Shown here: in pieces, positions 1-64,000 of the stretch
Layout of the letters: each line of letters opens with the position of its first letter
Numbering within the stretch: position 1 is the first letter of the stretch
DNA from: Thiohalomonadales bacterium
GTDB lineage: Bacteria; Pseudomonadota; Gammaproteobacteria; RBG-16-57-12
NCBI GenBank assembly: GCA_050295955.1
Contig: JBNKQQ010000076.1
Coordinates: forward strand, 18,255-82,254
Direction of reading: 5' to 3'
DNA length: 64,000 bases
Position numbers and translations under genes: made by a program
The notes under the pieces: generated by a model
Told to the model about the DNA's origin: nothing
Databases searched by the model: none
The model's input: the letters and a program-made list of their open reading frames with translations, nothing else

Positions 1-1
1 G

Positions 2-568
2 GCCCATGCGGGTGCCACGCCGATGGAGATGCGTCAGGATGCCTTTCAGGGAGTGGCTGAATTTTCCACCGAGCTGCCGCGGATTATTGAAGAGCATGGC
101 TCACCTCGCAGTGTCGCCACTATCGGTCGGGTTGAATTACAACCGGGTGCGGCCAACGTGGTACCTGGTAAGGCGATATTTTCCTTGGATGTTAGGGATA
201 TCGATAACAACACGCTACAGGCGCTCAGGGAGGCGATGCGCTGTGCCCTTTCAGCTATTGCTCGCCGTCGCCAACTGATGTTTGATTTTGAGGTGTTGAG
301 CGAGATCCCTGCCGTGAAATGCGATGGTGGCATTGCCCATACTATTGAAGAGATGGCCAACAGGCTTGGCATTAACCATACCCGTATGGCCAGTGGTGCT
401 GCCCACGATACCCAGATCATGGCCTCTATTGCCCGTACCGGGCTGATATTTGTACCCAGCAAGGGTGGACGCAGCCACTCCCCGGCGGAGTGGAGCGATT
501 GGCAGGATATCGTGAATGGTGCCAATGTGCTGCTGAATACCCTCTATGACATGGCGAATCAATCATGA
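2..568 (+). CDS. C-terminal fragment of an M20/M25/M40 amidohydrolase (N-carbamoyl-L-amino-acid hydrolase or allantoate amidohydrolase-like); the 5' end lies upstream of the window.
   Basis: The ORF runs open to the left edge. The 181-aa C-terminal region has the dimerisation/lid domain typical of carbamoylases (..ARRRQL..FDFEVLSEIPAV..ASGAAHDTQ..). It ends 4 nt into the next gene, which suggests an operon. Confidence 0.65.
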   Translation, partial: AHAGATPMEMRQDAFQGVAEFSTELPRIIEEHGSPRSVATIGRVELQPGAANVVPGKAIFSLDVRDIDNNTLQALREAMRCALSAIARRRQLMFDFEVLSEIPAVKCDGGIAHTIEEMANRLGINHTRMASGAAHDTQIMASIARTGLIFVPSKGGRSHSPAEWSDWQDIVNGANVLLNTLYDMANQS

Positions 569-1296
569 CCGATGAAGTAACCCCCTATACCGATATCGAT
601 CCGTTAGCGGATACCTACCGTGAATTGGTGGTGGATACCCCCGCGCTCTACAACTCCTTGCGTGAGCACCATACCGCGCTACTTTGTATCGATCTGCAAT
701 ATCTGGATGCGGCTCCCGGCTATGGTGTGTTTGCTGATGCCGACAGGTCTGGCGTGCCGAAAGAGGCTCAGGAGTACTACTTTAACCGTCTGGATGAGTT
801 AGTACTGCCCAATGTTCGGGCGCTACAAAATGCTTTTCGGGAGCAGGGATTAGAGGTAATCCATACCCGTATCCAGTCACTGACGCAAGATGGGCGGGAT
901 CGGGGGCCGGGTCACAAACGTCTGAAATTGCATGCGGCACCCGGTTCCAAAGAGGCAGAGTTCCTGGAGCAGGTGGCGCCGGTAGGGGATGAGATTGTCA
1001 TCAACAAGACGGCCAGCGGCGTGTTTAATGCCACCAATATTGAATACATCTTGCGCAACCTGGAGATCACCGGCTTGGTGATCGTGGGGGTTTACAGTAA
1101 TGAGTGTGTCTCTACCGCCATTCGCGATGCCTGTGATTTGGGTTTTCATGTCACCTTGATTAGCGATGCAACGGCGACGGTCACCCCCGAGCTGCAAAAT
1201 GCCACTATCACCACTATGACGGATCGCTATGCCCGAGTGATGAATACCAATGAGATGTTGGATGAGCTGGTGCGCTACATGGATGAGCAGGGGTAA
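565..1296 (+). CDS. Isochorismatase-family cysteine hydrolase (RutB / N-carbamoylsarcosine amidase-like).
   Basis: 243 aa. The start overlaps the upstream stop (ATGA). It shows the isochorismatase fold signature (LLCIDLQ.. Asp, ..INKTASG.. Lys, ..VYSNECVSTAIRDA.. Cys nucleophile). Confidence 0.7.
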   Translation: MTDEVTPYTDIDPLADTYRELVVDTPALYNSLREHHTALLCIDLQYLDAAPGYGVFADADRSGVPKEAQEYYFNRLDELVLPNVRALQNAFREQGLEVIHTRIQSLTQDGRDRGPGHKRLKLHAAPGSKEAEFLEQVAPVGDEIVINKTASGVFNATNIEYILRNLEITGLVIVGVYSNECVSTAIRDACDLGFHVTLISDATATVTPELQNATITTMTDRYARVMNTNEMLDELVRYMDEQG

Positions 1297-1301
1297 GGAC
1301 A

Positions 1302-2735
1302 ATGAGCGGCAATAGCGAAGCGGTGTTACCTCTGGATATTGCCTGGCTGATTATTGGCCTGTTCAGCTTGTTGTGGATAGCGTTGGGCTGGTGGCTTGGT
1401 AGGCGTGCTGCTGGATTAGATGGTTATATGTTGGCGGGGCGCAATGTGGGCTTGGCATTGGCATCAGCTACGGCGATGGCGACCTGGGTGACCAGTAATA
1501 CCACCATGGCGGCACCCCAGTTGGCATTACAGCTGGGGATTTGGGGCATGGTGGGTTATGCCCTGGGTTCAGTGGGTTTACTGCTGTTTGCTCCCATGGC
1601 ACAACGGATTCGCCAGTTGATGCCCAACGGCTATACCAGTGGTGACTTTATCCGCTTGCGCTATGGCAAGGGTGCATGGCGTATCTTTTTAGTGATTTCG
1701 TTTGCCTACGGCATTGGCTGGCTGATCAGTTTGGGGATGGCCGGTGGTGTGTTGATCAATGCGCTAAGTGGTATCGATTACCGTATTGGTATGACGGTGA
1801 TTCTGACCATCTGTGTGCTCTATACATTATTGGGTGGGTTACGGGCCGTCATTGGAACCGACTTCATCCAGACCATTCTGATTCTTATCGGCATTATTAT
1901 CCTGGCTTGGTTTGCCATTACTGATATTGGCTTTGAGGCTATCCATCAGGGGGTGGCGGAGCAGCGTCCTGAGTTGCTCAATCTTCTGTTGCCAGCCGCA
2001 ATCATGTTTCTGTTTAACAATCTCTTCTTTGGCGTGGGTGAGATCTTCCACTCCAACGTGTGGTGGAGCCGCGCCTTTGCCTTTGGCCCGGGCGTGGGGT
2101 TCCGTGCTTACCTGATTGCTGGGTTGCTGTGGATGCCTATCCCTATAGTGGCAGGTTTTGTTGCCCTGGCGACGCCAGCTCTGGGAATGAATATCCCTGC
2201 TGCGGACATGGTAGGGCCGGTGGTGGCGGCTGAGCTGCTGGGGTTGGGGGGAGCGATTATCGTCTTTATTGTGGTGTTCGCCGCATTGGCCTCTAGTCTG
2301 GACTCATTGCTGGCGGCGACCTCTGATTTGATTACTCAGGATATTTATAAAGGGCATCTACGCCCTCAGGCCAGTGAGCAGGAGCTAGCCCGGGTGGCTA
2401 AGGGCATTATTTTGCTATTGGGTTTTGTCACATGGCTGCTTTGTTTACCTCGCCTGACTACCTTGGGCGAGCTGCTGTTCTTCATGGGAGCGTTTGTCGC
2501 TAGCACTATCTGGCCCATTATCGCCGGTCTCTATTGGAAGTATGCCAATCCCACTGGGGCAGCATTGGCGATGTTGCTGGGTACTGCGGCTGGACTGACC
2601 GCCTATTTCGAGATTGGCTTCTATGTGGCAGCGTTAGTTTCTACTGCTGTCTCCATGGCGATTGTGCTGCTCTCCAGCTGGTTACGTCCGGCTACTTTTG
2701 AGTGGCATACCCTAAATGAGGAGAGAGGCGTCTGA
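1302..2735 (+). CDS. Sodium:solute symporter (SSS) family transporter.
   Basis: 477 aa with about 13 predicted hydrophobic helices and the SSS motifs (YMLAGRNVG, ATAMATWVTS). Confidence 0.8.
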   Translation: MSGNSEAVLPLDIAWLIIGLFSLLWIALGWWLGRRAAGLDGYMLAGRNVGLALASATAMATWVTSNTTMAAPQLALQLGIWGMVGYALGSVGLLLFAPMAQRIRQLMPNGYTSGDFIRLRYGKGAWRIFLVISFAYGIGWLISLGMAGGVLINALSGIDYRIGMTVILTICVLYTLLGGLRAVIGTDFIQTILILIGIIILAWFAITDIGFEAIHQGVAEQRPELLNLLLPAAIMFLFNNLFFGVGEIFHSNVWWSRAFAFGPGVGFRAYLIAGLLWMPIPIVAGFVALATPALGMNIPAADMVGPVVAAELLGLGGAIIVFIVVFAALASSLDSLLAATSDLITQDIYKGHLRPQASEQELARVAKGIILLLGFVTWLLCLPRLTTLGELLFFMGAFVASTIWPIIAGLYWKYANPTGAALAMLLGTAAGLTAYFEIGFYVAALVSTAVSMAIVLLSSWLRPATFEWHTLNEERGV

Positions 2736-2857
2736 TGATGATCTCTGCCACAGCTTTAAGCCTGCTAGTGGGTGCTGCACTGACGGTTACGGTGCTGGCC
2801 CCCTTCATTTTACTCATCCTATTTATTCGAGATTGGAAAAAAGGAGAAATCTGGTGA
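2735..2857 (+). CDS. Unannotated 40-aa single-helix membrane micro-protein (MMISATALSLLVGAALTVTVLAPFILLILFIRDWKKGEIW).
   Basis: It is not in the ORF track because it is under 60 aa. Its ATG overlaps the transporter stop (TGATG). A GAGGAGAGAGG SD-like run lies upstream. Its TGA overlaps the GTG start of the next gene (GTGA), which points to translational coupling. It has a hydrophobic core and a basic C-terminus. Confidence 0.4.
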   Translation: MMISATALSLLVGAALTVTVLAPFILLILFIRDWKKGEIW

Positions 2858-3936
2858 ACCCAATTCACCCTATGCTGCGTGAACCGGTTAAACCTGCCAA
2901 ATGGCGCGACGGTATTGAGCGTCCACAAAAGCTTCAGGATACGGTCATTGAAGATCCTAGACCACTAGTGGATCTAGCCGGTTGCCCCATTGTTTCAGCG
3001 CGGCAATTTGATCGCTATAAAATTGCTCAATTGTGCCGTTTTGCTGCGCTCTATGAGACCACTCCCAACCTGTTTCCGCTGCCACTAAAAGGCAAAATTC
3101 TGATTAATGCTTTTTATGAACCCAGTACCCGTACCCGACTCTCTTTTGAAAGTGCCTGGCACCGCTTGGGGGGGGATGCCATGTCCATTACTGATCCGGC
3201 GACGACCGGTATTGCTAAGGGTGAATCCCTCTCCGATGTGGCGGAGATGTTTAACCACTATGGAGATGTGGTGGTACTGCGGGATACCCATGAGGAGGCA
3301 ATCTACGAGATGCTGCCATCGCTACGTATTCCCATCATCAATGCAGGGAACGGTATCGATGAGCATCCCACCCAGGCACTGACCGACCTGTATGCGATCT
3401 TTAAGTGGCGTCCCCAGTTGATTGAGGAGAAGGTAGCAGAAGAGGATAAAGTTCGTATCGGTATCATTGGTGTGCCCAATCGTATGCGTACGGTGCGCTC
3501 GCTGCTGATTTTGCTCTCTATGTTTTCCCAGGCAATTCACGAGGTGGTGATTATCTCCGATAAAGAGCACCCCTACGATGAGGGGCAGTTGGAGGAGCTT
3601 CACAAGGAAGGGCTGACAGTGCGCACCAGTCACTCCCTGAATAAAGAGTTACCAGAGCTGGATGTGGTCTATATCAACTCTATCGCTTGGGTAGGGGATA
3701 GCTTTGAGCGCTTGGGTGAAGACCTGCGTCTTAGTGCTACTTCTCCCCTGAAAAAAAGCGCCATCATTATGCATCCCTTGGCGCGAGGACCGGAGCTTTC
3801 CACTGACCTGGATGATACCGACCACAATTGGTATTTCGCCCAGGCCAGGGGGGCGGTCTACGTTCGTATGGCGCTTCTGACCAGCTTGGTACAGCGCGTT
3901 CCCCAGGTTCTGGATACCCCGGATGAGCTGGTGTAA
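2854..3936 (+). CDS. Aspartate/ornithine carbamoyltransferase-family protein. It is an ATCase-like paralogue, with noncanonical substrate-binding residues and an N-terminal extension.
   Basis: It has the STRTR carbamoyl-phosphate motif, HPTQ, and an HPLARGPEL (HPLPR-like) motif. Its C-terminus, MHPLARGPELSTDLDDTDHNWYFAQARGAVYVRMALL, closely parallels PyrB. I chose the GTG at 2854, which has an AAGGAG SD 6 nt upstream, over the track's ATG at 2716; that ATG would overlap the transporter by 20 nt and has no SD. Confidence 0.75.
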   Translation: MNPIHPMLREPVKPAKWRDGIERPQKLQDTVIEDPRPLVDLAGCPIVSARQFDRYKIAQLCRFAALYETTPNLFPLPLKGKILINAFYEPSTRTRLSFESAWHRLGGDAMSITDPATTGIAKGESLSDVAEMFNHYGDVVVLRDTHEEAIYEMLPSLRIPIINAGNGIDEHPTQALTDLYAIFKWRPQLIEEKVAEEDKVRIGIIGVPNRMRTVRSLLILLSMFSQAIHEVVIISDKEHPYDEGQLEELHKEGLTVRTSHSLNKELPELDVVYINSIAWVGDSFERLGEDLRLSATSPLKKSAIIMHPLARGPELSTDLDDTDHNWYFAQARGAVYVRMALLTSLVQRVPQVLDTPDELV

Positions 3937-4001
3937 TCCATTCAATATCTCTGCCCGGTGTTCTTCCACCGGGCTATCTTAAGCAACAAAGGTACAACAC
4001 T

Positions 4002-6017
4002 ATGTGTGGAATCGCAGGCGTTATACACGCCGACCCGGCACGCCCGGTCGACCCTCAAACCCTGGTCAACATGGCCGCCATCCAATATCACCGTGGCCCC
4101 GATGGTTTCGGAATCAAGACCATGAATGACCGTGGCATTGGTTTTGCCCATGCTCGTCTTTCCATTATTGATCTGAATGAGCAACGGGGCAGGCAGCCCT
4201 TTATGCATCACGATGGTAATTTGATGCTGACGCAAAATGGTGAGCTCTATGATTACAAACGTATCCGTGCGGATCTCACTACGCGAGGAGCTCGCTTCCA
4301 AAGTAAGAGTGACTCGGAACTGGTGCTACACCTCTATGAACACTATGGCCTGGAAGAGACCCTGAAAAACTGCCGAGGTGAGTTTGCCTTTGCCCTCTAC
4401 GATAAGCAGAACGATCGCCTGATGTTGGTGCGGGATCGCTTCGGCATCAAGCCCCTCTACTGGACCCAGCATAACGGCACCCTGGTATTTGGCTCTGAGC
4501 TGAAGGTGTTGTTTGCCCATCCCGAGGTGCCCCGCCAATTTAGTGCTGAAGGGGTTTATCACCAATTGATGCAGACCATTGTACCGGGTACTACCGCTTT
4601 TGACGGGGTGTACCAGGTGAAGCCGGGCCATGTGATGATCATCCAGCGGGATGGTAAAGGAGGCTTTGAGATCGAAGATCGCAAATATTGGGATATGGAT
4701 TTTCCCAAGCTGGGGGAGCGGGACGAATCCCAGCCTGAAGAGCACTACATTGAAGCGGTACGGGAGAAGTTGTTGGAGGCGGTACAACTGCGCCTAGAAG
4801 CGGATGTGCCGGTGGCCTGCTATCTCTCTGGCGGGATCGACTCTTGTTCTACGTTGGGGATGGCAGCGGCCAGTCAGCAATCTTTGGTGAAGGCATTCAC
4901 TATCGGCTTTGATGATGCGGACTATGACGAGAGTGTGATTGCTGCTGAGATGGCCGATAGTGTGGGGGCGGACCAGGATATTATGCGTCTGGATGCCAGC
5001 CACCTCTACGATAATTTAGAAGAGACCCTCTGGCACACCGAGCGCACCATCTACAACACCCTTGGGGTGGCCAAGTTATTGATGAGTCGTCATGTGAATA
5101 AAGCGGGCTATAAAGTGGTAGTTACTGGCGAAGGTTCTGATGAGCTATTCAGCGGCTATCCCGCCTTTCGTCGAGACATGTTCCTGCATGGTCTGGATAC
5201 CCTGGCTCCCGAAGAGCGTAAGGAGTGGGAAGCGCTGCTGGCAGAGAGTAATAAGCTCTTTAAAGGTGCCATGTTGGCAGAGAACGAATTGCATGACGAG
5301 GCTCTGGATGCGCTAATCGGTTTTACCCCTAGCTGTCTGCAACCCTGGTTGGCGGCGGCTGAACATGTGCCAGGCTTACTGGCCCCAGAATTACGTAAGC
5401 AGACCGAAGGCTACCAACCCGGCAAGGCCATTGCAGATGCCCTGGATGGTGAGATGCTCAAAGAGCGTCACCCACTGGATAAGGCGCAATACGTCTGGAT
5501 CAAAACCATGTTAGAGGGACAGATTCTCACTTGGGGGGGCGACCGGGTGGATATGGCAAACTCCATGGAGGCGCGTCCGCCGTTCCTGGATCATCACCTT
5601 GCCGAGCTGGCGACCCAACTGCCACCTTCATTGCGTATCAAAGGCCGCACTGAAAAGTATGTACTGCGGGAAGCGATGAAAGGACTACTCCCCAAAACCC
5701 TCTATGAGCGGGAGAAGTTTGCCTTCATGGCACCACCTGCCCATACCGATCCTAAGAAATGGCAGGCAATGAAGGCTCTGGCGGAACGTTACCTAAATGA
5801 AGAGACCATTGAACAAGCCGGTGTATTGGATGGTGCCGGTGTTGCTGCAATTTTTGATTTATATGAAGCGGAGGATACCTCTGCCTCTACCAAGGTGCAG
5901 TTGGATGCTGTTATCAACCATATGATTGGTATCCAGGTATTGCACAACCACTTTATTGCCCAGGATGTACCTGCGTTGGCACAACAACGAGCAGAAGAGT
6001 TGGAGTGGGCCGCTTAG
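4002..6017 (+). CDS. Asparagine synthetase (glutamine-hydrolysing) family amidotransferase with an extended C-terminus.
   Basis: The N-terminal MCGIAG.. carries the Ntn Cys2 nucleophile. The synthetase domain has the PP-loop CYLSGGIDSC. It is 671 aa, against about 554 aa for E. coli AsnB. Confidence 0.8.
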   Translation: MCGIAGVIHADPARPVDPQTLVNMAAIQYHRGPDGFGIKTMNDRGIGFAHARLSIIDLNEQRGRQPFMHHDGNLMLTQNGELYDYKRIRADLTTRGARFQSKSDSELVLHLYEHYGLEETLKNCRGEFAFALYDKQNDRLMLVRDRFGIKPLYWTQHNGTLVFGSELKVLFAHPEVPRQFSAEGVYHQLMQTIVPGTTAFDGVYQVKPGHVMIIQRDGKGGFEIEDRKYWDMDFPKLGERDESQPEEHYIEAVREKLLEAVQLRLEADVPVACYLSGGIDSCSTLGMAAASQQSLVKAFTIGFDDADYDESVIAAEMADSVGADQDIMRLDASHLYDNLEETLWHTERTIYNTLGVAKLLMSRHVNKAGYKVVVTGEGSDELFSGYPAFRRDMFLHGLDTLAPEERKEWEALLAESNKLFKGAMLAENELHDEALDALIGFTPSCLQPWLAAAEHVPGLLAPELRKQTEGYQPGKAIADALDGEMLKERHPLDKAQYVWIKTMLEGQILTWGGDRVDMANSMEARPPFLDHHLAELATQLPPSLRIKGRTEKYVLREAMKGLLPKTLYEREKFAFMAPPAHTDPKKWQAMKALAERYLNEETIEQAGVLDGAGVAAIFDLYEAEDTSASTKVQLDAVINHMIGIQVLHNHFIAQDVPALAQQRAEELEWAA

Positions 6018-6042
6018 CCATTTTATTATTTCAATAATAAGG

Positions 6043-6092
6043 GCGCTAAAATCTATAGGTTTTAGCGCCTTTATATTTTCTTTTTATTGCGC
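6043..6092 (+). terminator. Rho-independent terminator after the asparagine-synthetase-like gene.
   Basis: GGGCGCTAAAA-TCTATAGG-TTTTAGCGCC hairpin, followed by TTTATATTTTCTTTTT. Confidence 0.7.
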
Positions 6093-6181
6093 AAGCCTTT
6101 CTACGCTCTCTCGAGACAAACCACTTGTTGATTGTCTGCTAGGTTGATTATTCTTAGCGGCTGTTTAATCGGTTAGCAAGG

Positions 6182-7648
6182 ATGAAGTTTGTGGCTAAAC
6201 CCCTCTATGGTCTTGTCGTTTCTATAGCGATCTCTTCGGTATTTGGCAGCGCTGCCATGGCATCTGATGACCCTCCATCGGGACAACAATCGCTTGAAGA
6301 GGTGATTCCCATTACCATGGCCAATTTGCGAGGCCAGAAGGCGTTGTATGAAGAGGGGTGGTTTGTTATTAGCTCTACTGAGCGTGCCTTTCAATATGCC
6401 CAAGAAAAGTTCATCACCTCCTCCGGGCAGGCGCTGCAGCAGATGCAGGCCTCTCTGGGTGAACGCTCTGAACAATTACCTGATGCCTTGGCTGAAGGGA
6501 TTAATGAAGGGGTTGAATCGGGTAAGTCTTTCTATCAGAAGGGTGGTCAGCGTAGCGATGATATTTACCGGGGCACTCATGAGGTTGCTCAGCAGCAGTT
6601 GAATTATGCCAAGCAGGGTTTTGTGAAAGCGTGGGACCGTTTTGTGTTGGGGAATATTACCCTGGTCAAGCGTACAGAAGAGGATCGCCAAGCGTTGATG
6701 GCGATTCCGGGTGATTACTATCACACCCTCAAATCCGATTTCAGTAATCTCTATCAATTAAGCCAAACTGCCGCGGATGCTATTACGCCAGAGATTGAGC
6801 TCAATTGGTCCGCTTCTCTGCAGCAGGCTCAGGCCAGTTTTGCTGAAGAGTATGAGGCATCGGGTGAGGCCGCCAATTCGTTGAGTGGCCTGGGGGATAT
6901 TCTCGCAGGGTATGCGAAGGCCGCTTATCATGCCATTTTCAAACCCAGTGGGCAGGCTATCGCCAAAGGCGCTACGGCGACGGTGGGTCTGGCGGGACAG
7001 GCACTGTTTCTGCCAACGGCCTCCCTGTTTGTGGTTACCGGACGTACAGTGCAGTCTGCCGGCTTATCCCTCTACTACACCACTAAAACTGGCTACAAGC
7101 TGGTCTCTCCAACGTTAGAGGGCGGTATGCTTGGCGGTGTCTCTTTATTGGCGGGGGCAACAGCACCTGTTACCTATGGCGCTGGCATGTCGGCAGGGAT
7201 GTTAAATCAGGTGGCTGTGACCACTTTATCGCCGGTAGTGGGTGGGGCAACGGCTGTTGGGAGTACCTTGGCAGAGACGGCTGAGTATGCCGGTTTGGTG
7301 ACCTATGATCTTGCCAAGGGGGGCAGCAAGGTTGTGATTAACCAAATCTCCAGTGGCGTTGTCTTGGGTTATAACGCCTTGACAGCACTGCCTACCCAAG
7401 CATTGTTGAGTACGGCGAATGGGGCCTTTTTTCTGGTTTACGATGGCCCCAGGTTGATGGTTGCCAAGGTGAGTGGTCGCTTGTCGGATGAGGGTGAGGC
7501 ACAGACTATCGATAGCCTGCCCGTCGGTACCGTGGTGGATATGAAGCAGTTGGAGCAAGTACCTGAGTTGATGATTGAGCCTGTTTCCGATGATCCCGCG
7601 CTGATTGAACAGGTACTGGAAAACATGGCAGAGGATCTTCGCCAATGA
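6182..7648 (+). CDS. Secreted hypothetical protein. The C-terminal half is Gly/Ala-rich (glycine-zipper-like), followed by a conserved tail domain.
   Basis: Signal peptide MKFVAKPLYGLVVSIAISSVFGSAAMA. Its central segments (GGATAVGS, GAGMSAGM) and C-terminal domain are paralogous to the next gene. Confidence 0.55.
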   Translation: MKFVAKPLYGLVVSIAISSVFGSAAMASDDPPSGQQSLEEVIPITMANLRGQKALYEEGWFVISSTERAFQYAQEKFITSSGQALQQMQASLGERSEQLPDALAEGINEGVESGKSFYQKGGQRSDDIYRGTHEVAQQQLNYAKQGFVKAWDRFVLGNITLVKRTEEDRQALMAIPGDYYHTLKSDFSNLYQLSQTAADAITPEIELNWSASLQQAQASFAEEYEASGEAANSLSGLGDILAGYAKAAYHAIFKPSGQAIAKGATATVGLAGQALFLPTASLFVVTGRTVQSAGLSLYYTTKTGYKLVSPTLEGGMLGGVSLLAGATAPVTYGAGMSAGMLNQVAVTTLSPVVGGATAVGSTLAETAEYAGLVTYDLAKGGSKVVINQISSGVVLGYNALTALPTQALLSTANGAFFLVYDGPRLMVAKVSGRLSDEGEAQTIDSLPVGTVVDMKQLEQVPELMIEPVSDDPALIEQVLENMAEDLRQ

Positions 7649-9480
7649 GAAAGCCGATTACGATTTTGCTTGTTGCAACTGGCCTTGTTCTGCAATTGAG
7701 TGCTTGTTCTAATGCGCCTAAGCAAGAGGATCCCTTAAAGAATACTAAGCAGCTGGTCAAACGTGGCCACGGTGATCTCTATGACAATGGCGCATTCCAG
7801 GTTCCCAATACCAAGATCTCACTGATACCTCCAGGCCCATCGGCCATGGAGTTCGCTAAAGAGCTGGCAGGTGTCCGTGCCCGTCAATCCTTTGAACAGT
7901 CCCTGGAAAATGCCCGTGATGCAGTCTATGTGGTAGCAGATGGGACCCGTAAAAGTTTTACCCTGGCATCCGAGCTACATGACGATACCAATGAGGTGGC
8001 AAATTACATTACAGCGCATTCACGGCCAAATAGTAAGTTATTAATATACAAAGCTTATCCCAAAACCAAAGAGATTATTGGCGAGAGTTGGCAGCTGGCT
8101 GACCGGGTTGCACATCGCATGGAGGAGGGGGCGAGCGGAATGATTGCAGGGGCTGCGGCAGCAGGAGAAGGAATGCGTGAAGCGGCCAAAGCCACTGAAG
8201 GGACATTGGGTAAGTCGTGGGAATTGGCTAAATCATTCTCCAGTGATACCAATGCGTTGGTCGGAGAGGGTTTTGCGACGGCCGGCGAGGCCTTTGTGCA
8301 AGGTTACGCAGCACTGCCCCGACGCCTATCCGAGCGCTGGGGAGCACAGAGTCAAAGTCCCACACTGGATAAATTTGCGGCCAATTATGAGGCTTCACTC
8401 GCCTATCGGGAATCTCGCTCCGAGTTTTATGGCGAGATGGTGAGCGCCTCCTTGAGTGATTATAGCGATGGGGTTTCCGACTCCTTTGCCAATGCGGCGG
8501 CGGCCTTTGATCAAGCGGGTGAAACCGGCTTCAGTCTTGCTACCTTGAAGGCGGCAAGGTGGGTGCTGCAGGGTATCTTTTGGGATGGTTTGATCAAGCC
8601 GGTGGGTGGTGCCACGGTTGGCTCGGTAGGCTATCTCACCGTTAATACAGTCACCTTCCCAGTGATGCTGGTAGCCAGTGAGAGTGTGCCGGTGGCTGAA
8701 GTGGCTGTTGAAGTGGCTTGGAACTCTGCGGCGACAGCCTATGAGGTGGTGGCGCCGACGGCTTCTGCTGCCGTGGCTTCATTGTTTAGTCTTACAGGGA
8801 TGGCCATTGGCCAAACAGCAGCGGGTGGCGCCATTGCGGGTGGTGCTATCGCAGAAGGGAGCGGCTATCTGGTGAAAGGTGCCGCGACGGTGGTTGAGAC
8901 AGGAGGCAAAGTAGCTGGCAAGAGTGTCAGTTACATTGGCGTCCCTCTTACCACAGCCGGCATCAAGATCGCCGGTAGTGCAGCGGGTGTTGTGGTGGGC
9001 GGTGCTCAGGCAGGTGCTGGCGGGGCACTGTTTATTGCCGGAGAGGGCGGGGCGCTTGCTACTCAGGCGGCAGGTAATCTCGCTGCGGGCACTACCTTGG
9101 CTGTCGGTACCGTAGCCTCGACTGTAGCCGGTGCTGGGCTGGGCGTTTATGAACTCTCCAAAGCCGTGGTAGTCCCGACCGGTTACACCTTGGGGAGTGG
9201 CATTGTGCTGGGCTACGGCACCACCTCTCAGTTGGCTGCTCACTCCATCCTAGCGGTTAGCGATGCTGCTTATTTGGTGCTCTCACTTGAAGGTCCTCGA
9301 TGGGTGGTTTATGCGGTCAAAGGTGACCTGAATAAGGGTGATGATTTGGCTGTAGGCACTATGCTGGATCTAGAGCAGATGCAGACGTCAGGTGAGACCT
9401 TCTATGAATTGCCGGTCTCTGATGAGGAGCTAAGCGGGCTACTCGAAGCATTGCCGGAAGAGCTGCCAGAAGCACCTTAA
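7645..9480 (+). CDS. Lipoprotein paralogue of the upstream gene; Gly/Ala-rich, with an acidic C-terminal tail.
   Basis: Lipobox LQLSAC at residues 16-21. The start overlaps the upstream stop (ATGA). A long G/A-rich glycine-zipper-like tract (AGGAIAGGAIAEGSG...GGAQAGAGGALFIAGEGG) sits before a C-terminal domain alignable to that of the 6182-7648 protein. Confidence 0.55.
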   Translation: MRKPITILLVATGLVLQLSACSNAPKQEDPLKNTKQLVKRGHGDLYDNGAFQVPNTKISLIPPGPSAMEFAKELAGVRARQSFEQSLENARDAVYVVADGTRKSFTLASELHDDTNEVANYITAHSRPNSKLLIYKAYPKTKEIIGESWQLADRVAHRMEEGASGMIAGAAAAGEGMREAAKATEGTLGKSWELAKSFSSDTNALVGEGFATAGEAFVQGYAALPRRLSERWGAQSQSPTLDKFAANYEASLAYRESRSEFYGEMVSASLSDYSDGVSDSFANAAAAFDQAGETGFSLATLKAARWVLQGIFWDGLIKPVGGATVGSVGYLTVNTVTFPVMLVASESVPVAEVAVEVAWNSAATAYEVVAPTASAAVASLFSLTGMAIGQTAAGGAIAGGAIAEGSGYLVKGAATVVETGGKVAGKSVSYIGVPLTTAGIKIAGSAAGVVVGGAQAGAGGALFIAGEGGALATQAAGNLAAGTTLAVGTVASTVAGAGLGVYELSKAVVVPTGYTLGSGIVLGYGTTSQLAAHSILAVSDAAYLVLSLEGPRWVVYAVKGDLNKGDDLAVGTMLDLEQMQTSGETFYELPVSDEELSGLLEALPEELPEAP

Positions 9481-9682
9481 ATGGCCTATGGGTTTAGGGG
9501 GGGATTGTCGTGTTTGCAACCAACGATACCCCACATCCCTTTGTGTTATCGATTTATTATTTACTGATTTCACTACCCTTTTAATCCAATTCTAACAATT
9601 GGTCTGCTTTTTGCTGATGTAGTCAATTGTCATTTATGACAATGGGTTATATACATAAAAGTAAGTTAATGGAGCATTTACG

Positions 9683-9901
9683 ATGTCTGTAGAACAGATC
9701 AAAGCATTTTCAGAAAAGGCCAAAACGGATAGCGAATTGGGTGAGAAACTGAAGGCGTGTGAGAAGCTACGTGAGCTGATCTCCCTTGCCAAGGAGAGCG
9801 GTTTCAGCGTTGAAGAGGACCTTTTCTATCCACCTAATGAGCCTCAGTTCAGCGAAGAGCAGCTTTCTATCAAGCTGGCTAACGCACTGCTTCGGGCATA
9901 A
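9683..9901 (+). CDS. Nif11-family small protein (Nif11-like leader-peptide-type domain).
   Basis: MSVEQIKAFSEKAKTDSELGEKLKACEKLRELISLAKESGFSVEEDL matches the Nif11/N11P domain pattern (MSEEQLKAFLEKVK.D..LQEKLKAA......V.IAKEAGF). It is 72 aa, with a 24-aa C-terminal extension. Confidence 0.55.
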   Translation: MSVEQIKAFSEKAKTDSELGEKLKACEKLRELISLAKESGFSVEEDLFYPPNEPQFSEEQLSIKLANALLRA

Positions 9902-10051
9902 TGGCCCAGGAGGTTTCACTCTTTTATGTAAGAGTGAGGCCTCGCCCTCTCTTCACCATTGTCATAAATTGGTAACCATCATCACGGCACAATCACTCCT
10001 TTCGTTTCCATCGCATTTCGCCGAAGACCGGCCCATGACTGAAGCAAAGGC

Positions 10052-11101
10052 ATGCCACATCTGCGTAAAACCTATCGCCACAGCAATGTTGTTCAACCAA
10101 TACTTGAAGAGATAGAGGGCCTGGTCGCCCGCTCTAATGGTTTAGCCCGTTGCCATACCGTGGCAACCGTTGAGATAGATGGCATTACCCTGCCTCTCTA
10201 TGCAGTTACCCTTGGTAGTCAGGACCCTTCGGCCCCTACCCTTGGCTTATTCGGCGGGATACATGGCGTTGAGCGTATTGGCAGTGAAGTGGTGCTGGCT
10301 TATATGCATGCGCTGATTGAGGGGGCGAATTGGAATGAAGCGATCCATGCATTGCTGGAGCGGGTGCGTATCGTGCTGATGCCGGTGATTAATCCTGGGG
10401 GGATGTGTCAGAACAGTCGGTGCAATCCCAATGGGGTGGATCTGATGCGTAATGCACCGCTGAAGGCGGAGAGCCGGGTACCACTGTTGCTTGGCGGGCA
10501 GCGTATTAGCCGTCATCTGCCCTGGTACCGTGGTCGTATTGGGGAGGCGATGCAGCCCGAGGCTCAGGCCGTGTGCCAGGTGGTGGAGCAGTATCTGTTG
10601 CCAAGTCATTTCAGCATTGCTCTGGATTGCCACTCCGGCTATGGGCGGAGTGACTATCTTTGGTTTCCCTATGCCTATAGCCGTCGTCCTTTTGAGAATG
10701 TGGCGGAGATTCGCTGCTTAGCCAAGCTGTTCAATCGCACCTATCCCAACCATACTATCTATAAGATTGAGCCCCAGTCTCACCACTACACCACTCATGG
10801 CGATCTGTGGGACTACCTCTATCTCCATTCGCAGCGCTTCCAGGGAACCTTTCTGCCCTTGACGTTGGAGATGGGCTCTTGGTCGTGGATACGGAAAAAT
10901 CCTCGTCAGCTGTTCCGTTTCGCAACACTGTTTAATCCGGTCTTGCCTCACCGTCACCGCCGAATCCTGCGTCGTCACTTGATCCTGTTCGAGTTCCTGT
11001 TGAATGCGGTCAGCAATTATCAGAATTGGCAACCCAGCGAGGAGGAGCGGCAGCGTCTACACTGGGAGGCAATTCAACGTTGGTATCCAGACCATGGCTG
11101 A
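10052..11101 (+). CDS. Succinylglutamate desuccinylase/aspartoacylase (AstE/AspA, M14-like) family zinc hydrolase.
   Basis: It carries a GGIHGVE (HxxE zinc ligand) motif and, later, DCHSG (the second His) in the spacing typical of the AstE_AspA family. Confidence 0.45.
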   Translation: MPHLRKTYRHSNVVQPILEEIEGLVARSNGLARCHTVATVEIDGITLPLYAVTLGSQDPSAPTLGLFGGIHGVERIGSEVVLAYMHALIEGANWNEAIHALLERVRIVLMPVINPGGMCQNSRCNPNGVDLMRNAPLKAESRVPLLLGGQRISRHLPWYRGRIGEAMQPEAQAVCQVVEQYLLPSHFSIALDCHSGYGRSDYLWFPYAYSRRPFENVAEIRCLAKLFNRTYPNHTIYKIEPQSHHYTTHGDLWDYLYLHSQRFQGTFLPLTLEMGSWSWIRKNPRQLFRFATLFNPVLPHRHRRILRRHLILFEFLLNAVSNYQNWQPSEEERQRLHWEAIQRWYPDHG

Positions 11102-11849
11102 GTCTCTCACCTTTATTCTGCTGCGGGGGCTGACCCGTGAGCAGCGCCATTGGGGGGAATTTCCCTCTCTGCTACAGGCGCATTTCCCTGAGAGTCAGAT
11201 TATTACCCCGGATCTGCCGGGGTGTGGCAGTCGATGCCAAGAGATCAGCCCGACCCAGATTCCAGATATTACCGAGTCGGTACGCGCCCAGCTACCCACG
11301 TTGAGCAATCACCGTTATCTCTTTATTGGTCTCTCTTTGGGCGCGATGGTCTGTATCGATTGGTTGAGCCGCCACCCAGAAGAGTGTGCTGGTGCAGTAT
11401 TGATCAACACCAGCCTTCGGGGTATCAACCCTCTTTACTATCGACTACGTCCCGCTAATCTGCCATCGCTTGCGAGAAGTATGCTGGAGATGGATCCTGT
11501 ACGGCGAGAGGCTCGTATTTTGGCGATGACCTCGGCCAACTATCCTAAGGATCAGGCCATTATTCAGGCGTGGGCTACCTATGTCCGCCAGCAGCCGGTA
11601 TCCCGCGCTAACGCGCTCCGCCAGCTATTGGCAGCAGCACGCTTTGTCGCACCAAATGAGCGGCCTGGCGGTCCGCTGTTACTGCTTAATGGGGTTAAGG
11701 ATCGCTTAGTCAATCCGGCGTGTTCGCAACAGATTGCTGAGCATTGGCACACACCTCTGCGACAGCATCCAACGGCAGGACATGACTTGCCGTTGGATGC
11801 GCCACAGTGGGTGGTTGAACAGATTGTGCAGTGGATCGGGGAGCCGTGA
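11094..11849 (+). CDS. Alpha/beta-hydrolase fold protein.
   Basis: GLSLG nucleophile elbow (GxSxG). The start overlaps the upstream stop (ATGGCTGA), which indicates an operon with the AstE/AspA-like gene. Confidence 0.6.
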   Translation: MAESLTFILLRGLTREQRHWGEFPSLLQAHFPESQIITPDLPGCGSRCQEISPTQIPDITESVRAQLPTLSNHRYLFIGLSLGAMVCIDWLSRHPEECAGAVLINTSLRGINPLYYRLRPANLPSLARSMLEMDPVRREARILAMTSANYPKDQAIIQAWATYVRQQPVSRANALRQLLAAARFVAPNERPGGPLLLLNGVKDRLVNPACSQQIAEHWHTPLRQHPTAGHDLPLDAPQWVVEQIVQWIGEP

Positions 11850-11852
11850 AGG

Positions 11853-12323
11853 CTAGGGTGAAACCTGAATGGTGAAACTTTGATGGCAGTTGTTGCACTG
11901 CTGCAGGGTTGAGTCTAACAGTGCCAATATTCCCTCCTGCTCTCCCGTTTCGGCTTTGGCGGCAATCTCATCAAATTTGCCATGGGCAGTAAAGCCCAGT
12001 TGGCGGAATTCCATGGGCAGCTTGGCCATTAAGGTGACAGGGGTGCCGGTCTCATTATGGGTACCGGCAACCTGGGCAGCCGTGACCACTTGAGTCAAGT
12101 CTCCTACGGCAAGGCCTTGAGTAATCTGTTGTAAGCTGCTGAGAAAAGTACGCATGCCGTTACGGATGTGTGCCGCTTCTGTGGCTGTCACCGTGATGGC
12201 TTGGCGCCCATCTTCTGCTTGGGTGGTATCGTTGCCTATCAGGAATTTGTAGATCAGTCCTGCCAGGATGACAGAGAGCAGAATGGTGAGAATCTGGTAG
12301 GTACGGGCGTGGAGTGGTTTCAT
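11853..12323 (-). CDS. Membrane-anchored cytochrome c' (class II cytochrome c / cytochrome b562 family).
   Basis: N-terminal signal-anchor helix. A single CNNCH haem motif about 10 residues from the C-terminus, as in four-helix-bundle cytochromes c'. Confidence 0.5.
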   Translation of the reverse strand: MKPLHARTYQILTILLSVILAGLIYKFLIGNDTTQAEDGRQAITVTATEAAHIRNGMRTFLSSLQQITQGLAVGDLTQVVTAAQVAGTHNETGTPVTLMAKLPMEFRQLGFTAHGKFDEIAAKAETGEQEGILALLDSTLQQCNNCHQSFTIQVSP

Positions 12324-12398
12324 GTTACTTATAGGTTCCGGTCAATTGATATTTGGCGCCTTGCGAGGGGGCTAAATGGAGATAGCCCCCTTTGGCTC

Positions 12399-12530
12399 GA
12401 ATGCTGTTCAGTTAACAAGAAAATTGCTGTCATGCCGGGCTTGCCCCGGTATCCATGCCTATTTGTGAGCACATCAGCATGGATCCTGAATCAAGTTCAG
12501 GATGACGCAACACTTAACTGAACAGCATTG
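12399..12530. mobile_element. MITE-like miniature inverted-repeat element (non-autonomous).
   Basis: 16-bp perfect terminal inverted repeats, AATGCTGTTCAGTTAA (12400-12415) and TTAACTGAACAGCATT (12514-12529). They are flanked by an 11-bp direct repeat CCCTTTGGCTC (12388-12398 and 12531-12541), a candidate target-site duplication. The interior carries extra hairpins and no ORF. Confidence 0.4.
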
Positions 12531-12547
12531 CCCTTTGGCTCTACTGT

Positions 12548-14581
12548 TTAGGCGGTGATACCACTGTGTCTTAGCAGCGCATCAATACTGGGTTCACGGC
12601 CACGGAACTCGATAAACAGTTCCATAGGCTCTTTGGATCCTCCCTGCTCCAGGATGGCACTGAGGAAGCGCTCGCCGGTTTCAGGGTCAAAGATACCGTT
12701 TTCTTCAAACAGTGAGAAGGCATCAGAAGAGAGTACCTCTGCCCATTTGTAGCTGTAGTAGCCTGCCGCATAGCCACCGGCAAAGATATGGCTGAAGCTA
12801 TGGGGGAAGCGGTTGAAGCTGGGGGGATTGAGTACCGCTACCTGTTGGCGTACCTCGTCCAGCAGGCCGTAGATGTTGGCCTCACCCTCTGGGTCGTACT
12901 CTTTGTGCAGGCGGAAGTCGAACAAGGCGAACTCTAGCTGTCGCACCATCTGCATACCGGACTGGAAATTCTTGGCGGCAATCATCTTGTCGAACAACTC
13001 GTCAGGGATTTTCTCACCGGTCTGGTAGTGGGCCGCGAACAGATCCAGTGCCTCGCGCTGCCAGCACCAGTTTTCCAGGAACTGGCTGGGCAGTTCTACT
13101 GCATCCCAGGCCACCCCTGAGATACCCGCTACTGAGGGGTAGTCCACCTGGGTGAGCATGTGGTGGATGCCATGACCGAATTCATGGAATAGGGTCTGCA
13201 CCTCGTCGTGGGTGAGCAGTGCCGGACTGTTACCCACTGGCGGGGTGAAGTTACACACCAGATAGGCGACTGGGTGCTGCACGCCATCTTTGTGATTGCG
13301 ACGACAGATACAGTCATCCATCCAGGCGCCGCCGCGTTTTTGCGAGCGGGCATAGGGGTCGAGATAGAACTGGCCACGCAGCTGCCCGTTGGCATCATGG
13401 ATCTTGAAGAACAAGACATCTGGATGCCAGGTGTCTACACCCTCTACCGGTGTGACTTTCATACCAAATAGGCGCTGAACTGTCTCAAACATTCCAGAAA
13501 TAACGCGATTGGCGGGGAAATAGGGTTTTAAATCCTCTTGAGAGATGGCGTATTGGTGCTGGCGAAGCTTCTCTCCCCAATAGGTGATGTCCCACGCTTC
13601 AAGCGTTTCCTGATAACCACTCTGCTGGGCAAAGGCGCGGACCTCCTCCAGCTCTTTCTTGGCCATGGGCAGGGAGCGCTTTGCCAGATCTTCCAGAAAG
13701 CCGATGACTTGATTGGTATCACTGGCCATCTTGGTGGCCAGGGAATATTCGGCATAGTTGGCAAAGCCTAGCAGCTGGGCCATTTCATGGCGTAGAGAGA
13801 GAATCTGCTCCATAAGGGGACCGTTATCCCACTTACCGGCATTCGGGCCTTCATCCGAGGCACGGGTGACATAGGCGGTATACATCTCACGACGCAGTTC
13901 ACGATCATCTGCATAGGTCATTACCGGTAGGTAATAGGGGAATTCCAGCTTGAATAGCCAGCCCTCGACCCCTGCTTGTTCCGCAGCCTGCTTGGCGAGA
14001 CCCAGGGCACTTTCCGGCAGGCCGGCAAGACGGGATTTATCGGTGATGTTGAGGCTCCAACCGTCAGTGGCATCCAGCAGGTTCTGGCTGAACTCAGTGG
14101 TGAGTTGAGAGAGGGCTTGCACAATGGATTTGTAACGTTCCTGGTCTTCAGGACTCAGATCAATACCGGAGAGACGGAAGTCACGTAGCGTGTTTTCCAC
14201 AATCTTGCGCTGGGCTGTGTTGAGCAGTGAAGACTTGGACTCCAGCTGTTTGAAGGCGGCACAGAGCTGAGGATTTTGAGCCACTTCGGTGTTATAGGCA
14301 GAGAGTTTTGGCAGACAGGCGCTGTAGGCTTGGTGAAGGGCTTCTGAGTTAACCACTGAGTGCATATGACCGATTGGCGACCAAGCGCGGGAGAGGTGGT
14401 CATCCAGCTCTTCCAGGGGCTGGGCCAGATTTTCCCAGGTGTATTCACTATTGTTATCCAGAAGTTGATGGATGGTTGCTCTGGCTTCTGAAAGCAGTTG
14501 GTCGATGGCTGGTTCGATATGCTCGGGTTGGATTTGTGAGAAGGGAGGAAGGCCCTTCATCGTTAGAATAGGGTTATTCAT
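12548..14581 (-). CDS. prlC: Oligopeptidase A (M3 family).
   Basis: 677 aa, with an HEFGHGIHH zinc motif and M3A-family architecture. The length matches PrlC. Confidence 0.9.
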   Translation of the reverse strand: MNNPILTMKGLPPFSQIQPEHIEPAIDQLLSEARATIHQLLDNNSEYTWENLAQPLEELDDHLSRAWSPIGHMHSVVNSEALHQAYSACLPKLSAYNTEVAQNPQLCAAFKQLESKSSLLNTAQRKIVENTLRDFRLSGIDLSPEDQERYKSIVQALSQLTTEFSQNLLDATDGWSLNITDKSRLAGLPESALGLAKQAAEQAGVEGWLFKLEFPYYLPVMTYADDRELRREMYTAYVTRASDEGPNAGKWDNGPLMEQILSLRHEMAQLLGFANYAEYSLATKMASDTNQVIGFLEDLAKRSLPMAKKELEEVRAFAQQSGYQETLEAWDITYWGEKLRQHQYAISQEDLKPYFPANRVISGMFETVQRLFGMKVTPVEGVDTWHPDVLFFKIHDANGQLRGQFYLDPYARSQKRGGAWMDDCICRRNHKDGVQHPVAYLVCNFTPPVGNSPALLTHDEVQTLFHEFGHGIHHMLTQVDYPSVAGISGVAWDAVELPSQFLENWCWQREALDLFAAHYQTGEKIPDELFDKMIAAKNFQSGMQMVRQLEFALFDFRLHKEYDPEGEANIYGLLDEVRQQVAVLNPPSFNRFPHSFSHIFAGGYAAGYYSYKWAEVLSSDAFSLFEENGIFDPETGERFLSAILEQGGSKEPMELFIEFRGREPSIDALLRHSGITA

Positions 14582-14638
14582 TTGCCGCCTTTGTTTGAAT
14601 GTCTATAAGCCTGTTAGCTAGGCTACTTGAGTGACGGA

Positions 14639-15202
14639 CTAAATCCAATAGGTTGGATAGTGCCGTTTGGGGTTACTGGATAGATTATTCACTAGTAGTG
14701 CGATGATCAATAAGATAATAGCGCCAGATGCAACGGGTGTTAATACAAACCAATATCCAACTTGAGTAATTTGTGGGCCACCTATTACTGCAATCAGTGC
14801 AGTGGCACCACCTGGCGGGTGTAGTGTGCGGCTATAGTGCATGGCGAGCACAGAGAGGGACACAGCAAGTGCGCAAGCTAAGCCAATATCCAATGTGATG
14901 AGCTTGGCACAAGTGACACCGACTATGGCAGAGATAAGATGGCCACCGACTAAATTACGCGGTTGGGAAAAGTCAGCCATTGGCGCACCATAGATCAGTA
15001 CGGCAGAGGCGCCAAAGGAGCCAATCAGGAAGAGACTATTTATGAGGGAACTCTGTGCAAGCAGGGTAATGGCATAAATACCCAGAAAAGCACCTAGCCA
15101 AGACCACATCAGCTTACTGAGTGGCTTACGAGGAGGGCAGCGACCACTTCCTTTTAATCGTGAAAAATAGGGCTTGAGCATAGAGTATGTATCCATGGAC
15201 AA
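14639..15202 (-). CDS. HPP-family integral membrane protein.
   Basis: Four to five predicted hydrophobic helices and a conserved HPPGGAT motif. Confidence 0.55.
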   Translation of the reverse strand: MSMDTYSMLKPYFSRLKGSGRCPPRKPLSKLMWSWLGAFLGIYAITLLAQSSLINSLFLIGSFGASAVLIYGAPMADFSQPRNLVGGHLISAIVGVTCAKLITLDIGLACALAVSLSVLAMHYSRTLHPPGGATALIAVIGGPQITQVGYWFVLTPVASGAIILLIIALLVNNLSSNPKRHYPTYWI

Positions 15203-15315
15203 GTTGAAGAAATTATTGCACCACTATAGTGCAAAAGAAGATAAATCACCATACTGGTGTGAATGATGAATTGTCTGACTGAAGAAGAGAGCTGGCTTCG
15301 AAATAACGACAAGGT

Positions 15316-16701
15316 ATGATGAGTCAAAAGCCTTTAATTAAGGAGAGAGCGTTGACGACACATTTTGATTTAATTGCGATTGGTGGCGGTAGTGGTGGTC
15401 TTTCCGTGGCTGAGCGAGCAGCCAGCTACGGTGCGAAGACCGCGGTGATAGAGATGAACAAGCTGGGGGGCACCTGTGTCAATGTGGGTTGTGTTCCTAA
15501 AAAGGTGATGTGGTATGCCGCAGATGTGGCGCATCATTTGGATAATGCCGCTGATTACGGTTTTTCCATAGAGCGTAAAGGGTTCAATTGGGCCAAGTTG
15601 GTGGAGAACCGCGAGGGCTATATCCAAGGCATATTGAACTGGTATGGCGGTTATTTGGGCGATTCTAATGTGACCCATCTGCAAGGGGCAGCCAAGTTTG
15701 TTGATGCCCACACTCTTGAAGTGGACGGGGAGCGTTACACGGCAGATCACATTGTTATCTCAACTGGCGGTCGCCCCACCATTCCTGGTGTTCAGGGGGC
15801 AGATCTTGGTGTTACCTCCGATGGCTTTTTTGCCCTTGAGCAGCAGCCTAAGCGAGTGGCTATTGTGGGGGCGGGTTATATTGCGGTTGAGCTGGCGGGT
15901 TTGATGAATGCATTGGGATCCGAGGTTTCACTGCTGCTGCGTCGTGAGCATTTTCTGGGGAGCTTTGATGCTATGCTGCGGGAGACGTTGATGGAGCAGA
16001 TGGTGGATGACGGTGTGAATATTATTCCGCGTTTCTCTACTGAGAAGGTCACCAAAGAGGCGGATGGTAGTCTTACTTTACATAGTTCAGAGGGCGTTAC
16101 AGTCGGCAATTTGGACTGTCTTGTCTGGGCAATTGGTCGCAGTCCCAATACTGACAATATCAATATCGAAGCCAGTGGCGTGGAGACTCAGCCCGATGGC
16201 ATGATTCCCACTGATCTGTTCCAAAATACTAATGTACCAGGTGTTTATGCGATTGGGGATATTACTGGTCGAGCACAGCTCACTCCTGTCGCGATTGCCG
16301 CTGGTCGGCGTCTTGCGGATCGACTGTTTAACAATATGCCTGAGCGCCGTCTGGAGTATGAGAATATTCCCACGGTCATGTTTAGCCACCCACCTATCGG
16401 TACGGTTGGCCTGACAGAGGAGCAGGCTCGGGCAGAGCATGGTGATGCAGTGAAGGTTTATCAAACCCGCTTTACCCCCATGTCCCATGCGTTTACCAAA
16501 CACAAGGTGGCAACTGCCATGAAACTGATTTGTGTCGGTGTGCAGGAAAAAGTGGTGGGTATTCATATGATTGGTCCTGGCTGTGATGAGATGCTGCAAG
16601 GCTTTGCCGTGGCACTAAAGATGGGGGCTACAAAGACCGATCTGGATAACACTGTGGCGATACATCCCTGTAGCGCAGAAGAGTTGGTAACCATGAGGTA
16701 A
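15316..16701 (+). CDS. gor: Glutathione-disulfide reductase.
   Basis: [13 protein letters not shown] redox-active disulfide motif. FAD and NADPH Rossmann motifs plus a dimerisation domain. 461 aa. Confidence 0.9.
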
Positions 16702-16705
16702 TTAA

Positions 16706-17236
16706 ATGAGTATTAGAGCGTTTAAGGGAATCAACCCCACTATTGCTGAAAGTGCTTATATTGATGAAGACGCAACGGTGATTGGTGATGTGCATATCGG
16801 TGAGGCAAGTTCAGTATGGCCATCAGTTGTGATCCGTGGGGATGTGAACTACATTCGTATAGGGGAAGCAACAAATATCCAGGACGGTTCTGTGCTGCAT
16901 GTCACAGCGCCAAACGAAAATAATCCTGAGGGCTTCCCCTTGATAGTTGGTAATCAGGTAACAGTGGGACATGGTGCAATTCTGCATGCTTGTACCATTG
17001 AGGATGAGTGCCTGATCGGTATGGGCGCAACAGTGTTGGATGGCGCAATACTGAAGAAACATGTGTTATTGGCTGCAGGTAGCCTAGTACCTCCGGGTAA
17101 AGAGCTGGAGGGAGGGTATCTGTGGGTAGGAAGCCCCGTAAAGAGGGCGAGGCCCCTAACTGAGCAAGAGTTGCAATTCTTCAGAAAATCTAGTAAAAAT
17201 TATGTGGAGTTAGCAGTTTGCTATAATCAGGGTTAG
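16706..17236 (+). CDS. Gamma-carbonic-anhydrase-like hexapeptide-repeat protein (YrdA/PaaY family).
   Basis: A left-handed beta-helix hexapeptide pattern with the His ligands typical of gamma-CA. Confidence 0.75.
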   Translation: MSIRAFKGINPTIAESAYIDEDATVIGDVHIGEASSVWPSVVIRGDVNYIRIGEATNIQDGSVLHVTAPNENNPEGFPLIVGNQVTVGHGAILHACTIEDECLIGMGATVLDGAILKKHVLLAAGSLVPPGKELEGGYLWVGSPVKRARPLTEQELQFFRKSSKNYVELAVCYNQG

Positions 17237-17280
17237 GGACCAGAAGCATAATTTGCTTCCTAAACACGACGAGGTGGAAC

Positions 17281-17706
17281 ATGGAACTATTTATTGGCAA
17301 TATTCCCAAGGACGTTACTAGCTATGAGCTGCGTCGATTTGTAAATGGGATTTTCGAGCAAAATCGTAAAGGGATGTTATTTTGGCGCAAGAAAATGCCG
17401 GATAGCATGAGTTTCAAGATTATTGAAAAGCAAACGGCGAGTGAAATATACCACTACGCAATTGCTACTATATCTCCTCTGGAGGTCGCCGAAGAGTGTA
17501 TCGAATTGCTGGATAAGCAATTCTTCAGAGGTGAACCGCTCGAGGTAAGGGAATATGTTCGTCGTAGCTATATGAACGAGCGTAGAGCGGTGAACTGGCG
17601 CAACATCCCATGGGAAGGCGAGGAGCGTCGCATGGGCGATCGTCGACAAAACGCGTTGTCCAGTAACGTGCCTGTTATGGGCGAGCCTCAACTGGCACCT
17701 GCATAG
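17281..17706 (+). CDS. Putative RRM-like RNA-binding protein.
   Basis: N-terminal ELFIGNIPKDVTSYELRRFVN resembles the RNP2 motif (LFVGNLP..T..EL...F). The Arg-rich C-terminus is RNA-binding-like. Confidence 0.35.
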   Translation: MELFIGNIPKDVTSYELRRFVNGIFEQNRKGMLFWRKKMPDSMSFKIIEKQTASEIYHYAIATISPLEVAEECIELLDKQFFRGEPLEVREYVRRSYMNERRAVNWRNIPWEGEERRMGDRRQNALSSNVPVMGEPQLAPA

Positions 17707-17710
17707 CAAT

Positions 17711-17738
17711 GACCCGGCAGTGTGACGACTGCCGGGTA
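17711..17738. terminator. Bidirectional hairpin terminator between the RRM-like gene (+) and aroE (-).
   Basis: Perfect 10-bp stem ACCCGGCAGT / ACTGCCGGGT with a 6-nt loop. Confidence 0.6.
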
Positions 17739-17743
17739 TCATG

Positions 17744-18586
17744 TTATTGACGCAATTGTTGAATGACCGGTTGAGTCTCCGGGCGTATGCCGCGCCACAG
17801 GGCAAAGGATTCTGCTGCCTGCTCCACTAGCATGCCCAGCCCATCAATTAATGTTTCACAACCACGCTGCTTCGCCCATTTTAGGAAGGCTGTGGGTTCA
17901 TTGCCATACATCATATCGTAGCAGGCACTACCATCCGCCAATAAATTATCTGGCAGAGGGGGCAATTCTCCTTGCAGGCTGGCGGAGGTGGCGTTGATGA
18001 TTACATCAAACTGTTTCCCTGTTAGCTCTTCATAAGAGCACCCTTCCACATCACCATAGCTATGAAACATCTCTGCCAGTTCAATAGCGCGATCCACGGT
18101 ACGGTTGGCAATCATCAGCTTGCTAGGTTTGGCTTCCAGCAGTGGCAGACAAACGCCCCGTGCGGCACCACCGGCACCTAGCATTAATATCCGTTTATTG
18201 GCCAGTTCAACGCCATGGTTGACCTGTAGATCCTGTAACAGCCCTACACCGTCGGTATTATCACCAAAGATGACGTTATTATCCCGAAAGACAAGGGTAT
18301 TAACCGCTCCAGCCAGTTTAGCGCGCTCAGTCATTTCATCTGCCAGACGCCATGCGTCGGTTTTAAAGGGAACGGTTACGTTGACCCCTTTGCCACCTGT
18401 GGCTTGAAAATTACCGACTGCTTGAGGAAAGCCACCGAGATCTACCAAAATTGCGTTATAGCTCATTCGCTGCCGGGTTTGCTTGGCAAAAGCCGCATGA
18501 ATAAGCGGTGATTTGCTGTGGGCAATGGGATTGCCCATAACACCATATTCATCAGGCTTTTTGTTGAAATCGAATAGATCACTCAT
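17744..18586 (-). CDS. aroE: Shikimate dehydrogenase.
   Basis: The N-terminal GNPIAHSKSP substrate motif and GAGGAARG Rossmann motif. 280 aa. Confidence 0.85.
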   Translation of the reverse strand: MSDLFDFNKKPDEYGVMGNPIAHSKSPLIHAAFAKQTRQRMSYNAILVDLGGFPQAVGNFQATGGKGVNVTVPFKTDAWRLADEMTERAKLAGAVNTLVFRDNNVIFGDNTDGVGLLQDLQVNHGVELANKRILMLGAGGAARGVCLPLLEAKPSKLMIANRTVDRAIELAEMFHSYGDVEGCSYEELTGKQFDVIINATSASLQGELPPLPDNLLADGSACYDMMYGNEPTAFLKWAKQRGCETLIDGLGMLVEQAAESFALWRGIRPETQPVIQQLRQ

Positions 18587-18669
18587 GGTACTAACTCTGA
18601 AATGGGGATGGGAAGAGCCTTCATGCAGCTGCTAATAATTCCTCTGCAAGTAGGCTCAGATCGATCGGG

Positions 18670-19758
<1,089 letters not shown>

Positions 19759-19771
19759 TTAAGCGGAGCGG

Positions 19772-21310
19772 CTAACGTTTTTTAGCCGCTTTTTTCTTGG
19801 TAGTTGCCCGCTTTTTAGTCGCGGATTTTTTTGCGGAGGCTTTCTTTTTCACGGAAGCCTTCTTTTTACTTGCCGCTTTCTTTCTGGTCGCACTCTTATT
19901 TTTAATGGCAGACTTTTTAATATAGGCCTTCTTCTTAGTTGCGGCTTTTTTCTTGGTCACCGCTTTCTTAGTCGCCGACTTCTTCTTAGTGGCGGCTTTT
20001 TTCTTGGTCACCGCTTTCTTCGTTGCCGACTTTTTCTTAGTGGCGGCCTTTTTCTTGGTCACCGCTTTCTTCGTTGCCGACTTTTTCTTAGTGGCGGCCT
20101 TTTTCTTGGTCACCGCTTTCTTAGTCGCGGACTTCTTCTTAGTGGCGGCTTTTTTCTTGGTCACCGCTTTCTTAGTCGCGGACTTCTTTTTAGTGGCGGC
20201 TTTTTTCTTGGTCACCGCTTTCTTAGTCGCGGACTTCTTTTTAGTGGCGGCTTTTTTCTTGGTCACCGCTTTCTTAGTCGCGGACTTCTTCTTAGTGGCG
20301 GCTTTTTTCTTGGTCACCGCTTTCTTAGTCGCGGACTTCTTTTTAGTGGCGGCTTTTTTCTTGGTCACCGTTTTCTTCGTTGCCGACTTCTTCTTAGTGG
20401 CGGCTTTTTTCTTGGTTGCCGCTTTCTTCGTTGCCGACTTCTTCTTAGTGGCCGCCTTTTTCTTAGTTGCCGCTTTCTTAGTCACGGACTTCTTCTTAGT
20501 GGCGGCTTTCTTTTTAGTCGCCGCTTTTTTCTTAACGGCGCGCTTCTCGACAGGCTCTTCCTCAGTAACCGTTTCTTCAACCTGCGCTGCAGGTTCCTCA
20601 GTCGTTGTTTCTGACTCTAGAGGTAGAGGCAGGGATTGAGGCTCATTTTCTGGCTCTTCTTTTCCCAGGGAGTCAATGACATGACAAACACGGTTGAAGA
20701 TATCTTCAATCTCACCAATACCTTCGATGCGTTGCAGAATTGCTTTGTCACTGTAGTAGTTAATTAGTGGGCTGGTTTGCTCTTCGTATACCTTAAGGCG
20801 GCTGCCGATGGTCTCTTCGTTGTCATCAGAGCGGTGTTGCAGTTCTCCACCACACTTATCACAAACACCCTCTTTCTCTGTGGGGGAGAAGAAGACATTG
20901 TAAACTTGGCCGCATGCCTTACAGGTACGGCGGCCGGTAATACGTTTGAGCAGTACATCAAAATCGACGTTAATCAGGATTGCACCATCAAGTGGTTGAC
21001 CAACCTTGCTTAGCAGTTGGTCTAGTGCTTCTGCCTGAGGAATATTGCGGGGGAAACCATCCAGAATATAGCCATTGTGGGTATCAGGTTGTGCGAGACG
21101 TTCCTCGATCATGCCTAGCACCACCGAGTCAGGAACCAGCTGTCCGGCATCCATGAACTCTTTGGCTTGTTTTCCGAGTTCGGTGCCGCTGGATACGGCA
21201 GCACGGAGTAGGTCGCCAGTGGAGATTTGCGGAATATTGTATTTATCGATTAGTTTCTGAGCTTGGGTACCTTTACCTGAACCCGGCGCACCTAACAGTA
21301 CGATTCTCAT
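19772..21310 (-). CDS. adk: Adenylate kinase with a Cys4 zinc LID, fused in frame to an acidic linker and a long Lys/Ala/Thr-rich histone-H1/AlgP-like repeat tail.
   Basis: [17 protein letters not shown]-loop and CKACG...CDKCGG zinc LID. I chose the start at ATG 21310, which has a GGGAGG SD 10 nt upstream. After about 222 aa of Adk there is no stop. Instead come about 40 acidic residues ([24 protein letters not shown]), then roughly a dozen repeats of [17 protein letters not shown]. Confidence 0.85.
19790..20545. repeat. 51-bp tandem-repeat array inside the adk 3' region, encoding the 17-aa K/A/T repeats.
   Basis: Near-identical units of ...TTAGTCGCGGACTTCTTTTTAGTGGCGGCTTTTTTCTTGGTCACCGCTTTC... 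repeat head to tail across about 600 bp. Copies at both edges are degenerate. Confidence 0.85.
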
Positions 21311-21454
21311 AGCGCAGTTGCCTCCCTCGGCAATATTTATCATTTTGATTATAGGAAATGTAGCGGTTAGCTATTTGAACCCCAGATTATGTCAATGAGC
21401 ACTGGTAAATTACAAGTTTTGATGGGATTAATTGAGGAAAAAAGTGCTTTTTAA

Positions 21455-21476
21455 AGAGAAAGGGCTCTTTTCAGAG
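21455..21476 (-). terminator. Hairpin terminator downstream of hpf.
   Basis: GGGCTCT-TTTC-AGAGCCC stem-loop, with a T-rich run on the minus strand. Confidence 0.5.
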
Positions 21477-21506
21477 CCCAATTGATGTTGATATGACCAA
21501 TGTTAT

Positions 21507-21893
21507 TTAGCCGAATAGCTGATCTTCTTCGTGATCGGATAATTTGTCTGGCACGGGATTCAGTTCTTCGGCCTTACTTTGGCGACTACGTTTGCGGCCG
21601 GTGTGTGCAAGCAGCTGGCGTCGTGCCGCTTCAAAGGTGTCGCGCATAGCAACGTAGAGATTTTCACTGGGTTCGCGCTTTACCACTAATTCACCACCGG
21701 GAATGGTGAGGCGGACCCTGACGTTGTAAAGATTGCCTTTGTTGTTACTGCGGTGCGGTGCTTCTACCAGAACACGACAGCCGAGGATGCGGTCATAAAA
21801 GTTTTCCAGTTTTTGCACCTTACTTCGGATGCGTTGTTCAATGGTTGGGGTCATTGCGAAATCGCGTGCAGTGATTTGAAGTGGAATCTGCAT
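21507..21893 (-). CDS. hpf: Ribosome hibernation-promoting factor / ribosome-associated inhibitor A family (YfiA/HPF).
   Basis: 128 aa. The beta-alpha-beta-beta-beta-alpha pattern (RVLVEAPHRS...LYNVRVRLTIPGGELVV) resembles HPF/RaiA. Confidence 0.7.
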   Translation of the reverse strand: MQIPLQITARDFAMTPTIEQRIRSKVQKLENFYDRILGCRVLVEAPHRSNNKGNLYNVRVRLTIPGGELVVKREPSENLYVAMRDTFEAARRQLLAHTGRKRSRQSKAEELNPVPDKLSDHEEDQLFG

Positions 21894-22108
21894 ATCTCTC
21901 CTCCGTTATTGAGTGAGTGTTTTCCATTGAGTGGGCAGCACATTTGTGCTGCCGGTACCGCTGATTGCCAAAAAGGGGATGCTTGGTAAACCGGTGGGGC
22001 TATCTCTGCCCTCTTACAATAAACCTAGCATACAGATATAGAGCTGCAAGCTATTGCAGAGTTCAAAAAAACTGCTATATTAGCAATTATTAATATAGAT
22101 TAGTTATA

Positions 22109-22321
22109 TTGAGGTGCAAAATGATTACACGTATTACACGAACCATGGCAGGTAGTTTCATTCTGATCTCCTTGCTGTTGGGGGTAGAGGCGAGCCCGCT
22201 TTTTCATAATGCAAATTGGCTTTGGTTTACTGTGTTTGTCGGTGCCAACCTGTTCCAAAGTGGGCTGACGAACTGGTGTTTGATGGATACTATCTTAATG
22301 AAATTAGGCTTTAAGAAGTAA
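22109..22321 (+). CDS. DUF2892 (YgaP-like) small inner-membrane protein.
   Basis: Two hydrophobic helices, with a GANLFQSGLTNWCLMDTILMKLG motif typical of DUF2892. Confidence 0.45.
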   Translation: MRCKMITRITRTMAGSFILISLLLGVEASPLFHNANWLWFTVFVGANLFQSGLTNWCLMDTILMKLGFKK

Positions 22322-22395
22322 AAGTTGATTTAAAATCTTTCTAGCAGGGGCGGCTTTGTGCTATTACTTGGTTAACCTAAAAAAGGGAATGCCAA

Positions 22396-22710
22396 GTGAA
22401 ATATGTGAAGTTTTTTGCGCTATTTTTGGTGATTTTTCTCGGCATCGCATTGAATTTGCCTGATGGGGCGGTTGCCCGCCTCGGTTTTGAAGCCAATTAT
22501 ATGATAGCCGCTGGGGTTGCTTTGTTAATTACTTGGCTATCCACCCACCATAACGTATTTGTGGTGTCAGTGATCGTTATTCTGGTTGCGGCGGCAAACG
22601 TACCTGAAGAGACGGCGCACAGTATAGGTTATGACCGCGATATTGTCTTGGCCGCTCTAGTGGCGGTGATTGTGCTACCAACGATTCTGAAAATGCTCGA
22701 TATGGATTGA
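22396..22710 (+). CDS. Hypothetical small membrane protein.
   Basis: 104 aa with three predicted hydrophobic helices. No recognisable motif. Confidence 0.35.
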   Translation: MKYVKFFALFLVIFLGIALNLPDGAVARLGFEANYMIAAGVALLITWLSTHHNVFVVSVIVILVAAANVPEETAHSIGYDRDIVLAALVAVIVLPTILKMLDMD

Positions 22711-22713
22711 TCT

Positions 22714-23514
22714 GTGGAGGAGTTGGTCGAGCGTTATGGTGGTACGCTGTTGGCGAGTTATCATGACAAGCTGGGTGAGGTCGAGGTTGTTGCAAAGGAT
22801 AATCTGCTTGCACTGCATTTCGATTCTCCGGCAATACAGACTCTCTACTCTCCCTCTTCACCTTTCGTATTACAGCTGGAATATACCGCGATGATGGCTC
22901 TGGCGATGATAATGTCCCGGAATGCTGAGCGTGTGTTATTGATTGGCTTGGGTGGCGGTGCGCTCGTACACTTCCTTCATCACTATTTTCCCTCAATTCA
23001 GATTGATGTGATTGAAAAGCGTCCTGCAGTGATAGAGGCCGCCAAGGCGCATTTTCATCTGATTGAGCATCCTAGGGTACAACTTTTCTGTGGCGATGCA
23101 CGCCAGGTAATGGCGGCTCTTCCCTACCGTTATGATGTAATTTTTAATGATGCTTATCTGGCTGATGGCCCAGATGGCGTGGTCTATGCGGTACAACAGC
23201 TCTACTCCAATCTTACCCCAAAAGGCATGCTAGTCAGCAATCTTTGGCAGCGGCGGATGGTGGATAATCTGGCGCTACTAAAGGCGCTGAGGCGTTATTT
23301 GCCGAAAATGCATTATTACCAGGATAATGAAGGTCGAAATCTGGTGTTGTTTGCGAGTCAGCTGGGTACTGAAAATAGGCGGCTACAAAGCCGTGGTCGT
23401 GATTTGGCAGCTCATACTGGCCAGCCCTTTGATCAATACAGCCAGCGTATTTGCCATCGGGTGACGGCATTACGCTGGCGGCTGTGGTGGCGTATCCTGC
23501 TGCTAGGGGCTTAG
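22714..23514 (+). CDS. Spermidine-synthase-like class I methyltransferase-fold protein.
   Basis: GTG start. A VLLIGLGGGALVHFL Rossmann GxGxG motif and a DVIFNDAY motif resemble the polyamine aminopropyltransferase fold. Confidence 0.5.
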   Translation: MEELVERYGGTLLASYHDKLGEVEVVAKDNLLALHFDSPAIQTLYSPSSPFVLQLEYTAMMALAMIMSRNAERVLLIGLGGGALVHFLHHYFPSIQIDVIEKRPAVIEAAKAHFHLIEHPRVQLFCGDARQVMAALPYRYDVIFNDAYLADGPDGVVYAVQQLYSNLTPKGMLVSNLWQRRMVDNLALLKALRRYLPKMHYYQDNEGRNLVLFASQLGTENRRLQSRGRDLAAHTGQPFDQYSQRICHRVTALRWRLWWRILLLGA

Positions 23515-24011
23515 TAATCCTGATAGACGTTAAAGGGGCTGAGGTTACCTTGTTTGTCGAAAGCAACAACATAAAAGTTATCTTTGCGCCCAGTTTCCAT
23601 TCCTGGCGTGCCATGGGGCATTTGTGGAACAGATAGGCCGGCAATATCTGGCTTGCTATGGACCAGTTTTTTAATGTCTTGCGCGGGGACGTGTCCTTCG
23701 ATGACATAACCATCAATGACTGCGGTATGGCATGAAGCTAACTCACCAGGCAGTCCAAGCTTCTGCTTTATTCCGTTGAGATCGTTGCTGACAATATCCT
23801 CTATCTCGAAGTTATGTTTTTCTAGATGGTGTAACCAATCTTTACAGCAGCCACAGCTTTCCGAACGATAGACGGTAATGTTGAGTTTTTTCTCAATCAA
23901 TGCTGGTGAGTGTTGGGGATCCCAGATGCTTTCCGCATGGAGTGAGGAGAACGGGGCCAGTATGGTGACCAGCAGTAACAATGATTTCATTTCATATTCC
24001 TTGTATGACAT
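23511..24011 (-). CDS. DUF411 (CopG-like) periplasmic metal-binding protein.
   Basis: Signal peptide, then YRSESCGCCKDW (the Cx(C)C motif characteristic of DUF411/CopG) and a second Cys/His cluster (ASCHTAV). Confidence 0.55.
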   Translation of the reverse strand: MSYKEYEMKSLLLLVTILAPFSSLHAESIWDPQHSPALIEKKLNITVYRSESCGCCKDWLHHLEKHNFEIEDIVSNDLNGIKQKLGLPGELASCHTAVIDGYVIEGHVPAQDIKKLVHSKPDIAGLSVPQMPHGTPGMETGRKDNFYVVAFDKQGNLSPFNVYQDY

Positions 24012-24021
24012 ATGGGGATGG

Positions 24022-24726
<705 letters not shown>

Positions 24727-24770
24727 CTATGAACAGTCTTTGGTTTATATGATATAGGGATGAGAGCAAA

Positions 24771-25082
24771 ATGAAAAAGCAGATGTTGCTGGCGGTAGCG
24801 GCCGCTGTGGTATTAAGTGGTTGTGCTGGTTCTAATGATTATGCGCCGACAGCAGGTACTTCGGGCAAAGAGATTTTTAGTCAGGCATGTGTGGGCTGCC
24901 ATGGCCCGATCAGTGAGAGTGAGTTGACCACTTTCTGGGAAATTTCTTCTGAAAATGCCAATGCGGCTTATGTCACCGCGAAAATTAAAGAAGGTAGTAT
25001 GATGATGCCCTCTTTCCCCAATGTGAAAGGCGCGGAATTAGAGGCGATTACCCAGTTTGTACTGGAGCATAACAAGAAGTAA
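24771..25082 (+). CDS. Small c-type cytochrome lipoprotein (class I, c553-like).
   Basis: Lipobox LSGC, a CVGCHG haem motif, and a distal Met (SMMMP). Confidence 0.7.
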   Translation: MKKQMLLAVAAAVVLSGCAGSNDYAPTAGTSGKEIFSQACVGCHGPISESELTTFWEISSENANAAYVTAKIKEGSMMMPSFPNVKGAELEAITQFVLEHNKK

Positions 25083-25099
25083 ATATTCCGCTGCTATGA

Positions 25100-25130
25100 T
25101 GAAACGGGTCGCTTTTCGCGGCCCGTTTTC
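25100..25130 (+). terminator. Hairpin terminator after the cytochrome c gene.
   Basis: ACGGGTCGC-TTTTC-GCGGCCCGT stem with one mismatch, followed by TTTTCGTT. Confidence 0.45.
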
Positions 25131-25133
25131 GTT

Positions 25134-26123
25134 ATGCCCTCCCGAATCCCGATACAACGTTGTAGAATGTTTACTTTCACCATGGCTGGCGTTATGAAAT
25201 CTCAATCACTACATAATATCCCGATTATGGCAGCGCCCTCTGACAAGCTGCCACCAAACCAGCAGCGTATGCCATCGTGGATTCGAGCTTCCTTGAGTAG
25301 TGACTTCTCCTATCGGGATACCGCCCATACGGTTAGCCAACAACGCTTAAATACGGTCTGCGAAGAGGCCGCTTGCCCTAATCGGGGGGAATGCTGGAGC
25401 CGTGGCACTGCTACGCTGATGTTGTTGGGAGATACCTGCACCCGTGCTTGTGGATTTTGTAATGTAAAAACGGGGCGCCCCCCAGAATATGATCTGGATG
25501 AACCTCGTCGTGTTGCAGAAGCCGTAAAGCAGATGTCACTGGATTATGTGGTACTGACTTCGGTTAATCGTGATGAGCTGGTAGATGGTGGGGCAGCCAT
25601 CTTTGCTGAGACGCTGAAACGCCTGCGGGCTCAGCAGCCAAGCATTGGCCTGGAGATTTTGACGCCCGATTTTCGTGGCTGTCAGCACCAGGCGGTGGCA
25701 GTGATCCATGAGGCGGTACAAATGGGATTACAGAGTCATACCCCAAAGCTGGTATGGGGACATAATATCGAGACTGTTCCTCGTCTTTACCAAGTGGCTC
25801 GCAAAGGCTCCAAGTACCAACGGTCTTTAGATTTACTAAAATTGGCCTCACAATTAGTAGGGGTTGAAAGTAAATCTGCTATTATGCTTGGGCTGGGGGA
25901 GCATCAAGAGGAGGTACTACAGACCCTGAGGGATCTTCGTGATCAGGGAGTGGCGAGGATTGCCATTGGCCAATATCTGCGACCTAGCCGTCATCACCTG
26001 CCAGTGGTGGAGTATATTCATCCTGAAAAATTTGCTTGGTATGGCGAGCAGGCGGAGGCGATGGGCTTTAGTTGGGTGAAATCCGCACCGATGGTTCGTT
26101 CCTCTTATCACGCGGAAGAATAA
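25134..26123 (+). CDS. lipA: Lipoyl synthase (the exact start is uncertain).
   Basis: CEEAACPN auxiliary cluster and the radical-SAM CxxxCxxC (CTRACGFC). Length is about 320 aa. Confidence 0.9.
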   Translation: MPSRIPIQRCRMFTFTMAGVMKSQSLHNIPIMAAPSDKLPPNQQRMPSWIRASLSSDFSYRDTAHTVSQQRLNTVCEEAACPNRGECWSRGTATLMLLGDTCTRACGFCNVKTGRPPEYDLDEPRRVAEAVKQMSLDYVVLTSVNRDELVDGGAAIFAETLKRLRAQQPSIGLEILTPDFRGCQHQAVAVIHEAVQMGLQSHTPKLVWGHNIETVPRLYQVARKGSKYQRSLDLLKLASQLVGVESKSAIMLGLGEHQEEVLQTLRDLRDQGVARIAIGQYLRPSRHHLPVVEYIHPEKFAWYGEQAEAMGFSWVKSAPMVRSSYHAEE

Positions 26124-26146
26124 GGTTAATAACGAAGGTGACAGCG

Positions 26147-27241
26147 ATGGGCAAGCAAACTCCTCTATATGATCAGCATCTGGCCATGGGGGCCAAGATG
26201 GTGGACTTCTCCGGTTGGGATATGCCGATCCACTATGGCTCACAGGTTAACGAGCATAAGATGGTGCGTAGCGATGCGGGGATGTTCGATGTCTCCCATA
26301 TGAATGTACTGGATCTTACCGGTGGGCAGGTTAGGTCTTTTCTGCGGTACCTGGTTGCCAATGATGTGGACAAACTGAAGTCGTCTGGTAAGGCGTTATA
26401 CACCTGCATGCTAAATGAGCAGGCAGGGGTGATTGATGATCTGATTATCTACTACCTGAATGATAGCCACTATAGAATTGTTTTGAATGCGGCCACCCGT
26501 GAAAAGGACTTGGCGTGGATTGCCGAGCAGGCTCAGGGGTATGAGGTGACTTTGGATACCCCTGAAGGGTTGGCGATGCTGGCAATACAGGGGCCTAATG
26601 CCCGCGACAAGGTCCACCAAATATTGGGTAGTGATATCAAGGCAGAAATTGTCGATATGGACCCCTTCAATGCCTGTTTCTGTGGCAATTTGTTTATTGC
26701 CCGCACAGGCTATACCGGTGAGGATGGCTACGAAATTATTCTGCCAGCAGCTAATGCAATCGAATTGTGGCAACAGCTCAATCAGGCGGGGGTAGCCCCC
26801 ATTGGTTTGGGGGCCCGTGATACCCTGCGTCTCGAGGCGGCAATGAATCTCTATGGCACTGATATGGATGAATCCATTACCCCGCTGGAGTGTGGGCTTA
26901 ACTGGACGGTTGCCTGGCAGCCTGAGGAGCGTGATTTTATCGGTCGGATAGCGCTACAGTCGCAGCGGGATGCTGGCCCACAATACAAATTTGTTGGCCT
27001 GATTTTGGAGGATCGCGGTGTGTTGCGTGGCCACCAGAAAGTGGTGAGCGAGGCGGGTGACGGTGAAATTACCAGCGGTAGCTTCTCTCCCACTTTGGGG
27101 CTATCAATTGCCCTGGCCAGAGTGCCGGTTGCGACGGGAAATCGCTGTCAGGTGGAGATTCGTGGCAAGCTGTTGAGCGCCAAAGTGGTTAAGCCACCCT
27201 TTGTACGCAACGGTCGGGCCTGCTATAAAGAGATCAATTGA
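26147..27241 (+). CDS. gcvT: Glycine cleavage system T protein (aminomethyltransferase).
   Basis: The start (MGKQTPLYDQH...) was chosen by an AAGGTGA SD; the track ORF begins upstream, inside lipA. It has the GcvT fold motifs. Confidence 0.9.
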   Translation: MGKQTPLYDQHLAMGAKMVDFSGWDMPIHYGSQVNEHKMVRSDAGMFDVSHMNVLDLTGGQVRSFLRYLVANDVDKLKSSGKALYTCMLNEQAGVIDDLIIYYLNDSHYRIVLNAATREKDLAWIAEQAQGYEVTLDTPEGLAMLAIQGPNARDKVHQILGSDIKAEIVDMDPFNACFCGNLFIARTGYTGEDGYEIILPAANAIELWQQLNQAGVAPIGLGARDTLRLEAAMNLYGTDMDESITPLECGLNWTVAWQPEERDFIGRIALQSQRDAGPQYKFVGLILEDRGVLRGHQKVVSEAGDGEITSGSFSPTLGLSIALARVPVATGNRCQVEIRGKLLSAKVVKPPFVRNGRACYKEIN

Positions 27242-27290
27242 TAATACCAAACCACAGAATTTTTAAAATTTAACCGAGAGGATTGCTAGC

Positions 27291-27683
27291 ATGAGCAATG
27301 CACCCAATGAACTGTATTATGCCCAAAGTCACGAATGGAGTCGTATCGAAGATGATGGCACTGTTACGGTGGGAATTACCGATCACGCCCAGGAGCTACT
27401 GGGGGATATTGTCTTTATTGAACTGCCTGAGATGGATAGCGCATTGGAGGCGGAGCAGGATTGTGCAGTCATCGAGTCGGTAAAAGCGGCATCGGATATC
27501 TATAGCCCAGTGGCGGGCACCATCATCGCCATCAATGAAGATCTGGTCGATGCACCAGAAACTGTAAATAGTGACCCTTACGGTGATGGCTGGATTTTTA
27601 AGTTACAACCTTCCAATCTGGATGATGTAAAGGCACTGATGAGTGGCGATGATTATAGCGCCATGGTTGCTGAAGAAGAGTAA
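27291..27683 (+). CDS. gcvH: Glycine cleavage system H protein.
   Basis: 130 aa, with the lipoyl-lysine motif ESVKAASD. Confidence 0.9.
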
Positions 27684-27701
27684 TTAGCAGGTAACGCCTG
27701 A

Positions 27702-29066
27702 ATGCCGTTCATTCCCCATACCGAGCAAGATACCGCCGAGATGCTGAAGGCCATCGGCGTGAGTTCTATTGAACAGTTGTTTGATGAGATCCCCGCGACT
27801 CTGCGGGCTACCGGATTGGGAGCGATTCCCGCGGGTCTCAATGAGTTGGAAGTCACTCGCCTTATCCAGCAGGTGATCCGTCAGGATCAACCGTTGAACT
27901 GCTATGCCGGTGCTGGTGCTTATGAGCATCATATTCCGGCAGCGGTATGGGAGCTAGCTACCCGAGGTGAGTTTTATACGGCTTACACTCCCTATCAGGC
28001 GGAGGCGAGCCAAGGCACCTTACAGCTACTCTATGAATATCAAACCATGATGAGCAGCCTGATGGGGATGGATGCCTCTAATGCCTCTCTCTACGATGGT
28101 GCATCGGCATTGGCGGAAGCGGTATTAATGGCGGTTCGCGCCAATCGTAAATCCAAGAGCAAGCGTATTCTGATGCCGGCTACGGTGCATCCCAGCTATC
28201 GCCGGGTGGTAAAGAATATCGTACATAACCAGGGTATTGAGCTGGTAACGTTGGATTATGCCCCTACTGATGGGCGCATTGATCCAGCTACGCTCGATGC
28301 CTATTGTGGCGAGGATTATGCCGCCCTGGTGATTCCTCAACCCAACTTTTTTGGCAGTCTGGAGCAGGCGGACCAGCTGACTGATTGGGCCCATGGCAAC
28401 AATATGCTGGTCATTGGCGTAGTGAATCCGATTGCCATGTCGGTGCTCACTCCGCCAGGAGAGTGGGGAGAGAACGGAGCGGATATCGCTTGTGGTGAAG
28501 GTCAGCCACTGGGCATTCCCCTAAGTTGGGGTGGTCCCTATTTTGGCTTTATCGCCTGTAAGCAGGGCCAGGTACGACAGATGCCTGGGCGTATTATTGG
28601 CCGCACAGTGGATGTAGAAGGCCAGTCTGGCTATGTGTTGACCTTACAGGCCCGTGAGCAGCATATCCGCCGCTCTAAGGCCACATCCAATATTTGTACA
28701 AATCAGGGGCTGATGGTGACCGCGTCTACTATCTATATGAGCCTATTGGGCGCTGAAGGATTGGAGCGTACAGCAGCCATCTCCCATGCTAACACCCAGC
28801 AGTTGCTTGCAGGCTTGACGTCAATCAATGGGGTGACGAAGCTATTTGATTCACCCTGTTTCCACGAAGCCGTCATTCAGCTAAATCAGCCAGTTGAGCC
28901 AGTATTGGAACGTCTGGCGCAGCAGGGTTACCTGGCAGGCTGTGATCTCAGTGAAACTTATCCTGAGCTAGGTAATGCCCTATTGGTTTGCGCTACGGAG
29001 ACCAAGAGCGATGATGAGATCTCCGCCTTTTGCGGGGCATTTGCCCAAGCGATGGGGGAGCAATAG
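27702..29066 (+). CDS. gcvPA: Glycine dehydrogenase (decarboxylating), subunit 1.
   Basis: This is the N-terminal half of a split P-protein. Operon context. Confidence 0.9.
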
Positions 29067-29068
29067 CC

Positions 29069-30517
29069 ATGCTGATTTTTGAACAAGCACAAGCTAATCG
29101 TATTAACCATGCTCAGCAGCCAGGCGCACCTGTTGAGCTGCCTGCCATCCCCAGCGAATTTCGTCGCAAGCAGCGCCCTACCCTGCCAGGGGTTTCTGAG
29201 TTGCAGGCAGTACGCCACTATACCAAGTTATCTCAGAAGAATTTCTCTATCGACACCCATTTTTACCCTTTGGGCTCCTGTACCATGAAGTACAACCCAA
29301 GAGCCTGTAATAGTCTGGCTATGCACCCCAGCTTTCTGGCACAACATCCATTGACGCCAGCCAGCCATGGCCAGGGTTTCCTGCAGTGTATGTACGAATT
29401 GCAGGAGATGCTGCGTGAGGTGACGGGTATGAAAGGGGTCTCTCTGCAACCTATGGCAGGTGCGCAGGGGGAGTTTGCCGGGGTGGCGATGATCCGTGCT
29501 TATCATGATGCCCGGGGTGATAGTGGTCGAAGCGAAATCCTTTGTCCCGATGCTGCCCACGGCACTAATCCGGCAACGGCTACCATGTGTGGCTATAAGG
29601 TGAGAGAGATTCCCACCGGTGACGAGGGTGATGTAGATCTGGAAGCCTTGAAAGCGGTAGTAGGACCTCAGACCGCGGGTATCATGTTAACCAATCCCTC
29701 CACTCTTGGGGTGTTCGACCGTAATATTAAAGCCATTGCGGATATCGTACATCAGGCCGGTGGCCTGCTTTATTACGATGGTGCCAACCTAAATGCCATT
29801 TTGGGTAAGGTAAAGCCTGGGGATATGGGCTTTGATGTGATCCACATCAATCTGCATAAAACTTTTTCCACTCCCCATGGCGGCGGTGGCCCAGGTTCTG
29901 GACCGATTGGTGTGAGTGAACGCCTGCTGCCCTTTATGCCGGTACCCATGGTAGCCAAGCAGGATGAGCGTTATGTTTGGCTGACCGAGAAAGATCGGCC
30001 ACAATCTATCGGTAGGCTCTCTGCCAACATGGGTAATGCGGGTATTATGCTACGTGCCTATATCTATGCCCGCATGCTGGGTAAATCCGGCATGGAGCGG
30101 GTGGCGGATTACGCTACACTCAATGCCAATTATCTGATGACCAGATTAATTGAAGCGGGCTTTGAGGTAGCACTACCAGGGCGGCGAGCCACCCATGAAT
30201 TCATTGTCACCCTGAAAGGGCTTGCCAAGGAGACGGGTATCACTGCCATGGATGTAGCGAAGCGATTACTGGATTATGGCTTCCATGCGCCGACAACCTA
30301 CTTCCCACTGATTGTTCCTGAGTGCCTGCTGATTGAGCCCACCGAGACAGAATCAAAAGAGGAGATAGATCGCTTTGTTGAGGCTTTGATGAGTGTGAGA
30401 CAAGAGGCCTATGACACTCCCGAGCTGGTAAAAACAGCGCCTCACACATTACCGGTAAAACGTCTTGATGACGTACGTGCCGCAAGGGAGCTCAACCTAC
30501 GTTGGGTGGCGGAGTAA
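29069..30517 (+). CDS. gcvPB: Glycine dehydrogenase (decarboxylating), subunit 2.
   Basis: The start (MLIFEQ...) sits directly after the gcvPA stop, with a GGGGGAG SD. It has a PLP-lysine region. Confidence 0.9.
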
Positions 30518-30619
30518 ATATAAACACCTACCGCAGAGGCGCTAAGGCGCGAAGAGATAATACAAAAAACTCTGCGTCTTGGCGTCTCTGCGTTGAAAAT
30601 TCAAAATAAGGAAACTCGA

Positions 30620-31555
30620 ATGACTGCACTGATTTGTGGTTCTTATGCTTACGACAACATCATGGTGTTCCATGACCGCTTTAAAAACCACATCTTGCCG
30701 GATAAGGTACATATGCTGAATGTCTCTTTCCTGGTACCGGATATGCGCCGTGAGTTCGGCGGCTGTGCTGGCAATATTGCCTATGCTTTGAATCTGCTTG
30801 CGCCTGGAACAGCCCAGCCAATGGCGACAGTGGGAAGTGATTTTGGACCTTATGCTGAGTGGATGGATCGCTGTGGTATCAGTCGTCAGCATATTAAGGG
30901 TTATGGCGACCAGTTTACCGGTCAGGCCTTTATTACCACTGACCTGGATGATAACCAGATTACCGCCTTCCATCCTGGTGCGATGAGCTTGTCACACGAG
31001 AATGAGGTTTCCCATGCGTCGGGGATTTCTATTGGTATTGTTTCGCCAGATGGACGGGATGGTATGATCCAACACGCTGAGCAGTTTGCTGAAGCGAAGA
31101 TCCCTTTTATTTTTGATCCCGGTCAGGGAATGCCCATGTTCTCTGGTGAGGATCTGCTGCGTTTTATTGAACAGGCGGATTATGCCATCTTCAACGATTA
31201 TGAGATGCAGATGATGCAGGAGCGCACCGGCAAAGCACCCCATGAACTAGCGGAACAGCTGGAGGCGTTGATTGTAACCCGTGGTGCAGAGGGCTCATTG
31301 ATCTATACTCGTGAACATCGACTGGAGATTCCCGCCGCCGAGCCGACAGCAGTAGTTGACCCTACCGGTTGTGGTGATGCCTATCGTGGGGGGCTGCTGT
31401 ATGCTTTAATGAACGACATGGATTGGAAAACGATTGGCCGCGTAGCATCATTGATGGGAGCGATCTGTGTTGCTAAACATGGCACCCAGAATTACACCTT
31501 GGAAAAGGATGAATTTGCGCAATTATTCCAAGACAATTTTGGCTATTCTCTGTAA
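30620..31555 (+). CDS. PfkB-family carbohydrate/nucleoside kinase (adenosine-kinase-like).
   Basis: I chose the start at MTALICGSYAY, which has an AAGGAA SD. It has a DPTGCGDAYRGG anion-hole motif. Confidence 0.7.
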   Translation: MTALICGSYAYDNIMVFHDRFKNHILPDKVHMLNVSFLVPDMRREFGGCAGNIAYALNLLAPGTAQPMATVGSDFGPYAEWMDRCGISRQHIKGYGDQFTGQAFITTDLDDNQITAFHPGAMSLSHENEVSHASGISIGIVSPDGRDGMIQHAEQFAEAKIPFIFDPGQGMPMFSGEDLLRFIEQADYAIFNDYEMQMMQERTGKAPHELAEQLEALIVTRGAEGSLIYTREHRLEIPAAEPTAVVDPTGCGDAYRGGLLYALMNDMDWKTIGRVASLMGAICVAKHGTQNYTLEKDEFAQLFQDNFGYSL

Positions 31556-31603
31556 GCTAGGGAAAGCTCAACACAAAAGATAATAAGGTAGGAAGAGATT
31601 TAG

Positions 31604-32386
31604 ATGGCAATCGAACTATTCAACGATGGCGTTCATCGCTGTTTGGCATTTGAAAACCTGGTAAGCGGTGATGGCATTCAGGCAAACCAGTTTTTGGTGA
31701 TCCATGACCGCCATACCGCGTTGATTGATCCAGGCGGTGATCTGACATACACCCCGCTATTCATGGAAGTGATCAAGCATGTGACCATCAAAGAGCTGGA
31801 TTATGTGATTGCTTCTCACCAGGATCCGGACATTATTGCCTCCCTGGACAAATGGATGACCTATACCAATTGCCAGATCGCTTGTTCCAAGTTGTGGTCT
31901 CGCTTCCTGCCTCACTTGATTCCTAAGCATCTGGAGCAGGTTAGCAAGAAGAGCACAGATACTTCTCGTTACATTGCTATTCCAGATGGCGGTATGGATC
32001 TCTCTCTGGGAGATAGCGTGTTAAAGGCCGTTCCAGCCCACTTCCTACACTCTGTAGGTAACTTCCACTTCTATGATCCCATCGCCAAGATTCTGTTTAC
32101 CGGTGACGTAGGTGCCTCTATTGTGGAAGAGGGATTAGATCAACCCGTTACTGATTTTGAGGCGCATCTACCAGCGATGGAGCCTTTCCATCGTCGCTAT
32201 ATGGCGAATAACAAGGCGTGCCGTCTGTGGGTGAACATGGTGCGAAATCTGGATATCGAGATGATTGTACCGCAGCATGGTCGTTCATTCCGTGGCAAAG
32301 AGATGATCAACAAATTCCTGGATTGGTTTGAGGGACTGGAGTGTGGCTTGGATCTGATGGATGAAAGCAGCTATCAGATTCCTTAA
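31604..32386 (+). CDS. Metallo-beta-lactamase-fold protein (flavodiiron-core / ODP-like, with no flavodoxin domain).
   Basis: ASHQDPD sits at the position of the HxHxDH motif. The beta-lactamase-like secondary pattern resembles the N-terminal domain of FprA-type proteins. Confidence 0.4.
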   Translation: MAIELFNDGVHRCLAFENLVSGDGIQANQFLVIHDRHTALIDPGGDLTYTPLFMEVIKHVTIKELDYVIASHQDPDIIASLDKWMTYTNCQIACSKLWSRFLPHLIPKHLEQVSKKSTDTSRYIAIPDGGMDLSLGDSVLKAVPAHFLHSVGNFHFYDPIAKILFTGDVGASIVEEGLDQPVTDFEAHLPAMEPFHRRYMANNKACRLWVNMVRNLDIEMIVPQHGRSFRGKEMINKFLDWFEGLECGLDLMDESSYQIP

Positions 32387-32417
32387 GCGGCATCTCTCCC
32401 AGCCTATGAGACGCCCC

Positions 32418-32446
32418 AATTGGGGCGTTTTCTGTTTTAACGCAAC
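32418..32446 (+). terminator. Rho-independent terminator.
   Basis: GACGCCCC-AATT-GGGGCGT stem followed by TTTCTGTTTT. Confidence 0.7.
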
Positions 32447-32468
32447 CCATTACTCTTGAGAAAACCCC

Positions 32469-33662
32469 ATGACCTTAGCCCCCCTGAAACTGAAAAAAAA
32501 TGAAGAGCGCCGATTACAGGGCGGACATCTTTGGATCTACAGTAACGAAGTGGATATCAAGCAGACACCTCTGAGTGAGTTTGCGCCAGGCCAGTTGGTC
32601 GAGATTATCGCCAGCAATGGCAAGTCGCTGGGTAATGGTTATGTGAATCCTCACTCTCTGATCTGTGGCCGTTTAGTCAGTCGCGATAGCCGTCATCATC
32701 TGGATCAATCGCTTATTACCCACCGTTTGAAGATTGCCTTGTCGTTACGGGAGAGTCTGTTTGATCAGCCTTGCTATCGATTGGTCCATGGCGAGAGTGA
32801 TCTACTGCCTGGCTTGGTAGTGGATCGTTACTTCGACGTACTGGTGGTGCAGTTGACCACGGCTGGCATGGAGAATATGAAGTCACAAGTGGTGGCAGCT
32901 CTGGAAAAGGTACTCAAGCCACGAGCCATTCTGTTACGCAATGACAGCTCGATTCGTAAGATGGAGGGGTTGGATAGCTATATTGAGGATGCTTTGGGTG
33001 GGGCACCTCAAGAGGTGGAGCTGATTGAAAATGGTGTGAAGTTCAATGCACCTATCCAGGGTGGACAAAAGACTGGCTGGTTTTACGATCACCGTATGAA
33101 TCGTGCACGCATGCAGAATTATGTGAAGGGTAAGCGAGTGTTAGACATCTTCAGCTATATCGGTGGCTGGGGGATTCAGGCAGCGGCTGCCGGTGCTGAT
33201 GAGGTGATGTGTATTGATGTCTCTTCCCAAGCTCTGGATCAGGTGCATGCCAATGGTGAATTGAATGGGGTGGCAGACAAATTAGCCTGCTTGGAAGGCG
33301 ACGCCTTTGAGGCGATGAAGGCCTTACGGGAGGCTCGTGAACGCTTCGATGTGGTGATACTGGACCCACCCGCCTTTATCAAGCGCAAAAAGGATATCAA
33401 AGAGGGGACCAATGCCTACCGCCGAGCTAATCAGATGGCTATGCAATTATTGGCCAAAGATGGCATTTTGATCTCGGGATCCTGCTCACACCATTTGGCT
33501 CGTGAGTCACTACAAAATGTGATGCATAAAGCTGCCAGCCACTTGGATCGTAATCTACAATTACTTGAGCAGGGGCACCAGGGACCTGATCATCCAGTGC
33601 ACCCATCAATACCTGAGACTGACTACCTTAAAGCGATTTTCTCCCGGGTATTGAGTCGCTGA
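32469..33662 (+). CDS. rlmI: 23S rRNA (cytosine1962-C5)-methyltransferase-like, a class I SAM MTase with an N-terminal PUA domain.
   Basis: N-terminal LKKNEERRLQGGHLWIYSNEV (PUA) and a DxFxxxGG-type SAM fold. 397 aa. Confidence 0.75.
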   Translation: MTLAPLKLKKNEERRLQGGHLWIYSNEVDIKQTPLSEFAPGQLVEIIASNGKSLGNGYVNPHSLICGRLVSRDSRHHLDQSLITHRLKIALSLRESLFDQPCYRLVHGESDLLPGLVVDRYFDVLVVQLTTAGMENMKSQVVAALEKVLKPRAILLRNDSSIRKMEGLDSYIEDALGGAPQEVELIENGVKFNAPIQGGQKTGWFYDHRMNRARMQNYVKGKRVLDIFSYIGGWGIQAAAAGADEVMCIDVSSQALDQVHANGELNGVADKLACLEGDAFEAMKALREARERFDVVILDPPAFIKRKKDIKEGTNAYRRANQMAMQLLAKDGILISGSCSHHLARESLQNVMHKAASHLDRNLQLLEQGHQGPDHPVHPSIPETDYLKAIFSRVLSR

Positions 33663-33730
33663 GATAGGGAATATTTCATCATTTACGCCGTGGGCTAGCC
33701 ATGGAGAGATAGGGGGGGCAAAACAGTCTA

Positions 33731-35986
33731 ATGAGTTCAACCATCTCTTACTCCTCGGATACCCACGGCGCTGAGCTACTGTTTGGCCCCTCTCATCGGC
33801 TGCATTCTATCGTAAAGTTTCTTCTCGCCAGTATTGTCGCAATGGCATTGCTGCTGATGCTGGTCTACGTGGCGGATCGCCAGTATGAACTTTCCCAGTG
33901 GCAGAAGGAGGAGCGCAGTCATGTGGCTTATGCCGCAGGGCTGTTAGATGAGTTTGCGGTGATGCCTGTTAGTGACATTCTGGCATTGGCCGAGGAGTCT
34001 TATCCGCCAACCGCGGGCAGCGAATCGATAACGCGACGTTTCCAAAACCAGTTACTACATAAGCCTAATTATTATCAGCTACGCTATATTGACCTTGAGG
34101 GTCTAGAGCAGGTGCGGGTGCAGTACCGCGGAGATCAAGTGGTCGAGGTCCCAACTGCACAGTTACAGGATAAGCTGCATCGGGATTACTTCCAGAAAGC
34201 GATATCACTTTCACGGGGACAAGTTTACCTTTCGCCATTGGAGTTGAATATTGAGCACGGTGAGGTGGAGCAGCCGATCCAGCCAGTATTTCGGGTGGCA
34301 ACCCCGGTCTTTGATGATAGGGGGGAAAAAAGCGGTATCATTATTATCAACTTGTTTGGTTCGCAGCTACTGGCACCGTTTGCTGAGTTGGATAGAAGCT
34401 CTCAACAGACGATGAGTTTACTAAATCAACAAGGCTACTGGCTCTATAGCAGTGATCCCTCTCTGCCATGGGGAAGGCAGTTGGGGAGTAATCTGGGGTT
34501 TGCCGAATTCCATCCTGAGTGGCTGCAGATTCAAGGGCAATCGGAAGGGCAGTTGGTATTGGCAGAGGGGCTACTGACCTTTCGGCGCATTGATAAGCCG
34601 GGGCGTCACCTGATTAATGAGAGTGCCAAGATGGAGGAGATGTTTTTTGATGACCTACATTGGTATGTACTCTCCCGCGTTGATAACAGGTTGATCTATC
34701 GGGATGCCAATCATCGTCTTGAATTGATGTTGATCGGCATGCTGCTGATGATTCTGCTGCTGATTCCCGTCTCCTATTTCTGGTCCCGTCACTATATCCG
34801 CTATCGCTATCATAATTTGCTTAATCGTATCTTCTTTACTCTGGCAGAGCAGAGCTCGGATATCATCTATGTGACGGATCGAAGGGGTGTGATTCTGTTT
34901 GCCAATAATGCGGCGGCAGAGAATAGCGGCTACACCTGTGATGAATTGATAGGCCAGCACTCCAATATTTTTAAATCTGGGAGACATAGTGAAGCGTTTT
35001 ATCAGCAGTTATGGCATAACCTGCAAGAGGGTAAGGAGTTTACCGAGATCTTTATCAATTGCCGTAAGGATGGCTCGCTCTATACCGAGCTGAAGACAAT
35101 CCATCCTGCGGTGGATAAGGAGAATGATTTTATCTTTTACATCTCTTCCGGCAAGAATATGACTCGCCTCTACAAGCAGGATCAGCGCTATCTAGAGTTG
35201 ATGGATCAGGCGGTTATTGGCACCTCGTTGCGCTTCGAGCGATTATTGTTATTAATTACCGACTACGCACTATTGGCGAAAGATAGTCTGGAGCAGGGGT
35301 CGTTAGACTTGGCCAGAAAGTTTATCGATGACATTAACAGCAGTACTGATAAAGCCAAGCAGCTGTTTAATGAGTTTGCCTATATTCGTGAACAGCAGAG
35401 CGAGCACCATTTTTTGATGCCGCTCTCACAGTTAATGGATCAGGCGCTGGAGGTTGCACAGCAGCATTATCCTCGGCATAACTTTGAGAAGCGCATGCTA
35501 GCGAATTTTCCTGATGCCCTCTGCTATCGTGACTCGATGAGTGTGGCATTGCAGGCCTTGTTGAAGCAGGTGGTAGAGATGACGCCCAATCATCGGCTGG
35601 TGACTTTGTGTGGCTACGCACTACAAGTGTCGGATCAAGTGTGTCCTTTGTGTGGTGAGTTGATTGACGAGGGGATGGCTGCGGTTGCGATTCGTTGCCA
35701 AGGTGAGGCGTTGGAGCAGCAAGTCCTCTCTCGGCTGTTTGAGCCCTTTTACGGCGTAGACTTGCAAACCCATGTGGATAAGGTCTATTCAGAGATTAAT
35801 TTGAGTATTGTGCGTAATATTGTGCATGCTCACTCTGGTCATATCACCATCAATAGCAATGCAGTTGGTGAGATTGAGATCATTCTCTATTTGCCGACAC
35901 GGGAGCAGGCACAGAAGCAGCGACTCAGCAGTCGTGAGGTGGATCGTTCAATACGGGCTTATCGGCAGGAACTCGAACAGAAGTGA
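33731..35986 (+). CDS. Membrane sensor protein with a periplasmic domain, a PAS domain and a degenerate histidine-kinase-like C-terminal domain.
   Basis: Two transmembrane segments bracket a periplasmic domain of about 280 aa. The PAS region is SDIIYVTDRRGVILFANNAAAENSGYTCDELIGQ. The C-terminus is HATPase-like. I see neither an H-box (HExxxP) nor a G2 box (GxGLGL). Confidence 0.55.
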   Translation: MSSTISYSSDTHGAELLFGPSHRLHSIVKFLLASIVAMALLLMLVYVADRQYELSQWQKEERSHVAYAAGLLDEFAVMPVSDILALAEESYPPTAGSESITRRFQNQLLHKPNYYQLRYIDLEGLEQVRVQYRGDQVVEVPTAQLQDKLHRDYFQKAISLSRGQVYLSPLELNIEHGEVEQPIQPVFRVATPVFDDRGEKSGIIIINLFGSQLLAPFAELDRSSQQTMSLLNQQGYWLYSSDPSLPWGRQLGSNLGFAEFHPEWLQIQGQSEGQLVLAEGLLTFRRIDKPGRHLINESAKMEEMFFDDLHWYVLSRVDNRLIYRDANHRLELMLIGMLLMILLLIPVSYFWSRHYIRYRYHNLLNRIFFTLAEQSSDIIYVTDRRGVILFANNAAAENSGYTCDELIGQHSNIFKSGRHSEAFYQQLWHNLQEGKEFTEIFINCRKDGSLYTELKTIHPAVDKENDFIFYISSGKNMTRLYKQDQRYLELMDQAVIGTSLRFERLLLLITDYALLAKDSLEQGSLDLARKFIDDINSSTDKAKQLFNEFAYIREQQSEHHFLMPLSQLMDQALEVAQQHYPRHNFEKRMLANFPDALCYRDSMSVALQALLKQVVEMTPNHRLVTLCGYALQVSDQVCPLCGELIDEGMAAVAIRCQGEALEQQVLSRLFEPFYGVDLQTHVDKVYSEINLSIVRNIVHAHSGHITINSNAVGEIEIILYLPTREQAQKQRLSSREVDRSIRAYRQELEQK

Positions 35987-35993
35987 CAACCGT

Positions 35994-37871
35994 TTAGGCC
36001 TCACCCAAGCAGAAGCGGGTTATGAGTTCATCTGCTGGGATGGCTTGAGAGAAGAGATATCCTTGAAAGAGGTCACAGCCATGCTGTTTGAGCAGTTCGA
36101 ATTGCTGTTGAGTTTCTACACCCTCGGCAACGATGGTGAGACCTAACTGCTTACCCATGGCAATGATAGTACGAGTGATGGCATCACTGTCCTCATCCAG
36201 AGCAATATCAGAGACGAATTGTCGGTCAATTTTTAGTTCATCAATGGGCAGCTTCTTCAAATAGGCCAGGGAGGAGTAGCCCGTGCCAAAATCATCAATG
36301 GAGAAGCGGATACCGAAATCTTTTAGCTGCTTCATATTGGTAATGGCGGCATCCATGTTTTTCATCAAGCTGTTTTCTGTCACCTCAAAAGTGATACTAC
36401 CTGGCTGATACTGCATCTCTTTCAGAATTCCCAAGGTTTGATGGACAAAGCCCATATTGGTGAGAAGCAGGGGGCTGAGATTGATAGAGATAGCTAGTTC
36501 GCCATTTTTCCAGCGGCTCTGTTGTTGGCACGCATCACGAAGGGTGCGCTGCCAGACGGTATTGATAAGCTTCAGCTCTTCCAAAACAGGAATAAACAGG
36601 GCAGGGCCATTGCCATTGTGTCTGGGATTCTCCCAGCGTAGTAACGCCTCTGCGGCAACCACTTGCAGTGTATTGTCGACTTGTACTTGGTAGTGGCTGG
36701 CAAACTCTTTGTTACTGACGGCATTACGGACGTTACGCTCCAGCGCTAATTGATTTTTCGCCTGTTGCTGCATGGCTTCCTGATAGAAACAGCAGCAATT
36801 TTTCCCCGAGGATTTGGCAGCATACATGGCGGAGTCTGCCTGATGTAAAATCTCATCAATGGTGGCGCTGCCACCTTGAAAAAGTGTGATGCCGATACTG
36901 CAGGAGGAGCGCTCTGCATAATCGTTGAGCATATAAGGATGAGCTAACTGCTGACGGATTTTCTTGGCAATATGCTCTACTCTGGGGGCGGCAACAGATT
37001 CGTTGAAGCCCATATCACTGAGTAATACCACGAATTCATCACCACCAAGGCGGGCCACCATATCGACTTCTCGTACCGAGCCCTTTAGCCGTTTAGCCAC
37101 CTCTTTGAGGAGTTGATCGCCTGCATGGTGACCAAGGGAGTCGTTGATGGTTTTAAACCGGTCCAGGTCGAGAAACAGCATGGCAAGCATTTGTCTTGAG
37201 CGTCGGGATTGAGCGAGCATTAACGTCAGTCGCTCATAGAGCATACGACGGTTAGCTAGCCCGGTCAGTTGATCATAGAATGCGAGGTGGGTAATCTGTT
37301 CTTCAATCTCCTTTTGACGACTGATGTTGACGATACTGACGAGTAATAAATCGTGCTCATCGTCAAATTGATACTTTTTGATATTCAGGGTGTTAGCTTG
37401 AATTCTTCTACCTTGTATCAGTCCATGAGCCGTCTCTCCACTGAGGGTTTTCAAGCTGAATTCAAAATATTTTTCGCTGGGTTTTTTGAAAAAGCTGTTG
37501 AAACGAGCTCGTAGGTGTTTTTGGTCCTCTTCACTGAGAAAGGCGATAAAGGGTCGATTTTCAATGTTGTAGAGTTTAATGCCGACGGTGTTAGCAAAGG
37601 TTTGGTTGGCTTCGATGATGGTACCATCCTGGTTTAATACCACATAGCCAACAGGTGATTCATGGTAGAATTGGGTAAAGTTATCTTTCACTTTAGCCAG
37701 CTCTGTTTCGGTGTTTCTCAGGGTTTTTCGCAGTCGCGTTAACTGATCATTGGTTAATGCGAGCGCTTTGCTCTCTTTGCTTTCGCTTTGTGAGTCGGTC
37801 AGTGACGGTTGATCTTCCTGTTGAGATGGGTATCGGCTGGCCATACTCTTGCTATCCATATGTGATGTCAC
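35994..37871 (-). CDS. PAS-GGDEF-EAL protein (diguanylate cyclase/phosphodiesterase).
   Basis: It carries RLGGDEFVV, plus EAL (EALLRWENP), EVTENS and DDFGTGYSSL motifs. Confidence 0.85.
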   Translation of the reverse strand: MTSHMDSKSMASRYPSQQEDQPSLTDSQSESKESKALALTNDQLTRLRKTLRNTETELAKVKDNFTQFYHESPVGYVVLNQDGTIIEANQTFANTVGIKLYNIENRPFIAFLSEEDQKHLRARFNSFFKKPSEKYFEFSLKTLSGETAHGLIQGRRIQANTLNIKKYQFDDEHDLLLVSIVNISRQKEIEEQITHLAFYDQLTGLANRRMLYERLTLMLAQSRRSRQMLAMLFLDLDRFKTINDSLGHHAGDQLLKEVAKRLKGSVREVDMVARLGGDEFVVLLSDMGFNESVAAPRVEHIAKKIRQQLAHPYMLNDYAERSSCSIGITLFQGGSATIDEILHQADSAMYAAKSSGKNCCCFYQEAMQQQAKNQLALERNVRNAVSNKEFASHYQVQVDNTLQVVAAEALLRWENPRHNGNGPALFIPVLEELKLINTVWQRTLRDACQQQSRWKNGELAISINLSPLLLTNMGFVHQTLGILKEMQYQPGSITFEVTENSLMKNMDAAITNMKQLKDFGIRFSIDDFGTGYSSLAYLKKLPIDELKIDRQFVSDIALDEDSDAITRTIIAMGKQLGLTIVAEGVETQQQFELLKQHGCDLFQGYLFSQAIPADELITRFCLGEA

Positions 37872-37899
37872 ATGCTTTGTTTGATTGTGTTACCCGCGT

Positions 37900-40773
37900 T
37901 CAAGCGCAGGGCTCCGGTTGCAACTGCACTAACATGCCTAAGTGGGTTTGATGGGCGAATTCCATCCGCGAGAGTTTGCCGCGGTAACGCCCCGTTTCCA
38001 AAGTGAGCTGACTGTGATAGTTGTCTGTATCGCTGTGTATATTGAGGTAGTTATCGCCTTGTTGTAGATAATCCTGAATAGCTGTTGGCAGGACCTCATC
38101 TCCCTTCTGTCGTAGTAGTTGATGGCGGCCTCGGCCAATGAGAGATTCAAATTGTGGATTACAAAGCTGTAGGTAACCTTGCTGATCAATGAAGAAGGCA
38201 GGTATTTCTAGTGCATCAAGAATTCCCTGAGCAAAGGCACTTTTTTCGCTGGCAGTTTGCTCCGCCTGTTTTATCCGTGTTACTTCGACAGTGGTTAACA
38301 CAATACCGGCAAACTGGCTTTCGGAGATGCGGTAGGGGAGGCCCCGCAAAATAAACCAGCGGTTGTCATAGCTGAACTCCCGTTCGATGGTATGGGTGCC
38401 ACGGTTGACTTCGTCGAGAAACTGGCGAATATCCAGGTCTTTGATGTTATGGGAGAGGTGAAAAATAGAACGACCAATATCACTATCTATAATATTGAAC
38501 AATTCGGCTACCCGCGACGAAAATCGGCGGATTTCCATGTCTTCATCCAGAAATAGGGTGCCGATCTCGGTATTATCCAGCAAGTTATCTAGATCGTTAG
38601 TGGTTTCAGTCAGCTCCATAATTTTGCTCTGGTATTCGGCATTAACGGTGTAGAGCTCCTCATTGACCGATTGCAGCTCCTCATTGGTACTTTGCAGCTC
38701 TTCGTTACTGGAGAGCAACTCCTCATTGGTCGCCTGTAGCTCCTCATTAGAGGTCTCTAGCTCCTCGACAGTTGCCTGTAGGCTTTCACGGTTAAATTGC
38801 AGCTCCTGCTCCAGATCGGCGATACGAGTCTCCGCCTCCTTGGTTAAATTATAGACTGAATCTACATTGTCGTGATGAGCCTCTTGCTGACTGGAGACCA
38901 GGAACGCGGCTACTAGCGGTACCTGCCCCCGTTCTTGATCCATGCGGCGAATGAAGAGGCGGTACTCACAATAGCGGCCATCCAGTTTTTGCAGGTGAAT
39001 CTGATTGAAGGCGATGGATTTTCCAGTATTTAGGCACTTTTTGATGCTGGTGGTAACCGGCAGCGCTAGTTCTTTGATGAGGAGTTTACCAATATCAGCA
39101 CTGATCATGCCGTTGGGTAGGCTTATAAAATCACGAGTATTGCCCACGGAGTGGAGTAGTTCCAATTCACTATTGATAACAATGGCGAACTCAAAAAACT
39201 CTTTACCGATAAGATTTAATAGCCGTTCTTGTAACCGTTCCTGATTATAGAGCTTTTTATGGGCACTCATTGATGCAATAGCACTTTCATGTCCCTGGCT
39301 TTGCTCCCGCTCAGTATGTTGTAGGCTGAGGCTGGAGATCAGGCGACGATTCCCCAGAGAGCGGAAGATATTCCACTTCATGTGTACCGGCTTGAAGGAG
39401 TCCTGCATGTCGCCAGTGCTTTCGCTGGCGCCCAACAACATCAGACCATGGTTGGAGAGAGCAAAGTTGAAATACTCCAGTGCTTTACGTTGCAATATGG
39501 GCTGGAAGTAGATGAGCAAATTGCGACAGGAGATGAAGTTGAGATTGGTGAATGGGGGATCTTTTACCACGTTGTGTTTGGCAAATACTACCTTTTCCCG
39601 CAGTGCGCGGCTGACGATGTAGGTGTCGTCACGGTGCATAAAGTACTTGTTCAGGTAGCGGTTGGGAATATCGGCGGCAACACTCTCCGGGTAACGGCCG
39701 ATACTGGCGAAGTCTAGGGCAGCTTCATCTACATCTGTCGCAAATACCTTAACTCCAAGGGGGAGGCCCAGGGTGTCAATATTCTCCATGAACAGCATAG
39801 CCAAGGTATAGGCCTCTTCACCGGTGGAGCAGCCAGCGACCCAGATACGCACCTCACTCTGCTGTGTAGGGAGTTCAGTGAGAAATTCAGGTAGTACGGA
39901 ATTTTCCAGAGTCTCAAATACCTCGGAATCTCGGAAGAAGTTGGTGACGCCGATCAGTAATTCTTTATAGAGCATGCGCAGCTCTTCAGGGTTGGCGGCC
40001 AAATAGTCAGCATACTCCTGATGGGTTGGGATTTGGGTAACGGACATTCGTCGCTCGATTCTACGCAGCACGGTAGAGGGCTTGTAGAAGGTAAAGTCAT
40101 GTTTGAAGCGATTTCGTAGCAGTGAGAAGATGGCTTTGATATGGTCGACACTGTCGATTTCCAGCTCACCACTTTTTAGGGCGGGGGGAAGAGGTTCTGA
40201 CTGGTGATTGGCATAGGCTACCAGGCGTTCTGCGATCTCTTCGGGTGAGAGGATGTAATCCGCTAAGCCGGTAGTGATGACACTGCGCGGCATGCCATCA
40301 AATTTTGCGGACTGCTCATTTTGAGCGATGACTATGCCTCCCATCTCTTTGATGCGGCGCACCCCACGGGTACCATCGGTACCGGTTCCAGAGAGTACGA
40401 TAGCAACGGCTTTTTCCTTTTGGTCATCCGCCAGGGATTGGAATAGCAAATCCACCGGCAAATTCAAGGTATGCTTAGGCGGCTTATCTTGCAGACAGAG
40501 TCGGCCTTCCCGGATAGTGATATTTTTGGTAGGTGGTGCGAGGTAGATATGGTCCGGTTTTAGTCCCATCCCCTGACTGACTTCTTCGACCGCCAATATG
40601 GTGCGCTTGGCGAGTAGCTCCGGCATAAGGCTTTTATGGTCAGGAGAGAGGTGCTGTACCACGATAAAGGCGAGGCCACTGTTACGGGGAAAGTTCTCAA
40701 AAAGCGCTGTGATGGCTTCCAAGCCGCCGGCAGACGCACCGACACCGATGTAGTATTTAACGTCGTTATTCAC
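37900..40773 (-). CDS. CheB methylesterase-CheR methyltransferase fusion protein with a coiled-coil and PAS domains.
   Basis: N-terminal CheB catalytic domain ([10 protein letters not shown]). CheR SAM domain ([17 protein letters not shown]). Heptad coiled coil ([33 protein letters not shown]). C-terminal PAS repeats. Confidence 0.85.
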
Positions 40774-41112
40774 CGTTGATTCCTGTGGTCAATCTTTTAG
40801 GTGTTGCTCTATTCAGGAATGCCCTAATCAATGGGCAAAACCCTACACATTATCTGTGTATTTCCCTGGCTATCAGAATGGATTGATCCATTGAAGATAG
40901 CCCGCCCTACCTTTTGAGTCCAATCATTTTTCAGTTATTTCATAGAGATGCTGAATCAGCTGTAAGAGAGAGCTATACGCATTTTTATGGTGGTGAAAAA
41001 ACGGATGGTTTTTCAGTTTGGTTTCAGTTTCCCTGACTACTCTTTATTTCGAGAGCAGAGAAAACCTGCATTGTCATCGAAGTAGATTGAAGAGAAAGAC
41101 TAGGAGAGAGCA

Positions 41113-41523
41113 ATGAAGTTAGCCCGTCGTGTAATGGTTTTAGGTATGGCACTTGGTGTGACATTGGCCTCACAGGTTCAGGCTGGTGCCGTTGGGGTGC
41201 TCCAGCAGGAGTATATGGCGGCGGGTGCGGGACCGTTCAGTGCCACAGTGGGTCACTCATTTTGGCAGAGCAAACATCTGGATGCAGAGAGTGGTAAGGA
41301 ACGCAGCTGCGAAACCTGTCACGGTACCGATCTATCCGCACCGGGTAAGCATGTTAAGACCGGAAAGATGATTGATCCACTCGCCCCTTCGGCAAATGCG
41401 ACTCGGCTTACCGAGGTAAAAGAGATTAACAAGTGGTTTAAACGTAACTGCAAGTGGACGCTGGGGCGTGAATGTACCGCCCAAGAGAAAGGTGACCTGC
41501 TTGAATTTTTGAAAGATCAATAG
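41113..41523 (+). CDS. DUF1924 family periplasmic mono-haem protein.
   Basis: Signal peptide and one CETCHG motif. It is paired with the downstream DHC gene, as is typical. Confidence 0.55.
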   Translation: MKLARRVMVLGMALGVTLASQVQAGAVGVLQQEYMAAGAGPFSATVGHSFWQSKHLDAESGKERSCETCHGTDLSAPGKHVKTGKMIDPLAPSANATRLTEVKEINKWFKRNCKWTLGRECTAQEKGDLLEFLKDQ

Positions 41524-41532
41524 GAGACGACG

Positions 41533-42105
41533 ATGAAAACGAAATTACTCATGGTGGGTGTTGCTGTAGCACTGGGTATTGGTCTGGTACAGGCTAGCGA
41601 GAATGATCGTGATGGCTATGGCGAGCGTGGAGAGTATGGAGAGCGCAGCCGCTATGGTGAGCGTGAAGAGTGGCGTGGTCGCCGTGGGATGGATCCGGTG
41701 TATGCTAAGGAGTGTAGTGCCTGCCACATTGCCTATCCCGCTGATATGTTGCCACAACGCTCTTGGGATCGAATAATGGGTAGCTTGGATGATCACTTTG
41801 GCGAGAATGCTGAATTGAGTTCTGAATTGCACCAGCAGATCAGCCACTATTTGCAGCGCCATGCAGGAGATAGCGGTGGCTATGGTTCAGAGATGTTACG
41901 AGGCTTGGGTCGTAATGATGCACCGTTGCGTATCAGTGAGTTGCCACGTTTCAAGCGTAAGCACAGGGAGATTCCTCGCCATATCCTGGCAGATAAGCAG
42001 ATAGGTAGTTTGAGCAACTGCCATACTTGTCACCGTCGTGCGGAACAGGGCTCTTACTCAGAGAGAGAAATCGATATTCCAGGCTATGGTCGCTGGGAGG
42101 ATTAA
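41533..42105 (+). CDS. Di-haem cytochrome c (DHC family).
   Basis: Signal peptide and two CxxCH motifs (CSACH, CHTCH). About 190 aa. Confidence 0.65.
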   Translation: MKTKLLMVGVAVALGIGLVQASENDRDGYGERGEYGERSRYGEREEWRGRRGMDPVYAKECSACHIAYPADMLPQRSWDRIMGSLDDHFGENAELSSELHQQISHYLQRHAGDSGGYGSEMLRGLGRNDAPLRISELPRFKRKHREIPRHILADKQIGSLSNCHTCHRRAEQGSYSEREIDIPGYGRWED

Positions 42106-42112
42106 GCCCTAT

Positions 42113-42235
42113 TTGTCGTGTCTCGTTGCGCCTGGTTACGCTGGGCGCAACCCCTCTCCACTCCGCCGGACTCTATGATAAGATGCGGCTTCCGATGAAC
42201 TCCCTTGATCAAATTACGGCAGCGGGCGTATTGCC
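42113..42235 (+). terminator. Two hairpins downstream of the DHC gene.
   Basis: GTTGCGCC-(11 nt)-GGCGCAAC and TTACGGCA-GCGGGCGTA-TTGCCGTAA, each with a perfect 8-bp stem. Confidence 0.5.
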
Positions 42236-42451
42236 GTAAAAGATGGATAATGCGTTTGATCTCATCAGGGGACTTACTTTGAAGGGCGGTCGGGATGTGA
42301 AACGCTTGCAAGGTAAAGGCAAAGAAAGAGTCTCTGTGATCAAAAGGCGATGGAAATAGATTCCCATCTTGTAAGACAAAATAGATGAATTGCCAAAAAC
42401 AAGTAATCCAGTGCAACCAGAATTTCAAAATAAACCGGGTAAGGTAGCTAT

Positions 42452-43276
42452 ATGAAACAGTATTTAGATCTACTAAAAGATGTTCTTGAAAATGGTGTTC
42501 GTAAGTCTGATAGGACAGGAACAGGAACCATTTCTGTATTTGGCCGGCAAATTAGAATTGATCTGTCTGATGGATTTCCATTATTAACGACTAAGAAAGT
42601 GCATTTTCCATCTATTTTTCATGAATGGAAATGGTTTGTCTCTGGTAGTACGAACATTAATGACCTTAAGGCCACGATATGGGATGAGTGGGCGACTGAA
42701 GAGGGTGATTTAGGGCCGATATACGGTAAGCAATGGACGGCTTGGCCAACCAAGGATGGCGGTACAATTAATCAAATTGATTACGTTGTTGATACTCTCA
42801 AAAATAAACCAGATAGCCGCCGCATTCTTTTTCATGGTTGGAATGTTGAGTATCTGCCGGATGAGTCACTGAGCCCCCAAGAAAATGTTAAAAATGGAAA
42901 AATGGCGTTACCCCCTTGTCATCTTCTATATCAATTTTATGTGTCGGAGAACAAATTAAGCTTAATGATGACGATTAGATCAAATGATCTATTTTTAGGT
43001 AACCCCTTTAATATTGCTCAAGCAGCTTTATGGGTGCATATTTTGGCTCATCACTGTGATTTGGAAGTGGGCGATTTGATTGTATCCATCGGTGATGCAC
43101 ATATTTATTCTAATCATCTTGATCAAGTGAATACCCAGCTGCAGCGTACACCGACGGATCTCCCAAAACTCAGAATCAAGCAAAAAAGAAATACTATTTA
43201 TGAGTATGAATTTGAGGATTTTGATTTAATTGAATATAACCCACAGCCCCCTATCAAAGCACCGGTTGCTGTTTAA
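42452..43276 (+). CDS. thyA: Thymidylate synthase; AT-rich and carrying an insertion, so likely horizontally acquired.
   Basis: DRTGTGT motif, the PCH catalytic Cys region ([12 protein letters not shown]), and [11 protein letters not shown]. About 18 aa are inserted relative to E. coli ThyA. Local GC is clearly below its flanks. Confidence 0.9.
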
Positions 43277-43409
43277 GTGATATCTTTTTAGCACTTCAAT
43301 CTATTTATGATTGAGATCAGTGGCCTCTGTGTGATGGGAGCGAATGTAGCTGACGCCAGTGCCTCAAACTGTGTTGGGTCGACTGACGTCAGATGGTTAG
43401 ATGGTGTGA

Positions 43410-45239
43410 TTAATCAGAGATAAACACCTTGCCATAGTTGGATGGGATATTGATCGCGACATTGGCAAAATCACCGGGCACCTCTAATACCTCGTTGTTG
43501 CCATTGACCTTCTCATGCCAGATGCCAGCACGTGGGAAGGGTACAGTCAGTGTGCCGTCAAAGTCACCAAAGTTGAGAAGTATCATCACCGTTGGATCAG
43601 TGTTGTTATCAGGGATGCGTTGGTAAGCCACCAGGCCTCGGCCAAGATCGGAGTGTTCATAGTGATAATAGGCATTACGGCTGCGCAGGGCTTGATAGGT
43701 TTGGCGTAGCTGGCCCATTTTGCGATACAGGTTCACCAACTGGCGACCACCCTTTTCATAGAAGTAGTTCCAGTGGAGGGGGCGGGAAGCCAATACCCGT
43801 GAACCACCATCATCATGTTTGCCGTAGATCTCACCAAACTCCTGACCTTGCCATAGCAGTGGTACGCCAACGGCACTCATCAGGGCAATAGCATAGGGTT
43901 GCAGCCGATACCAGTGGGTGCGATCCCGGTTAAACAGATCAAAGCCGCCTTGGGTGGGTGAGTGCTCTCCACTCAATAGATACATTAGACGGCTCTTATC
44001 GTGGGACTCAATAAACTGTAGGGTGGTGACTGGGAAGTGATCCTGGCCGTTGTTGTACTCCTTGGGCCAGGGCGAGGTAAGATCAATCAGTAGCATGTCA
44101 TGGACGAAACCCTCCTCCACGCTACCACTGTGTTGCACCATCTGTTGTGCCTTTAACATGGGCCACCAACGTTTACTGGCCGTGGTATAGGTCTCTTTCA
44201 ACACCTGTTTGGGTTTATCCAGATACTCTGCTACTTGAATAATCCGGTTGTGGTCACCGCCATTGAATCGACTGATTCCTTTGGTGGATTGATAGGTATC
44301 ATAGACCAGACGGGCATAGCCGACGCCAAGGGGACCATCATAAATGCCCGGTACGTAATCGTAACGGAAGCCATCCATATGAAATTCGTTGATGAAGTAG
44401 TCATTAACCGCTTTGAAGTACTCATAGGTAAAGGGCTTGTTAAAGTCGGTACCGACACCGAACATATCGCCGGCAAATGCCCCAATCATGGGATTCTCTT
44501 CACCGGCAGTCCAATAGACACTGCGATAACAGAACTCCTCGTGCATGTGGGCATATACGGCATCGTGGATGACCGAGATTCCTTCTCCGTGGCAGGCATC
44601 CACAAACGCTTTTAGCTTTTCACCCCCACCGTAACGCTCTTCGATAGCAAAATAACTCATGGGCATATAGCCCCAGCGATAGGGCTCGGGGATATTGGTC
44701 ACCGGCATCAGCTCAATACAGTTGACGCCTAGGCTTTTCAGATAGGTGAGTCGCTCTTTTACACCGTCGAAGTCATGGGCAAAGTCATCCACCATTAACT
44801 CATAAATCACCAGTTCATCCAGATTGGGCACCTTAAAGTTTTGGTCATGCCAGGTATAGGCTGGTGTGGCTGGATAGTCGAAAGCGGAGTTGGTACCGGC
44901 ACCACTGACAGTGGCAAAGGGATCGGAGAAATAGGGGACAATCACCTCGTCACCCCGTTGCAGACGATAGCGGTACAGATAACGCCCCTGTTTTCCCATA
45001 TGGCCATCTGAGCCTAAAGCGGTGATCTGGCCCTCATATCCCCATAAGCCATTATCATCGCTATATAACTCAACAGGGATTGCCGCGATAGCCGGGTCAA
45101 ACTGGTCTTGCTCATGGATAATGTCAGCAAATAGGCGATAACCTTTGCTGCTGGTGATGTTGGGTAACATGATGCCAAAAAACAGCTCGTCTGGATTGCC
45201 ACGTCCTACATGGGGGCCTAAGGTATTAAGATCGATCAT
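43410..45239 (-). CDS. GH13 alpha-amylase-family glycoside hydrolase.
   Basis: GFRYDYVPG (region II nucleophile), FIESHD (region IV), and the VIHDAVYAHM region. Confidence 0.8.
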   Translation of the reverse strand: MIDLNTLGPHVGRGNPDELFFGIMLPNITSSKGYRLFADIIHEQDQFDPAIAAIPVELYSDDNGLWGYEGQITALGSDGHMGKQGRYLYRYRLQRGDEVIVPYFSDPFATVSGAGTNSAFDYPATPAYTWHDQNFKVPNLDELVIYELMVDDFAHDFDGVKERLTYLKSLGVNCIELMPVTNIPEPYRWGYMPMSYFAIEERYGGGEKLKAFVDACHGEGISVIHDAVYAHMHEEFCYRSVYWTAGEENPMIGAFAGDMFGVGTDFNKPFTYEYFKAVNDYFINEFHMDGFRYDYVPGIYDGPLGVGYARLVYDTYQSTKGISRFNGGDHNRIIQVAEYLDKPKQVLKETYTTASKRWWPMLKAQQMVQHSGSVEEGFVHDMLLIDLTSPWPKEYNNGQDHFPVTTLQFIESHDKSRLMYLLSGEHSPTQGGFDLFNRDRTHWYRLQPYAIALMSAVGVPLLWQGQEFGEIYGKHDDGGSRVLASRPLHWNYFYEKGGRQLVNLYRKMGQLRQTYQALRSRNAYYHYEHSDLGRGLVAYQRIPDNNTDPTVMILLNFGDFDGTLTVPFPRAGIWHEKVNGNNEVLEVPGDFANVAINIPSNYGKVFISD

Positions 45240-45410
45240 GGGTGACTCCTGTATCCCAGTTTGGGTGAGAATGAAAGGATGAGAGTAGTGTTGGATGGAA
45301 TGGCGGAGGATTCAACGTGGAAAAAAATATGACTTATCTATTTTATAGAATAGAGTGCCTCCTTAATTGCTAAAAAACCTACTACACTAAAAATAAAAAG
45401 ATAGGACTTT

Positions 45411-46931
45411 ATGTTTTCTAACGGTTTTCAACAGCAAATTGCTTTTCTACTGGATCTACTCTCTTCACTCTTTGTATTTGCCATTGGCCTAGGGTTATTG
45501 GCTGTTATTGTTATCTACTTCATTGATGTCACTCAAAAGACCCATACCATCCGCCGTAACTATCCGGTCATTGGACGATTCCGTTATCTGTTTGAGCATC
45601 TTGGAGAGTTCTTTCGCCAATACTTTTTTGCTATGGATCGGGAGGAGATGCCGTTTAATCGGGCACAGCGCTCCTGGGTTTATCGGGCGGCAAAGAATGT
45701 GGACAATACCGTGGCGTTTGGTTCTACCCGCGATCTGCGTCCAGCAGGGACAATCCTGTTTGCTAATTGCCCTTATCCCAGTCTGGATCGGGACAGTGTG
45801 GCGACGCCTGCGCTAACTATCGGGCCTGATTGCCTACACCCCTTTACCGCTAAATCACTCTTTAATATCTCTGGCATGAGTTATGGCGCTATCTCCAAGC
45901 CTGCAGTACAGGCTCTTGCTTATGGGGCGCTTAAGTCAAAGTGCTGGATGAATACCGGTGAGGGGGCAATATCCCCTTATCATCTGGAGAGTGGCTGCGA
46001 TTTGGTGTTTCAGATTGGTACGGCCAAATATGGGGTGAGGGATGAGGAGGGGAATCTGAGCGATACCAAGCTGCGGGAGATTGCGGCGATAGATCAGGTA
46101 CGCATGTTTGAGATCAAACTGAGCCAGGGAGCCAAACCGGGTAAAGGGGGGATTCTCCCTGCTGCCAAGATCACGCCAGAGATTGCACGAATTCGTGGGA
46201 TTCCTTTGGGGCAGGATTCATTCAGCCCCAATCGCCATGAGGATGTGAATAGCGATGAAGAGTTGCTGGATATGGTTGATCGGGTGCGCCGGGTTACCGG
46301 TAAACCGGTGGGTTTTAAAATGGTATTGGGGCATGGGTTGTGGCTGGACAGCTTTTTTCAGGCAGTTCTTGTGCGGGGTATCGAGTCGGCACCTGACTTT
46401 ATTACTCTGGATAGTGCCGATGGTGGGACCGGTGCCGCACCGATGTCATTAATCGACTATATGGGACTGCCACTTAAAGAGAGCTTGCCATTGTTGGTGG
46501 ATAAGCTGGATGAATATGGCTTGCGCCATCGGGTGCGGGTGGTGGCATCCGGTAAGTTGATTACTCCGGCAGATGTGGCTTGGGCACTCTGTATTGGCGC
46601 TGACTTTGTGACCTCTGCCCGAGGCTTTATGTTCTCTCTGGGGTGTATCCAGGCGCTGCAGTGTAATAAGAATACCTGTCCTACAGGGATTACCACCCAT
46701 GATGTGAAGCGGCAGCGGGGGCTGGTGTCAGAGCTGAAATCAGAGCGGGTGAAAAACTATGTGGAGAACCTGCTGCACGAGGTGGGGGTGATTGCCCACT
46801 CCTGTGGCGTGAGGGAGCCACGTCAGCTACGTCGCATGCATGCCCGTATGGTGACGGAGGATGGTCGCTCGATACCTTTGGATGAGTTGTATCCCGAGGT
46901 GGAAAGGCGAGTGAATCCAGAGGGTATTTAA
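45411..46931 (+). CDS. Glutamate-synthase-domain (FMN-binding, GltB domain-2-like) protein with an N-terminal membrane anchor.
   Basis: An N-terminal transmembrane helix, then the standalone Glu_synthase-family architecture of about 500 aa (RRNYPVIGRFRYLFE..., a GxG-rich FMN barrel). Confidence 0.7.
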   Translation: MFSNGFQQQIAFLLDLLSSLFVFAIGLGLLAVIVIYFIDVTQKTHTIRRNYPVIGRFRYLFEHLGEFFRQYFFAMDREEMPFNRAQRSWVYRAAKNVDNTVAFGSTRDLRPAGTILFANCPYPSLDRDSVATPALTIGPDCLHPFTAKSLFNISGMSYGAISKPAVQALAYGALKSKCWMNTGEGAISPYHLESGCDLVFQIGTAKYGVRDEEGNLSDTKLREIAAIDQVRMFEIKLSQGAKPGKGGILPAAKITPEIARIRGIPLGQDSFSPNRHEDVNSDEELLDMVDRVRRVTGKPVGFKMVLGHGLWLDSFFQAVLVRGIESAPDFITLDSADGGTGAAPMSLIDYMGLPLKESLPLLVDKLDEYGLRHRVRVVASGKLITPADVAWALCIGADFVTSARGFMFSLGCIQALQCNKNTCPTGITTHDVKRQRGLVSELKSERVKNYVENLLHEVGVIAHSCGVREPRQLRRMHARMVTEDGRSIPLDELYPEVERRVNPEGI

Positions 46932-49210
46932 TTGGATTTTATGGCATACCTTCTCACTGACGTCACTAATGTTTCAATTTCTACCGGCTTGGAGAGATAG
47001 CCGGACATGCCGCTGCTAAGGCAGAGCTCTTGGTCTTCTTTCATTGCATGGGCGGTGAGGCCAATTATGGGGAGTGATGGGTAATGCTGTTTGACCTCTC
47101 TGGCGAGTTGGTAGCCGTCCATTCGGGGCATCTGCACGTCGGTGATCAAAATGTCCCAGTGTTCTACGCCTAATTTTTCCAGAAGTTCCAGCGCCTCAAT
47201 ACCATCTTCAACACAGGTAACGATGGCCCCCTCGTGGGTCAGCATGTCATCCAGAACTAATTGATTTAGCTCGTTATCTTCGGCTACCAAGATGCGACAA
47301 CCTTCGAGCCGGGGCTGATCTGATGTGACGGTGAGAGGGGGATCACTTTCGTTAGCTATTAGTGGTTCTGCTGCCAGGAGAGGGAGCTTGACTTCGAAGG
47401 TACTGCCAATCTCTGGCTGGCTACGTACCTGGATGGTGCCATCCATCAGGTCTATCAATTTTTTGCTGATGGAGAGCCCTAATCCAGTACCACCAAACTT
47501 ACGGGTGATGGAGGGATCGGCCTGTTCAAAGGCATCAAACAGGCGCTGAATCTGTTCATCGGTTATGCCGATACCGGTATCGGTAACAGTGAAAAGTAGC
47601 CCCTGTTCTACCTTTTTGACTTCCAGGGTCACTTCCCCTTTTTCTGTGAATTTCACGGCATTGGATAGTAGGTTGCCCAATATCTGGCTGGTGCGTAGCA
47701 GATCGCCATTAACGCTATCAGGGAGTTCTTCTTCCAGGGATAGAGAGAGGGTCAGGCCTTTGGCGTTGGCAAGGGGCGCCGCCAAGGTATGCAGCTGGGA
47801 GAGGAGTTTCTCTAGCTTGAAAGGTGTGTTTTCAATGATCAGTTTACCGGCTTCGATCTTTGAGAAGTCGAGAATATCATCAATGATGCCTTGTAACATT
47901 TTGCCTGAGTCGAACATCTTCTCCAGTAGGGTATGCATTTTGTCGTCGTGGAGACTTTCCCGCAAACCAATTTGGGCAAGACCAAGTATCGCATTGAGTG
48001 GAGTACGAATCTCATGACTCATATTGGCAAGGAAAGCACTTTTAGCTTTGCTGGCTTCCTCCGCCATAATGTGTGCCTTCTTTAACTCCTCATGGGCGCG
48101 TTGTTCCATGGAGACATCGCGAATTATCCCGGCAAACACCCGCTTACCAAACTGTATTACTTCGGTGACAGAAAGGTGGATGGGAAACTCTTCACCGGAT
48201 TTGCGTATAGCGGAGAGCTCGCGCTCCCAGATATTGATAACCCGACTATTTCCAGAGGCAAGGTAGTTGGAGACATATTGTTGATGCTGAGTCCGGTGAG
48301 GTTCTGGCATGAGCAACGTCACGTCCTGAGCGATGAGTTCCTCTTTGGTGTAACCAAACATGCGTACGGTTTCATCATTGACACACTGGATTAGACCGCG
48401 TTCATTAATGGTGATGACCGCTAATGAGGTGGCATTCAGTAGGTGCTGGTCACGATCAATAATCTGCTTGCGGGAGATCAAGCTGTGGATACGGGCATGG
48501 ATCTCTTCTGGAATAATGGGTTTGGTGACGTAATCACTGACACCTAGGTGGAACAGTTCAACCCGCCTGGTGGCATTGTCGTAGGCGGTGACGGCCAGTA
48601 TCGGGGTATCACCTTTTGCACCTGGCTGGCGGCGTATTTGGTTCACGAAGCGTGAGCCCGACATCTGTCCATCCAGAAAAATGTCGGTGATCACTAAATC
48701 ATACTTATTTTCTAGAAAGGCGGGCCAGGCCTCATCGGCACTGGCAAAGGTATCTACCTTCAGTCCCCACTGCTTTAATTGTTGAGTCAGTATTTCTCGC
48801 TGTGACGGAGTGTCTTCCACATAAAGAACATGGCCATAAAGCAGGGTGTAGCTGGTGAGAAAACGGCGCATGAAATTCACCAGTTCCTCAATATCCTGCT
48901 TGTGGAAGGTTTCGGTAATCCCGGTTTTTTGTGACAGCTTATCCAGTTCCTCACTATCTGAGCTGGTCAGTAATACGATAGGGATGTGTTTGTAGTTTGG
49001 GCACTGGCGTAGCTGGCGGGTCAGCTCGAGACCATTCATATCTTCCAGTGTTAGGGAGATGACCACAATTTCGACGCATTTTTCCTGTGCAAGTGATAGA
49101 GCTTGTTTGCCATTGGTCACATGCTCCAGATGAATTTCCTCTTTAGCTAGGGCTTTTTTTAGAATGCTGCGATATAGGCTCGAGCCGTCAACTAAGAGAA
49201 TTTGCATCAT
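46928..49210 (-). CDS. Hybrid sensor histidine kinase/response regulator (REC-REC-PAS-HisKA-HATPase-REC).
   Basis: H-box HEIRTPLNAILG, G-boxes, and three receiver domains with conserved Asp. I chose the start at MMQILLVDG, which has a GGAG SD. Confidence 0.85.
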   Translation of the reverse strand: MMQILLVDGSSLYRSILKKALAKEEIHLEHVTNGKQALSLAQEKCVEIVVISLTLEDMNGLELTRQLRQCPNYKHIPIVLLTSSDSEELDKLSQKTGITETFHKQDIEELVNFMRRFLTSYTLLYGHVLYVEDTPSQREILTQQLKQWGLKVDTFASADEAWPAFLENKYDLVITDIFLDGQMSGSRFVNQIRRQPGAKGDTPILAVTAYDNATRRVELFHLGVSDYVTKPIIPEEIHARIHSLISRKQIIDRDQHLLNATSLAVITINERGLIQCVNDETVRMFGYTKEELIAQDVTLLMPEPHRTQHQQYVSNYLASGNSRVINIWERELSAIRKSGEEFPIHLSVTEVIQFGKRVFAGIIRDVSMEQRAHEELKKAHIMAEEASKAKSAFLANMSHEIRTPLNAILGLAQIGLRESLHDDKMHTLLEKMFDSGKMLQGIIDDILDFSKIEAGKLIIENTPFKLEKLLSQLHTLAAPLANAKGLTLSLSLEEELPDSVNGDLLRTSQILGNLLSNAVKFTEKGEVTLEVKKVEQGLLFTVTDTGIGITDEQIQRLFDAFEQADPSITRKFGGTGLGLSISKKLIDLMDGTIQVRSQPEIGSTFEVKLPLLAAEPLIANESDPPLTVTSDQPRLEGCRILVAEDNELNQLVLDDMLTHEGAIVTCVEDGIEALELLEKLGVEHWDILITDVQMPRMDGYQLAREVKQHYPSLPIIGLTAHAMKEDQELCLSSGMSGYLSKPVEIETLVTSVRRYAIKSN

Positions 49211-49477
49211 TATCACTCCAGAACACCCCAATCGAGGTGATCAAAGCTAAGTGGTTATTTATTTTTGTTTTTTTCCTCGAGAGTGCGCTGTTTCAGCTGG
49301 GGATTATTGCGACACTTGAATGGTGAGGATATTCCAATAAATCGTCATTTCCAGGTTAAACATGAGCTTATTATAAGCACATATAAGAAAATAAATTAAA
49401 ATACAAATGATAATGATTCGTACTTATTGTCATGATACAGTCAGGTTCAGTATCGACACAGAAAAATGGGGTAAATA

Positions 49478-50779
49478 ATGAAATTTATTAAAAATATATT
49501 ATTAATCAGTGGATTGTTTGTTGGTGGAAATGTGTTGGCTGGTGAGTTGACGGCACAGCAGAAGCTTGGCATGAAGTTGTATCAGGATGTGAATCTTTCT
49601 CTGAAGCGTAACCAGTCTTGTGAGAGCTGTCATACCTTGGCGCGTTTGAAGGTGCCCGAGGAGACCCCTTCTGGGGTTGTGAGAATGAAGAAGCAACCGG
49701 CCCCCAGTTTCGTGGATCCTGCCAGTGTACAGCAGGGGGCGGCGGTATCTAATGGTTCTGTGGCCAGAATGTTTGGCAGTTTGAATGCCCCAAGTGCAGC
49801 TTATGCCGCGTTTAGCCCTGCGTTTCATTGGGATGGTGAGTTATTTATCGGCGGGCAATTTTGGAATGGGCGGGCTAGTGACTTGGTGGCGCAGGCCAAG
49901 GGCCCATTCTTAAATCCAGCAGAGATGGCGATGCCGTCAGAGTGGTCGGTGGTTGAACGCTTGAAAGAGGATAAGCGCTATCAGCAGTTATTTAAGTCGG
50001 TCTACCAGATAGACCTAAAGTCGATCCAACAGGGTGAGGCCGCCGTGGAAATTGCCTATCAGGCAATAGCAGAGGCAATTGCCGCTTTCGAGATGAGCCC
50101 GATGTTTCGTCGTTTTGATTCCAAGTTTGATTTTGAGGCGGTGGGGATGACCCGCTATACCCTATCAGAACAGCGGGGGGCGGATCTGTTTGATGGTGCC
50201 GCCATGTGTGGTGAGTGCCATGTTACTGATGGGATTGATGGTGAGGGGACTCCCGCACTGCTAACCGATTTTAGTTACGACAATTTAGGGGTACCGGCCA
50301 ATCCGCTTATTCCGGGGAATCCATCCGCTGATCCGGGTCTGCTGGGTAACCCCAACCTTGAAGCGGTGCGTGGTGAGCCCAGCGCGATAGATGAGGTGGA
50401 AGGACGTCATAAGGTGATGTCGCTGCGTAATATTGCACTGACGCCTCCCTATATGCATAACGGTGGATTCCAAACACTGGAGGAGGTGGTGCACTTCTAC
50501 AACACCCGTGATGTGTTGGCCAGATGTGAGAACCCGGCAGATGCAACGAATCCAGGCTTTGGTATAACCTGTTGGCCGGAAGGGGAGTTTCATCATAGCC
50601 GTAATGTGGATGAGCTGGGCAATCTTGGGCTGACCGAGCAAGATGAGATGGATATAGTGGCCTATCTGAAGACCTTTACCGATAATTACCCCCAATGGGG
50701 CAACAGTAATGGCCTGAGTGATCCCGCTGTGCCGGAGGGAACGCCTTCACCTTTTGAGGGATATTCTGTTTCTCACTAA
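49478..50779 (+). CDS. Bacterial di-haem cytochrome c peroxidase (CCP/MauG family).
   Basis: CESCHT and CGECHV haem motifs, plus FWDGR, GPFLNPAEM and LRNIALTPPYMHNGGFQTLEEVV signatures. Confidence 0.85.
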   Translation: MKFIKNILLISGLFVGGNVLAGELTAQQKLGMKLYQDVNLSLKRNQSCESCHTLARLKVPEETPSGVVRMKKQPAPSFVDPASVQQGAAVSNGSVARMFGSLNAPSAAYAAFSPAFHWDGELFIGGQFWNGRASDLVAQAKGPFLNPAEMAMPSEWSVVERLKEDKRYQQLFKSVYQIDLKSIQQGEAAVEIAYQAIAEAIAAFEMSPMFRRFDSKFDFEAVGMTRYTLSEQRGADLFDGAAMCGECHVTDGIDGEGTPALLTDFSYDNLGVPANPLIPGNPSADPGLLGNPNLEAVRGEPSAIDEVEGRHKVMSLRNIALTPPYMHNGGFQTLEEVVHFYNTRDVLARCENPADATNPGFGITCWPEGEFHHSRNVDELGNLGLTEQDEMDIVAYLKTFTDNYPQWGNSNGLSDPAVPEGTPSPFEGYSVSH

Positions 50780-50785
50780 GGTGGA

Positions 50786-51304
50786 TTACCAATCTACCTC
50801 GGCGATCAATACACCATCACGTACCGTGATAGATTGTAGACTCCGCTTGGTCATACGGTCGCGAAAGCGCTTATCGTCCAGTCGGTAGACGACAACCTTG
50901 GGGAGGGACTGGGCAATCAACTGGGCTGCCAAGTCATGTAACAGTTGATTTAGTTCCTCCCCTGCCCCTTTAATTGCTAACTGCTGTAACCGTAGTTGGC
51001 GTAGTTCGAATTCCCCACGTTCGGCTACATAGTGCAGCTCACCTTCTAGTTGAGCCACGCCTTCACTCATGGTCTGGTTGGGGAAATAGGCGGATACCTG
51101 ACTTTTCAGAGAGAGCCGTTGTTGGGAAGTAATGGCCAGTTCGGGGTCGCTCAGGCGAAGTTTGGCGAACAGGGTTTGTTTTTCAATAGGGAATTGCTGT
51201 TCTGCCATCTGCTGCATCTGCTGTGGGGTGATCTCCACCTCAAAGCCTGCTTGTAGATGGGTTGAAAAAAGGAGTGTAGTGATGAATCCGATTATTTTAA
51301 ACAT
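50786..51304 (-). CDS. Periplasmic protein, possibly a DUF1439-like lipoprotein.
   Basis: I chose the start at MFKIIGF.. to avoid a 58-nt overlap with the upstream gene. It has a signal peptide. The family assignment is tentative. Confidence 0.35.
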   Translation of the reverse strand: MFKIIGFITTLLFSTHLQAGFEVEITPQQMQQMAEQQFPIEKQTLFAKLRLSDPELAITSQQRLSLKSQVSAYFPNQTMSEGVAQLEGELHYVAERGEFELRQLRLQQLAIKGAGEELNQLLHDLAAQLIAQSLPKVVVYRLDDKRFRDRMTKRSLQSITVRDGVLIAEVDW

Positions 51305-52478
51305 ATTGTCCCGCACACCAGCCTGAAGCCCAGGCCCATTGTAGATTGTAGCCACCTAACCAGCCGGTGACATCCAGCACCTCTCCGATAAAGTAGAGCC
51401 CTTTTACCTGTTTGGCCTCCAGGGTTTTGGAGGAGATAGCACCGGTATCAACACCGCCTAAGGTTACCTCTGCAGTTCGATAGCCTTCAGTACCATTGGG
51501 CTTGATCTGCCATTTTTGAATTGCTGTCGCAATGGTTTCAAACTGTTCAAAACGACTGTTGGCCAGGGGTTGTTCCAGCAGTCTCTCCTCTATGAAGGCT
51601 TGGATTAAGCGCTTGGGAAGCAGTTGCTGCAGCACGGTCTTAATCTGTTGTTGGGGACGCTCTTTTTGCGCTTCTTTGAGATGCTCTAGTAGCGAGAGAT
51701 CAGGTAGCAGATTTATCTCGATTGCTTCACCGGGCTGCCAGTAGTTGGAGATCTGCAAAATAGCAGGGCCACTGAGACCTCGATGGGTAAAGAGGACATT
51801 TTCACGGAAGCGAGTCCGTGGATTGCTGACAACGCTGTTGATGGCAATCCCTGAGAGTGGAGCAAAGCGCTGTTTGTCTGCTGGTTGCAGGGTAAAGGGT
51901 ACCAGCCCTGCGGCAGTGGGCTTGACGGTAATGCCAAACTGCTGGGCAATCTGATAGCCAAAAGAGCTGGAACCCATGGTGGGGATGGAGAGGCCTCCGG
52001 TAGCCACTACCAGGGATTGGCAATGGAACTGTCCACGACTGCTGTGTAGACGGAAGTGGTGGTCAGCTTGCTGTTCTATTCGGTCAATATGGCTGTTGAG
52101 ACGAATCTCGACATTGGCATTGCGGCACTCAGCCAGCAACATGTCAAGAATGTCCTTGGCGCTGTCATCGCAAAACAGTTGTCCGTGATCCCTTTCATGA
52201 AAGGGGATCTGGTAATTGTGGACCATGGCCAGAAAGTCCCACTGGGTAAAACGGGAGAGGGCTGACTTGCAGAAGTGGGGGTTATCAGAGAGATAGTTGT
52301 CAGCACTGATATCGTAGTTAGTGAAGTTACAACGCCCACCGCCAGACATGCGGATCTTATTGCCTGGCTTTTTGGATTGATCAAGGATAAGGGTGCTACG
52401 CCCACGCTTACCCGCCTCAATGGCGCACATCAGCCCGGAGGCTCCGGCACCGACGATGATGACATCCCACTTTTCCAT
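51297..52478 (-). CDS. HI0933/YhiN/BaiN-family NAD(P)/FAD-dependent oxidoreductase.
   Basis: Start at MEKWDVIIVGAGASGLM (GxGxxG FAD fold). RMSGGGRCNFTN is the family signature. Confidence 0.75.
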   Translation of the reverse strand: MEKWDVIIVGAGASGLMCAIEAGKRGRSTLILDQSKKPGNKIRMSGGGRCNFTNYDISADNYLSDNPHFCKSALSRFTQWDFLAMVHNYQIPFHERDHGQLFCDDSAKDILDMLLAECRNANVEIRLNSHIDRIEQQADHHFRLHSSRGQFHCQSLVVATGGLSIPTMGSSSFGYQIAQQFGITVKPTAAGLVPFTLQPADKQRFAPLSGIAINSVVSNPRTRFRENVLFTHRGLSGPAILQISNYWQPGEAIEINLLPDLSLLEHLKEAQKERPQQQIKTVLQQLLPKRLIQAFIEERLLEQPLANSRFEQFETIATAIQKWQIKPNGTEGYRTAEVTLGGVDTGAISSKTLEAKQVKGLYFIGEVLDVTGWLGGYNLQWAWASGWCAGQYV

Positions 52479-53149
52479 TACCAGAGTTGATTGATGATCA
52501 GTTCGGGAAGCTGCGTGATGCTGCCACCACCTTGTTCCCAACCTTGAAGTAGCAGACGTTGGCGCTGTGCGAGAATGGAGGCCTCTGGGTACTCAGTAAG
52601 GCTGAAGATTGTTTGTTGAATGGCGCCCAAATGCTCTGGACTCAGCTCTTGTTTGGCCAGGAAGTAACCCGCATAGAAGTCAGCAATTGCTACTTGAGCT
52701 GGATTGGGATCCAGGCCAGCCAACGGTGTTTGGTAATCGGTGTGTAACTTAATGTGATGGCCGACTTGGCGGGCCATCAATGCATAGGCGATGACCTCTC
52801 CCTGTGCCTGTTCCAGCTGCTCCATGAATAGTGGGTTATAACTGATATAAGGGGCAGTAACGGGCTCTTTTTTCCAGCTGACGTAGGGGTGCTGTTTCAT
52901 CCCTACCAGTTTGCTCCAAGCCGCCAGAGAGGGGATGGAGGTGGCGCGGCAAAGGGTAATCTTTTCGCCTTGATAGTTTAATTGCTGTGTCACGTAATCC
53001 AGCACTTTTTGGGCATGACTGGATGCCGGAGCACAGATGGAGAAGGGCTGGATTGAGTCGAAGATCTCTTTTTCATCTGTTTCGCTGGCCTCCAGGGCTG
53101 CACTGCAGGCGAGCATGAGCAGAGCGAAAAACCACTGTCTTTGTATCAT
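52478..53149 (-). CDS. Secreted hypothetical protein.
   Basis: Signal peptide MIQRQWFFALLMLACSAALEA. No recognisable motif. Its stop overlaps the start of the downstream gene. Confidence 0.35.
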   Translation of the reverse strand: MIQRQWFFALLMLACSAALEASETDEKEIFDSIQPFSICAPASSHAQKVLDYVTQQLNYQGEKITLCRATSIPSLAAWSKLVGMKQHPYVSWKKEPVTAPYISYNPLFMEQLEQAQGEVIAYALMARQVGHHIKLHTDYQTPLAGLDPNPAQVAIADFYAGYFLAKQELSPEHLGAIQQTIFSLTEYPEASILAQRQRLLLQGWEQGGGSITQLPELIINQLW

Positions 53150-53240
53150 GATCTATTCCGGTAATAATCGGGTTTTAGAGCGAGTTTACCATCAGTTGTG
53201 GTGTGACAAAACACGCCCTTATCCATGTGACTGATCAAAT

Positions 53241-53918
53241 CTAGATTTCAATCTGCTTACGCAAGGCGGCGGCATCGCAAATCTCGATATGGCTTCCCTG
53301 GCTGATGATGAATCCCTCTTTACTTAGTTTGCTTAAGGTGCGTGAGAGGGTCTCTGGCTTGATGGATAGCTTGGAAGCCAGCATCTGTTTACTGATGCTG
53401 AGTTGTAGACGGTGGCTCCCTTCAGGTTGCTGGCTGAGGTTCTCCAGCAAGTAGTGGATCACGCGTTCATTGGCGTTTTGTAGGGTGAGGCGGTCAATTT
53501 CCTGGATATGTTGATGCAGGCGTTGGCTCATGCTGGCCATCATATTAAAGCAAGTTTCGCTTGAGTGGCGCAGCAGATTGAGAAACTGTTGATTGTTAAA
53601 GCGCCACACTTCACCGTCCTGTATTACCTGTGCACTGACTGGGTAGTGCGCCTGTTGCTGTTCACGAAACATGATGGCTTCGGCAAAGGTCTCTCCAGGG
53701 TGGATGATTTCAATAATCTTCTCATCTCCATTGGGCGCCATGCGATAGAGTTTTACCATGCCCGACTCAAGCCAATAGAAGTGGCTGGCAGCATCGCCCT
53801 GAACGAATAGTGTTTCCCCATGGCTCAGGGCGATATGTTGGGCATGCTGTATTAGTCCATTTAATGCGTCGTTGCTTAGGCTGGAGAAGAGTGAGTTTTT
53901 ACGAAGGCATGTCATCAT
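53241..53918 (-). CDS. Crp/Fnr-family transcriptional regulator.
   Basis: N-terminal cNMP-binding beta-barrel and a C-terminal HTH (ETLSRTLSKLSKEGFI). Confidence 0.8.
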   Translation of the reverse strand: MMTCLRKNSLFSSLSNDALNGLIQHAQHIALSHGETLFVQGDAASHFYWLESGMVKLYRMAPNGDEKIIEIIHPGETFAEAIMFREQQQAHYPVSAQVIQDGEVWRFNNQQFLNLLRHSSETCFNMMASMSQRLHQHIQEIDRLTLQNANERVIHYLLENLSQQPEGSHRLQLSISKQMLASKLSIKPETLSRTLSKLSKEGFIISQGSHIEICDAAALRKQIEI

Positions 53919-54073
53919 TTCGTTGCTTTACTTCTGAATAATCGAGTCGCTTTAATGTATCTCATCCTAGCTTATTGATTCTACAGGTGATAGCTTACTT
54001 AAATGTCGGCATTGGGGTATACCCATGGTCGGGAAAGATTGGAAATTATTGCATAGGTGAACGAGGGAGTATT

Positions 54074-54697
54074 GTGAAAAGGTGGGTATTGGCTCCATTA
54101 TTATTTGGCGTGGTGACGCTAAGCTACGGGCAGACAGATTTACTGTATGTGGGAGGTGGCCTGGGTAATAGTAAGCTGAAAGAGGGGAGTGCCGCTGGAA
54201 TCATGGAGGATGGCTCCTTTAGTGCATTTAAGAGTGATAATCGGGATGCCTATTATGAGTTGGCGCTGGGGCTGCGTTTTAACAAGCACCTCTATGCTGA
54301 GCTGGGTTATCAGACAATGGGACATTTTTCTGCAACTGGTCGCTCGGATGGCTCTTCAGTACTGAGTGCTGGAGGATATGCGGGGGAGTTGGATATTACC
54401 CTTGCCAAGGCCTCGTTGATTTATAACATTCCGACCAATAGTAGTTATAACACTTACCTGCGTGCAGGGATGCACCACAGTAAGCTTGAGCAGACGTTAG
54501 TGGGTGTGGAGAGTGATTCAACCCGTAGTCATGGAATGCACTATGGAATCGGTATCGGTGTAGTTGTCAGCAGGGCTTGGCAGCTACAGTTGGAATATGT
54601 TCGCTATGAGAATTTAAGCTATCGTAACTTTTCTGATGGTAGTGAGGGCGATATGACGGCATCAACCCTGGGAGGGCGCTGGCTCTATCTATTTTGA
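54074..54697 (+). CDS. Outer-membrane beta-barrel protein (OmpA-like / OmpW-like barrel).
   Basis: GTG start with a GAGGGAG SD and a signal peptide. Alternating amphipathic strands and a C-terminal ...RWLYLF aromatic terminus. Confidence 0.6.
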   Translation: MKRWVLAPLLFGVVTLSYGQTDLLYVGGGLGNSKLKEGSAAGIMEDGSFSAFKSDNRDAYYELALGLRFNKHLYAELGYQTMGHFSATGRSDGSSVLSAGGYAGELDITLAKASLIYNIPTNSSYNTYLRAGMHHSKLEQTLVGVESDSTRSHGMHYGIGIGVVVSRAWQLQLEYVRYENLSYRNFSDGSEGDMTASTLGGRWLYLF

Positions 54698-55288
54698 TTT
54701 TGGGGTGTGCAGGCCGGTTTCGGTTGCAATGGCATTCATGGGCACATCCCAAGGTTCAAAGGGTAGCGTATCGACTCGTTGCAGTTCATAAGCCACGCCA
54801 ACCAAGCGTGGTTTTTTTATGCCATGAGGGCGGGTTAAAAAGGCAAAGCTGCGATCATAGTAACCTCCGCCCATACCGAGGCGATTGCCTTGATCATCAA
54901 AGGCGACCAGTGGCATCAATACCAGCTCTAGTTGCTGTGGGGCCAGCCAGGCATCGCTATGGCAATCTGGTTCAGGAATGCCGTAGCGATTGGGTATGAG
55001 GGTGTCTCCGGCTTGGTAGGGGGCAAACCACATCTGCTTCTCTTTACCTTCACTCAGTATGGGTAGGTAGCACTGCTTGCTCATAGACCAGATTCGCTGG
55101 ATAACAGGGGAGAGATCCATTTCACCATCGTTGGCCAGATAACAGGCGATATGCTGTGCTGGACGGAACAGGCGACTGTGGACGATGTGGCTGGCCAGTT
55201 GTCTGGCATAATGCTGGCGCTGTGCTGGAGTGAGAGCACGGCGCTGTTGACGAATTGCTTGGCGCAGGGTGGCACGTGAATTGTTCAT
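54689..55288 (-). CDS. ygfA: 5-formyltetrahydrofolate cyclo-ligase.
   Basis: Family signature (GMGGGYYDR). It lies immediately downstream of ssrS, as in E. coli. Confidence 0.8.
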   Translation of the reverse strand: MNNSRATLRQAIRQQRRALTPAQRQHYARQLASHIVHSRLFRPAQHIACYLANDGEMDLSPVIQRIWSMSKQCYLPILSEGKEKQMWFAPYQAGDTLIPNRYGIPEPDCHSDAWLAPQQLELVLMPLVAFDDQGNRLGMGGGYYDRSFAFLTRPHGIKKPRLVGVAYELQRVDTLPFEPWDVPMNAIATETGLHTPKSK

Positions 55289-55304
55289 GGTCTCACATGG
55301 TTCC

Positions 55305-55550
55305 CAGAGGTATTTAAGAGGCGCTCCCGCTTATGCCGTAGCAGTCTTCGACCTTGAACCATAGGTTCAAGTGGAGATCTTGACCGGCAAATTAGGCTTT
55401 CCGGCGCACGGACATGCACACATCACCGGAGGCAGATCCCGGGATTTTAAATTAGGCTCAAGAGTACCCAGAGTGCATACGAACACAGCAGGAGCGCCAA
55501 ACTGGTGTTGAATCGCTGGCAATTGTCAGCCATTCGAATTGTTCTTGTTA
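55305..55550 (-). ncRNA. ssrS: 6S RNA (ssrS). The ends are approximate, to within about 15 nt.
   Basis: The minus-strand sequence parallels E. coli 6S. Its ...TTCAACACCAGTTTGGCGCTCC... corresponds to the E. coli CAUACCACAAGAAUGUGGCGCUCC. Its central GAGCCTAATTTAAAATCC corresponds to GAGAAGCCUUAAAACUG. Its CACTTGAACCTATGGTTCAAGG corresponds to CACCUUGAACCAAGGGUUCAAGG. The 3' GGGAGCGCC is complementary to the 5' GGCGCTCC. It sits between zapA and ygfA, exactly as in enterobacteria. Confidence 0.7.
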
Positions 55551-55562
55551 GGGGGCTTAACC

Positions 55563-55877
55563 CTAGAGTTCCATCTGCTTTAGGCCATTCAGGGAGCTTT
55601 GGATACGCTCCTGCATTGCCTTAATCCTGGCGTCTGAGCTGTCATTATACCCAGATTCCTGATTTTTGCACTGTAACAATTCGTGGGCGATGTTGAGGGC
55701 TGCCATTACCGCAATACGATCGCTACCGATGACCTTGCCGGAGTTGCGAATTTTCTGCATCTCCTCATCCACATAGCGTGCGGTTGAGATAAGCCCCTCT
55801 TCTTCGCCTGCAGGACAGGCGATACGGTACTCTTTATCTTGAATTTCGATGGTGACGGGGACGGATTTACCTGACAT
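55563..55877 (-). CDS. zapA: Cell division protein ZapA.
   Basis: 104 aa. The MSGKSVPVTIEIQDKEYRIACPAGEEEGL pattern is as in ZapA. Synteny with ssrS. Confidence 0.8.
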   Translation of the reverse strand: MSGKSVPVTIEIQDKEYRIACPAGEEEGLISTARYVDEEMQKIRNSGKVIGSDRIAVMAALNIAHELLQCKNQESGYNDSSDARIKAMQERIQSSLNGLKQMEL

Positions 55878-56084
55878 CTACTCTTGCTCCAGCGCTTTCA
55901 GGCGCACAATCATTGCCTCTACACGGGCACAGGCCAGTTCATTCTTCTCGATCAGCTTGGCGCGCTCGGTCAGTAGCTGTCCTTGGCGTTCACGCAGTAG
56001 CTTATTCTCCTGCTTCAAATGTTCACAGGCCTGTAGTAGATCATCTACCAGGTATTCGAGTTTTTTGACCTCTTGCTCAGACAT
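55878..56084 (-). CDS. Small coiled-coil protein (TIGR02449-like, ZapA-associated).
   Basis: 68 aa, all heptad coiled coil. It is translationally coupled to zapA, with the stop abutting the zapA start. Confidence 0.45.
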   Translation of the reverse strand: MSEQEVKKLEYLVDDLLQACEHLKQENKLLRERQGQLLTERAKLIEKNELACARVEAMIVRLKALEQE

Positions 56085-56248
56085 CGTTTCACTATTCCTA
56101 TATAAGCCGACAATATTAGAGCGGCAGACCTAATCGGTCAATTTTAGTTCGGCAGGCGTTGTTATATCTTGAAGGCGATGGGATGGCTACTGAGGTAGCT
56201 GAAAGCATGATAGACTTGCCGCTTTATTGAATTTTATAAATTGAAGCT

Positions 56249-56815
56249 ATGAGCCAAGAGACTCCTGATTTTGACAGTGTTAACCAGGCACTGACGCGCC
56301 TTAATGCCGATATTGAGGCGGCGGAATTGCACGGTACCCTGAGTGGGTTGCTGTGTGTGATGGGCAATAATGCCAGCAAGCACCTGGATCAGCTGATTCC
56401 CAAAGGAGCTAAAGGGGATGCTTTGGATAAAGAGGCCTACGATGTGGTGGCAAACTGTCCGGTTCAGATTCTAGGTGAGCTGAATGATCCTGAGTTTGGC
56501 TATGAATTGCTATTGCCAGATGATGAGGAAGGGTTGGATGTGCGAACTGAAGCGTTGGCGGAGTGGAGTCACGGATTTCTTGCCGGCCTAGCGATCGCCG
56601 GTATTGAGGATTTCTCCAAATTACCCCAGGAAGCCAGCGAGTTTTGTCAGGATCTGGGGGAGATTTCCCGGGCTGGCTTAAGTGATATGGCATTCGGTGA
56701 AGAGGATGAAGTGGCCTACGAAGAGTTGGCTGAATATCTGCGGGTTGGCGTGTTGTTGATGTATGAAATGCTTAACCCTAGTAGTCCGGCATCACCATCG
56801 GGGCAGGTTCATTAA
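56249..56815 (+). CDS. ygfB: UPF0149-family protein YgfB.
   Basis: 188 aa and acidic. It sits directly upstream of pepP-ubiH-ubiI, as in E. coli. Confidence 0.65.
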   Translation: MSQETPDFDSVNQALTRLNADIEAAELHGTLSGLLCVMGNNASKHLDQLIPKGAKGDALDKEAYDVVANCPVQILGELNDPEFGYELLLPDDEEGLDVRTEALAEWSHGFLAGLAIAGIEDFSKLPQEASEFCQDLGEISRAGLSDMAFGEEDEVAYEELAEYLRVGVLLMYEMLNPSSPASPSGQVH

Positions 56816-56837
56816 ACACATTTAAAGAGGTAGTGAG

Positions 56838-58142
56838 ATGATCAATCCGCGAGAATTTCCCAAACGTCGAAAAGAGCTGATGCGCATGATGGGGGACCAG
56901 ACCATCGCCATTCTGCCTACCGCCAGGGAAAAGGTGCGTAACCGTGATGCGGATTATCCCTATCGAGCGGATAGTGATTTCTACTACCTGACCGGTTTTC
57001 CTGAGCCAGAAGCGGTGATGGTGTTGCTGCCGGGTCGTGAGAACGGCGAATTTATCATGTTTTGTCGCGAGCGGGATCCAGAGCAGGAGACCTGGCATGG
57101 TCGCCGTGCAGGACTGGAAGGGGCCTGTGAATGTTACGGTGCCGACGACGCCTTTCCCATTACTGATATTGATGACATCCTGCCTGGTCTGATCGAAAAC
57201 TGTGACAAGGTCTACTACACCTTCGGTAACGATAGCGAGTTTGATCAGAAGATTACCAGTATGGTGCATACTCTTCGCAACATGAGTCGCGCCGGTACTC
57301 ACAGCCCCCATGAATTTGTGGCGTTGGATCACCTGCTCCATGATATGCGTCTCTATAAGAGTCGTAGTGAGCAGAAGGTGATGCGCGAGGCTGGTCGTAT
57401 TTCTGCTGCAGCTCACGTCCGGGCCATGCAGTTGTGCCATCCTGGCATGGCAGAGTATCAGCTTGAAGCGGAATTTCTCTACCAATTCCGCCGACACAAT
57501 GGCCACCCCGCCTATACTACGATTGTGGGTGGCGGTGAAAACGGCTGTATTTTGCACTACACCGAGAATGATGCTGAACTGAAGGGTGGGGATCTGGTAT
57601 TGATCGATGCGGGTTGTGAGATCGATAACTACGCTTCTGATATTACCCGTACCTTCCCGGTCAATGGTCAGTTCAGTGAGGCGCAACGTGCCGTCTATCA
57701 AGTCGTGCTGGATGCCCAATACGCGGCGATTGAACAAGTTAAGCCGGGCAACCATTGGGATGATCCTCACCAGGCTGCTGTGAAGGTGCTAACCAAAGGT
57801 TTGGTGAAGTTGGGACTTCTGAAGGGCACGGTGAGTAAGTTGATCAAAGATCAGGCCTATCGACGCTTCTACATGCACCGTACCGGTCACTGGATCGGTA
57901 TGGATGTTCATGATGTAGGCGACTACAAGGTGGGTGATCAGTGGCGAGTATTGGAGCCGGGCATGGTGCTGACTATCGAGCCAGGGCTCTACATTGGTAA
58001 CGACCGAGATATTCCCAAGGCCTATCGTAATATTGGCATTCGTATCGAGGATGATGTGCTGGTGACCAAAGAGGGGTATGAGATCCTTACCGACGGTGTA
58101 CCCAAAGAGATTGATGATATCGAGCAACTGATGGCGGGGTGA
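56838..58142 (+). CDS. pepP: Xaa-Pro aminopeptidase.
   Basis: M24B pita-bread metal ligands (DAGCEIDNYASDITRT, HWIGMDVHD, the EPG..IED region). 434 aa. Confidence 0.9.
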   Translation: MINPREFPKRRKELMRMMGDQTIAILPTAREKVRNRDADYPYRADSDFYYLTGFPEPEAVMVLLPGRENGEFIMFCRERDPEQETWHGRRAGLEGACECYGADDAFPITDIDDILPGLIENCDKVYYTFGNDSEFDQKITSMVHTLRNMSRAGTHSPHEFVALDHLLHDMRLYKSRSEQKVMREAGRISAAAHVRAMQLCHPGMAEYQLEAEFLYQFRRHNGHPAYTTIVGGGENGCILHYTENDAELKGGDLVLIDAGCEIDNYASDITRTFPVNGQFSEAQRAVYQVVLDAQYAAIEQVKPGNHWDDPHQAAVKVLTKGLVKLGLLKGTVSKLIKDQAYRRFYMHRTGHWIGMDVHDVGDYKVGDQWRVLEPGMVLTIEPGLYIGNDRDIPKAYRNIGIRIEDDVLVTKEGYEILTDGVPKEIDDIEQLMAG

Positions 58143-58143
58143 T

Positions 58144-59370
58144 ATGACGGCGATAAAGGCGGTAGATCTACTGATTATCGGTGGCGGCATGGTGGGGGCG
58201 AGCCTCGCCTGTGCACTCCGGGACAAGCCCATCAATATCGCCATTGTTGAAGCGGTACCGCTTCGTTCTGATCAACAGCCCGCCTATGATGATCGTGCCA
58301 TTGCACTGGCCTACGGTAGTCAGCAGATCTTCCAGGGGATGGGGATTTGGAAATCCATCTCCCGCTACGCCACTTCCATCAAAAAGATCCACGTCTCTGA
58401 TCGTGGCCACTTCGGCATTACCCGCCTGGATCATAAAAAAGAGGGGGTGGATGCCCTGGGGCAGGTGGTCTTGGGGCGGGATATGGGTAATGTGCTGGCT
58501 GATCAACTGGAACAGCAACAGAATGTTGAACTGATTACACCCGCGACCCTTGTTCAGATCCGCTATGTGGAGGGTGGTGTTGAGGTCACCATCAATCAGG
58601 GCGAACAGACTCAGACCATTCAGGCCAAGTTGTTGGTTGCTGCCGATGGGGGTAACTCGACAGTGCGACAGCTTTTGGATATCGACAGTGTGAGTGATGA
58701 TTATGGCCAGACCGCTATCATTGCCAACATCACTCCCAGTCGCCCACACAATAATATCGCTTATGAGCGCTTTACCGACTCTGGCCCCCTGGCGCTGTTG
58801 CCGATGAGTGATAACCGCTGCTCCCTGGTGTGGACCCAGTGGAATTCAGATGTGAATGAGGTGATGGCGTTGGACGATGACGCTTTTCTGGCCCGCCTAC
58901 AGGAGCGCTTCGGCTACCGTTTGGGAAGACTGGAGAGGGTGGGCGAACGTGCCGCCTATCCATTGCGCCTGATGCGCAGCAAGGAGCAGGTTCGCCCTCG
59001 TGTGGCACTGATTGGTAATGCCGCCCATGCTATCCATCCTATTGCCGGGCAGGGGTTTAATCTGGGAATACGCGACGTGGCGGTATTGGCAGAATGCCTC
59101 AGTGATGCACTTCATGGGGGGCAGGATATTGGCTCACTGACCATGTTACAGCGCTACGCCGCGTGGCGAGAACAAGACCATGACGAAGTGATCCGCTTTA
59201 CCGATGGTTTGGTTAGACTGTTCAGTAACCCGGATAAGATGGTCGCACTGGGGCGCAATATCGGCCTTACACTGATGGAGAAGTTGCCTCCCTTTAAACA
59301 CCTGCTCAGTCGCCAAGCTATGGGGCTGCGAGGTCGCCAATCCCGCCTGACTCGAGGACTCCCCCTATGA
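58144..59370 (+). CDS. ubiH: 2-octaprenyl-6-methoxyphenol hydroxylase (FAD-dependent).
   Basis: GGGMVG FAD motif, plus GNAAHAIHPIAGQGFNLG. Conserved position after pepP. Confidence 0.85.
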   Translation: MTAIKAVDLLIIGGGMVGASLACALRDKPINIAIVEAVPLRSDQQPAYDDRAIALAYGSQQIFQGMGIWKSISRYATSIKKIHVSDRGHFGITRLDHKKEGVDALGQVVLGRDMGNVLADQLEQQQNVELITPATLVQIRYVEGGVEVTINQGEQTQTIQAKLLVAADGGNSTVRQLLDIDSVSDDYGQTAIIANITPSRPHNNIAYERFTDSGPLALLPMSDNRCSLVWTQWNSDVNEVMALDDDAFLARLQERFGYRLGRLERVGERAAYPLRLMRSKEQVRPRVALIGNAAHAIHPIAGQGFNLGIRDVAVLAECLSDALHGGQDIGSLTMLQRYAAWREQDHDEVIRFTDGLVRLFSNPDKMVALGRNIGLTLMEKLPPFKHLLSRQAMGLRGRQSRLTRGLPL

Positions 59371-60602
59371 CCATGGAAACCCCTTTTGACTTGATTATTG
59401 TTGGTGGTGGTATGGTGGGGGCGGCACTGGCTTGTGCCATGGGGGAGCGGAATTTCCGTGTTGCGCTGGTTGAGGGGCGTGAACCTGATATCAGCTGGCC
59501 ACAGAATGATTACGAGATCCGCGTCAGTGCCATTACCCGAGCCTCACAACACGTATTTGAGAATCTGCACGCTTGGCACTACATGACTAAACGTCGGATC
59601 TGTGCCTACCGGCAGATGCAAGTGTGGGATGCTACTGGCAGTGGTCATATTCACTTCGATTGTGCCGAGATAGGCGAGCCAGATCTGGGACATATTATTG
59701 AGAATAGCGTGATTCAAGCCGGGCTGTGGGAGCGCATGTATCACCTACCTAACGTACACCGTTTCTGTCCTGATACCCCCCATAAATTGGAGGTCAGTGA
59801 TAAGCAGGCGAGTCTCACCCTGGATGATGGTCAAATACTGGAGGGACGTCTGCTGGTAGGGGCGGATGGTGGTCGCTCCTGGGTGCGTGAGCAGATGGGT
59901 ATAGAGAGTAAAGGTTGGGCCTATCAGCAAGATGCGTTGGTCTGCACTGTTCACCATGAATTGGATCACCAGGAGACCTGCTGGCAGCGCTTTGCCGCTG
60001 ATGGGCCATTGGCCTTTTTACCGTTGGACGAAAAAGTCTCTTCTATCGTGTGGTCTACCTCGCCGGAACATGCTCAAGTTCTGCTGGCGCTGGATGATAA
60101 CGCCTTTCTTAAAGAGTTGCAGTTGGCCTTTGGTGATAGCCTGGGGCGGATGCTAAAGGTGGGAGAGCGTGCGGCTTATCCCCTACGCCTTGGCCACACC
60201 ACCCAATATACCGCGCATCGATTAGCGTTGATTGGTGATGCGGCTCACTCCATTCATCCCCTGGCGGGACAAGGGGTTAATCTTGGCTTGGGAGATATGA
60301 GCACCCTGGTGGATGTATTGCTGGAGGCCAGTCAAAAAGGGGTAGACCTTGGTGACGCATTGGTCCTGCGTCGTTACGAACGAACCCGTAAAGCCGATAA
60401 TGTGGTCATGCTGGGGGCGATGGATGGCTTTAAGCGACTCTTTAGTAACGATCAACCAGTACTGAAATTTGCCCGTAATCTGGGGCTAAACCTCACCGAT
60501 AACCTACCACCTATTAAACAGCTCTTTATGCAGCAGGCATTGGGGTTAGCTAGTAATCGTGGCAGTTTAGCGGCAAAACCTGACAGTCACTATCAGCGAT
60601 AA
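59367..60602 (+). CDS. ubiI: 2-octaprenylphenol hydroxylase (UbiI/VisC).
   Basis: Paralogue of the preceding gene (GGGMVG, GDAAHSIHPLAGQGVNLG). The start overlaps the upstream stop. Confidence 0.8.
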   Translation: MTMETPFDLIIVGGGMVGAALACAMGERNFRVALVEGREPDISWPQNDYEIRVSAITRASQHVFENLHAWHYMTKRRICAYRQMQVWDATGSGHIHFDCAEIGEPDLGHIIENSVIQAGLWERMYHLPNVHRFCPDTPHKLEVSDKQASLTLDDGQILEGRLLVGADGGRSWVREQMGIESKGWAYQQDALVCTVHHELDHQETCWQRFAADGPLAFLPLDEKVSSIVWSTSPEHAQVLLALDDNAFLKELQLAFGDSLGRMLKVGERAAYPLRLGHTTQYTAHRLALIGDAAHSIHPLAGQGVNLGLGDMSTLVDVLLEASQKGVDLGDALVLRRYERTRKADNVVMLGAMDGFKRLFSNDQPVLKFARNLGLNLTDNLPPIKQLFMQQALGLASNRGSLAAKPDSHYQR

Positions 60603-60626
60603 AGCGGGCGTAATGCCCGCTTCGCT
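60603..60626. terminator. Bidirectional hairpin terminator.
   Basis: AGCGGGC-GTAAT-GCCCGCT, between two convergent genes. Confidence 0.6.
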
Positions 60627-60645
60627 TCGGCTAACCAAGTTGGCT

Positions 60646-61227
60646 TTAATTACCGGCAGAAGAGGCCGGTGGTGCCAGGATCATGTCCTTAAATTTACCC
60701 AGGCCTGTCTGTACCAGGGTAAAGGTCTGATCGATATTGTCGGCAATATCCCCTTTTAGTACCTGTAGCCCATCCAGGATATTGCGAGCTTCGTCGAAGC
60801 CCTGCTGGATGCCTCCGCCAATCACATCAAGAAAACCATTCAGGGCGTCTTCAGTGCTAAGCTCCGGGTGTTGCTCCTGATAGGCGCTAAAAAATCCGGT
60901 GGAGAAGCTGACGATGCGCTCAGCCGTTGCCTCTGGACTGAAGTCGATGCCGGCATCAAATGCCTTTTGGATCGCGTCATCCCCCAACTCTGGGGCTAAT
61001 ACCTCATTAATCTTGGCGATGGCACTTTTCAGTACCAATGCGAGAGGCTGGTCTTTTACGCCAAGAGTGGCTTCGGTGGCTTCTAATATAGAAACATTAA
61101 GTTTAGCCTTTGATTCCAAAGCAATTTTTGCCTGACTTGAGGCCTGTTCAGGGAGTTGAACTTCCTTTTCTTTGGGCTTCTGCGTATTGGCTTGGGCCAC
61201 GGGATTGTGAATGGATAGCGTATCCAT
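60646..61227 (-). CDS. Hypothetical protein.
   Basis: 193 aa and acidic, with no signal peptide and no recognisable catalytic motif. Confidence 0.35.
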   Translation of the reverse strand: MDTLSIHNPVAQANTQKPKEKEVQLPEQASSQAKIALESKAKLNVSILEATEATLGVKDQPLALVLKSAIAKINEVLAPELGDDAIQKAFDAGIDFSPEATAERIVSFSTGFFSAYQEQHPELSTEDALNGFLDVIGGGIQQGFDEARNILDGLQVLKGDIADNIDQTFTLVQTGLGKFKDMILAPPASSAGN

Positions 61228-61368
61228 AATTTTCCTCCTTTTGGAGACTCTCTGTTACTAAGTGTACTAGCGTCCGGGATAGAGAAAAGGATTAGTATTA
61301 TGCATTAAACTATGTGCAAACTTCACTAACGATAGTACCGCGATGACACCATGACTAGGGAGGATAAG

Positions 61369-62055
61369 ATGAAAAAGGTATGTATTATCGGGGCTTCCGG
61401 TAAGTTGGGGCAGTATATGGTGCAGCATGCACTGGATAAAGGGTATGAGGTGGTCGGAGTATGTCGTGAGCAAAGTGTACCGAAACTGGCGCGTTTTGCG
61501 GATAGGATGACCATTGTGGCGGGCGAGACCAATGATCCAGAGGTGATTGAAAAAGCGGTAGCAGGTTGTGATGGCGTGCTGACGGTTCTCGTTCCTTGGG
61601 GGGTTAAAGGTTACTCAACCGGTACGGCTCAGGCTGTGTTGGATTATGCACCCAAGGAGGCTAGACTGATCTTCTCTTGTGGTTGGCATATTACTCGTGA
61701 TGGAAAGGACCGCTATCCGACCAAGTTAAAGCTGTTTGTAGCGGTGTTTGGTTGGTTAGCGAAGTTGCTGCGTTTTGCAGACCTTAATGATCAAGTGGAG
61801 GCGTGTCGGCGCATTTTTGCTAGTGACGGTCGTTGGACTGTAGTGAGAGGGAGTGATTTGGAAGAGGGGGAAAGCCAGGGGCTACCAGTTTGGGGTCAGC
61901 ACGTGGGAGACCCGATATTGGACAGTAACTTGGTACGACGTATCGATTTTGCCTTATTTATGGTGGAAGCGCTGGAGAATGAGGAACTGGTTCAGGTAGC
62001 ACCTGCCATTGTGGGATCTCAGTCTCCATCAGCACTGGCTTACGCCAATCGCTGA
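61369..62055 (+). CDS. NAD(P)H-binding (NmrA/atypical SDR-like) oxidoreductase.
   Basis: Start MKKVCIIGASGKLGQ (the GxxGxxG Rossmann motif), with a GGGAGG SD. The track ORF starts 18 nt upstream. Confidence 0.65.
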   Translation: MKKVCIIGASGKLGQYMVQHALDKGYEVVGVCREQSVPKLARFADRMTIVAGETNDPEVIEKAVAGCDGVLTVLVPWGVKGYSTGTAQAVLDYAPKEARLIFSCGWHITRDGKDRYPTKLKLFVAVFGWLAKLLRFADLNDQVEACRRIFASDGRWTVVRGSDLEEGESQGLPVWGQHVGDPILDSNLVRRIDFALFMVEALENEELVQVAPAIVGSQSPSALAYANR

Positions 62056-62070
62056 TGGACGAAAACTGGA

Positions 62071-62778
62071 CTAGGCGGCCTGGAAAGCGGTTTTATTAGC
62101 GTTGTAGTCGGAAACCAGCTCATCGATAGCGGCTTGGTTATACTCTCGTAGGCCGCTGAGCACCATGCTTTTGGTACCTTTGCCTACTACGCTGCCGTTT
62201 TCCAGAACGTTAAAGGCGAGAGTGGCTTTACCGCGTTTGCCATCTACATCTAGTTTGGCTTCACTCAGCTGTAAATCTGGGTTACTAATTGCCAGATTAT
62301 CCAGATTAATGGACATACTTTCGTAAATGACCATGGGGCGCGAAGGGTTGATCATTACCCCATTCTCTTTCATTAGTGGTACCAGAATATGCGGGAAGGC
62401 TTGTCCGGAGAAAGCGACATAGCGTTTGATCAGATTTTCAATAAGAGATGGATCTGTATTGCTTTTCCCAGAGCGGGTAATGCTTAAATACTCTTTCCCA
62501 CTGGTATCACAGATTAGTAGCTGTTCGTTACTCTCTGGTAGAGTGAGTTGCTTGCCTTCATCTACCATTCCAGAAAAACTGAAGGTCATCTGTTCGCTAA
62601 TACCGTACTTATGTAGTACCAATGAGAACAGTAGATCGCCGGGTACGCAAAAACGCTTGGAATCTTCATCATGGATGGGGTTAAAGTCCCCTGCAATCTG
62701 CTTGGCGAAGGTGCTGCCCTGCTGACGGGTGAAGCGGATGCCACTGGCATCTTCGATGAAGAAGTTCTCTAAAAACAT
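62071..62778 (-). CDS. Hypothetical protein (possibly DUF3581-like).
   Basis: 235 aa with no motif I can assign confidently. Confidence 0.3.
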   Translation of the reverse strand: MFLENFFIEDASGIRFTRQQGSTFAKQIAGDFNPIHDEDSKRFCVPGDLLFSLVLHKYGISEQMTFSFSGMVDEGKQLTLPESNEQLLICDTSGKEYLSITRSGKSNTDPSLIENLIKRYVAFSGQAFPHILVPLMKENGVMINPSRPMVIYESMSINLDNLAISNPDLQLSEAKLDVDGKRGKATLAFNVLENGSVVGKGTKSMVLSGLREYNQAAIDELVSDYNANKTAFQAA

Positions 62779-62865
62779 GCGTAATTACCGGTATATGACA
62801 ATTTACTGATTGCTTATGTTAGCTCAGACAGCAGGGATTACGAAGTAAAATGCTGAAAAAATTCA

Positions 62866-63096
62866 TTATTTGCTGCGTAAAGGATCAAAAAGGTATTCAA
62901 GTCCGTTGATTTTGATCTCATGCACAATATGTAGTAACTCTCCCAATTCCCCCTTGGGAAAGCCCTTGTTGGCAAACCACACCACATAGGGCTCAGGCAG
63001 ATCGATGAGCAAACGGTCGGCGTATTTGCCGAAGGGCATACGATAGCGAGCCAGCTTGAGCATCAGCTCGGGATCACCAAAAGGGAGGTATTCCAT
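62866..63096 (-). CDS. DUF3820-family small protein.
   Basis: MPFGKYADRLLIDLPEPYVVWFANKGFPKGELG matches the DUF3820 core. It lies immediately downstream of the U32 peptidase. Confidence 0.5.
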   Translation of the reverse strand: MEYLPFGDPELMLKLARYRMPFGKYADRLLIDLPEPYVVWFANKGFPKGELGELLHIVHEIKINGLEYLFDPLRSK

Positions 63097-64000
63097 TAGA
63101 GGTATTTGGCCAGCAGCCCGTATTGGAAATCAGTCTTATCCATTGGGATCATCACTTCATGCCCCCCGCCGGCCGCTTGTTCTACGGCGTGGCCTTTCAG
63201 GTTCTCCATGTGCTCAACAGTAATATCGTGGTTACCGGTTGGGAGGATCAATTCTAATTTGTCGCCTACCTGGATCTTGTTCTTGGCCAGCACTTGAACC
63301 ATCCCTTTTTCATCGTCATAGCCGGTGATTTCACCCACAAATTGCTGGGCGTTGGCTTTGGAGTTGCCATCGATGTAGTTTTGGTGTTCCTGAGTGGTGT
63401 GGCGACGATAGAACCCATCGGTATAACCGCGGTTTGCCAAGCCTTCCAGCTTACCAAATAGTGCAGGATTAAAGGGGCGACCGGCAGCGGCATCATCAAT
63501 TGCTTGGCGATAGATCTGGGTGGTGCGCGCCGCATAGTAGTGGGATTTGGTGCGGCCTTCGATTTTTAAGGAGTCCACGCCTATCTCCGCCAGACGTTGC
63601 ACATGCTCAATAGCACGCAGATCCTTGGAGTTCATGATGTAGGTACCGTGATCGTCTTCGAAGATTGGCATTGTCTCACCTGGACGGCCTTTTTCTTCAA
63701 TGAGGTATACCCGGTTAGCCAGGGGGTGGCGCTTCATTTCTCCCAGGTCGGTGATTCCGGTCTGATTCATCGCCTCAAAAGGATCAAAGTCGATTTTTTG
63801 GGCATCGCCAGTGAGATCCTCTTCGGCATTGCTCATCTTGTATTCCCAGCGGCAGGAGTTGGTGCAGGTGCCTTGATTCGGATCACGATGGTTGAAATAG
63901 CCAGAGAGTAGGCAGCGTCCAGAGTAAGCGATACAGAGTGCACCATGCACGAATACCTCTAATTCCATATCCGGACACTCCTGGCGGATCTCGGCAATTT
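63096..64000 (-). CDS. Peptidase U32 (collagenase-like) family protein, partial; the N-terminus lies beyond the window edge.
   Basis: ELEVFVHGALCIAYSGRCLLS U32 signature. The ORF is open to the right edge. Confidence 0.8.
   Translation of the reverse strand, partial: IAEIRQECPDMELEVFVHGALCIAYSGRCLLSGYFNHRDPNQGTCTNSCRWEYKMSNAEEDLTGDAQKIDFDPFEAMNQTGITDLGEMKRHPLANRVYLIEEKGRPGETMPIFEDDHGTYIMNSKDLRAIEHVQRLAEIGVDSLKIEGRTKSHYYAARTTQIYRQAIDDAAAGRPFNPALFGKLEGLANRGYTDGFYRRHTTQEHQNYIDGNSKANAQQFVGEITGYDDEKGMVQVLAKNKIQVGDKLELILPTGNHDITVEHMENLKGHAVEQAAGGGHEVMIPMDKTDFQYGLLAKYL

What the first reader, a model, noticed from the sequence alone, without database searches (positions are those of the whole stretch)
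1..6017. Candidate novel carbamoyl/amide metabolic operon built around a noncanonical ATCase paralogue
Six co-directional genes overlap or are tightly spaced. They encode an M20 carbamoylase-type amidohydrolase, an isochorismatase-family amidohydrolase, an SSS transporter, a 40-aa membrane peptide, an aspartate-carbamoyltransferase-like protein and an AsnB-like amidotransferase. The operon ends in a strong terminator. The transcarbamylase has the STRTR carbamoyl-phosphate loop, HPTQ, and a PyrB-like C-terminus (HPLARGPEL...WYFAQARGAVYVRMALL). Where PyrB has the aspartate-binding Arg229/Gln231 (LYMTRVQKER), this protein reads VVYINSIAWVGDSFER. It also has an N-terminal extension of about 45 aa, and there is no pyrI. 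This suggests a transcarbamylase with a different acceptor, comparable to YgeW, putrescine or oxamate carbamoyltransferases. The acceptor is probably a ureido or N-carbamoyl compound, imported and degraded. Alternatively an amidated product could be built with the AsnB homologue. I cannot assign this gene combination to a described pathway.
Basis: partly seen in the sequence, partly recalled or inferred. Interest (0 to 1): 0.75.

Follow-up and report, generated by a model that had tools for sequence, protein, structure and literature searches.

The report
Likely carbamoyl-glutamine-amide osmolyte gene cluster
A real, widely conserved operon pairs a second "aspartate carbamoyltransferase" that has lost its aspartate-binding residues with an asparagine-synthetase-like amidotransferase; it most likely makes, recycles and transports an N-carbamoyl amino acid amide, probably the salt-protection solute N-carbamoyl-glutamine amide, whose genes I found described nowhere in the papers I could search.

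Summary
Window 1-6074 carries the 3' end of an M20 L-carbamoylase, an isochorismatase-family cysteine hydrolase, an SSS transporter, a conserved 40-aa membrane micro-protein, an ATCase paralogue ("PyrB2") and an AsnB-like amidotransferase. They are overlapping or tightly spaced and end in a 17-bp-stem terminator. The operon starts outside the window, with a 129-aa membrane protein.

In 136 family members the carbamoyl-phosphate site, Lys84 and Arg167 never vary, but Arg229 is Ser/Ala and Gln231 is Ala. A canonical pyrR-pyrB-pyrC' operon lies about 7 kb upstream on the same contig.

PyrB2 is directly followed by the AsnB-like gene in 72 of 74 loci with enough downstream sequence, across Gammaproteobacteria, Myxococcota, marine Synechococcus and Prochlorococcus. 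The accessory genes vary: isochorismatase in gammaproteobacteria, DUF1028 in cyanobacteria. In four gammaproteobacterial genomes, three of them Ectothiorhodospiraceae, an MscS channel sits immediately or one gene downstream; in three Ectothiorhodospiraceae a sucrose synthase is adjacent.

[quoted passage not shown] My best reading is CGA-type osmolyte synthesis with turnover and uptake (confidence about 0.5).

Doré et al. 2023 listed the cyanobacterial cluster (asnB/pyrB2/pydC) with only a speculative pyrimidine role. The product is not demonstrated.

The parts
1..568 (+). 3' part (188 codons) of a 414-aa M20 N-carbamoyl-L-amino-acid amidohydrolase. The gene starts 676 nt upstream of the window.
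   Evidence: Pfam Peptidase_M20 and M20_dimer. The full-length protein from contig L081 scores 514 bits on NF006771 (cut-off 399) and 382 bits on ErtE, the N-carbamyl-L-glutamate amidohydrolase (cut-off 520). The nearest solved structure is the L-carbamoylase 3n5f.
565..1296 (+). Isochorismatase-family cysteine hydrolase (243 aa), a putative amidase acting on a ureido or amide compound.
   Evidence: Pfam Isochorismatase, 112 bits. The nearest solved relatives are the cysteine hydrolase 6xix (which I recall, from memory, to be a triuret hydrolase), biuret hydrolase 6xjm, N-carbamoylsarcosine amidase 1nba and RutB. The Cys of 'SNECVST' aligns with the Cys of 6xix that is Ser in the variant entry 6xj4, which I take to be the nucleophile (inference). 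It is conserved next to the M20 gene in gammaproteobacterial loci.
1302..2735 (+). Sodium:solute symporter family transporter (477 aa).
   Evidence: Pfam SSF, 115.8 bits. It scores below the cut-offs of PutP, PanF and ActP. It lies upstream of PyrB2 in 38 of 64 loci with enough upstream sequence, including Synechococcus.
2735..2857 (+). Conserved 40-aa single-pass membrane micro-protein, a probable accessory subunit of the SSS transporter.
   Evidence: It is 45-50% identical at the same position in gammaproteobacterial and Planctomycetota loci, with weaker matches right after the SSS gene in Synechococcus. The C-terminal motif [RK][DE]W[KR]xGx[LIV]W-stop is shared. It was not detected in the loci without the SSS gene that I searched or whose called genes I saw, except Thiorhodospira.
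2854..3936 (+). PyrB2: an ATCase-fold carbamoyltransferase paralogue (360 aa, GTG start). The carbamoyl-phosphate site is intact and the aspartate side-chain site is replaced.
   Evidence: OTCace_N and OTCace domains. It is below all ATCase equivalog cut-offs. Arg229 is Ser/Ala and Gln231 is Ala across 136 members, while S52, T53, R54, T55, K84, R105, H134, Q137, R167, P266 and L267 never vary. The AF2 model has pLDDT 82, and the top Foldseek hits are all ATCases with TM about 0.85.
4002..6017 (+). AsnB-like glutamine-dependent amidotransferase (671 aa).
   Evidence: GATase_6/7 and Asn_synthase domains. TIGR01536 scores 430 bits (cut-off 267), but AsnB PRK09431 scores 276 (below 499) and the NAGGN amidotransferase TIGR03104 scores 312 (below 570). 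The N-terminal Cys (MCGI) and the SGGIDS and EGSDE motifs are present. The alignment to E. coli AsnB (1ct9) breaks into three pieces, with an extra segment of about 125 aa. It lies directly downstream of PyrB2 in 72 of 74 loci.
6037..6074 (+). Intrinsic terminator that closes the operon.
   Evidence: A 17-bp stem, a 4-nt loop and a T-rich tail, 20 nt after the AsnB-like stop codon.

Best explanation
The locus makes, recycles and re-imports an N-carbamoyl amino acid amide. [quoted passage not shown]

Proposed steps, all inferred:
1. PyrB2 transfers the carbamoyl group of carbamoyl phosphate to the alpha-amino group of L-glutamine (or L-glutamate). It holds the alpha-carboxylate with the retained Arg167 and Lys84. 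The side chain sits in a pocket remodelled by Arg229 to Ser/Ala and Gln231 to Ala.
2. The AsnB-like enzyme adenylates the free alpha-carboxylate and amidates it with glutamine-derived ammonia. AsnO does the same for N-acetylglutaminylglutamine amide.
3. The isochorismatase-type cysteine hydrolase (DUF1028 in cyanobacteria) and the M20 L-carbamoylase take the solute apart again, to glutamine/glutamate, NH3 and CO2, when it is no longer needed or after it is taken up.
4. The SSS transporter with its 40-aa subunit recaptures or scavenges the solute.
5. In some genomes a dedicated MscS channel releases it on osmotic down-shock, and a MarR-type regulator controls the operon.

Shown: gene content, residue pattern, synteny and taxonomic distribution. 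Inferred: the substrate, the product and the physiological role.
For: (a) PyrB2 keeps every carbamoyl-phosphate ligand plus Lys84 and Arg167, and lacks Arg229 and Gln231, in 136 of 136 members. A canonical pyrR-pyrB-pyrC' operon sits on the same contig.

(b) PyrB2 and the AsnB-like gene are adjacent in 72 of 74 loci with room, spanning Gammaproteobacteria, Myxococcota, Synechococcus and Prochlorococcus. The amidotransferase keeps its glutaminase Cys1 and its ATP motifs.

(c) The accessory hydrolases are replaced by non-homologous enzymes of similar expected chemistry. Gammaproteobacteria have M20 plus isochorismatase; cyanobacteria have M20 plus the DUF1028 Ntn hydrolase. The relatives of both gammaproteobacterial hydrolases act on ureido compounds, and ErtE (N-carbamyl-L-glutamate amidohydrolase) is the nearest NCBIfam equivalog of the M20 enzymes.

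(d) Osmotic neighbourhood. An orthologous MscS channel (57-75% identity) lies directly after the AsnB-like gene in three genomes (a 10-nt gap in Ectothiorhodosinus) and one gene further on in Ectothiorhodospiraceae bacterium 2226. Three of the four genomes are Ectothiorhodospiraceae; the fourth is an unclassified gammaproteobacterial MAG. Sucrose synthase and a PfkB-family sugar kinase (possibly a fructokinase) flank the cluster in three Ectothiorhodospiraceae, and MarR sits upstream.

(e) CGA was described from Ectothiorhodospira marismortui, 'also known as E. mobilis' (PMC1224877). Three E. mobilis genomes encode PyrB2, and the one locus examined carries the whole cluster. The window proteins are 65% (PyrB2) and 77% (AsnB-like) identical to the E. 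mobilis ones.

[quoted passage not shown] Both have PyrB2.

(g) Named carriers are marine or halo(alkali)philic: Nitrosococcus, Thiohalobacter, Thioalkalivibrio and marine picocyanobacteria. In Prochlorococcus the cluster is noted especially in the Red Sea, which I know to be unusually saline.

(h) No paper in the searchable library assigns genes to CGA.
Against: - No experiment links any of these genes to CGA, and substrate and product are inferred from residue loss and enzyme logic only.
- Synthetic and degradative enzymes in one operon imply a futile cycle unless they are regulated after transcription.
- CGA carries 4 N per molecule, yet in Synechococcus the cluster is most frequent in N- and P-depleted waters. 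This fits nitrogen scavenging better than a bulk osmolyte.
- The osmolyte data I saw for Thioalkalivibrio, and what I recall for the other carriers, name betaine, sucrose or glucosylglycerate, not CGA.
- Some carriers are Cyanobium or Aphanothece-type MAGs of uncertain salinity.
- In Thiorhodospira the AsnB-like gene is not adjacent.
- The window locus itself has no MscS, MarR or sucrose genes next to it.
- The strain in which CGA was found was not checked at genome level; only the species was.
Confidence: 0.5

Rival explanations
1. Same chemistry, different product or role. PyrB2 and the AsnB-like enzyme make an N-carbamoyl amino acid amide other than CGA (another amino acid backbone), or the compound serves mainly as a nitrogen store or exchanged metabolite rather than as an osmolyte.
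For: The residue pattern only excludes aspartate; it does not identify glutamine. In Synechococcus the cluster is enriched in N- and P-depleted waters. The transporter and two hydrolases would release up to 4 N per molecule.
Against: No other natural N-carbamoyl amino acid amide is known to me from these taxa. The MscS and sucrose-synthase neighbourhoods and the presence in the species that produces CGA point to osmoadaptation. The similarity of the M20 enzymes to ErtE favours a Glu/Gln backbone.
Confidence: 0.17
2. Carbamoyl as a transient protecting group. PyrB2 masks the alpha-amine, the AsnB-like enzyme amidates a carboxylate, and the M20 carbamoylase then removes the carbamoyl group, giving a free amino acid amide. 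This would parallel N-acetyl or N-succinyl protection with the M20 enzymes ArgE and DapE.
For: An M20 carbamoylase accompanies the PyrB2/AsnB-like pair, on the same strand and close by, in both gammaproteobacteria and cyanobacteria. M20 deacylases end the arginine and DAP protected pathways (established knowledge).
Against: L-carbamoylases of this family normally need a free alpha-carboxylate (from my knowledge of the family), which the amidated product would lack. A second amidase (isochorismatase or DUF1028) is also conserved, which fits stepwise degradation better. The Myxococcota locus has the pair without hydrolases in the flank. No such free amide is known as a metabolite in these organisms.
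Confidence: 0.1
3. Catabolic or nitrogen-scavenging operon. An imported ureido or amide compound is hydrolysed, and PyrB2 works phosphorolytically to yield carbamoyl phosphate, as catabolic OTCase, PTCase and oxamate transcarbamylase do.
For: The transporter and two ureido-type hydrolases lead the operon. The ecological correlation is with N-poor water. Urease genes lie near the cluster in Synechococcus WH 8017, as shown by the 5' ureB sRNA in L023.
Against: The conserved core is PyrB2 plus an ATP- and glutamine-consuming amidotransferase, which has no role in a degradative route. The transporter is absent from all Prochlorococcus loci with enough upstream sequence and from the Ectothiorhodospira, Ectothiorhodosinus and Tenderia loci examined. 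No carbamate kinase is present in the clusters examined. MscS is co-located with the cluster.
Confidence: 0.13
4. Alternative or redundant pyrimidine pathway (Doré et al. 2023): PyrB2 is a second aspartate carbamoyltransferase.
For: The overall fold and the best family matches are ATCase. The name pyrB2 and the suggestion come from PMC10119275.
Against: Arg229 and Gln231, which bind the beta-carboxylate of aspartate, are replaced in every member. Scores are below all ATCase equivalog cut-offs. A canonical pyrB with pyrR and pyrC' is present in the same genome. There is no pyrC, pyrD, pyrE or pyrF linkage. The constant partner is an amidotransferase.
Confidence: 0.04

Closest known systems
Aspartate carbamoyltransferase catalytic chain (PyrB, EC 2.1.3.2)
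   Same: Same two-domain fold: Foldseek TM about 0.85 to P. abyssi, T. cruzi and E. coli ATCases, with 28-34% identity. The carbamoyl-phosphate ligands, Lys84 of the neighbouring chain and Arg167 are identical, so it probably forms a trimer.
   Different: Arg229 is Ser/Ala and Gln231 is Ala. The 240s-loop region is shortened. Family-specific invariant residues are Asn228, Ile230, Glu133, Met166 and Ala268. There is an N-terminal extension of about 40-45 aa and an insertion of about 8 aa after helix 'KWRP'. It has no PyrI or PyrC' partner. It is always paired with an AsnB-like gene. It scores below the equivalog cut-offs.
NAGGN (N-acetylglutaminylglutamine amide) synthesis: AsnO amidotransferase plus Ngg (Sagot et al. 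2010, from my own knowledge)
   Same: An osmolyte made from glutamine in which the alpha-amine is N-capped and the alpha-carboxylate is amidated by an AsnB-like, glutamine-dependent amidotransferase. As I recall, some NAGGN loci also include a peptidase gene. The product class, 'uncharged amino acid derivatives', is the one in which CGA is listed (PMC1224877).
   Different: The capping enzyme here is a carbamoyltransferase, not a GNAT/ATP-grasp protein. The amidotransferase scores 312 bits against the AsnO equivalog (cut-off 570), so it is not AsnO. The product is presumed to be a single amino acid, not a dipeptide.
[quoted passage not shown] 2023, PMC10119275)
   Same: Orthologous core: PyrB2 56-60% identical and the AsnB-like protein 55-67% identical, in the same order. 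An SSS transporter and the micro-protein lie upstream in Synechococcus.
   Different: The cyanobacterial version has the M20 gene downstream and a DUF1028 Ntn hydrolase in place of the isochorismatase-family enzyme. Prochlorococcus lacks the transporter. The published functional idea (an alternative pyrimidine pathway) is not supported by the residue analysis here.
Non-ATCase, non-OTCase transcarbamylases (putrescine TCase, YgeW, N-acetyl- and N-succinyl-ornithine TCases, ureidoglycine TCase, Dap TCases; review PMC4581275)
   Same: Precedent that paralogues in this superfamily keep the carbamoyl-phosphate site and change the second-substrate site.
   Different: Scores against the PTCase, YgeW and AOTCase models are 25-70 bits, against cut-offs of 288-500. 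This protein belongs to the ATCase branch. Ureidoglycine TCase could not be compared because no sequence was available.
Ectoine clusters that carry an mscS gene (e.g. Nitrosopumilus maritimus hyp-ectABCD-mscS, from my own knowledge)
   Same: A mechanosensitive channel gene travels with osmolyte biosynthetic genes, as it does here in four gammaproteobacterial genomes.
   Different: Unrelated biosynthetic enzymes. The window locus itself lacks the MscS gene.

Membership tests
Aspartate carbamoyltransferase (PyrB) | OTCace_N plus OTCace two-domain fold | tested here: met
   Pfam scores of 121 and 52 bits. AF2 model with Foldseek TM about 0.85 to ATCases.
Aspartate carbamoyltransferase (PyrB) | Carbamoyl-phosphate site (S52 T53 R54 T55, R105, H134, Q137, P266 L267) | tested here: met
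   These positions never vary in 136 of 136 family members. See also the alignments.
Aspartate carbamoyltransferase (PyrB) | Aspartate beta-carboxylate ligands Arg229 and Gln231 | tested here: not met
   Position 229 is Ser in 96, Ala in 39 and Thr in 1. Position 231 is Ala in 131 of 136. 'YINSIAW' aligns with 'YVTRIQK'.
Aspartate carbamoyltransferase (PyrB) | Score at or above the curated equivalog cut-off | tested here: not met
   TIGR00670: 187 against 236.95. NF002032: 181.7 against 263. NF006046: 164 against 512. The cyanobacterial orthologue behaves the same way.
Aspartate carbamoyltransferase (PyrB) | Acts as the genome's pyrimidine-pathway ATCase (linked to pyrI, pyrC or pyrR, or the sole copy) | tested here: not met
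   A canonical pyrR-pyrB (325 aa, 'MLRLQRER')-pyrC' operon lies at L081 1503..4260, about 7 kb upstream on the same contig. There is no pyrI, and the constant neighbour is the AsnB-like gene.
Ornithine, putrescine and YgeW transcarbamylases | Score at or above the curated cut-off for the family | tested here: not met
   OTCase 97.7 against 306. PTCase 69.8 against 500. YgeW 27 against 453. AOTCase 25 against 288.
Ureidoglycine transcarbamylase (Rubrobacter type) | Sequence relationship and a purine-catabolic gene context | not tested
   No reference sequence was available. The contexts seen here contain no allantoin or purine genes.
Asparagine synthetase B-type amidotransferases (class II GATase plus Asn_synthase) | N-terminal nucleophile Cys, glutaminase motifs and PP-loop SGGxDS | tested here: met
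   MCGI..., RLSIIDL, NGELYD, SDSE and LSGGIDS are present. TIGR01536 scores 430 against a cut-off of 267.
Asparagine synthetase B proper, and NAGGN amidotransferase AsnO | Equivalog-level score | tested here: not met
   PRK09431: 276 against 499. TIGR03104: 312 against 570. The alignment to 1ct9 is interrupted by an extra segment of about 125 aa.
[quoted passage not shown] | Present in a CGA-producing organism | tested here: met
   PyrB2 is encoded in three E. mobilis genomes, and the E. mobilis locus examined carries the full cluster. CGA is reported from E. marismortui, 'also known as E. mobilis' (PMC1224877). This was tested at species level, not strain level.
[quoted passage not shown] | The enzymes convert Gln (or Glu) plus carbamoyl phosphate to CGA, and the solute accumulates with salt | not testable with these tools
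   This needs enzymology, metabolite analysis and mutants.
SSS transporters with a small accessory subunit | A small membrane protein conserved next to the transporter gene | tested here: met
   The 40-aa ORF is conserved across three phyla directly after the SSS gene and shares a C-terminal motif. Physical association was not tested.

The most novel reading that the evidence does not exclude
[quoted passage not shown] PyrB2 would then be a new transcarbamylase specificity, a glutamine (or glutamate) N-alpha-carbamoyltransferase. Because the pair is common in marine Synechococcus, in part of HLII Prochlorococcus, and in Nitrosococcus, Thioalkalivibrio and other marine or halophilic lineages, CGA or a close relative would be a widespread, overlooked nitrogen-rich solute or nitrogen currency in the ocean. 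It would have its own transporter (with a new 40-aa subunit), its own recycling enzymes and, in some genomes, its own MscS release valve.
Probability: 0.35. Interest if true: 0.8.

Novelty: new variant of a known kind. Interest (0 to 1): 0.7.

Why it matters
CGA has been known as an osmolyte since 1991, but I found no genes for it in the literature I could search. This locus gives a concrete two-enzyme hypothesis that can be tested in a week of enzymology or by heterologous expression.

It would add a new acceptor specificity to the transcarbamylase superfamily. It would also correct the annotations 'aspartate carbamoyltransferase' and 'asparagine synthase' on the many database entries of these two families seen here.

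The same core is carried by globally abundant picocyanobacteria, where it was flagged as a niche-associated gene cluster of unknown role. Knowing its product therefore bears on marine nitrogen and osmolyte budgets.

The conserved 40-aa partner of the SSS transporter and the cluster-specific MscS channel are further leads.

Tried and rejected
- **Only pyrB in the genome?** Rejected. A canonical pyrR-pyrB-pyrC' operon is on the same contig. tblastn with E. coli PyrB finds only the paralogue inside the window.
- **Misalignment hiding Arg229/Gln231?** Rejected. Three independent HMMER alignments to solved ATCases and two MAFFT alignments agree.
- **The longer 406-aa ORF from ATG 2716.** Rejected. 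Homologues are 355-364 aa, an identical 360-aa protein is in the database, the GTG at 2854 has a GGAG, and the long form would overlap the conserved 40-aa gene.
- **The 40-aa ORF as a chance ORF.** Rejected.
- **Riboswitch control of the operon.** An Rfam scan of eight loci found only a Glutamine-II riboswitch upstream of Prochlorococcus pyrB2. It drives its own 33-aa ORF and is followed by a hairpin and T-run that look like a terminator, so I treat it as a separate unit.
- **Are the downstream ORFs 6182..9480 part of the cluster?** No homologues in 80 related loci and none in the bacterium 2226 locus, and they lie after the terminator, so I excluded them.
- **Literature.** Searches for genes of carbamoyl-glutamine amide, and for salt-regulated expression of these genes in Thioalkalivibrio, Nitrosococcus or Ectothiorhodospira, found nothing.
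- **SAR324 homologue (52% identity).** It has a different context (MFS-HEAT-cNMP protein, amidase, TauD-like) and was not informative.
- **Structure prediction.** It confirmed the fold but cannot name the substrate, because the tools do not expose coordinates.

Full report
**1. What is in the sequence.**

Window 1-6074 holds six co-directional genes:
- the last 188 codons of an M20 amidohydrolase (2..568)
- an isochorismatase-family protein (565..1296, 4-nt overlap)
- an SSS transporter (1302..2735)
- a 40-aa ORF (2735..2857, TGATG overlap)
- an ATCase-like gene (2854..3936)
- an AsnB-like gene (4002..6017)

The ATCase-like gene starts at a GTG in a GTGA overlap, with GGAG 7 nt upstream. A 17-bp-stem hairpin with a T-run sits at 6037..6074. 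Pfam and NCBIfam confirm every family assignment.

The exact PyrB2 protein is found on an NCBI MAG contig (GCA_050294515.1). That contig shows the M20 gene is 414 aa and is preceded by an overlapping 129-aa membrane-protein gene. The operon therefore starts about 1.07 kb before the window and has seven genes.

**2. The transcarbamylase is a paralogue and not an ATCase in the strict sense.**

HMMER alignments to solved ATCases and a MAFFT alignment of 136 family members with E. coli PyrB agree on two points.
- Retained without exception: all carbamoyl-phosphate ligands (S52, T53, R54, T55, R105, H134, Q137, P266, L267), plus Lys84 and Arg167.
- Replaced: Arg229 is Ser (96), Ala (39) or Thr (1), and Gln231 is Ala (131 of 136).

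The family also has its own invariant residues (N228, I230, E133, M166, A268), an N-terminal extension of about 40-45 aa and a small insertion.

The protein scores 187 bits on the ATCase equivalog TIGR00670 (cut-off 236.95). It scores far below the cut-offs for OTCase, PTCase, YgeW and AOTCase.

An AlphaFold model (pLDDT 82, pTM 0.84) matches only ATCases at the top of a Foldseek PDB search, with TM about 0.85.

On the same contig, about 7 kb upstream, lies the classical YqgE-RuvX-PyrR-PyrB-PyrC' block. Its 325-aa PyrB carries the canonical 'MLRLQRER'.

**3. Conservation elsewhere.**

The family is large and well conserved at 355-364 aa. Named carriers include Nitrosococcus oceani and N. watsonii, Thiohalobacter, Thiohalophilus, many Thioalkalivibrio, Ectothiorhodospira (mobilis, marina, shaposhnikovii, magna, lacustris), Ectothiorhodosinus and Thiorhodospira. 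It occurs at 56-60% identity in marine Synechococcus, Cyanobium and Prochlorococcus. Myxococcota, Planctomycetota and SAR324 MAGs also carry it.

tblastn of the window proteins against 80 loci gave these results:
- The AsnB-like gene lies directly downstream of PyrB2 in 72 of 74 loci with enough sequence.
- The SSS gene lies upstream in 38 of 64 loci. It is present in most gammaproteobacterial loci and in Synechococcus. It is absent in Prochlorococcus and Tenderia, and also in the separately examined Ectothiorhodospira and Ectothiorhodosinus loci.
- In gammaproteobacteria the M20 and isochorismatase genes precede the pair.
- In cyanobacteria an M20 gene (34-39% identical, same NCBIfam subfamily) and a DUF1028 Ntn-hydrolase gene follow it.

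N. oceani and Ectothiorhodospiraceae bacterium 2226 show essentially the window's arrangement; N. oceani has all seven genes.

The 40-aa ORF is conserved at the same position. It shares the C-terminal motif [RK][DE]W[KR]xGx[LIV]W across gammaproteobacteria, Planctomycetota and cyanobacteria. With the exception of a remnant in Thiorhodospira, it is found only where the SSS gene is present. I read it as a small subunit of the transporter.

**4. Clues to function.**

- *Core chemistry.* The invariant core is a carbamoyl-phosphate-dependent N-carbamoyltransferase plus a glutamine-hydrolysing, ATP-dependent carboxylate amidotransferase. The first keeps the alpha-carboxylate ligands but not the aspartate side-chain ligands. 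The second keeps Cys1, the glutaminase motifs, the PP-loop and EGSDE. Its alignment to E. coli AsnB is interrupted by an extra segment of about 125 aa. The expected product is an N-carbamoyl amino acid amide.
- *Accessory hydrolases.* They belong to families whose characterised members act on ureido compounds. The M20 enzyme is nearest to the L-carbamoylase 3n5f, and its nearest NCBIfam equivalog is ErtE, the N-carbamyl-L-glutamate amidohydrolase. The isochorismatase-type enzyme is nearest to the cysteine hydrolase 6xix (a triuret hydrolase, as I recall it), biuret hydrolase, N-carbamoylsarcosine amidase and RutB. The Cys I take to be its nucleophile is conserved. That cyanobacteria use an unrelated Ntn hydrolase (DUF1028) in the same cluster argues that an amidase step is needed next to the carbamoylase.
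- *Neighbourhood.* In E. mobilis, E. shaposhnikovii and Ectothiorhodosinus the cluster sits between a sucrose synthase and a PfkB-family sugar kinase. An orthologous MscS channel (57-75% identical) follows the AsnB-like gene directly in Ectothiorhodosinus (10-nt gap), E. shaposhnikovii and an unclassified gammaproteobacterial MAG (L003). In bacterium 2226 it follows one gene later. A MarR regulator precedes the cluster in three genomes.
[quoted passage not shown] It is a compatible solute described from Ectothiorhodospira marismortui, 'also known as E. mobilis' (PMC1224877). E. mobilis carries the cluster, and the window's PyrB2 and AsnB-like proteins are 65% and 77% identical to the E. mobilis ones.
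- *Genomes lacking other osmolyte genes.* Imhoff et al. [quoted passage not shown] They named CGA as a candidate solute. Both genomes have PyrB2.
- *Ecology.* In Prochlorococcus the cluster is found in about one fifth of HLII genomes, 'notably in the Red Sea' (PMC10119275), which I know to be unusually saline.

**5. Best explanation and its weak points.**

I propose that the locus synthesises a CGA-type solute (PyrB2, then the AsnB-like enzyme), takes it up (SSS plus micro-protein) and degrades it (amidase, then L-carbamoylase). The design is analogous to NAGGN synthesis by Ngg and AsnO.

All substrate and product assignments are inferences. The points against:
- Synthesis and degradation genes share one operon.
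- CGA is nitrogen-rich, while in Synechococcus the cluster is most frequent in N- and P-depleted water.
- CGA has not been reported from most carriers.
- Only species-level, not strain-level, presence in the CGA producer was checked.
- The window locus itself lacks MscS, MarR and sucrose genes.

I put about 0.5 on this reading. Of the rest, about 0.17 goes to the same chemistry with a different product or role, 0.10 to a protecting-group route, 0.13 to a catabolic operon and 0.04 to a pyrimidine role.

**6. Comparison with what is known.**

The cluster has been listed before, in cyanobacteria only, as the eCAG asnB/pyrB2/pydC plus an 'Ntn aminohydrolase'. The authors suggested an alternative pyrimidine pathway. 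The residue analysis here argues against that suggestion.

No paper in the searchable library links genes to CGA. The transcarbamylase review PMC4581275 says that several independent clades of the family have unknown function, and none of the taxa I searched for is mentioned in it.

I therefore rate the finding as a new variant of a known kind: a new acceptor specificity in a known superfamily, inside an osmolyte-type locus whose logic resembles NAGGN.

**7. Verdict.**

Interest is 0.7. The family is widespread, mis-annotated and experimentally untouched, and it offers a direct test of a 35-year-old orphan pathway.

Noticed in passing
window 19772..21343 (- strand): An adenylate kinase (ADK domain at residues 16-201) is fused to a C-terminal tail of about 290 aa. 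The tail has an acidic linker followed by about 25 tandem KKAATKKK(S/A)ATKKAVT-type repeats, like histone H1 or AlgP. This is unusual for Adk, which is normally about 215 aa.
   Followed up: partly
window 6182..7648 and 7645..9480 (+ strand): Two overlapping large ORFs (488 and 611 aa) lie just after the operon terminator. They have no Pfam or NCBIfam match. Their N-termini look like signal peptides (by eye). Their C-terminal parts are Gly/Ala-rich and hydrophobic, and the last ~137 aa are paralogous (34% identity). No homologues were found in 80 related loci.
   Followed up: partly
L055 (Prochlorococcus sp. MIT 9314) 7224..7285, with ORF 7304..7405: A Glutamine-II riboswitch (69 bits, gathering score 33) lies about 640 bp upstream of pyrB2 on the same strand. 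A 33-aa 'downstream peptide' ORF (YRG repeats) and a hairpin with a T-run follow it. It looks like a separate unit, but it sits beside a glutamine-consuming cluster.
   Followed up: partly
L081 6082..6471 (just upstream of the window); homologues in L003, L004, L006, L007, L010, L083 and L087: A conserved membrane protein of 129-159 aa has hydrophobic N- and C-terminal segments (read by eye) and a weak FN3-like or purple-acid-phosphatase-N match. Its gene overlaps the start of the M20 gene and is the first gene of the gammaproteobacterial operon. Its role is unknown.
   Followed up: partly
L001 (Candidatus Tenderia sp. MAG) 8061..8066: The PyrB2 orthologue (80% identical) has an in-frame stop at codon 22 (GI*RP, where others have GIERP). 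This is either an assembly error or a recent pseudogene. This locus also lacks the SSS gene and the micro-protein gene.
   Followed up: no
L085 (Thiorhodospira sibirica) 7885..9080: The 40-aa micro-protein gene and pyrB2 remain together, but the SSS, hydrolase and AsnB-like genes are not adjacent (a patatin gene is upstream and an acyltransferase gene downstream). It may be a decayed or rearranged cluster.
   Followed up: no
L023 (Synechococcus sp. WH 8017) 15144..15430: A 5' ureB sRNA (151.7 bits) lies about 2 kb beyond the end of the cluster. This suggests (urease genes themselves were not checked) that the cluster lies beside the urease genes in a nitrogen-related region.
   Followed up: no
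window 25134..30517 and 43410..46931: The rest of the window looks like ordinary chromosome. It holds the glycine-cleavage genes (T and a split P protein), a radical-SAM protein, hemB, a PfkB kinase, an alpha-amylase-family protein, a glutamate-synthase-domain protein, several PAS/GGDEF/EAL proteins and a CheB-CheR fusion signalling protein.
   Followed up: no

Follow-up and report, generated by a model that had tools for sequence, protein, structure and literature searches.

Bacterial MITE families such as Correia, RUP, ERIC/MITEEc1 and MITEAba12 derive from IS630, IS1 or IS5 or have no known source; MIC231 comes from the IS231 subgroup of the IS4 family. These elements are small, non-coding and intergenic and give highly structured RNA. 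Their terminal inverted repeats (TIRs) are copied from an IS family, and they are flanked by a target duplication. The element described here resembles them in all these respects but has another source IS group, other ends and another duplication length. The main text of a 2024 review of prokaryotic MITEs does not mention IS4, and full-text searches of an open-access subset of the literature found no description of the TIR sequence studied here or of IS4-derived MITEs.

REPs and REPINs are abundant, dispersed hairpins. REPIN populations are dense in genomes and, to our knowledge, HUH/RAYT-type transposition makes no target duplication. The present element differs from REPINs in both respects: its borders are DDE-type IS ends with an 11-bp duplication, of a kind that RAYT mobilisation does not make, and about 84 kb of host DNA contain no REP population, only two hairpin modules. 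It resembles the REPINs and REP doublets of Bertels and Rainey in that its interior consists of two inverted REP-like hairpins, and in that related elements of Burkholderiales and Pseudomonas contain, in the same layout, the REP sequences typical of the respective lineage.

Elements of the IS4 subgroup have ends of the form '-AATR--------WTW----', direct repeats of 10-13 bp and a size of 1400-1650 bp (De Palmenaer et al. 2008, PMC2266710, Table 1). Here we describe a locus in a 64-kb stretch of DNA, the whole of which is called the window. We consider it highly probable that positions 12399-12530 are a non-autonomous MITE with the ends of the IS4 subgroup of the IS4 family. The likeness to IS4 and ISAeme15 lies in the termini, N-AATGC..TCAGTTAA. 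Further likenesses to the subgroup are the single variable base outside the 16-mer, a target duplication within 10-13 bp and a tendency to insert in small GC-rich palindromes or hairpins. The element differs from the subgroup in its size (132 bp vs 1.4-1.65 kb) and in having neither an Nterm_IS4/DDE_Tnp_1 transposase nor any recognisable subterminal IS sequence.

Anatomy of the element

The features of the locus are collected in Table 1. An earlier note, made from the sequence alone, had described a 132-bp element with 16-bp TIRs and 11-bp flanking repeats; its coordinates and the perfection of the repeats were borne out. The right TIR is the exact reverse complement of the left one over all 16 bp, and on both sides of the element one G separates the direct repeat from the TIR arm. 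Among inverted repeats lying within 300 bp of each other, this pair is the only perfect 16-bp one in the window. No such repeat arose in 40 first-order Markov simulations of the window, which rules out a chance origin of the TIR pair. The presence and anatomy of the element are real and statistically secure.

Table 1 Features of the element, its spacer and the flanking genes (window positions)
Feature	Position	Strand	Description
Highly probable non-autonomous MITE with IS4-subgroup ends	12399..12530	.	132 bp; no coding capacity
Left copy of the 11-bp target-site duplication	12388..12398		CCCTTTGGCTC; identical to 12531-12541
Right copy of the 11-bp target-site duplication	12531..12541		CCCTTTGGCTC; begins 6 nt past the prlC stop codon
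Left terminus	12399..12415	+	G + 16-bp TIR AATGCTGTTCAGTTAA (TIR 12400-12415); fits '-AATR--------WTW'
Right terminus	12514..12530	-	16-bp TIR TTAACTGAACAGCATT (12514-12529) + terminal base; minus strand: C AATGCTGTTCAGTTAA
Left REP-like hairpin module	12429..12458	+	GTC-ATGCCGGG-cttgc-CCCGGTAT-CCATGC
Central hairpin	12453..12482	.	CCATGC...GCATGG, from the inner flanks of both modules
Right REP-like hairpin module	12477..12506	-	GTC-ATCCTGAA-cttga-TTCAGGAT-CCATGC
Native spacer hairpin	12366..12391	.	9-bp stem, AGGGGGCTA...TAGCCCCCT
Predicted empty-site sequence (element and one repeat removed)			...AGCCCCCTTTGGCTCTACTG...
M3 oligopeptidase gene, prlC-like, upstream	12548..14581	-	Peptidase_M3 E = 3e-159; TOP_N E = 1e-22
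156-aa gene, downstream	11853..12323	-	putative membrane-anchored/secreted class II c-type cytochrome-like protein; C-terminal CNNCH

The element has the characters by which MITEs are recognised: it is short (below about 500 bp) and non-coding, with TIRs and a target-site duplication. An autonomous IS has its own transposase between the ends. Here the interior measures 98 bp, and the element cannot move by itself because it lacks a transposase. That it carries no ORF, as had been noted, is true of the element itself. A 117-aa ORF (12168-12521, +) overlaps it, but this frame is mechanical only, antisense to the 156-aa gene and without support.

The fold of the element as single-stranded DNA has an energy of -36.9 kcal/mol (z = -8.3). 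Both hairpins that had been named before are present, at 12432-12452 and 12483-12503, and there is a third, central one besides.

IS4-type ends and cognate elements

The left end reads G AATG CTGTTCAG TTA and the right end, read inward, C AATG CTGTTCAG TTA. Both ends carry the IS4-subgroup signature '-AATR--------WTW----', and the perfect 11-bp direct repeat CCCTTTGGCTC lies within the 10-13 bp of the subgroup. In E. coli K-12 MG1655, the annotated IS4 has the ends TAATGCCAGTCAGTTAAG and TAATGCCGATCAGTTAAG and a 12-bp duplication, ATCTTGGTTCTG. Its ends share 13 of 16 positions with the TIR of the element, and those of ISAeme15-like and Pseudomonas elements share 14-16 of 16. The left terminus also aligns with the ends of IS4, of ISAeme15 and of the elements at loci L112, L125 and L127 described below.

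All fetched loci were searched with InsG by tblastn, and a match was obtained in Pseudomonas sp. LS_2 (locus L112). There, an ORF with an Nterm_IS4 domain (E = 4e-27) lies about 80 nt inward of an exact copy of the 16-mer. The 107 readable residues of this ORF correspond to that domain, and the frame is broken off by the contig end. Two contigs of this strain (L112:1-402 and L056:1-46) end inside an IS4-family element whose terminus is the exact 16-mer. The IS of Pseudomonas sp. LS_2, probably a multi-copy one that interrupted the assembly, is the closest candidate for the cognate autonomous element.

Complete IS elements were found by a plasmid search with the transposase fragment of L112. 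The first, in Acinetobacter seifertii pAS74-1 (L125), measures 1422 bp, carries AATGCTGTTCACTTAA at both ends and is flanked by a 12-bp duplication, AGCTCTATACTG. The second is located in a Klebsiella plasmid (L126), where it is annotated as ISAeme15 and contains Nterm_IS4 and DDE_Tnp_1; it measures 1429 bp, has one mismatch per end and a 12-bp duplication, CGGTTCAGACCG. The third, in a Photobacterium plasmid (L127), measures 1430 bp, with one to two mismatches in its ends and a 12-bp duplication, TGGTCGAAACCA. In all three, the 12-bp duplication is perfect and a single base stands between the duplication and the 16-mer, as in the window element. The same ends are therefore found on elements that encode an IS4-type transposase (L112 and L126; the ends of L125 and L127 show one to two mismatches). 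One detail differs: the terminal bases of the window element, G...G, are non-complementary, and those of the full-length elements are C...G or T...A.

The earlier note had proposed that a transposase-mobilised miniature element had inserted here, and that a search might find an IS with matching ends. Both ideas are supported: the ends and the length of the duplication are those of the IS4 subgroup, the element is missing in relatives (see below), and IS4-family elements with matching ends were found in Pseudomonas, Acinetobacter, Klebsiella and Photobacterium. As judged from these termini, the cognate family is the IS4 family, IS4 subgroup, of ISAeme15-like type.

Flanking genes, spacer and comparison with relatives

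The element had been placed between a cytochrome c' gene and prlC. The location between these two genes is correct but the orientation had to be revised: both genes are on the minus strand, with the prlC-like gene upstream and the 156-aa gene downstream. The domain matches make 'prlC-like' a fair name for the M3 peptidase. For the 156-aa protein, a cytochrome c' identity is weakly supported. It has a hydrophobic N-terminus and a C-terminal CNNCH motif. Its single Pfam match, Cytochrom_C_2 (PF01322, E = 0.0018), makes the label plausible but scores 19.6 bits against a cut-off of 26.5, which is too low for a firm label. A search of 5.8 billion clusters gave 11 homologues, a small family; they come from MAGs of uncultured Gammaproteobacteria.

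The spacer from prlC to the 156-aa gene (12324-12547) measures 224 bp, of which 143 bp are the element and one repeat copy; without them, 81 bp remain. The left duplication copy ends 64 nt ahead of the start codon (ATG) of the 156-aa gene. The duplicated 11 bp do not form a palindrome, but the native hairpin at 12366-12391 overlaps its left copy by 4 nt, and the insertion struck the shoulder of this hairpin nearest to prlC.

Two Logan contigs of SRR36185845 match the window with 100% identity. In a second assembly (JBNKOF010000032.1, GCA_050294515.1), which is 99.87% identical to the window, the element is present with one substitution. More distant relatives, namely five MAGs and their Logan counterparts, keep the synteny from the peptidase gene to the 156-aa gene, with 54-64% identity of the 156-aa protein. 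In their spacers, which measure 30, 69, 71 and 126 bp, nothing resembles the TIR within 3 mismatches. The comparison with relatives that had been suggested for this locus thus finds the element missing, although at 54-64% protein identity no empty site can be aligned. Since the relatives keep the gene order with a spacer of 30-126 bp and without the repeat, the element is a lineage-specific insertion; at this distance, the relatives offer neither an empty site that can be aligned nor a date. According to the earlier note, a single copy without any IS bearing matching ends, together with the same sequence in all relatives, would point to an ancient structured intergenic region. Instead, there are IS elements whose ends match, and the relatives lack the sequence.

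The short spacers of the relatives also suggest that the prlC-like gene and the 156-aa gene are co-transcribed, probably as one transcription unit. If so, the element puts a very stable structure into the intercistronic RNA. As minus-strand RNA, the whole spacer folds at -88.3 kcal/mol (z = -6.5), with an outer stem formed by the terminal repeats and three inner hairpins. Such a fold, together with the comparable hairpins seen in this spacer in relatives (L128 and L131), might be taken to mean that the structure is native, for instance a terminator, an attenuator or a cis-regulatory RNA of the prlC operon, with the repeats as its parts. We find this scarcely credible. The element is missing from all relatives examined, and IS4-type transposition accounts exactly for its ends and its duplication. 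At the locus, Rfam gives nothing above noise, the best match being the RhlA thermometer with 19 bits against a gathering score of 85. A consensus scan found no sigma-70-like promoter and no terminator-like site on either strand of the spacer (12324-12547). The hairpins had been thought to act as the terminator of prlC. This idea finds no support because none of the stems has a U-tract behind it: on the transcribed (minus) strand, they are followed by CCAUGC, CAUGAC and CGAGCC. If the inserted element has any effect, it is likely to be on RNA structure, RNA processing, RNA stability or gene coupling, not on intrinsic termination.

Two REP-like modules in the interior

The two modules of the interior are inverted with respect to each other. 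Their flanks are identical and their loops nearly so (CTTGM), and their stems differ by compensating changes. About 84 kb of host DNA contain no further module of this kind, and shuffled windows contain 0-3. The right module is 31/32 identical to a hairpin repeat found on plasmids of Sphingomonas, Sphingobium and Novosphingobium. On a Sphingomonas koreensis plasmid (L142:1390-1540), this repeat is an inverted doublet without IS4-type ends, and L143:1490-1530 is a further locus of the same repeat.

A remnant of the subterminal regions of IS4, of the ISAeme15-like elements or of the Pseudomonas IS was also considered as a source of the interior, and rejected. Comparison of the interior with the subterminal regions of five IS4-type elements gave nothing significant, the best match being 9 nt, GCCGGGCTT (E = 0.27).

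Beta-proteobacterial elements with the same termini measure 122-174 bp and occur at several loci per genome. Their layout is the same: each TIR is followed inward by a spacer and a REP-like module, and the two modules stand in inverted orientation around the centre. The Neisseria REP/REPIN master sequence is part of their module, GTC-ATTCCCGC-gcag-GCGGGAAT-CCAG; the cargo of the Burkholderiales elements, ATTCCCGCGCAGGCGGGAAT, is this REPIN master sequence, and that of the Pseudomonas elements, GTAGGAGCGAGCTTGCTCGC, corresponds to Pseudomonas REP doublets. Elements with REP doublets of their own lineage were found at 14 loci (L010, L018, L021, L026, L028, L031, L043, L050, L062, L074, L075, L087, L096 and L097). 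On the evidence of these loci, IS4-type ends combined with a lineage-specific REP-like cargo are a recurrent design. In the open-access literature searched, we found no description of an IS4-type or DDE MITE shell with a REPIN-like cargo.

One may then ask whether the inner REP doublet is itself the mobile unit, a REPIN moved by a RAYT-type tyrosine transposase, the outer inverted repeats being incidental. The inverted arrangement with shared flanks and loop and covarying stems would agree with this, as would the near-identity of one module to sphingomonad doublets that have no IS4-type ends, and the identity of the corresponding beta-proteobacterial module with the Neisseria REPIN master sequence. 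We nevertheless regard it as very improbable. The exact 11-bp duplication lies outside the IS4-type ends and away from the modules, and it is established that HUH/RAYT-type transposition leaves no such duplication. Moreover, real IS4-family elements have the very same outer ends, and about 84 kb of host DNA contain no further module, whereas REPIN populations are dense.

Copies in the host sequence

The window contains no second copy of the element, as searched with the 16-mer (3 mismatches allowed) and by blastn-short with the interior, and about 20 kb more of the source contig contain none either. The element is thus present once in about 84 kb of host sequence. No IS4-like transposase was detected in the window (tblastn with InsG). 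A metagenome scan with a degenerate pattern over both end-plus-interior junctions gave 4 chance matches, all in AT-rich coding sequences. A Logan contig that ends inside the element was discarded as a sign of repetition, as contigs of the same sample also break at the non-repeat positions 4466 and 5033.

The single copy, the lack of an IS4-like transposase in the window, the chance matches of the junction scan and the non-complementary terminal G...G all speak against the MITE reading. The first two, and the lack of sister copies in the metagenome scan, would fit a solo relic: a full-length IS4-type element would have inserted, and its interior would later have been lost or replaced in place, leaving no sister copies. 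We hold this to be unlikely, on account of the interior, which contains no transposase-derived sequence and is unlike the subterminal regions of the five IS4-type elements (9 nt, E = 0.27). The 132-bp layout is also that of the beta-proteobacterial elements present at several loci per genome. The shared layout argues that the unit arrived ready-made, against the reading as a solo relic.

Short elements with the same ends in other bacteria

A scan of the genome collection with the 16-mer gave at least 120 loci. Many of these matches lie inside coding sequences (lepA-like, flavobacterial, Pelagibacter); they were attributed to chance or coding conservation and set aside. When up to 3 mismatches were allowed in the partner arm, at least 36 short inverted pairs of 44-481 bp, and one of 1,023 bp, were found in other genomes among the matches listed. 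Among the same matches, direct repeats of 10-14 bp (at most 1 mismatch) surround 21 of 36 short pairs, usually with one base between repeat and 16-mer as in the window element. At many non-coding loci among the matches listed, a GC-rich half hairpin lies outside the 16-mer and lineage-specific repeats lie inside. The hosts of such loci are Pseudomonas, Undibacterium, Duganella, Cupriavidus, Herbaspirillum, Zobellella and Sphingomonadaceae, as well as Acidobacteriota, Gemmatimonadota, Planctomycetota and Polyangiales.

In several genomes, near-identical miniature copies are found at different loci with different duplications. They are 96% identical between chromosomes 1 and 2 of Cupriavidus sp. 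TMH.W2, 90-97% identical at three loci of Pseudomonas sp. Irchel s3h17, 99% identical at different loci of Pseudomonas sp. 1928-m and 95% identical at different loci of Zobellella aerophila. The near-identical copies at several loci per genome show that miniature units with these ends transpose. A 42-bp minimal version is present in Pseudomonas sp. PD9R (L081:6643-6684). It consists only of the 16-nt arms (one mismatch) on either side of a 10-nt centre, and no recognisable duplication was found at this locus.

The three complete IS copies and many miniature elements are located in small palindromes, and at least 25 outer flanks in the scan resemble halves of intrinsic terminators, an A-run followed by a GC-rich arm. 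As seen at L013, L021, L050, L097, L103, L123, L126 and L127 and at about 25 single-end matches, many of the elements, and the full-length ISAeme15-like copies too, are inserted in the tops of GC-rich hairpins. These target hairpins lie between an A-run and a T-run, as intrinsic terminators do, and the duplication of 11-13 bp spans the loop and the upper stem.

Other features of the window

The gene at 19772-21343 (-) encodes an adenylate kinase (ADK E = 3e-58, ADK_lid) to which a long C-terminal tail rich in lysine is fused. About 12 tandem 17-aa units make up this tail; they correspond to a repeat at 19928-20527 with a 51-bp period and 93% matches. Overlapping alignments suggest that the length of this array differs between the window strain and GCA_050294515.1. 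A 6S (SsrS) RNA gene is present at 55320-55497 (-), with 87 bits; it is the sole Rfam family above its gathering score in the window.

Proposed origin and significance

As judged from its ends, its duplication and what is known of the IS4 family, the element was most likely mobilised in trans by a DDE transposase of the IS4 subgroup. Having bound both 17-bp termini (N + AATGCTGTTCAGTTAA), this transposase would excise the element and join it to a target cut in a staggered manner; repair of this cut would produce the 11-bp duplication CCCTTTGGCTC. The element would have landed in the short spacer of the probable unit from prlC to the 156-aa gene. Its target would have begun 6 nt beyond the stop codon of prlC, at the shoulder of the native hairpin, and the spacer would have grown from about 81 to 224 bp. 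The cargo consists of the two inverted REP-like modules, without transposase remnants, and the element is predicted to have a very stable multi-hairpin fold as DNA or RNA.

More tentatively, and with considerable doubt, the element may belong to a widespread class present in several phyla. Such a class would comprise elements of 110-280 bp with near-invariant IS4-subgroup termini and lineage-specific REP/REPIN-like doublets. They would prefer the tops of GC-rich hairpins, often intrinsic terminators. We found no description of them in the literature searched. If the class is real, it would link DDE-type IS4 transposases with REP-type hairpin repeats, and the window element would be a chimeric unit put together in another lineage that arrived by horizontal transfer. 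Horizontal arrival would be implied by the 31/32 likeness to the sphingomonad plasmid repeat and by the lack of any other copy in about 84 kb.

For the host genome this is a small matter, a fairly ordinary insertion of mobile DNA. It nevertheless places 143 bp of strongly structured sequence within a probable two-gene unit and could alter mRNA processing or the coupling of the two genes. An otherwise anonymous intergenic palindrome can now be tied to a specific group of transposases. The wider pattern is the more interesting lead: the same 16-17-bp termini delimit many short elements in Pseudomonas, Burkholderiales, Sphingomonadaceae, Acidobacteriota, Gemmatimonadota and others, often with a REP-like cargo and often within terminator hairpins. 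If this pattern is uncatalogued, it would provide a useful rule for the annotation of intergenic repeats, and it offers a lead on the interplay of REP-like hairpins and DDE transposons.

Follow-up and report, generated by a model that had tools for sequence, protein, structure and literature searches.

Adenylate kinase (Adk) is a universal enzyme. It keeps ATP, ADP and AMP in balance through the reaction 2 ADP <-> ATP + AMP and is normally a small, freely diffusing monomer. In the 64-kb stretch of DNA analysed here (the window, whose positions serve as coordinates throughout), a minus-strand adk gene continues past its usual stop into an acidic linker and a long lysine-rich tail. The locus raises the questions of whether the fusion is real, whether it is peculiar to this genome, and what a tail of this kind might do for a core metabolic enzyme.

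A complete adenylate kinase in one frame with its tail

Enzyme, linker and tail form one uninterrupted open reading frame of 512 amino acids (Table 1), and the enzymatic part passes the Pfam and NCBIfam cutoffs, so the original prediction of a complete Adk running without a stop into a polycationic tail of H1/AlgP type is upheld. The core matches PF00406 (ADK) with an E-value of 2.6e-58 (196.9 bits, cutoff 26.8) and PF05191 (ADK_lid) with 4.8e-16 (58.8 bits, cutoff 26.6). For NF001380 its score is 314.7 bits (cutoff 251), over model positions 1-214 of 216, and for TIGR01351 it is 258.2 bits (cutoff 168). It aligns end to end with solved Adk structures (5g40, 1-216; 1zin, 1-215). In an alignment of 35 sequences that includes that of the window, the P-loop GxPGxGKGT is invariant, together with R36, R88, R123, R127, R160, D162, D163 and R171, and so are the lid cysteines C130, C133, C150 and C153 (CxxC...CxxC), which align with the Cys4 lid of 5g3y. 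AF2/AlphaFold models give a pLDDT of 90-95 over residues 1-214, including the terminal helix 201-214. By these residues and its predicted fold, the core, which has a net charge of -7, is a complete, catalytically equipped, long-form Adk with a zinc lid. The only families found in the whole protein are Adk and AAA-type, with no Linker_histone winged-helix domain.

An additional in-frame ATG lies upstream, at 21343. The true start is best read as the ATG at 21310, because a Shine-Dalgarno element stands 10 nt upstream of it and all homologues begin MRIVLLG. The terminator hairpin of hpf stands at 21462-21479, and a promoter-like site follows downstream of it. The gene order hpf-adk-hemB-aroE is conserved synteny, and the gene is the organism's ordinary adenylate kinase gene, with a frame that continues past the usual stop. 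Separate translation of the tail was considered and rejected, since Met is absent from both linker and tail, and the GTG codons in frame belong to the repeat, where they encode Val, with no Shine-Dalgarno context. An antisense reading frame of 228 residues at 19953-20639 on the plus strand was rejected as a mirror artefact of the repeat. When other K/R-rich reading frames were looked for across the whole window as possible donors of the tail, none was found.

Table 1. Features of the adk locus, in window coordinates
Feature	Position	Strand	Details	Basis
Whole adk-linker-tail coding sequence	19772..21310	-	512 codons plus TAG stop at 19772-19774	ORF list, sequence, translation
Adenylate kinase core	20660..21310	-	codons 1-217; P-loop, Cys4 Zn lid, C-terminal helix	Pfam/NCBIfam, PDB alignments, AF2
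Acidic Glu/Pro/Thr linker	20546..20659	-	codons 218-255; net charge -14; predicted disordered	
Polycationic Lys/Ala/Thr/Ser tail	19775..20545	-	codons 256-512; net +123; no Pro, no Met	
Tandem array	19922..20533	-	12 x 51-bp (17-codon) units	TRF, unit table, distance matrix
Degenerate K/A/S-rich C-terminal end of tail	19775..19921	-	about 49 aa (...KKKAAKKR); basic ending as in other Adk tails	
Shine-Dalgarno element	21321-21328	-	GAGGGAGG; 10 nt upstream of ATG 21310	sequence; element also in L001
Promoter-like site	21386..21415	-	TTGTAA, 18-nt spacer, TG-CATAAT	consensus match only
Intrinsic-terminator-like hairpin	19715..19749	-	AGGGTGATTG-CCAGT-CAATCACCCT, then T-run; between adk stop and hemB	
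Segment of about 950 bp absent from all close relatives	19705..20656	-	linker, tail, stop, terminator	blastn vs L081, L084, L086, L001

The linker, the tail and the 51-bp repeat

Linker and tail together comprise 295 residues. The stretch of about 40 strongly acidic residues described earlier is found as 38, of which 14 are Glu and none Lys or Arg, for a net charge of -14. The tail of 257 residues contains 119 Lys, 61 Ala, 40 Thr and 17 Ser and has a net charge of +123. Intrinsic disorder is predicted for it, with AF2 pLDDT below 50 across residues 258-448 and a weak helix at 450-511. A Pfam scan of linker plus tail at E<=10 returned no family, and HC2 (PF07382) matched neither the full protein at E<=0.01 nor linker plus tail at E<=10. 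The longest A-run is 7. Lys codons are split 0.44 AAA to 0.56 AAG, which matches the 0.50/0.50 of the window. Set against 25 window genes, the codon usage of the tail does not look foreign, although the repeated unit dominates the usage and makes it uninformative on origin.

Tandem Repeats Finder reports a period of 51, with 11.8 copies, 93% matches, no indels and a score of 962, at 19928-20527. Laid out in register, the array consists of 12 units running from 20533 down to 19922, each made of three sub-units (15+18+18 nt). The dozen units first proposed are therefore present, but the regular repeats cover about 204 residues rather than about 260, and are followed by the degenerate end of about 49. 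Likewise, the description of the units as almost identical holds for central units 5-8, which differ by 0-1 nt, and fails for units at the edges, which differ by up to 12 of 51 nt. The centre of the array looks young, as if duplicated or homogenised most recently, and this agrees with the recent expansion or contraction that had been suggested; "recent" is only relative, because the closest relatives are just 74-80% identical in DNA. Copy number among the near-identical central units could be mis-assembled. Because 51 is 3 x 17, slippage changes the length of the tail and never its frame.

Differences among the units bear the mark of a coding constraint. Of 41 nucleotide differences from the unit consensus, 28 leave the amino acid unchanged (68%, where random changes would give 23%), 13 of the 19 variable columns are third codon positions (P ~0.002 by binomial arithmetic), and the non-synonymous changes are concentrated at the edges of the array. 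This synonymous excess argues that the repeat frame is under purifying selection and is evidently translated.

Close relatives without the tail

Because hits chosen with the tail in the query bias the tree, relatives were taken from a search with the core only. The 13 closest, with 70-83% identity and lengths of 215-228 residues, all lack the tail. Four of the tail-less loci (L001, L081, L084 and L086) show the order hpf-adk-hemB-aroE, with a stop directly after GK or after an acidic stub of 11 residues. In blastn comparisons with these four, nucleotide identity is 74-80% on both sides of the segment that they lack, and DNA homology stops at 20657-20667. At the junction the window reads GGA AAA GAA and L001 reads GGT AAA TAA. 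Between adk and hemB, L081 and L084 have spacers of 215-245 bp that contain a terminator hairpin only, with no K/A-coding remnants.

In a neighbor-joining tree, the window sequence groups with 10 tail-less sequences in 194 of 200 bootstrap replicates, or in 159 of 200 when two further tail-less sequences are included, while its exact place inside the tail-less clade has the support of only 55 of 200. The tail of the window, as these comparisons place it, is a lineage-specific addition, and because the 13 closest relatives do without one it would be dispensable and not essential to Adk function. That it was gained rather than retained is suggested by parsimony on this tree; loss by a single nonsense mutation would be mechanistically easy. 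The tail alone resembles other Adk tails with E-values down to 8e-19, a similarity that may reflect composition only.

Sister strains were sought as well. A scan of metagenomes with the core end plus linker returned six loci, all matching the core end only; searches with four linker patterns in metagenome contigs found no relative of the linker; and an exact look-up of the 512-residue protein in an assembly index found none on record.

Tailed adenylate kinases in other bacteria

The search for Adk orthologs with C-terminal low-complexity extensions, put forward with the original prediction, was run and found many, which disposes of the implied uniqueness of the fusion. All of the best 120 matches to the full protein (120/120) are an Adk followed by a K/A tail of 100-240 residues, with total lengths of 347-510 residues and tail charges from about +42 to +117; the tail of the window, at +123, has the highest charge of the 121 compared. 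In the core-only search, 13 of the 120 closest Adks are tailed. The assemblies behind these sequences are independent of one another (NCBI, JGI, ENA and Logan). The few named hosts, which are sulfur-oxidising Gammaproteobacteria, include Thioalkalivibrio denitrificans, Acidiferrobacter, Ca. Tenderia, Thiohalomonadaceae, Thiotrichales and tubeworm endosymbionts. The proteins are annotated just as "adenylate kinase" or "AAA family ATPase", and the literature searched, 8 million full texts, yielded no paper on an Adk whose tail is H1-like, lysine-rich or disordered, or on Adk at polyphosphate granules. Tailed Adks thus form a recurrent architecture and no accident of assembly, one that is common but undescribed in some Gammaproteobacteria and is not peculiar to the genome of the window, as far as the database sequences go.

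The common plan is a zinc-lid core, a variable linker and a tail of 100-240 residues rich in Lys, Ala, Val and Thr with a basic end. It is seen, as in the window, in Thioalkalivibrio denitrificans (P0117, 446 aa), in an Escarpia spicata endosymbiont (P0028, 485 aa) and in Acidiferrobacter (P0105, 347 aa). Lysine at about 35-50% with A/V/T, and a length of 100-250 residues, are kept over a large and diverse clade; no sequence motif is conserved among the tails beyond this composition, and no frame-disrupted version was seen among the tailed Adks. Each of the other tailed lineages has its own repeat unit of 15-36 bp (61-95% match). With 51 bp x 12 at 93%, the unit in the window exceeds these degenerate units in both length and regularity. 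The window's tail, which differs from the database tails in having no proline, apparently does not share descent with them, given that the 13 nearest relatives lack one. As to the proposed comparison of repeat number, tail length does vary among other tailed Adks, where proteins of 97-98% identity are set apart by clean in-frame deletions inside the tail, of 52, 97 and 72 residues; the metagenome scan yielded no sister strain for the array of the window. These deletions also fit the suggested expansion and contraction.

Many tailed Adks bear a precomputed Pfam match to HC2 (PF07382). A curated equivalog of 335 positions named "adenylate kinase", NF010381 (PRK13808), describes a long form and appears to reach into a low-complexity tail; the tailed Adk P0053 aligns to its model positions 1-327. 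The window protein scores 214.3 bits against the cutoff of 426, its best stretch covering model positions 1-127 only, and none of ten tailed Adks tested reaches that cutoff (0/10). NF010381 represents an Adk lineage other than that of the window.

Similar tails on other proteins

Comparable tails are found N-terminally on DksA and Nth, C-terminally on ObgE, SucD and Met-aminopeptidase, and also on S1-domain proteins. Adk is the largest single carrier class in both searches made with the tail alone, accounting for 87 of the 120 matches listed in a word-indexed search and for 10 of 75 in an exhaustive search clustered at 50%, the latter also returning spurious periodic matches at about 25% identity.

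The best-studied parallels are pseudomonad proteins. In AlgP (AlgR3) of Pseudomonas aeruginosa, a long, disordered, Lys/Ala-rich tandem-repeat domain resembling an H1 tail lies C-terminal to a folded part; the repeat region is a mutational hot spot, and the KPAA tail binds DNA and is needed for localisation to polyphosphate granules and for their spacing (PMC9239181; PMC11894788). Clonal repeat variation has been documented for algP, according to work cited in PMC11894788. The N-terminal part of AlgP is a coiled coil of unknown function rather than an enzyme, no acidic linker is present, and the repeat is a proline-rich tetrapeptide, against the proline-free unit of 17 residues in the window. 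PhaF, a Pseudomonas phasin with an H1-like C-terminal domain, likewise joins a functional N-terminal module to a K/A-rich disordered tail, though its motif is KPAA and its module binds PHA granules without catalysis. The disordered KPAA region of PhaF, which tethers the module to polyanions, binds RNA through its lysines, and species differ in the number of its repeats, from 9 to 22 (PMC12818456). In P. putida the tail binds DNA, and in P. aeruginosa its targets are specific RNAs. The window tail is thus a long, disordered, Lys/Ala-rich repeat tail as in these proteins, but lacks KPAA repeats.

Among housekeeping proteins, Streptomyces DdbA fuses an H1-like polycationic segment to a conserved DksA-like domain and is nucleoid-associated (PMC3643593). 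Gammaproteobacterial DksA proteins with K/A/T/S tails of 150-190 residues match the window tail. Both DdbA and the tailed DksA proteins carry the tail at the N-terminus, and have a transcription factor as partner instead of a metabolic enzyme. The chlamydial proteins Hc1 and Hc2 and the C-terminal domains of eukaryotic linker histone H1, which are DNA-condensing sequences, resemble the window tail in being Lys/Ala-rich, very basic and of low complexity; the window protein differs from them in having no HC2 match, no winged-helix globular H1 domain, and an enzyme as partner.

What the tail may do

We consider it reasonably probable that the protein is a working Adk with a disordered polycationic tail of the AlgP/PhaF/H1 type that binds polyanions non-specifically and evolves by repeat slippage. 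The stop would have been lost in the lineage of the window, where a tail arose or re-arose in frame, and a Lys-Ala-Thr primitive of 15-18 nt would have expanded in frame to give the higher-order unit of 51 bp. The tail may then serve as an electrostatic anchor, without sequence specificity, on nucleoid DNA, RNA and ribosomes, or polyphosphate, concentrating the Adk pool on such polyanion phases, with the acidic Glu/Pro linker as a spacer. Tail length would be an evolvable quantity, because 51-bp slippage preserves the frame. Polyanion binding is inferred from composition and from AlgP and PhaF, whose tails are of the proline-rich KPAA kind while that of the window is proline-free. By this analogy the tail probably makes the enzyme adhere to DNA, RNA or polyphosphate, and the tethering to nucleoid, polyphosphate or nucleic acid in the original prediction is a reasonable inference.

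A more specific reading, which we think unlikely, is that the tail docks Adk on polyphosphate granules and, with a PPK or a polyphosphate:AMP phosphotransferase (PAP), makes a local energy-buffer hub, in which PAP/PPK2 would convert AMP to ADP and Adk would convert 2 ADP to ATP + AMP. The named hosts of tailed Adks are sulfur oxidisers, a guild known to store polyphosphate, although this link is anecdotal, with organism names on only a minority of the tailed proteins. In two genomes the tailed adk adjoins pyrophosphate genes (ppa in one, PPi-PFK with an H+-PPase in the other), but the surroundings of adk in the window showed no ppk, ppk2 or ppx gene, and close relatives that apparently share the niche have no tail. 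AlgP is localised to polyphosphate granules by its H1-like tail, yet Adk is mentioned 0 times in the granule proteome paper that reports this (PMC9239181). Adk plus PAP regenerates ATP from polyphosphate and AMP, and overproduction of PPK1 raises Adk-dependent PAP activity (PMC8776046, reference 44; PMC3163519). Against specificity, a tail of +123 would bind DNA or RNA as readily as polyphosphate. An evolutionary version, in which such tails were added to Adk repeatedly and independently in chemolithoautotrophic sulfur-oxidising Gammaproteobacteria, docking on polyphosphate or polyphosphate-nucleoid condensates, with the window as a freshly expanded case among relatives that still have no tail, is decidedly doubtful; were it true, it would mean a localised compartment buffering polyphosphate, AMP and ADP to ATP, with a capacity tuned by repeat number. 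The presence of similar tails at either terminus of many unrelated, abundant housekeeping proteins suggests instead that Adk may be just a carrier, an abundant constitutive scaffold for an H1-like binder of nucleoid or RNA whose function (compaction, charge balance or condensates) is independent of catalysis. DdbA, described as an H1-like and DksA-like fusion acting as a nucleoid-associated protein (PMC3643593), is a precedent, and two parts working independently would be expected to have an acidic, proline-rich spacer between them; the over-representation of Adk among the carriers suggests something Adk-specific, and we regard the carrier reading as quite unlikely.

The remaining readings deny the tail a specific function, tie it to regulation or question its existence. 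Loss of the stop might have exposed or seeded a slippery repeat that is tolerated, nearly neutral and without specific function, as the tail's absence from close relatives, its highly variable length, and the sharing of composition without any motif or Pfam family among tails would allow. The synonymous excess in the array, which indicates purifying selection on the peptide, the composition and length kept over a large clade, the lack of disrupted frames and the avoidance of long A-runs make this improbable. The autoinhibited charge switch proposed at the outset, which would have the acidic linker fold back onto either the basic tail or the enzyme, drew on the strongly acidic linker immediately before the tail, and tubeworm-symbiont Adks (P0028, P0109 and P0033) do have acidic linkers of -13 to -16. 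The acidic character is not conserved among tailed Adks, however, most of which have neutral or basic linkers (about -16 to +14, by a rough cut); with its -14, the linker could mask no more than about 11% of the +123 of the tail and cannot neutralise it, the core is itself acidic, and the sequence suggests no trigger. We find the switch very hard to credit. Finally, short-read assembly has difficulty with an array of 600 bp whose four central units are nearly identical, and neither the exact protein nor a second strain with the linker of the window was found elsewhere; a collapsed or chimeric assembly, or a sequencing error merging adk with a separate H1-like gene, might be imagined on these grounds. 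The same architecture recurs in more than 100 independent assemblies, the frame is held through 295 codons with visible selection and no plausible internal start, and an error of whole 51-bp units would preserve the frame, so an artefact is barely conceivable.

Implications

The tailed Adk, with the anchor reading as the preferred explanation, amounts to a lead of modest interest and falls short of a discovery. In one bacterial clade, over a hundred sequence clusters join Adk to a histone-like polycation of 100-300 residues, labelled simply "adenylate kinase", which holds a lesson for annotation. The tail-less close relatives offer a natural comparison of the enzyme with and without a tail, and the young, regular array of the window suits tests of repeat number. 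Work on H1-like tails, so far on structural proteins such as AlgP and PhaF, would extend to a core metabolic enzyme, and in bacteria with tailed Adks the equilibration of adenylates may be spatially organised on the nucleoid, RNA or polyphosphate.

Adenylate kinase core, linker and tail

The original prediction, a complete adenylate kinase (Adk) in frame with an acidic linker and a basic tail, is borne out by a single ORF on the minus strand (see table). Its start is placed at ATG 21310, rather than at a further in-frame ATG at 21343, because a Shine-Dalgarno element, GAGGGAGG, lies 10 nt upstream of the former, the same element is found in the closest relative, and all homologues begin MRIVLLG. 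Residues 1-217 match Pfam models ADK (2.6e-58) and ADK_lid (4.8e-16) and score 314.7 bits against NCBIfam model NF001380 (cutoff 251), covering model positions 1-214 of 216. Solved Zn-lid Adks can be aligned with the core over its whole length; the P-loop, catalytic Arg/Asp and four lid cysteines are invariant columns in a 35-sequence alignment, and AlphaFold pLDDT is 90-95 up to and through the terminal helix (201-214). Judged by sequence comparison and structure prediction, this region is a complete adenylate kinase in all its testable defining features.

The Glu/Pro/Thr linker (38 aa) contains 14 Glu and no basic residue, for a net charge of -14. The tail (257 aa) contains 119 Lys, 61 Ala, 40 Thr and 17 Ser, lacks both Pro and Met, and carries a net charge of +123. 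AlphaFold predicts disorder for residues 215-448 (pLDDT below 50) and, with weak support, a helix for the last 60 residues.

Tandem Repeats Finder reports a period of 51, with 11.8 copies, 93% matches, zero indels and a score of 962. In register, the array is 12 units of 17 codons and then a degenerate K/A/S-rich terminus, roughly 49 aa long; each 51-bp unit is itself a higher-order repeat of three sub-units (15+18+18 nt). Units differ pairwise by 0-12 nt, with units 5-8 differing by 0-1 nt and the edge units most diverged, the usual pattern where the centre of an array was duplicated or homogenised most recently. Since 51 = 3 x 17, gain or loss of units cannot break the frame. Synonymous changes account for 28 of 41 differences from the unit consensus (68%; random single-base changes would give 23%), and third codon positions for 13 of 19 variable columns (binomial P about 0.002). 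This excess and bias indicate purifying selection on the tail reading frame, the strongest in silico evidence available for translation of the tail. No A-run is longer than 7, and Lys codons are used as in the rest of the window. An opposite-strand 228-aa ORF (19953-20639, plus) was rejected as a gene: it mirrors the Lys/Ala repeat and is an artefact of it.

Tailed adenylate kinases in sequence databases

The fusion had been put forward as one without known parallel, and a search for Adk orthologues with low-complexity C-terminal extensions was proposed. That search found many: all 120 of the 120 best whole-protein matches are Adks with K/A-rich tails, a result biased toward tailed forms by the tail in the query. 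These proteins, from independent NCBI, JGI, ENA and Logan assemblies, are 347-510 aa long, with basic segments of 100-242 aa and tail charges of about +42 to +117; many have a precomputed Pfam HC2 match, and where their sources name them, it is as 'adenylate kinase' or 'AAA family ATPase'. Hosts are named for a minority of matches, and those named are all sulfur-oxidising Gammaproteobacteria: Thioalkalivibrio denitrificans, Acidiferrobacter, Ca. Tenderia, Thiohalomonadaceae, Thiotrichales, and endosymbionts of Escarpia and Lamellibrachia. NCBIfam model PRK13808 ('adenylate kinase', 335 positions) aligns through the tail of P0053, a tailed Adk, and therefore curated resources also seem to include long tailed Adks. 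A full-text literature search turned up no description of such a tailed Adk. The window Adk belongs to a large, database-visible and apparently undescribed group, of which it is an unusually regular, highly charged and probably recently acquired example.

Database proteins P0245, P0246 and P0238-P0240, labelled 'AAA family ATPase [Thiotrichales bacterium]', make up a divergent, K/A-tailed lineage of Adk-like proteins. P0246 and P0238 fall under every NCBIfam Adk cutoff (155-171 bits vs 251), and the lineage may represent a paralogue of the housekeeping Adk. P0246 was found on 220 contigs, so its host is abundant.

Probable gain of the tail and evolution of its length

With a core-only query, used to remove the tail bias of the first search, the 13 nearest Adks, at 70-83% identity, have lengths of 215-228 aa; tailed forms make up 13 of the 120 matches listed, all at 67% identity or below. 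The closest relatives share with the window the gene order bioD, DUF411, methyltransferase, small membrane proteins, hpf, adk, hemB, aroE, and 74-80% DNA identity on both flanks, with homology ending at 20657-20667 and restarting at 19685-19704. The codon after ...GK is TAA in the tail-less locus L001 vs GAA in the window, and hemB follows 32 bp after that stop. In two further loci, L081 and L084, only an 11-aa acidic stub replaces the tail (DAPQASQEDNKEA and DTPQISDALSTEK, each followed by a stop), a terminator hairpin comes next, and the adk-hemB spacers hold no K/A-coding remnants. The stubs (L081 3640-3687, L084 690-737) faintly resemble the start of the window linker, and may be its seed or its remnant.

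A bootstrapped neighbour-joining tree of cores groups the window with 10 tail-less sequences (194/200), and that clade with two more (159/200); the window's exact place among them has only 55/200. By these comparisons, the tail was likely gained once in the window's lineage, a history preferred because it is more parsimonious than an ancestral tail lost two or three times among relatives, even though such loss is mechanistically easy. No second strain with the window linker or tail was found in a metagenome collection or exact-match index, and no other K-rich ORF occurs within the window. P0335, a 217-aa Adk in the cluster of P0129, was submitted under two conflicting names, 'Candidatus Polarisedimenticolaceae', a family of Acidobacteriota, and 'Gammaproteobacteria bacterium', and one of its source MAGs is probably misclassified or contaminated.

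Tail units in other lineages are different, shorter and more degenerate (15-36 bp, 61-95% match), consistent with local expansion independently in each lineage. Tailed Adks that share 97-98% identity and fall in one 90%-identity cluster are separated by clean in-frame deletions inside the tail. Variants of 439, 387 and 342 aa (deletions of 52 and 97 aa) occur in one cluster and variants of 412 vs 340 aa in a second, the 72 aa being six 12-aa units; core, linker and extreme C-terminus are conserved throughout. These variants represent either strain-level tail-length polymorphism or repeat collapse, which may occur in short-read assemblies. Clonal variation of algP repeats is documented, according to a reference in PMC11894788, and Pseudomonas species carry between 9 and 22 PhaF repeats (PMC12818456). 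The in-frame deletions support, by direct analogy, the expansion and contraction originally proposed for the window repeats.

The tail as a module on other proteins

A linker-plus-tail query gave 155 matches. Tailed Adks account for 87 of the 120 listed; others include DksA (N-terminal), ObgE, Met-aminopeptidase, Nth/HhH-GPD (N-terminal), SucD and S1/NYN-domain proteins. An exhaustive search with the basic tail only, against 1.84 billion 50%-clustered representatives (E<=0.001), found 75 proteins, some of them spurious, periodic matches; an Adk core in 10 of the 75 makes this the largest recognisable class, far from an exclusive one. These carrier counts indicate that K/A/T polycationic tails are a promiscuous addition to housekeeping proteins, with Adk a favoured carrier. 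Gammaproteobacterial DksA proteins (P0276, P0290, P0295, P0300, P0309, P0311 and others) have 150-190-aa N-terminal K/A/T/S-rich tails very like those of Adk, and parallel Streptomyces DdbA, an H1-like/DksA-like fusion as a passage of PMC3643593 describes it.

Other features of the window

Features of the window and clusters of tail-length variants
Feature	Position or members	Strand	Remarks
adk-linker-tail ORF	19772-21310	minus	512 codons, single ORF
hemB ORF as listed	18670-19746	minus	358 aa; GTG start 19746; overruns adk terminator hairpin
6S (SsrS) RNA gene	55320-55497	minus	87 bits vs gathering score 46.4
Two adjacent large ORFs	6182-7648, 7645-9480	plus	488 and 611 aa; 4-nt overlap
CheB methylesterase + CheR methyltransferase + PAS protein	37900-40773	minus	957 aa
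Length-variant clusters	P0032/P0344/P0343/P0342 and P0016/P0340/P0341		database proteins

The 5' extension of hemB was rejected as an ORF-listing artefact; homologues are annotated at 324-341 aa, which puts the probable true start near 19685 (LRKQTGLGQ...) or at MRRMRR. 6S RNA is the only Rfam family detected in the window. Neither of the two adjacent large ORFs has a Pfam match at 1e-8. The CheB/CheR/PAS protein adjoins a GGDEF-EAL protein (35994-37871) and a Cache/PAS sensor kinase (33731-35986).

Possible function of the tail

Among characterised proteins, AlgP and PhaF come closest to the window tail, through their H1-like C-terminal domains. The AlgP tail binds DNA, AlgP localises to polyphosphate (polyP) granules, and granule spacing requires the tail (PMC9239181; PMC11894788). 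In PhaF, lysines of the disordered KPAA region mediate RNA binding (PMC12818456). We infer that the window protein may work like such tethered proteins: a disordered tail of charge +123 would bind any available polyanion, and could thereby concentrate Adk on the nucleoid, on polyP, or where ribosomes or RNA are abundant.

Targeting specifically to polyP, one of the tethers first suggested, is an attractive variant but an unlikely one. Passages in PMC8776046 and PMC3163519 describe regeneration of ATP from polyP by Adk together with polyP:AMP phosphotransferase or PPK, and tailed adk genes neighbour pyrophosphate-metabolism genes in two genomes, but nothing links adk to polyP genes within the window. 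Those neighbours encode inorganic pyrophosphatase in T. denitrificans (L088 3199-3735); in the Escarpia endosymbiont (L089 1-3280) they encode a PPi-dependent phosphofructokinase and an H+-pyrophosphatase. An autoinhibitory charge switch, also proposed, fares poorly: a linker of -14 is unable to offset the tail, and linker charge among tailed Adks ranges from about -16 to +14, so that acidity is not general.

The window protein scores 214 bits against PRK13808 (cutoff 426) and, since each test of membership was negative, is placed outside the KPAA, HC2, H1 and PRK13808 families. The novelty is an H1-like polycationic tail, of known type, on a new class of partner. Natural pairs with and without the tail make its function testable. 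For the specialist, so many Adks with histone-like tails, well beyond the window genome, come as a mild surprise.

Follow-up and report, generated by a model that had tools for sequence, protein, structure and literature searches.

A 51-bp in-frame tandem repeat array encodes the polycationic tail of an adenylate kinase in a gammaproteobacterium

We analyzed a window of 64,000 nucleotides (the whole stretch of DNA considered here) from a Thiohalomonadales bacterium, the minus strand of which carries an adenylate kinase gene (adk) whose product has three parts. The gene order hpf-adk-hemB-aroE, with bioD and a DUF411 gene upstream, is common to the window and to the loci L001, L081, L083, and L086 of close relatives. 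Because this order is conserved, the adk of the window is, judged from the neighborhood within this one window, the housekeeping orthologue and not a paralogue. The gene, the parts of its product, and the putative signals around it are as follows:

19772-21310, minus strand: adk gene with C-terminal tail (longest open reading frame 19772-21343), from the ORF list, Pfam, and a PDB match
20660-21310, minus strand: Adk catalytic core, residues 1-217; net charge -7, pI 5.1
20540-20659, minus strand: acidic Glu/Pro/Thr linker of 40 aa; net charge -12
19775-20539, minus strand: polycationic tail of 255 aa, from the translation; net charge +121
19715-19749, minus strand: terminator-like hairpin, AGGGTGATTG-CCAGT-CAATCACCCT followed by ATTTTGTTTT, 22 nt past the adk stop codon
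21386-21415, minus strand: sigma-70-like promoter match upstream of adk, TTGTAA-18-CATAAT with TG, a consensus match only
21462-21479: hairpin after hpf, preceding the promoter-like match of adk

The promoter match should be read in the light of the number of sigma-70-like sites found, which does not exceed chance expectation. The terminator region aligns partly to the adk-hemB spacer of the tail-less relatives L081 and L083.

Translation from the probable start codon (M12) gives a product of 512 aa, and from the start of the longest open reading frame at 21343 one of 523 aa. Homologues begin with MRIVLLG, which matches M12 as the start, and a Shine-Dalgarno-like GAGGGAGG lies about 10 nt upstream of the M12 ATG. 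The catalytic core matches the Pfam family ADK (PF00406) with an E-value of 2.8e-58 and 196.8 bits (cut-off 26.8), residues 16-201 covering positions 1-150 of the 151 in the model. ADK_lid is matched at 58.8 bits (cut-off 26.6), and there is also a match to AAA_17. The full-length and lid matches, both above the curated cut-offs, place the protein among the long, lid-bearing adenylate kinases. The best PDB match is the adenylate kinase 5g3y (E 4.9e-81, residues 1-208). In the translation we found the P-loop GAPGSGKGT and a four-Cys, zinc-type lid (CKAC...CDKC); the other catalytic motifs, with the conserved Arg/Asp residues of the NMP-binding and lid regions and HRSDDN included, are also in place, and they align to a solved Adk free of gaps.

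The tail that follows is composed of 46% lysine, 24% alanine, 16% threonine, and 7% serine, without a single proline, and its open reading frame is the only K/R-rich one in the 64-kb window. No Pfam family was matched by the tail, either with the whole protein at E <= 0.01 or with the linker and tail at E <= 10. AlphaFold2 gave the linker no secondary structure (pLDDT 26-40); the model of the full protein, made from single-sequence input, had a mean pLDDT of 56.5, long tail helices, and a poor core, and is uninformative. The tail is thus best read as a low-complexity, repeat-built, proline-free segment that resembles Hc2 and histone H1 in composition and is split from the enzyme by an acidic spacer.

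The original prediction had described an array of direct 51-bp repeats with degenerate ends at 19790-20545, forming the tail of an Adk fusion. All of this was borne out: the array lies in the minus-strand frame 19772-21343, the N-terminal part of which is Adk, and the predicted coordinates come close to those of the whole basic tail. Tandem Repeats Finder places the array at 19928-20527, with a period of 51, 11.8 copies, 93% matches, 0% indels, and a score of 962, and detects an 18-bp sub-period beneath the 51-bp one. In the register of the reading frame, this corresponds to 12 well-preserved units (19913-20524), with degenerate units on either side (19775-19912 and 20525-20539):

19913-20524, minus strand: 51-bp array of 12 in-frame units, each encoding a 17-aa peptide of three 5-6-aa sub-motifs (Tandem Repeats Finder and codon-register table)
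19964-20371, minus strand: most homogeneous part of the array, 8 units with pairwise differences of 0-7 of 51 nt, containing long exact direct repeats
19775-19912, minus strand: degenerate distal units and C-terminal end, 46 aa, differing from the core units at 19-24 of 51 nt

Pairwise differences among the 12 units range from 0 to 15 of 51 nt. At the protein level, the 8 central units are copies of one 17-aa peptide that differ by a single residue overall, and three pairs of units (359 and 376, 342 and 393, 410 and 427) are identical at the DNA level. The longest exact direct repeats, of 118 bp (offset 153), 101 bp (offset 51), and 79 bp (offset 102), are far above chance. Such head-to-tail copies of high identity are as expected of a putative variable-number tandem repeat locus. 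The array is also the most homogeneous of the tails that we compared, with 93% unit identity vs 61-85% in relatives, and we consider a young array to be the best reading of this sequence; the distal degenerate units are probably older.

Variants among the units comprise 15 synonymous and 7 non-synonymous types, with an expected synonymous share of 23% (P ~8e-6), and the excess persists under a generous expectation of 35% (P 1.6e-3). This excess shows constraint on the DNA of the array; it does not by itself identify the frame, the antisense frame being equally compatible with it. Lysine codons are used at an AAG:AAA ratio of 65:50 in the tail vs 12:28 in the core, hemB, and aroE (Fisher p = 0.006), and no A-run in the tail sequence is longer than 7.

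A search for relatives revealed comparable tails on hundreds of environmental gammaproteobacterial Adks. Over 100 Adks, 347-510 aa in length, have K/A-rich tails, and several of them have precomputed Pfam HC2 (PF07382) hits. When only the linker and tail were used as a query, 79 matches were obtained, about 67 of them proteins with an Adk domain. Among these is a distinct Adk lineage with a core identity of just 35-39%; overall, no fewer than three distinct lineages of Adk have a comparable tail. The same search returned similar tails on DksA, ObgE, endonuclease III, and S1/NYN proteins. Tails of 140-300 aa are kept across lineages in which the identity of the Adk core falls to 55-68%. Named organisms with tailed homologues are sulfur- or iron-oxidizing Gammaproteobacteria, namely Thioalkalivibrio, tubeworm endosymbionts, Ca. 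Tenderia, and Acidiferrobacter. The exact protein of the window was not present in a collection of 15 billion proteins, and the genome scan, the protein searches, and two metagenome scans (one of DNA for a 32-nt pattern taken from the unit, one protein-guided) yielded nothing closer than 83% Adk identity.

The closest relatives give a different picture. None of the ten nearest (core identity 77-83%) has a tail, and in the core tree the Adk of the window falls in a clade with 98% bootstrap support, the ten other members of which are all tail-less. It had been predicted that the array lies inside an essential gene; this is true of the gene, but the array itself sits in a dispensable appendage, since the ten closest orthologues do without the tail and it is therefore not needed for Adk function. 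The same absence means that the tail of the window was either gained independently in recent times or is the sole one to have survived. The core tree and the linker, which is unrelated to other linkers, lead us to favor a gain. Loss of an ancestral tail in the close relatives would nevertheless be mechanistically easy, and tails are present on orthologues further removed that occupy this adk-hemB locus. We saw no tail remnants in the adk-hemB spacers of the tail-less relatives, where only the terminator and hemB-leader part aligns. In sequence comparison, the fusion is recurrent and widespread, and the instance in the window is phylogenetically isolated and young, neither of which had been predicted.

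Homologous tails also indicate how such arrays change. In another lineage, tailed Adks of 410, 398, and 386 aa have 3, 2, and 1 copies of a 12-aa unit and are otherwise 100% identical, and a second lineage of otherwise identical proteins (392, 382, and 372 aa) likewise differs by whole units. Further length sets are 439/387/342 aa and 412/340 aa. Near-identical pairs differ in length in 58 of 69 cases among tailed Adks vs 0 of 101 among tail-less ones, with the caveat that copy-number differences among short-read metagenome assemblies may reflect repeat collapse. Tail repeat periods are multiples of 3 at all 21 of the 21 related loci, and the unit of the window, as predicted, is 51 bp or 3x17, so that gain or loss of whole units keeps the frame.

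We infer the mode of change at the window array from its own structure and from these homologous tails. As read from the sequence, an 18-bp motif of the AATKKK type would have given rise to the 51-bp, three-motif unit, which would then have been duplicated singly and in multi-unit blocks. Because the units share 79-118 bp of perfect identity and have a length of 3n, the tail should gain and lose whole 17-aa units, frame intact, through replication slippage or unequal recombination, and its length would be an unstable, tunable character. The prediction that the tail is probably hypervariable in length within populations, which at this array would come about in frame by slippage or recombination, is strongly supported by analogy with the homologous tails. 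A phase-variable on/off contingency locus was considered and rejected, since the unit is 51 = 3x17 and the array lies at the 3' end of the open reading frame, so that slippage would alter length and not expression.

Several known proteins resemble the tail in some respects. Chlamydial Hc2 (hctB) and Bordetella BpH1 are, like the tail, rich in Lys, Ala, and Thr, poor in proline, and built of 5-6-aa sub-motifs within longer units. Hc2 varies by duplication and deletion of in-frame 108-bp elements, which produce length differences among strains, with unit subtypes distinguished at silent sites (PMC2848022). However, Hc2 is a stand-alone DNA-condensing protein with a 36-aa unit, whereas the repeats of the window form a 17-aa-unit appendage of a metabolic enzyme; the window protein does not reach the gathering score of the PF07382 profile, and the likeness is one of composition and repeat architecture. 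The Pseudomonas proteins AlgP and PhaF share with the Adk of the window a folded N-terminal domain followed by a long lysine/alanine repeat tail. Their tails bind polyanions and determine where the protein sits in the cell, be it at polyphosphate granules, at PHA granules, or at the nucleoid. AlgP localizes to polyphosphate granules, and its KPAA tail, a mutational hot spot, binds DNA (PMC9239181); DNA is also bound by the tail of PhaF (PMC3574117). Those tails consist of proline-containing repeats of 4-5 aa, which the proline-free tail with its 17-aa higher-order unit does not have, and the N-terminal domains are structural or regulatory in AlgP and PhaF but enzymatic in the window, with no sequence-family link between them.

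More distant parallels exist. The lysine-rich tails of the actinobacterial HU-type proteins MDP1/HupB and HupS, as well as the H1-like domain on DksA (DdbA), likewise place a polycationic disordered region on a housekeeping domain; their partner domains belong to nucleoid or RNA-polymerase proteins, whereas Adk is not known to have a nucleic-acid role. The C-terminal domain of eukaryotic linker histone H1 is likewise a low-complexity segment of K, A, and S/T, ~100-250 aa long and very strongly positive, but it comes after a globular winged-helix domain and includes proline and S/TPKK motifs, and we claim no homology. In eukaryotes, terminal extensions that include basic residues place Adks at particular sites in the cell, as with the N-terminal basic stretch of Plasmodium AK2 (PMC4409355); such extensions are short, lipid-modified, serve to target eukaryotic membranes, and are not repeat arrays, unlike the tail of the window.

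The charge of the tail and its likeness to AlgP, PhaF, and Hc2 suggest polyanion binding as a candidate function. The tail may act as an electrostatic tether or condensing arm for cellular polyanions, with nucleoid DNA, RNA or ribosomes, and polyphosphate granules as candidates; its sequence points to no particular one of these, if it binds any. Such tethering would concentrate Adk, and hence the equilibration of AMP, ADP, and ATP, at polyanion sites, and would add much histone-like positive charge to the cell. We regard it as probable, though well short of certain, that the locus is a young, in-frame-variable array encoding a polycationic, Hc2/AlgP-like, polyanion-binding tether on a housekeeping Adk.

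A more specific version of the tether, which we consider unlikely as stated, targets the enzyme to polyphosphate granules. There, ADP formed from AMP and polyphosphate by enzymes of the PPK2/PAP type would be converted on the spot to ATP and AMP, making a local polyP-to-ATP module. Many members of the sulfur- and iron-oxidizing guild to which the named tailed homologues belong store polyphosphate. AlgP, with its lysine-rich H1-like repeat tail, was recovered from polyphosphate granules, and removal of its C-terminal repeats disrupts their number, size, and spacing (PMC9239181); in E. coli, overproduction of PPK1 raised Adk activity and gave PAP activity (PMC3163519). On the other hand, no ppk, ppk2, ppx, or other polyphosphate gene was found within the 64-kb window, the tails on DksA, ObgE, endonuclease III, and S1/NYN proteins point as much to DNA or RNA, and close relatives do without a tail.

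Given the tail-less closest orthologues, the tail could also be a tolerated expansion without function: loss of a stop codon or a small insertion would have exposed a slippage-prone, lysine-coding motif on an enzyme that tolerates C-terminal appendages. The freedom with which tail length and unit type vary among lineages fits this scenario, as does the lack of a recognizable domain in the tail. We nonetheless hold it to be quite improbable, as tails are found on several separate Adk lineages, Adks make up most of the tail-only matches, and tails persist across the core divergence described above; the synonymous excess and the non-random choice of lysine codons also argue against it, and a protein segment of charge +121 expressed from an abundant housekeeping gene seems unlikely to be physiologically neutral.

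The number of units, though not the existence of the array, might be an assembly artefact in which the assembler merged or multiplied near-identical units. Short reads have difficulty with exact repeats of 79-118 bp and with ~400 bp of at least 86% identity (at most 7 of 51 nt differing between units), and two of the related tails contain runs of N. It should be noted, however, that the frame is open through all units and leads into a normal degenerate C-terminus and then the terminator, and that the mosaic of distinguishing synonymous variants would anchor the assembly. We give a wrong copy number little credence here. In short-read assemblies, the array will break or be miscounted.

The opposite strand does carry the open frame that had been predicted:

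19953-20639, plus strand: antisense shadow ORF of 228 aa with FLVAAFF-type repeats

The prediction had called this frame meaningless, which is likely, as we judge base composition to be what keeps it open: with only 8% T in the sense strand of the array, the antisense strand has few A and hence few stop codons, and 2 of the 3 antisense frames are open or nearly so. Substitution counts cannot demonstrate it, and we rejected the synonymous/non-synonymous ratio as a ground for dismissing the frame; the antisense ratio of 14:8 vs 15:7 in the sense frame arises because the two frames share their wobble positions. That the frame codes for an actual hydrophobic repeat protein is hardly credible despite its 228 open codons and near-equal count, because composition and shared wobble positions explain both, the frame has a TTG within the array as its start and runs out within the linker antisense, and the sense frame is continuous with Adk in an architecture shared by hundreds of homologues whose repeat units differ. 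The antisense frame of the array nevertheless invites false gene calls.

Few enzymes have been studied as closely as Adk, ordinarily a compact, soluble protein of ~215 aa. We found no description of an Adk with a lysine-rich tail in open-access papers and bioRxiv. A bolder and rather doubtful proposal is that Adk has repeatedly and independently gained a histone-like polylysine tail in environmental, mostly sulfur-oxidizing Gammaproteobacteria, the window being the youngest instance; that a tether to polyphosphate granules or the nucleoid makes a confined adenylate-buffering (polyP-to-ATP) compartment; and that its reach or valency is tuned in populations by in-frame gain and loss of repeats. 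Since its closest orthologues have no tail, the locus appears to show a newly built one, and it can be set beside these orthologues as a natural contrast between tailed and tail-less forms of one enzyme. A natural, widespread class of Adks with polycationic repeat tails of 150-300 aa would bring the bacterial H1-like repeat tail, which has a short list of structural proteins to its name (Hc2, BpH1, AlgP, PhaF, MDP1), to an enzyme of core metabolism. It would also mean that adenylate equilibration in these bacteria is spatially organized, at the nucleoid, ribosomes, or polyphosphate granules.

The adk product begins with a canonical long-type adenylate kinase core (residues 1–217), which matched the Pfam profiles ADK (196.8 bits) and ADK_lid (58.8 bits) and whose best solved relative was 5g3y (E = 4.9e-81, residues 1–208). 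The P-loop, the Arg/Asp motifs, and the four-cysteine lid were all present in the translated core. The true start is probably the methionine of MRIVLLG at position 21310, as homologues begin at this motif; a GAGGGAGG motif is found upstream. The core is followed by an acidic linker of 40 aa (Glu/Pro/Thr, net charge −12) and then by a tail of 255 aa with a net charge of +121 (K 46%, A 24%, T 16%, S 7%, and no proline). The neighbors of adk are hpf, hemB, aroE, a hexapeptide-repeat protein gene, bioD, and DUF411; between hpf and adk lie a hairpin and, downstream of it, a promoter-like match. Because the same gene order surrounds the tail-less adk of the closest relatives, the window gene is the orthologous housekeeping adk and not a paralogue. 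It should be noted that a 141-aa ORF without a Pfam match lies between the hexapeptide-repeat gene and aroE (17281–17706), and that a 139-aa gene, also without a Pfam match, occupies the equivalent position in two of these relatives (L081 and L083).

The tail-coding region and its 3' flank comprise the following features:
19913–20524, minus strand: 51-bp array, 12 units of 17 codons in the frame of ORF 19772..21343
19964–20371, minus strand: central array, 8 units with pairwise differences of 0–7/51 nt
19775–19912, minus strand: degenerate distal part, two far more diverged units plus a short basic terminus
19749–19715, minus strand: terminator-like hairpin and T-tract, 3' of the adk stop codon

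Tandem Repeats Finder (TRF) reported a period of 51, 11.8 copies, 93% matches, and no indels at 19928–20527 (score 962), as well as a weaker 18-bp sub-period across the same DNA. TRF and the unit table agree with the original prediction of near-identical 51-bp direct repeats with degenerate copies at the ends, a partial unit flanking the array at its 5' side. Three identical pairs were found among the eight central units, and the unit subtypes (TCC-GCG-ACT versus TCG-GCA-ACG) occur in blocks, which points to array growth that included the duplication of multi-unit segments. The array contains exact direct repeats of 118 bp (offset 153), 101 bp (offset 51), and 79 bp (offset 102). Repeats of this size should be an ample substrate for replication slippage and homologous unequal exchange. 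No comparably strong array was found elsewhere in the 64-kb window. A weak 21-bp repeat within aroE (18253–18302, 2.4 copies, 75% matches) is probably of chance origin, and a 957-aa CheB-CheR-PAS fusion ORF (37900–40773, minus strand) contains, between its CheR and PAS regions, an imperfect 42/21-bp tandem repeat (38654–38766, 2.3 copies, 72–81% matches). Elsewhere, two adjacent large plus-strand ORFs of 488 and 611 aa (6182–7648 and 7645–9480) had no Pfam match at E ≤ 1e-6.

The variant types in the 12 units comprise 15 synonymous and 7 non-synonymous changes, an excess over the 23% synonymous expected (binomial P = 8e-6, rising to 1.6e-3 when the expectation is set at 35% to take account of transition bias); the eight central units alone give 6:1. 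The AAG:AAA ratio of lysine codons is 65:50 in the tail (19775–20539) versus 12:28 in the core (20660–21310), hemB, and aroE (18670–19686 and 17744–18586; Fisher p = 0.006), and the longest A-run in the tail does not exceed 7 even though it encodes 118 lysines. This AAG shift and the capped A-runs suggest that slippery poly-A is avoided in the translated sequence. The opposite strand had also been predicted to carry an open, FLVAAFF-type frame, and this frame is indeed in the ORF list (19953..20639, plus strand, 228 aa). Rejecting it as a shadow ORF by substitution counts failed, as both strands score nearly equally (14:8 antisense versus 15:7 sense). The wobble positions of the antisense frame lie opposite those of the sense frame, so the counts measure constraint on the array DNA and not which strand is read. 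Base composition accounts for the openness of the antisense ORF: T makes up 8% of the array's sense strand, leaving few A and thus few stop codons on the other strand, where two of three frames are open or nearly so. That the sense strand is the one read is supported by the unbroken frame from Adk into the array, by the terminator, and by the presence of this architecture in hundreds of homologues.

A search with the core only returned ten nearest proteins (77–83% identity, 215–228 aa), all without a basic tail. The two nearest orthologues end in no more than 13 additional polar residues (DTPQISDALSTEK and DAPQASQEDNKEA), possibly a linker seed or remnant. In a bootstrapped neighbor-joining tree, the window core clustered with ten other proteins, all tail-less, in a clade of 11 (98/100). 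The tail-less orthologues of 19772–21310 at loci of the closest relatives share a core 80–83% identical and the order hpf-adk-hemB-aroE:
L001: 3971–4654
L081: 51–737
L083: 3001–3687

In L001, 31 nt separate the end of adk from hemB. No lysine-coding remnant was found in the L081 and L083 adk-hemB spacers (213–245 nt), which align to the window only over the terminator and the leader of hemB. Tails do occur in more distant orthologues at the same adk-hemB locus, with linkers unrelated to that of the window. Unit identity is 93% in the window array versus 61–85% in 21 related loci, a homogeneity that fits a young array. We lean modestly toward a recent gain or regrowth of the tail in the window lineage, with retention accompanied by several losses a serious alternative.

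A whole-protein search revealed more than 100 Adk proteins of 347–510 aa with K/A-rich tails of many unit types, those with a named source being from Thioalkalivibrio, tubeworm endosymbionts, Ca. Tenderia, Acidiferrobacter, and Thiohalomonadaceae; they are labeled only "adenylate kinase" or "AAA family ATPase", and several have precomputed Pfam HC2 matches. When the linker and tail were used as the query, without any Adk residues, about 67 of the 79 matches at E ≤ 1e-5 had an Adk domain, including a separate Adk lineage with a core identity of only 35–39%. In this divergent Adk-like lineage (P0225–P0230, P0236, P0237, P0249, and P0250; core 35% identical, Lys-rich tail), the P-loop reads GPRGSGKEE and the label is "AAA family ATPase, Thiotrichales". 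The other matches of the linker-and-tail query lay on DksA, ObgE, endonuclease III, an M24 peptidase, and S1/NYN and HTH proteins. These very similar K/A/T/S repeat tails, on other housekeeping proteins of other taxa (P0244, P0259, P0260, P0262, P0263, P0269, P0271, and P0273), are N-terminal on DksA and endonuclease III, C-terminal on ObgE, the M24 peptidase, and the S1/NYN protein, and internal in the HTH protein. The window's own M24 aminopeptidase P (56838–58142) has no such tail.

The exact window protein was not in a collection of 15 billion proteins, and no sequence more than 83% identical was found in genome and metagenome collections. Related lineages make a strong indirect case for the in-frame length instability originally predicted. 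In the divergent Thiotrichales lineage, 3, 2, or 1 copies of a 12-aa unit give proteins of 410, 398, or 386 aa that are elsewhere identical, the 3-copy form being on 220 contigs; another tailed lineage varies in steps of two AAKKK units (392/382/372 aa). Within 90%-identity clusters, lengths of 439/387/342 aa and 412/340 aa occur with identical ends. Among all fetched proteins with cores at least 98% identical and the same last eight residues, tail length differed in 58/69 tailed pairs versus 0/101 tail-less pairs, in a clustered database that enriches for variants. The tail arrays of the 21 related loci all have 3n periods. Repeat collapse in short-read assembly is a caveat for these length differences, though an unlikely source of the 36-bp × 3 variants, as that array is shorter than a typical read. 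Two related Adk tails (L002 and L010) contain N runs (X in translation), and the tails of L002 and L087, both 67.1% identical to the window core and with the same top repeat periods, measure 358 versus 309 aa, which suggests breakage or miscounting of such arrays during assembly.

The sequence presents an intact Adk core, an acidic spacer, and a huge, regular, proline-free polycation from a seemingly young in-frame array. Such a tail would bind polyanions and thereby position Adk. AlgP, PhaF, and Hc2 serve as precedents. A fragment of the KPAA tail of AlgP binds DNA, and AlgP localizes to polyphosphate granules, whose number, size, and spacing are disturbed when the tail is deleted; this tail is also a hot spot for mutation (PMC9239181). 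In PhaF, the tail stays disordered until it binds DNA (PMC3574117), and Hc2 condenses DNA, its 108-bp elements being duplicated or deleted with variation sufficient for use in typing (PMC2848022). Docking to polyphosphate granules, a specific and attractive version of this tether, would couple polyP:AMP phosphotransfer to Adk (for the link of Adk to PAP activity, see PMC3163519). The 64-kb window lends this version no support, as no ppk or ppx gene lies within it, and the tails of DksA, ObgE, and endonuclease III suggest nucleic acids just as much. Close relatives do without a tail, in favor of a tolerated expansion, yet this reading is improbable, as such tails have joined Adk repeatedly and the sequence bears marks of constraint. 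A phase-variation switch was rejected because the unit is a multiple of three.

Like Hc2/hctB, BpH1, and AlgP, the window array is a lysine-rich, H1-like coding array of a length-variable kind, and this kind is known. The window tail is not a KPAA tail, as it has no proline, and the Pfam HC2 profile matched neither the whole protein nor the linker and tail. No paper on the tailed Adk class was found in the open-access full-text literature. The window tail stands out for its attachment to a core metabolic enzyme and for the apparent convergence of such tails on Adk.
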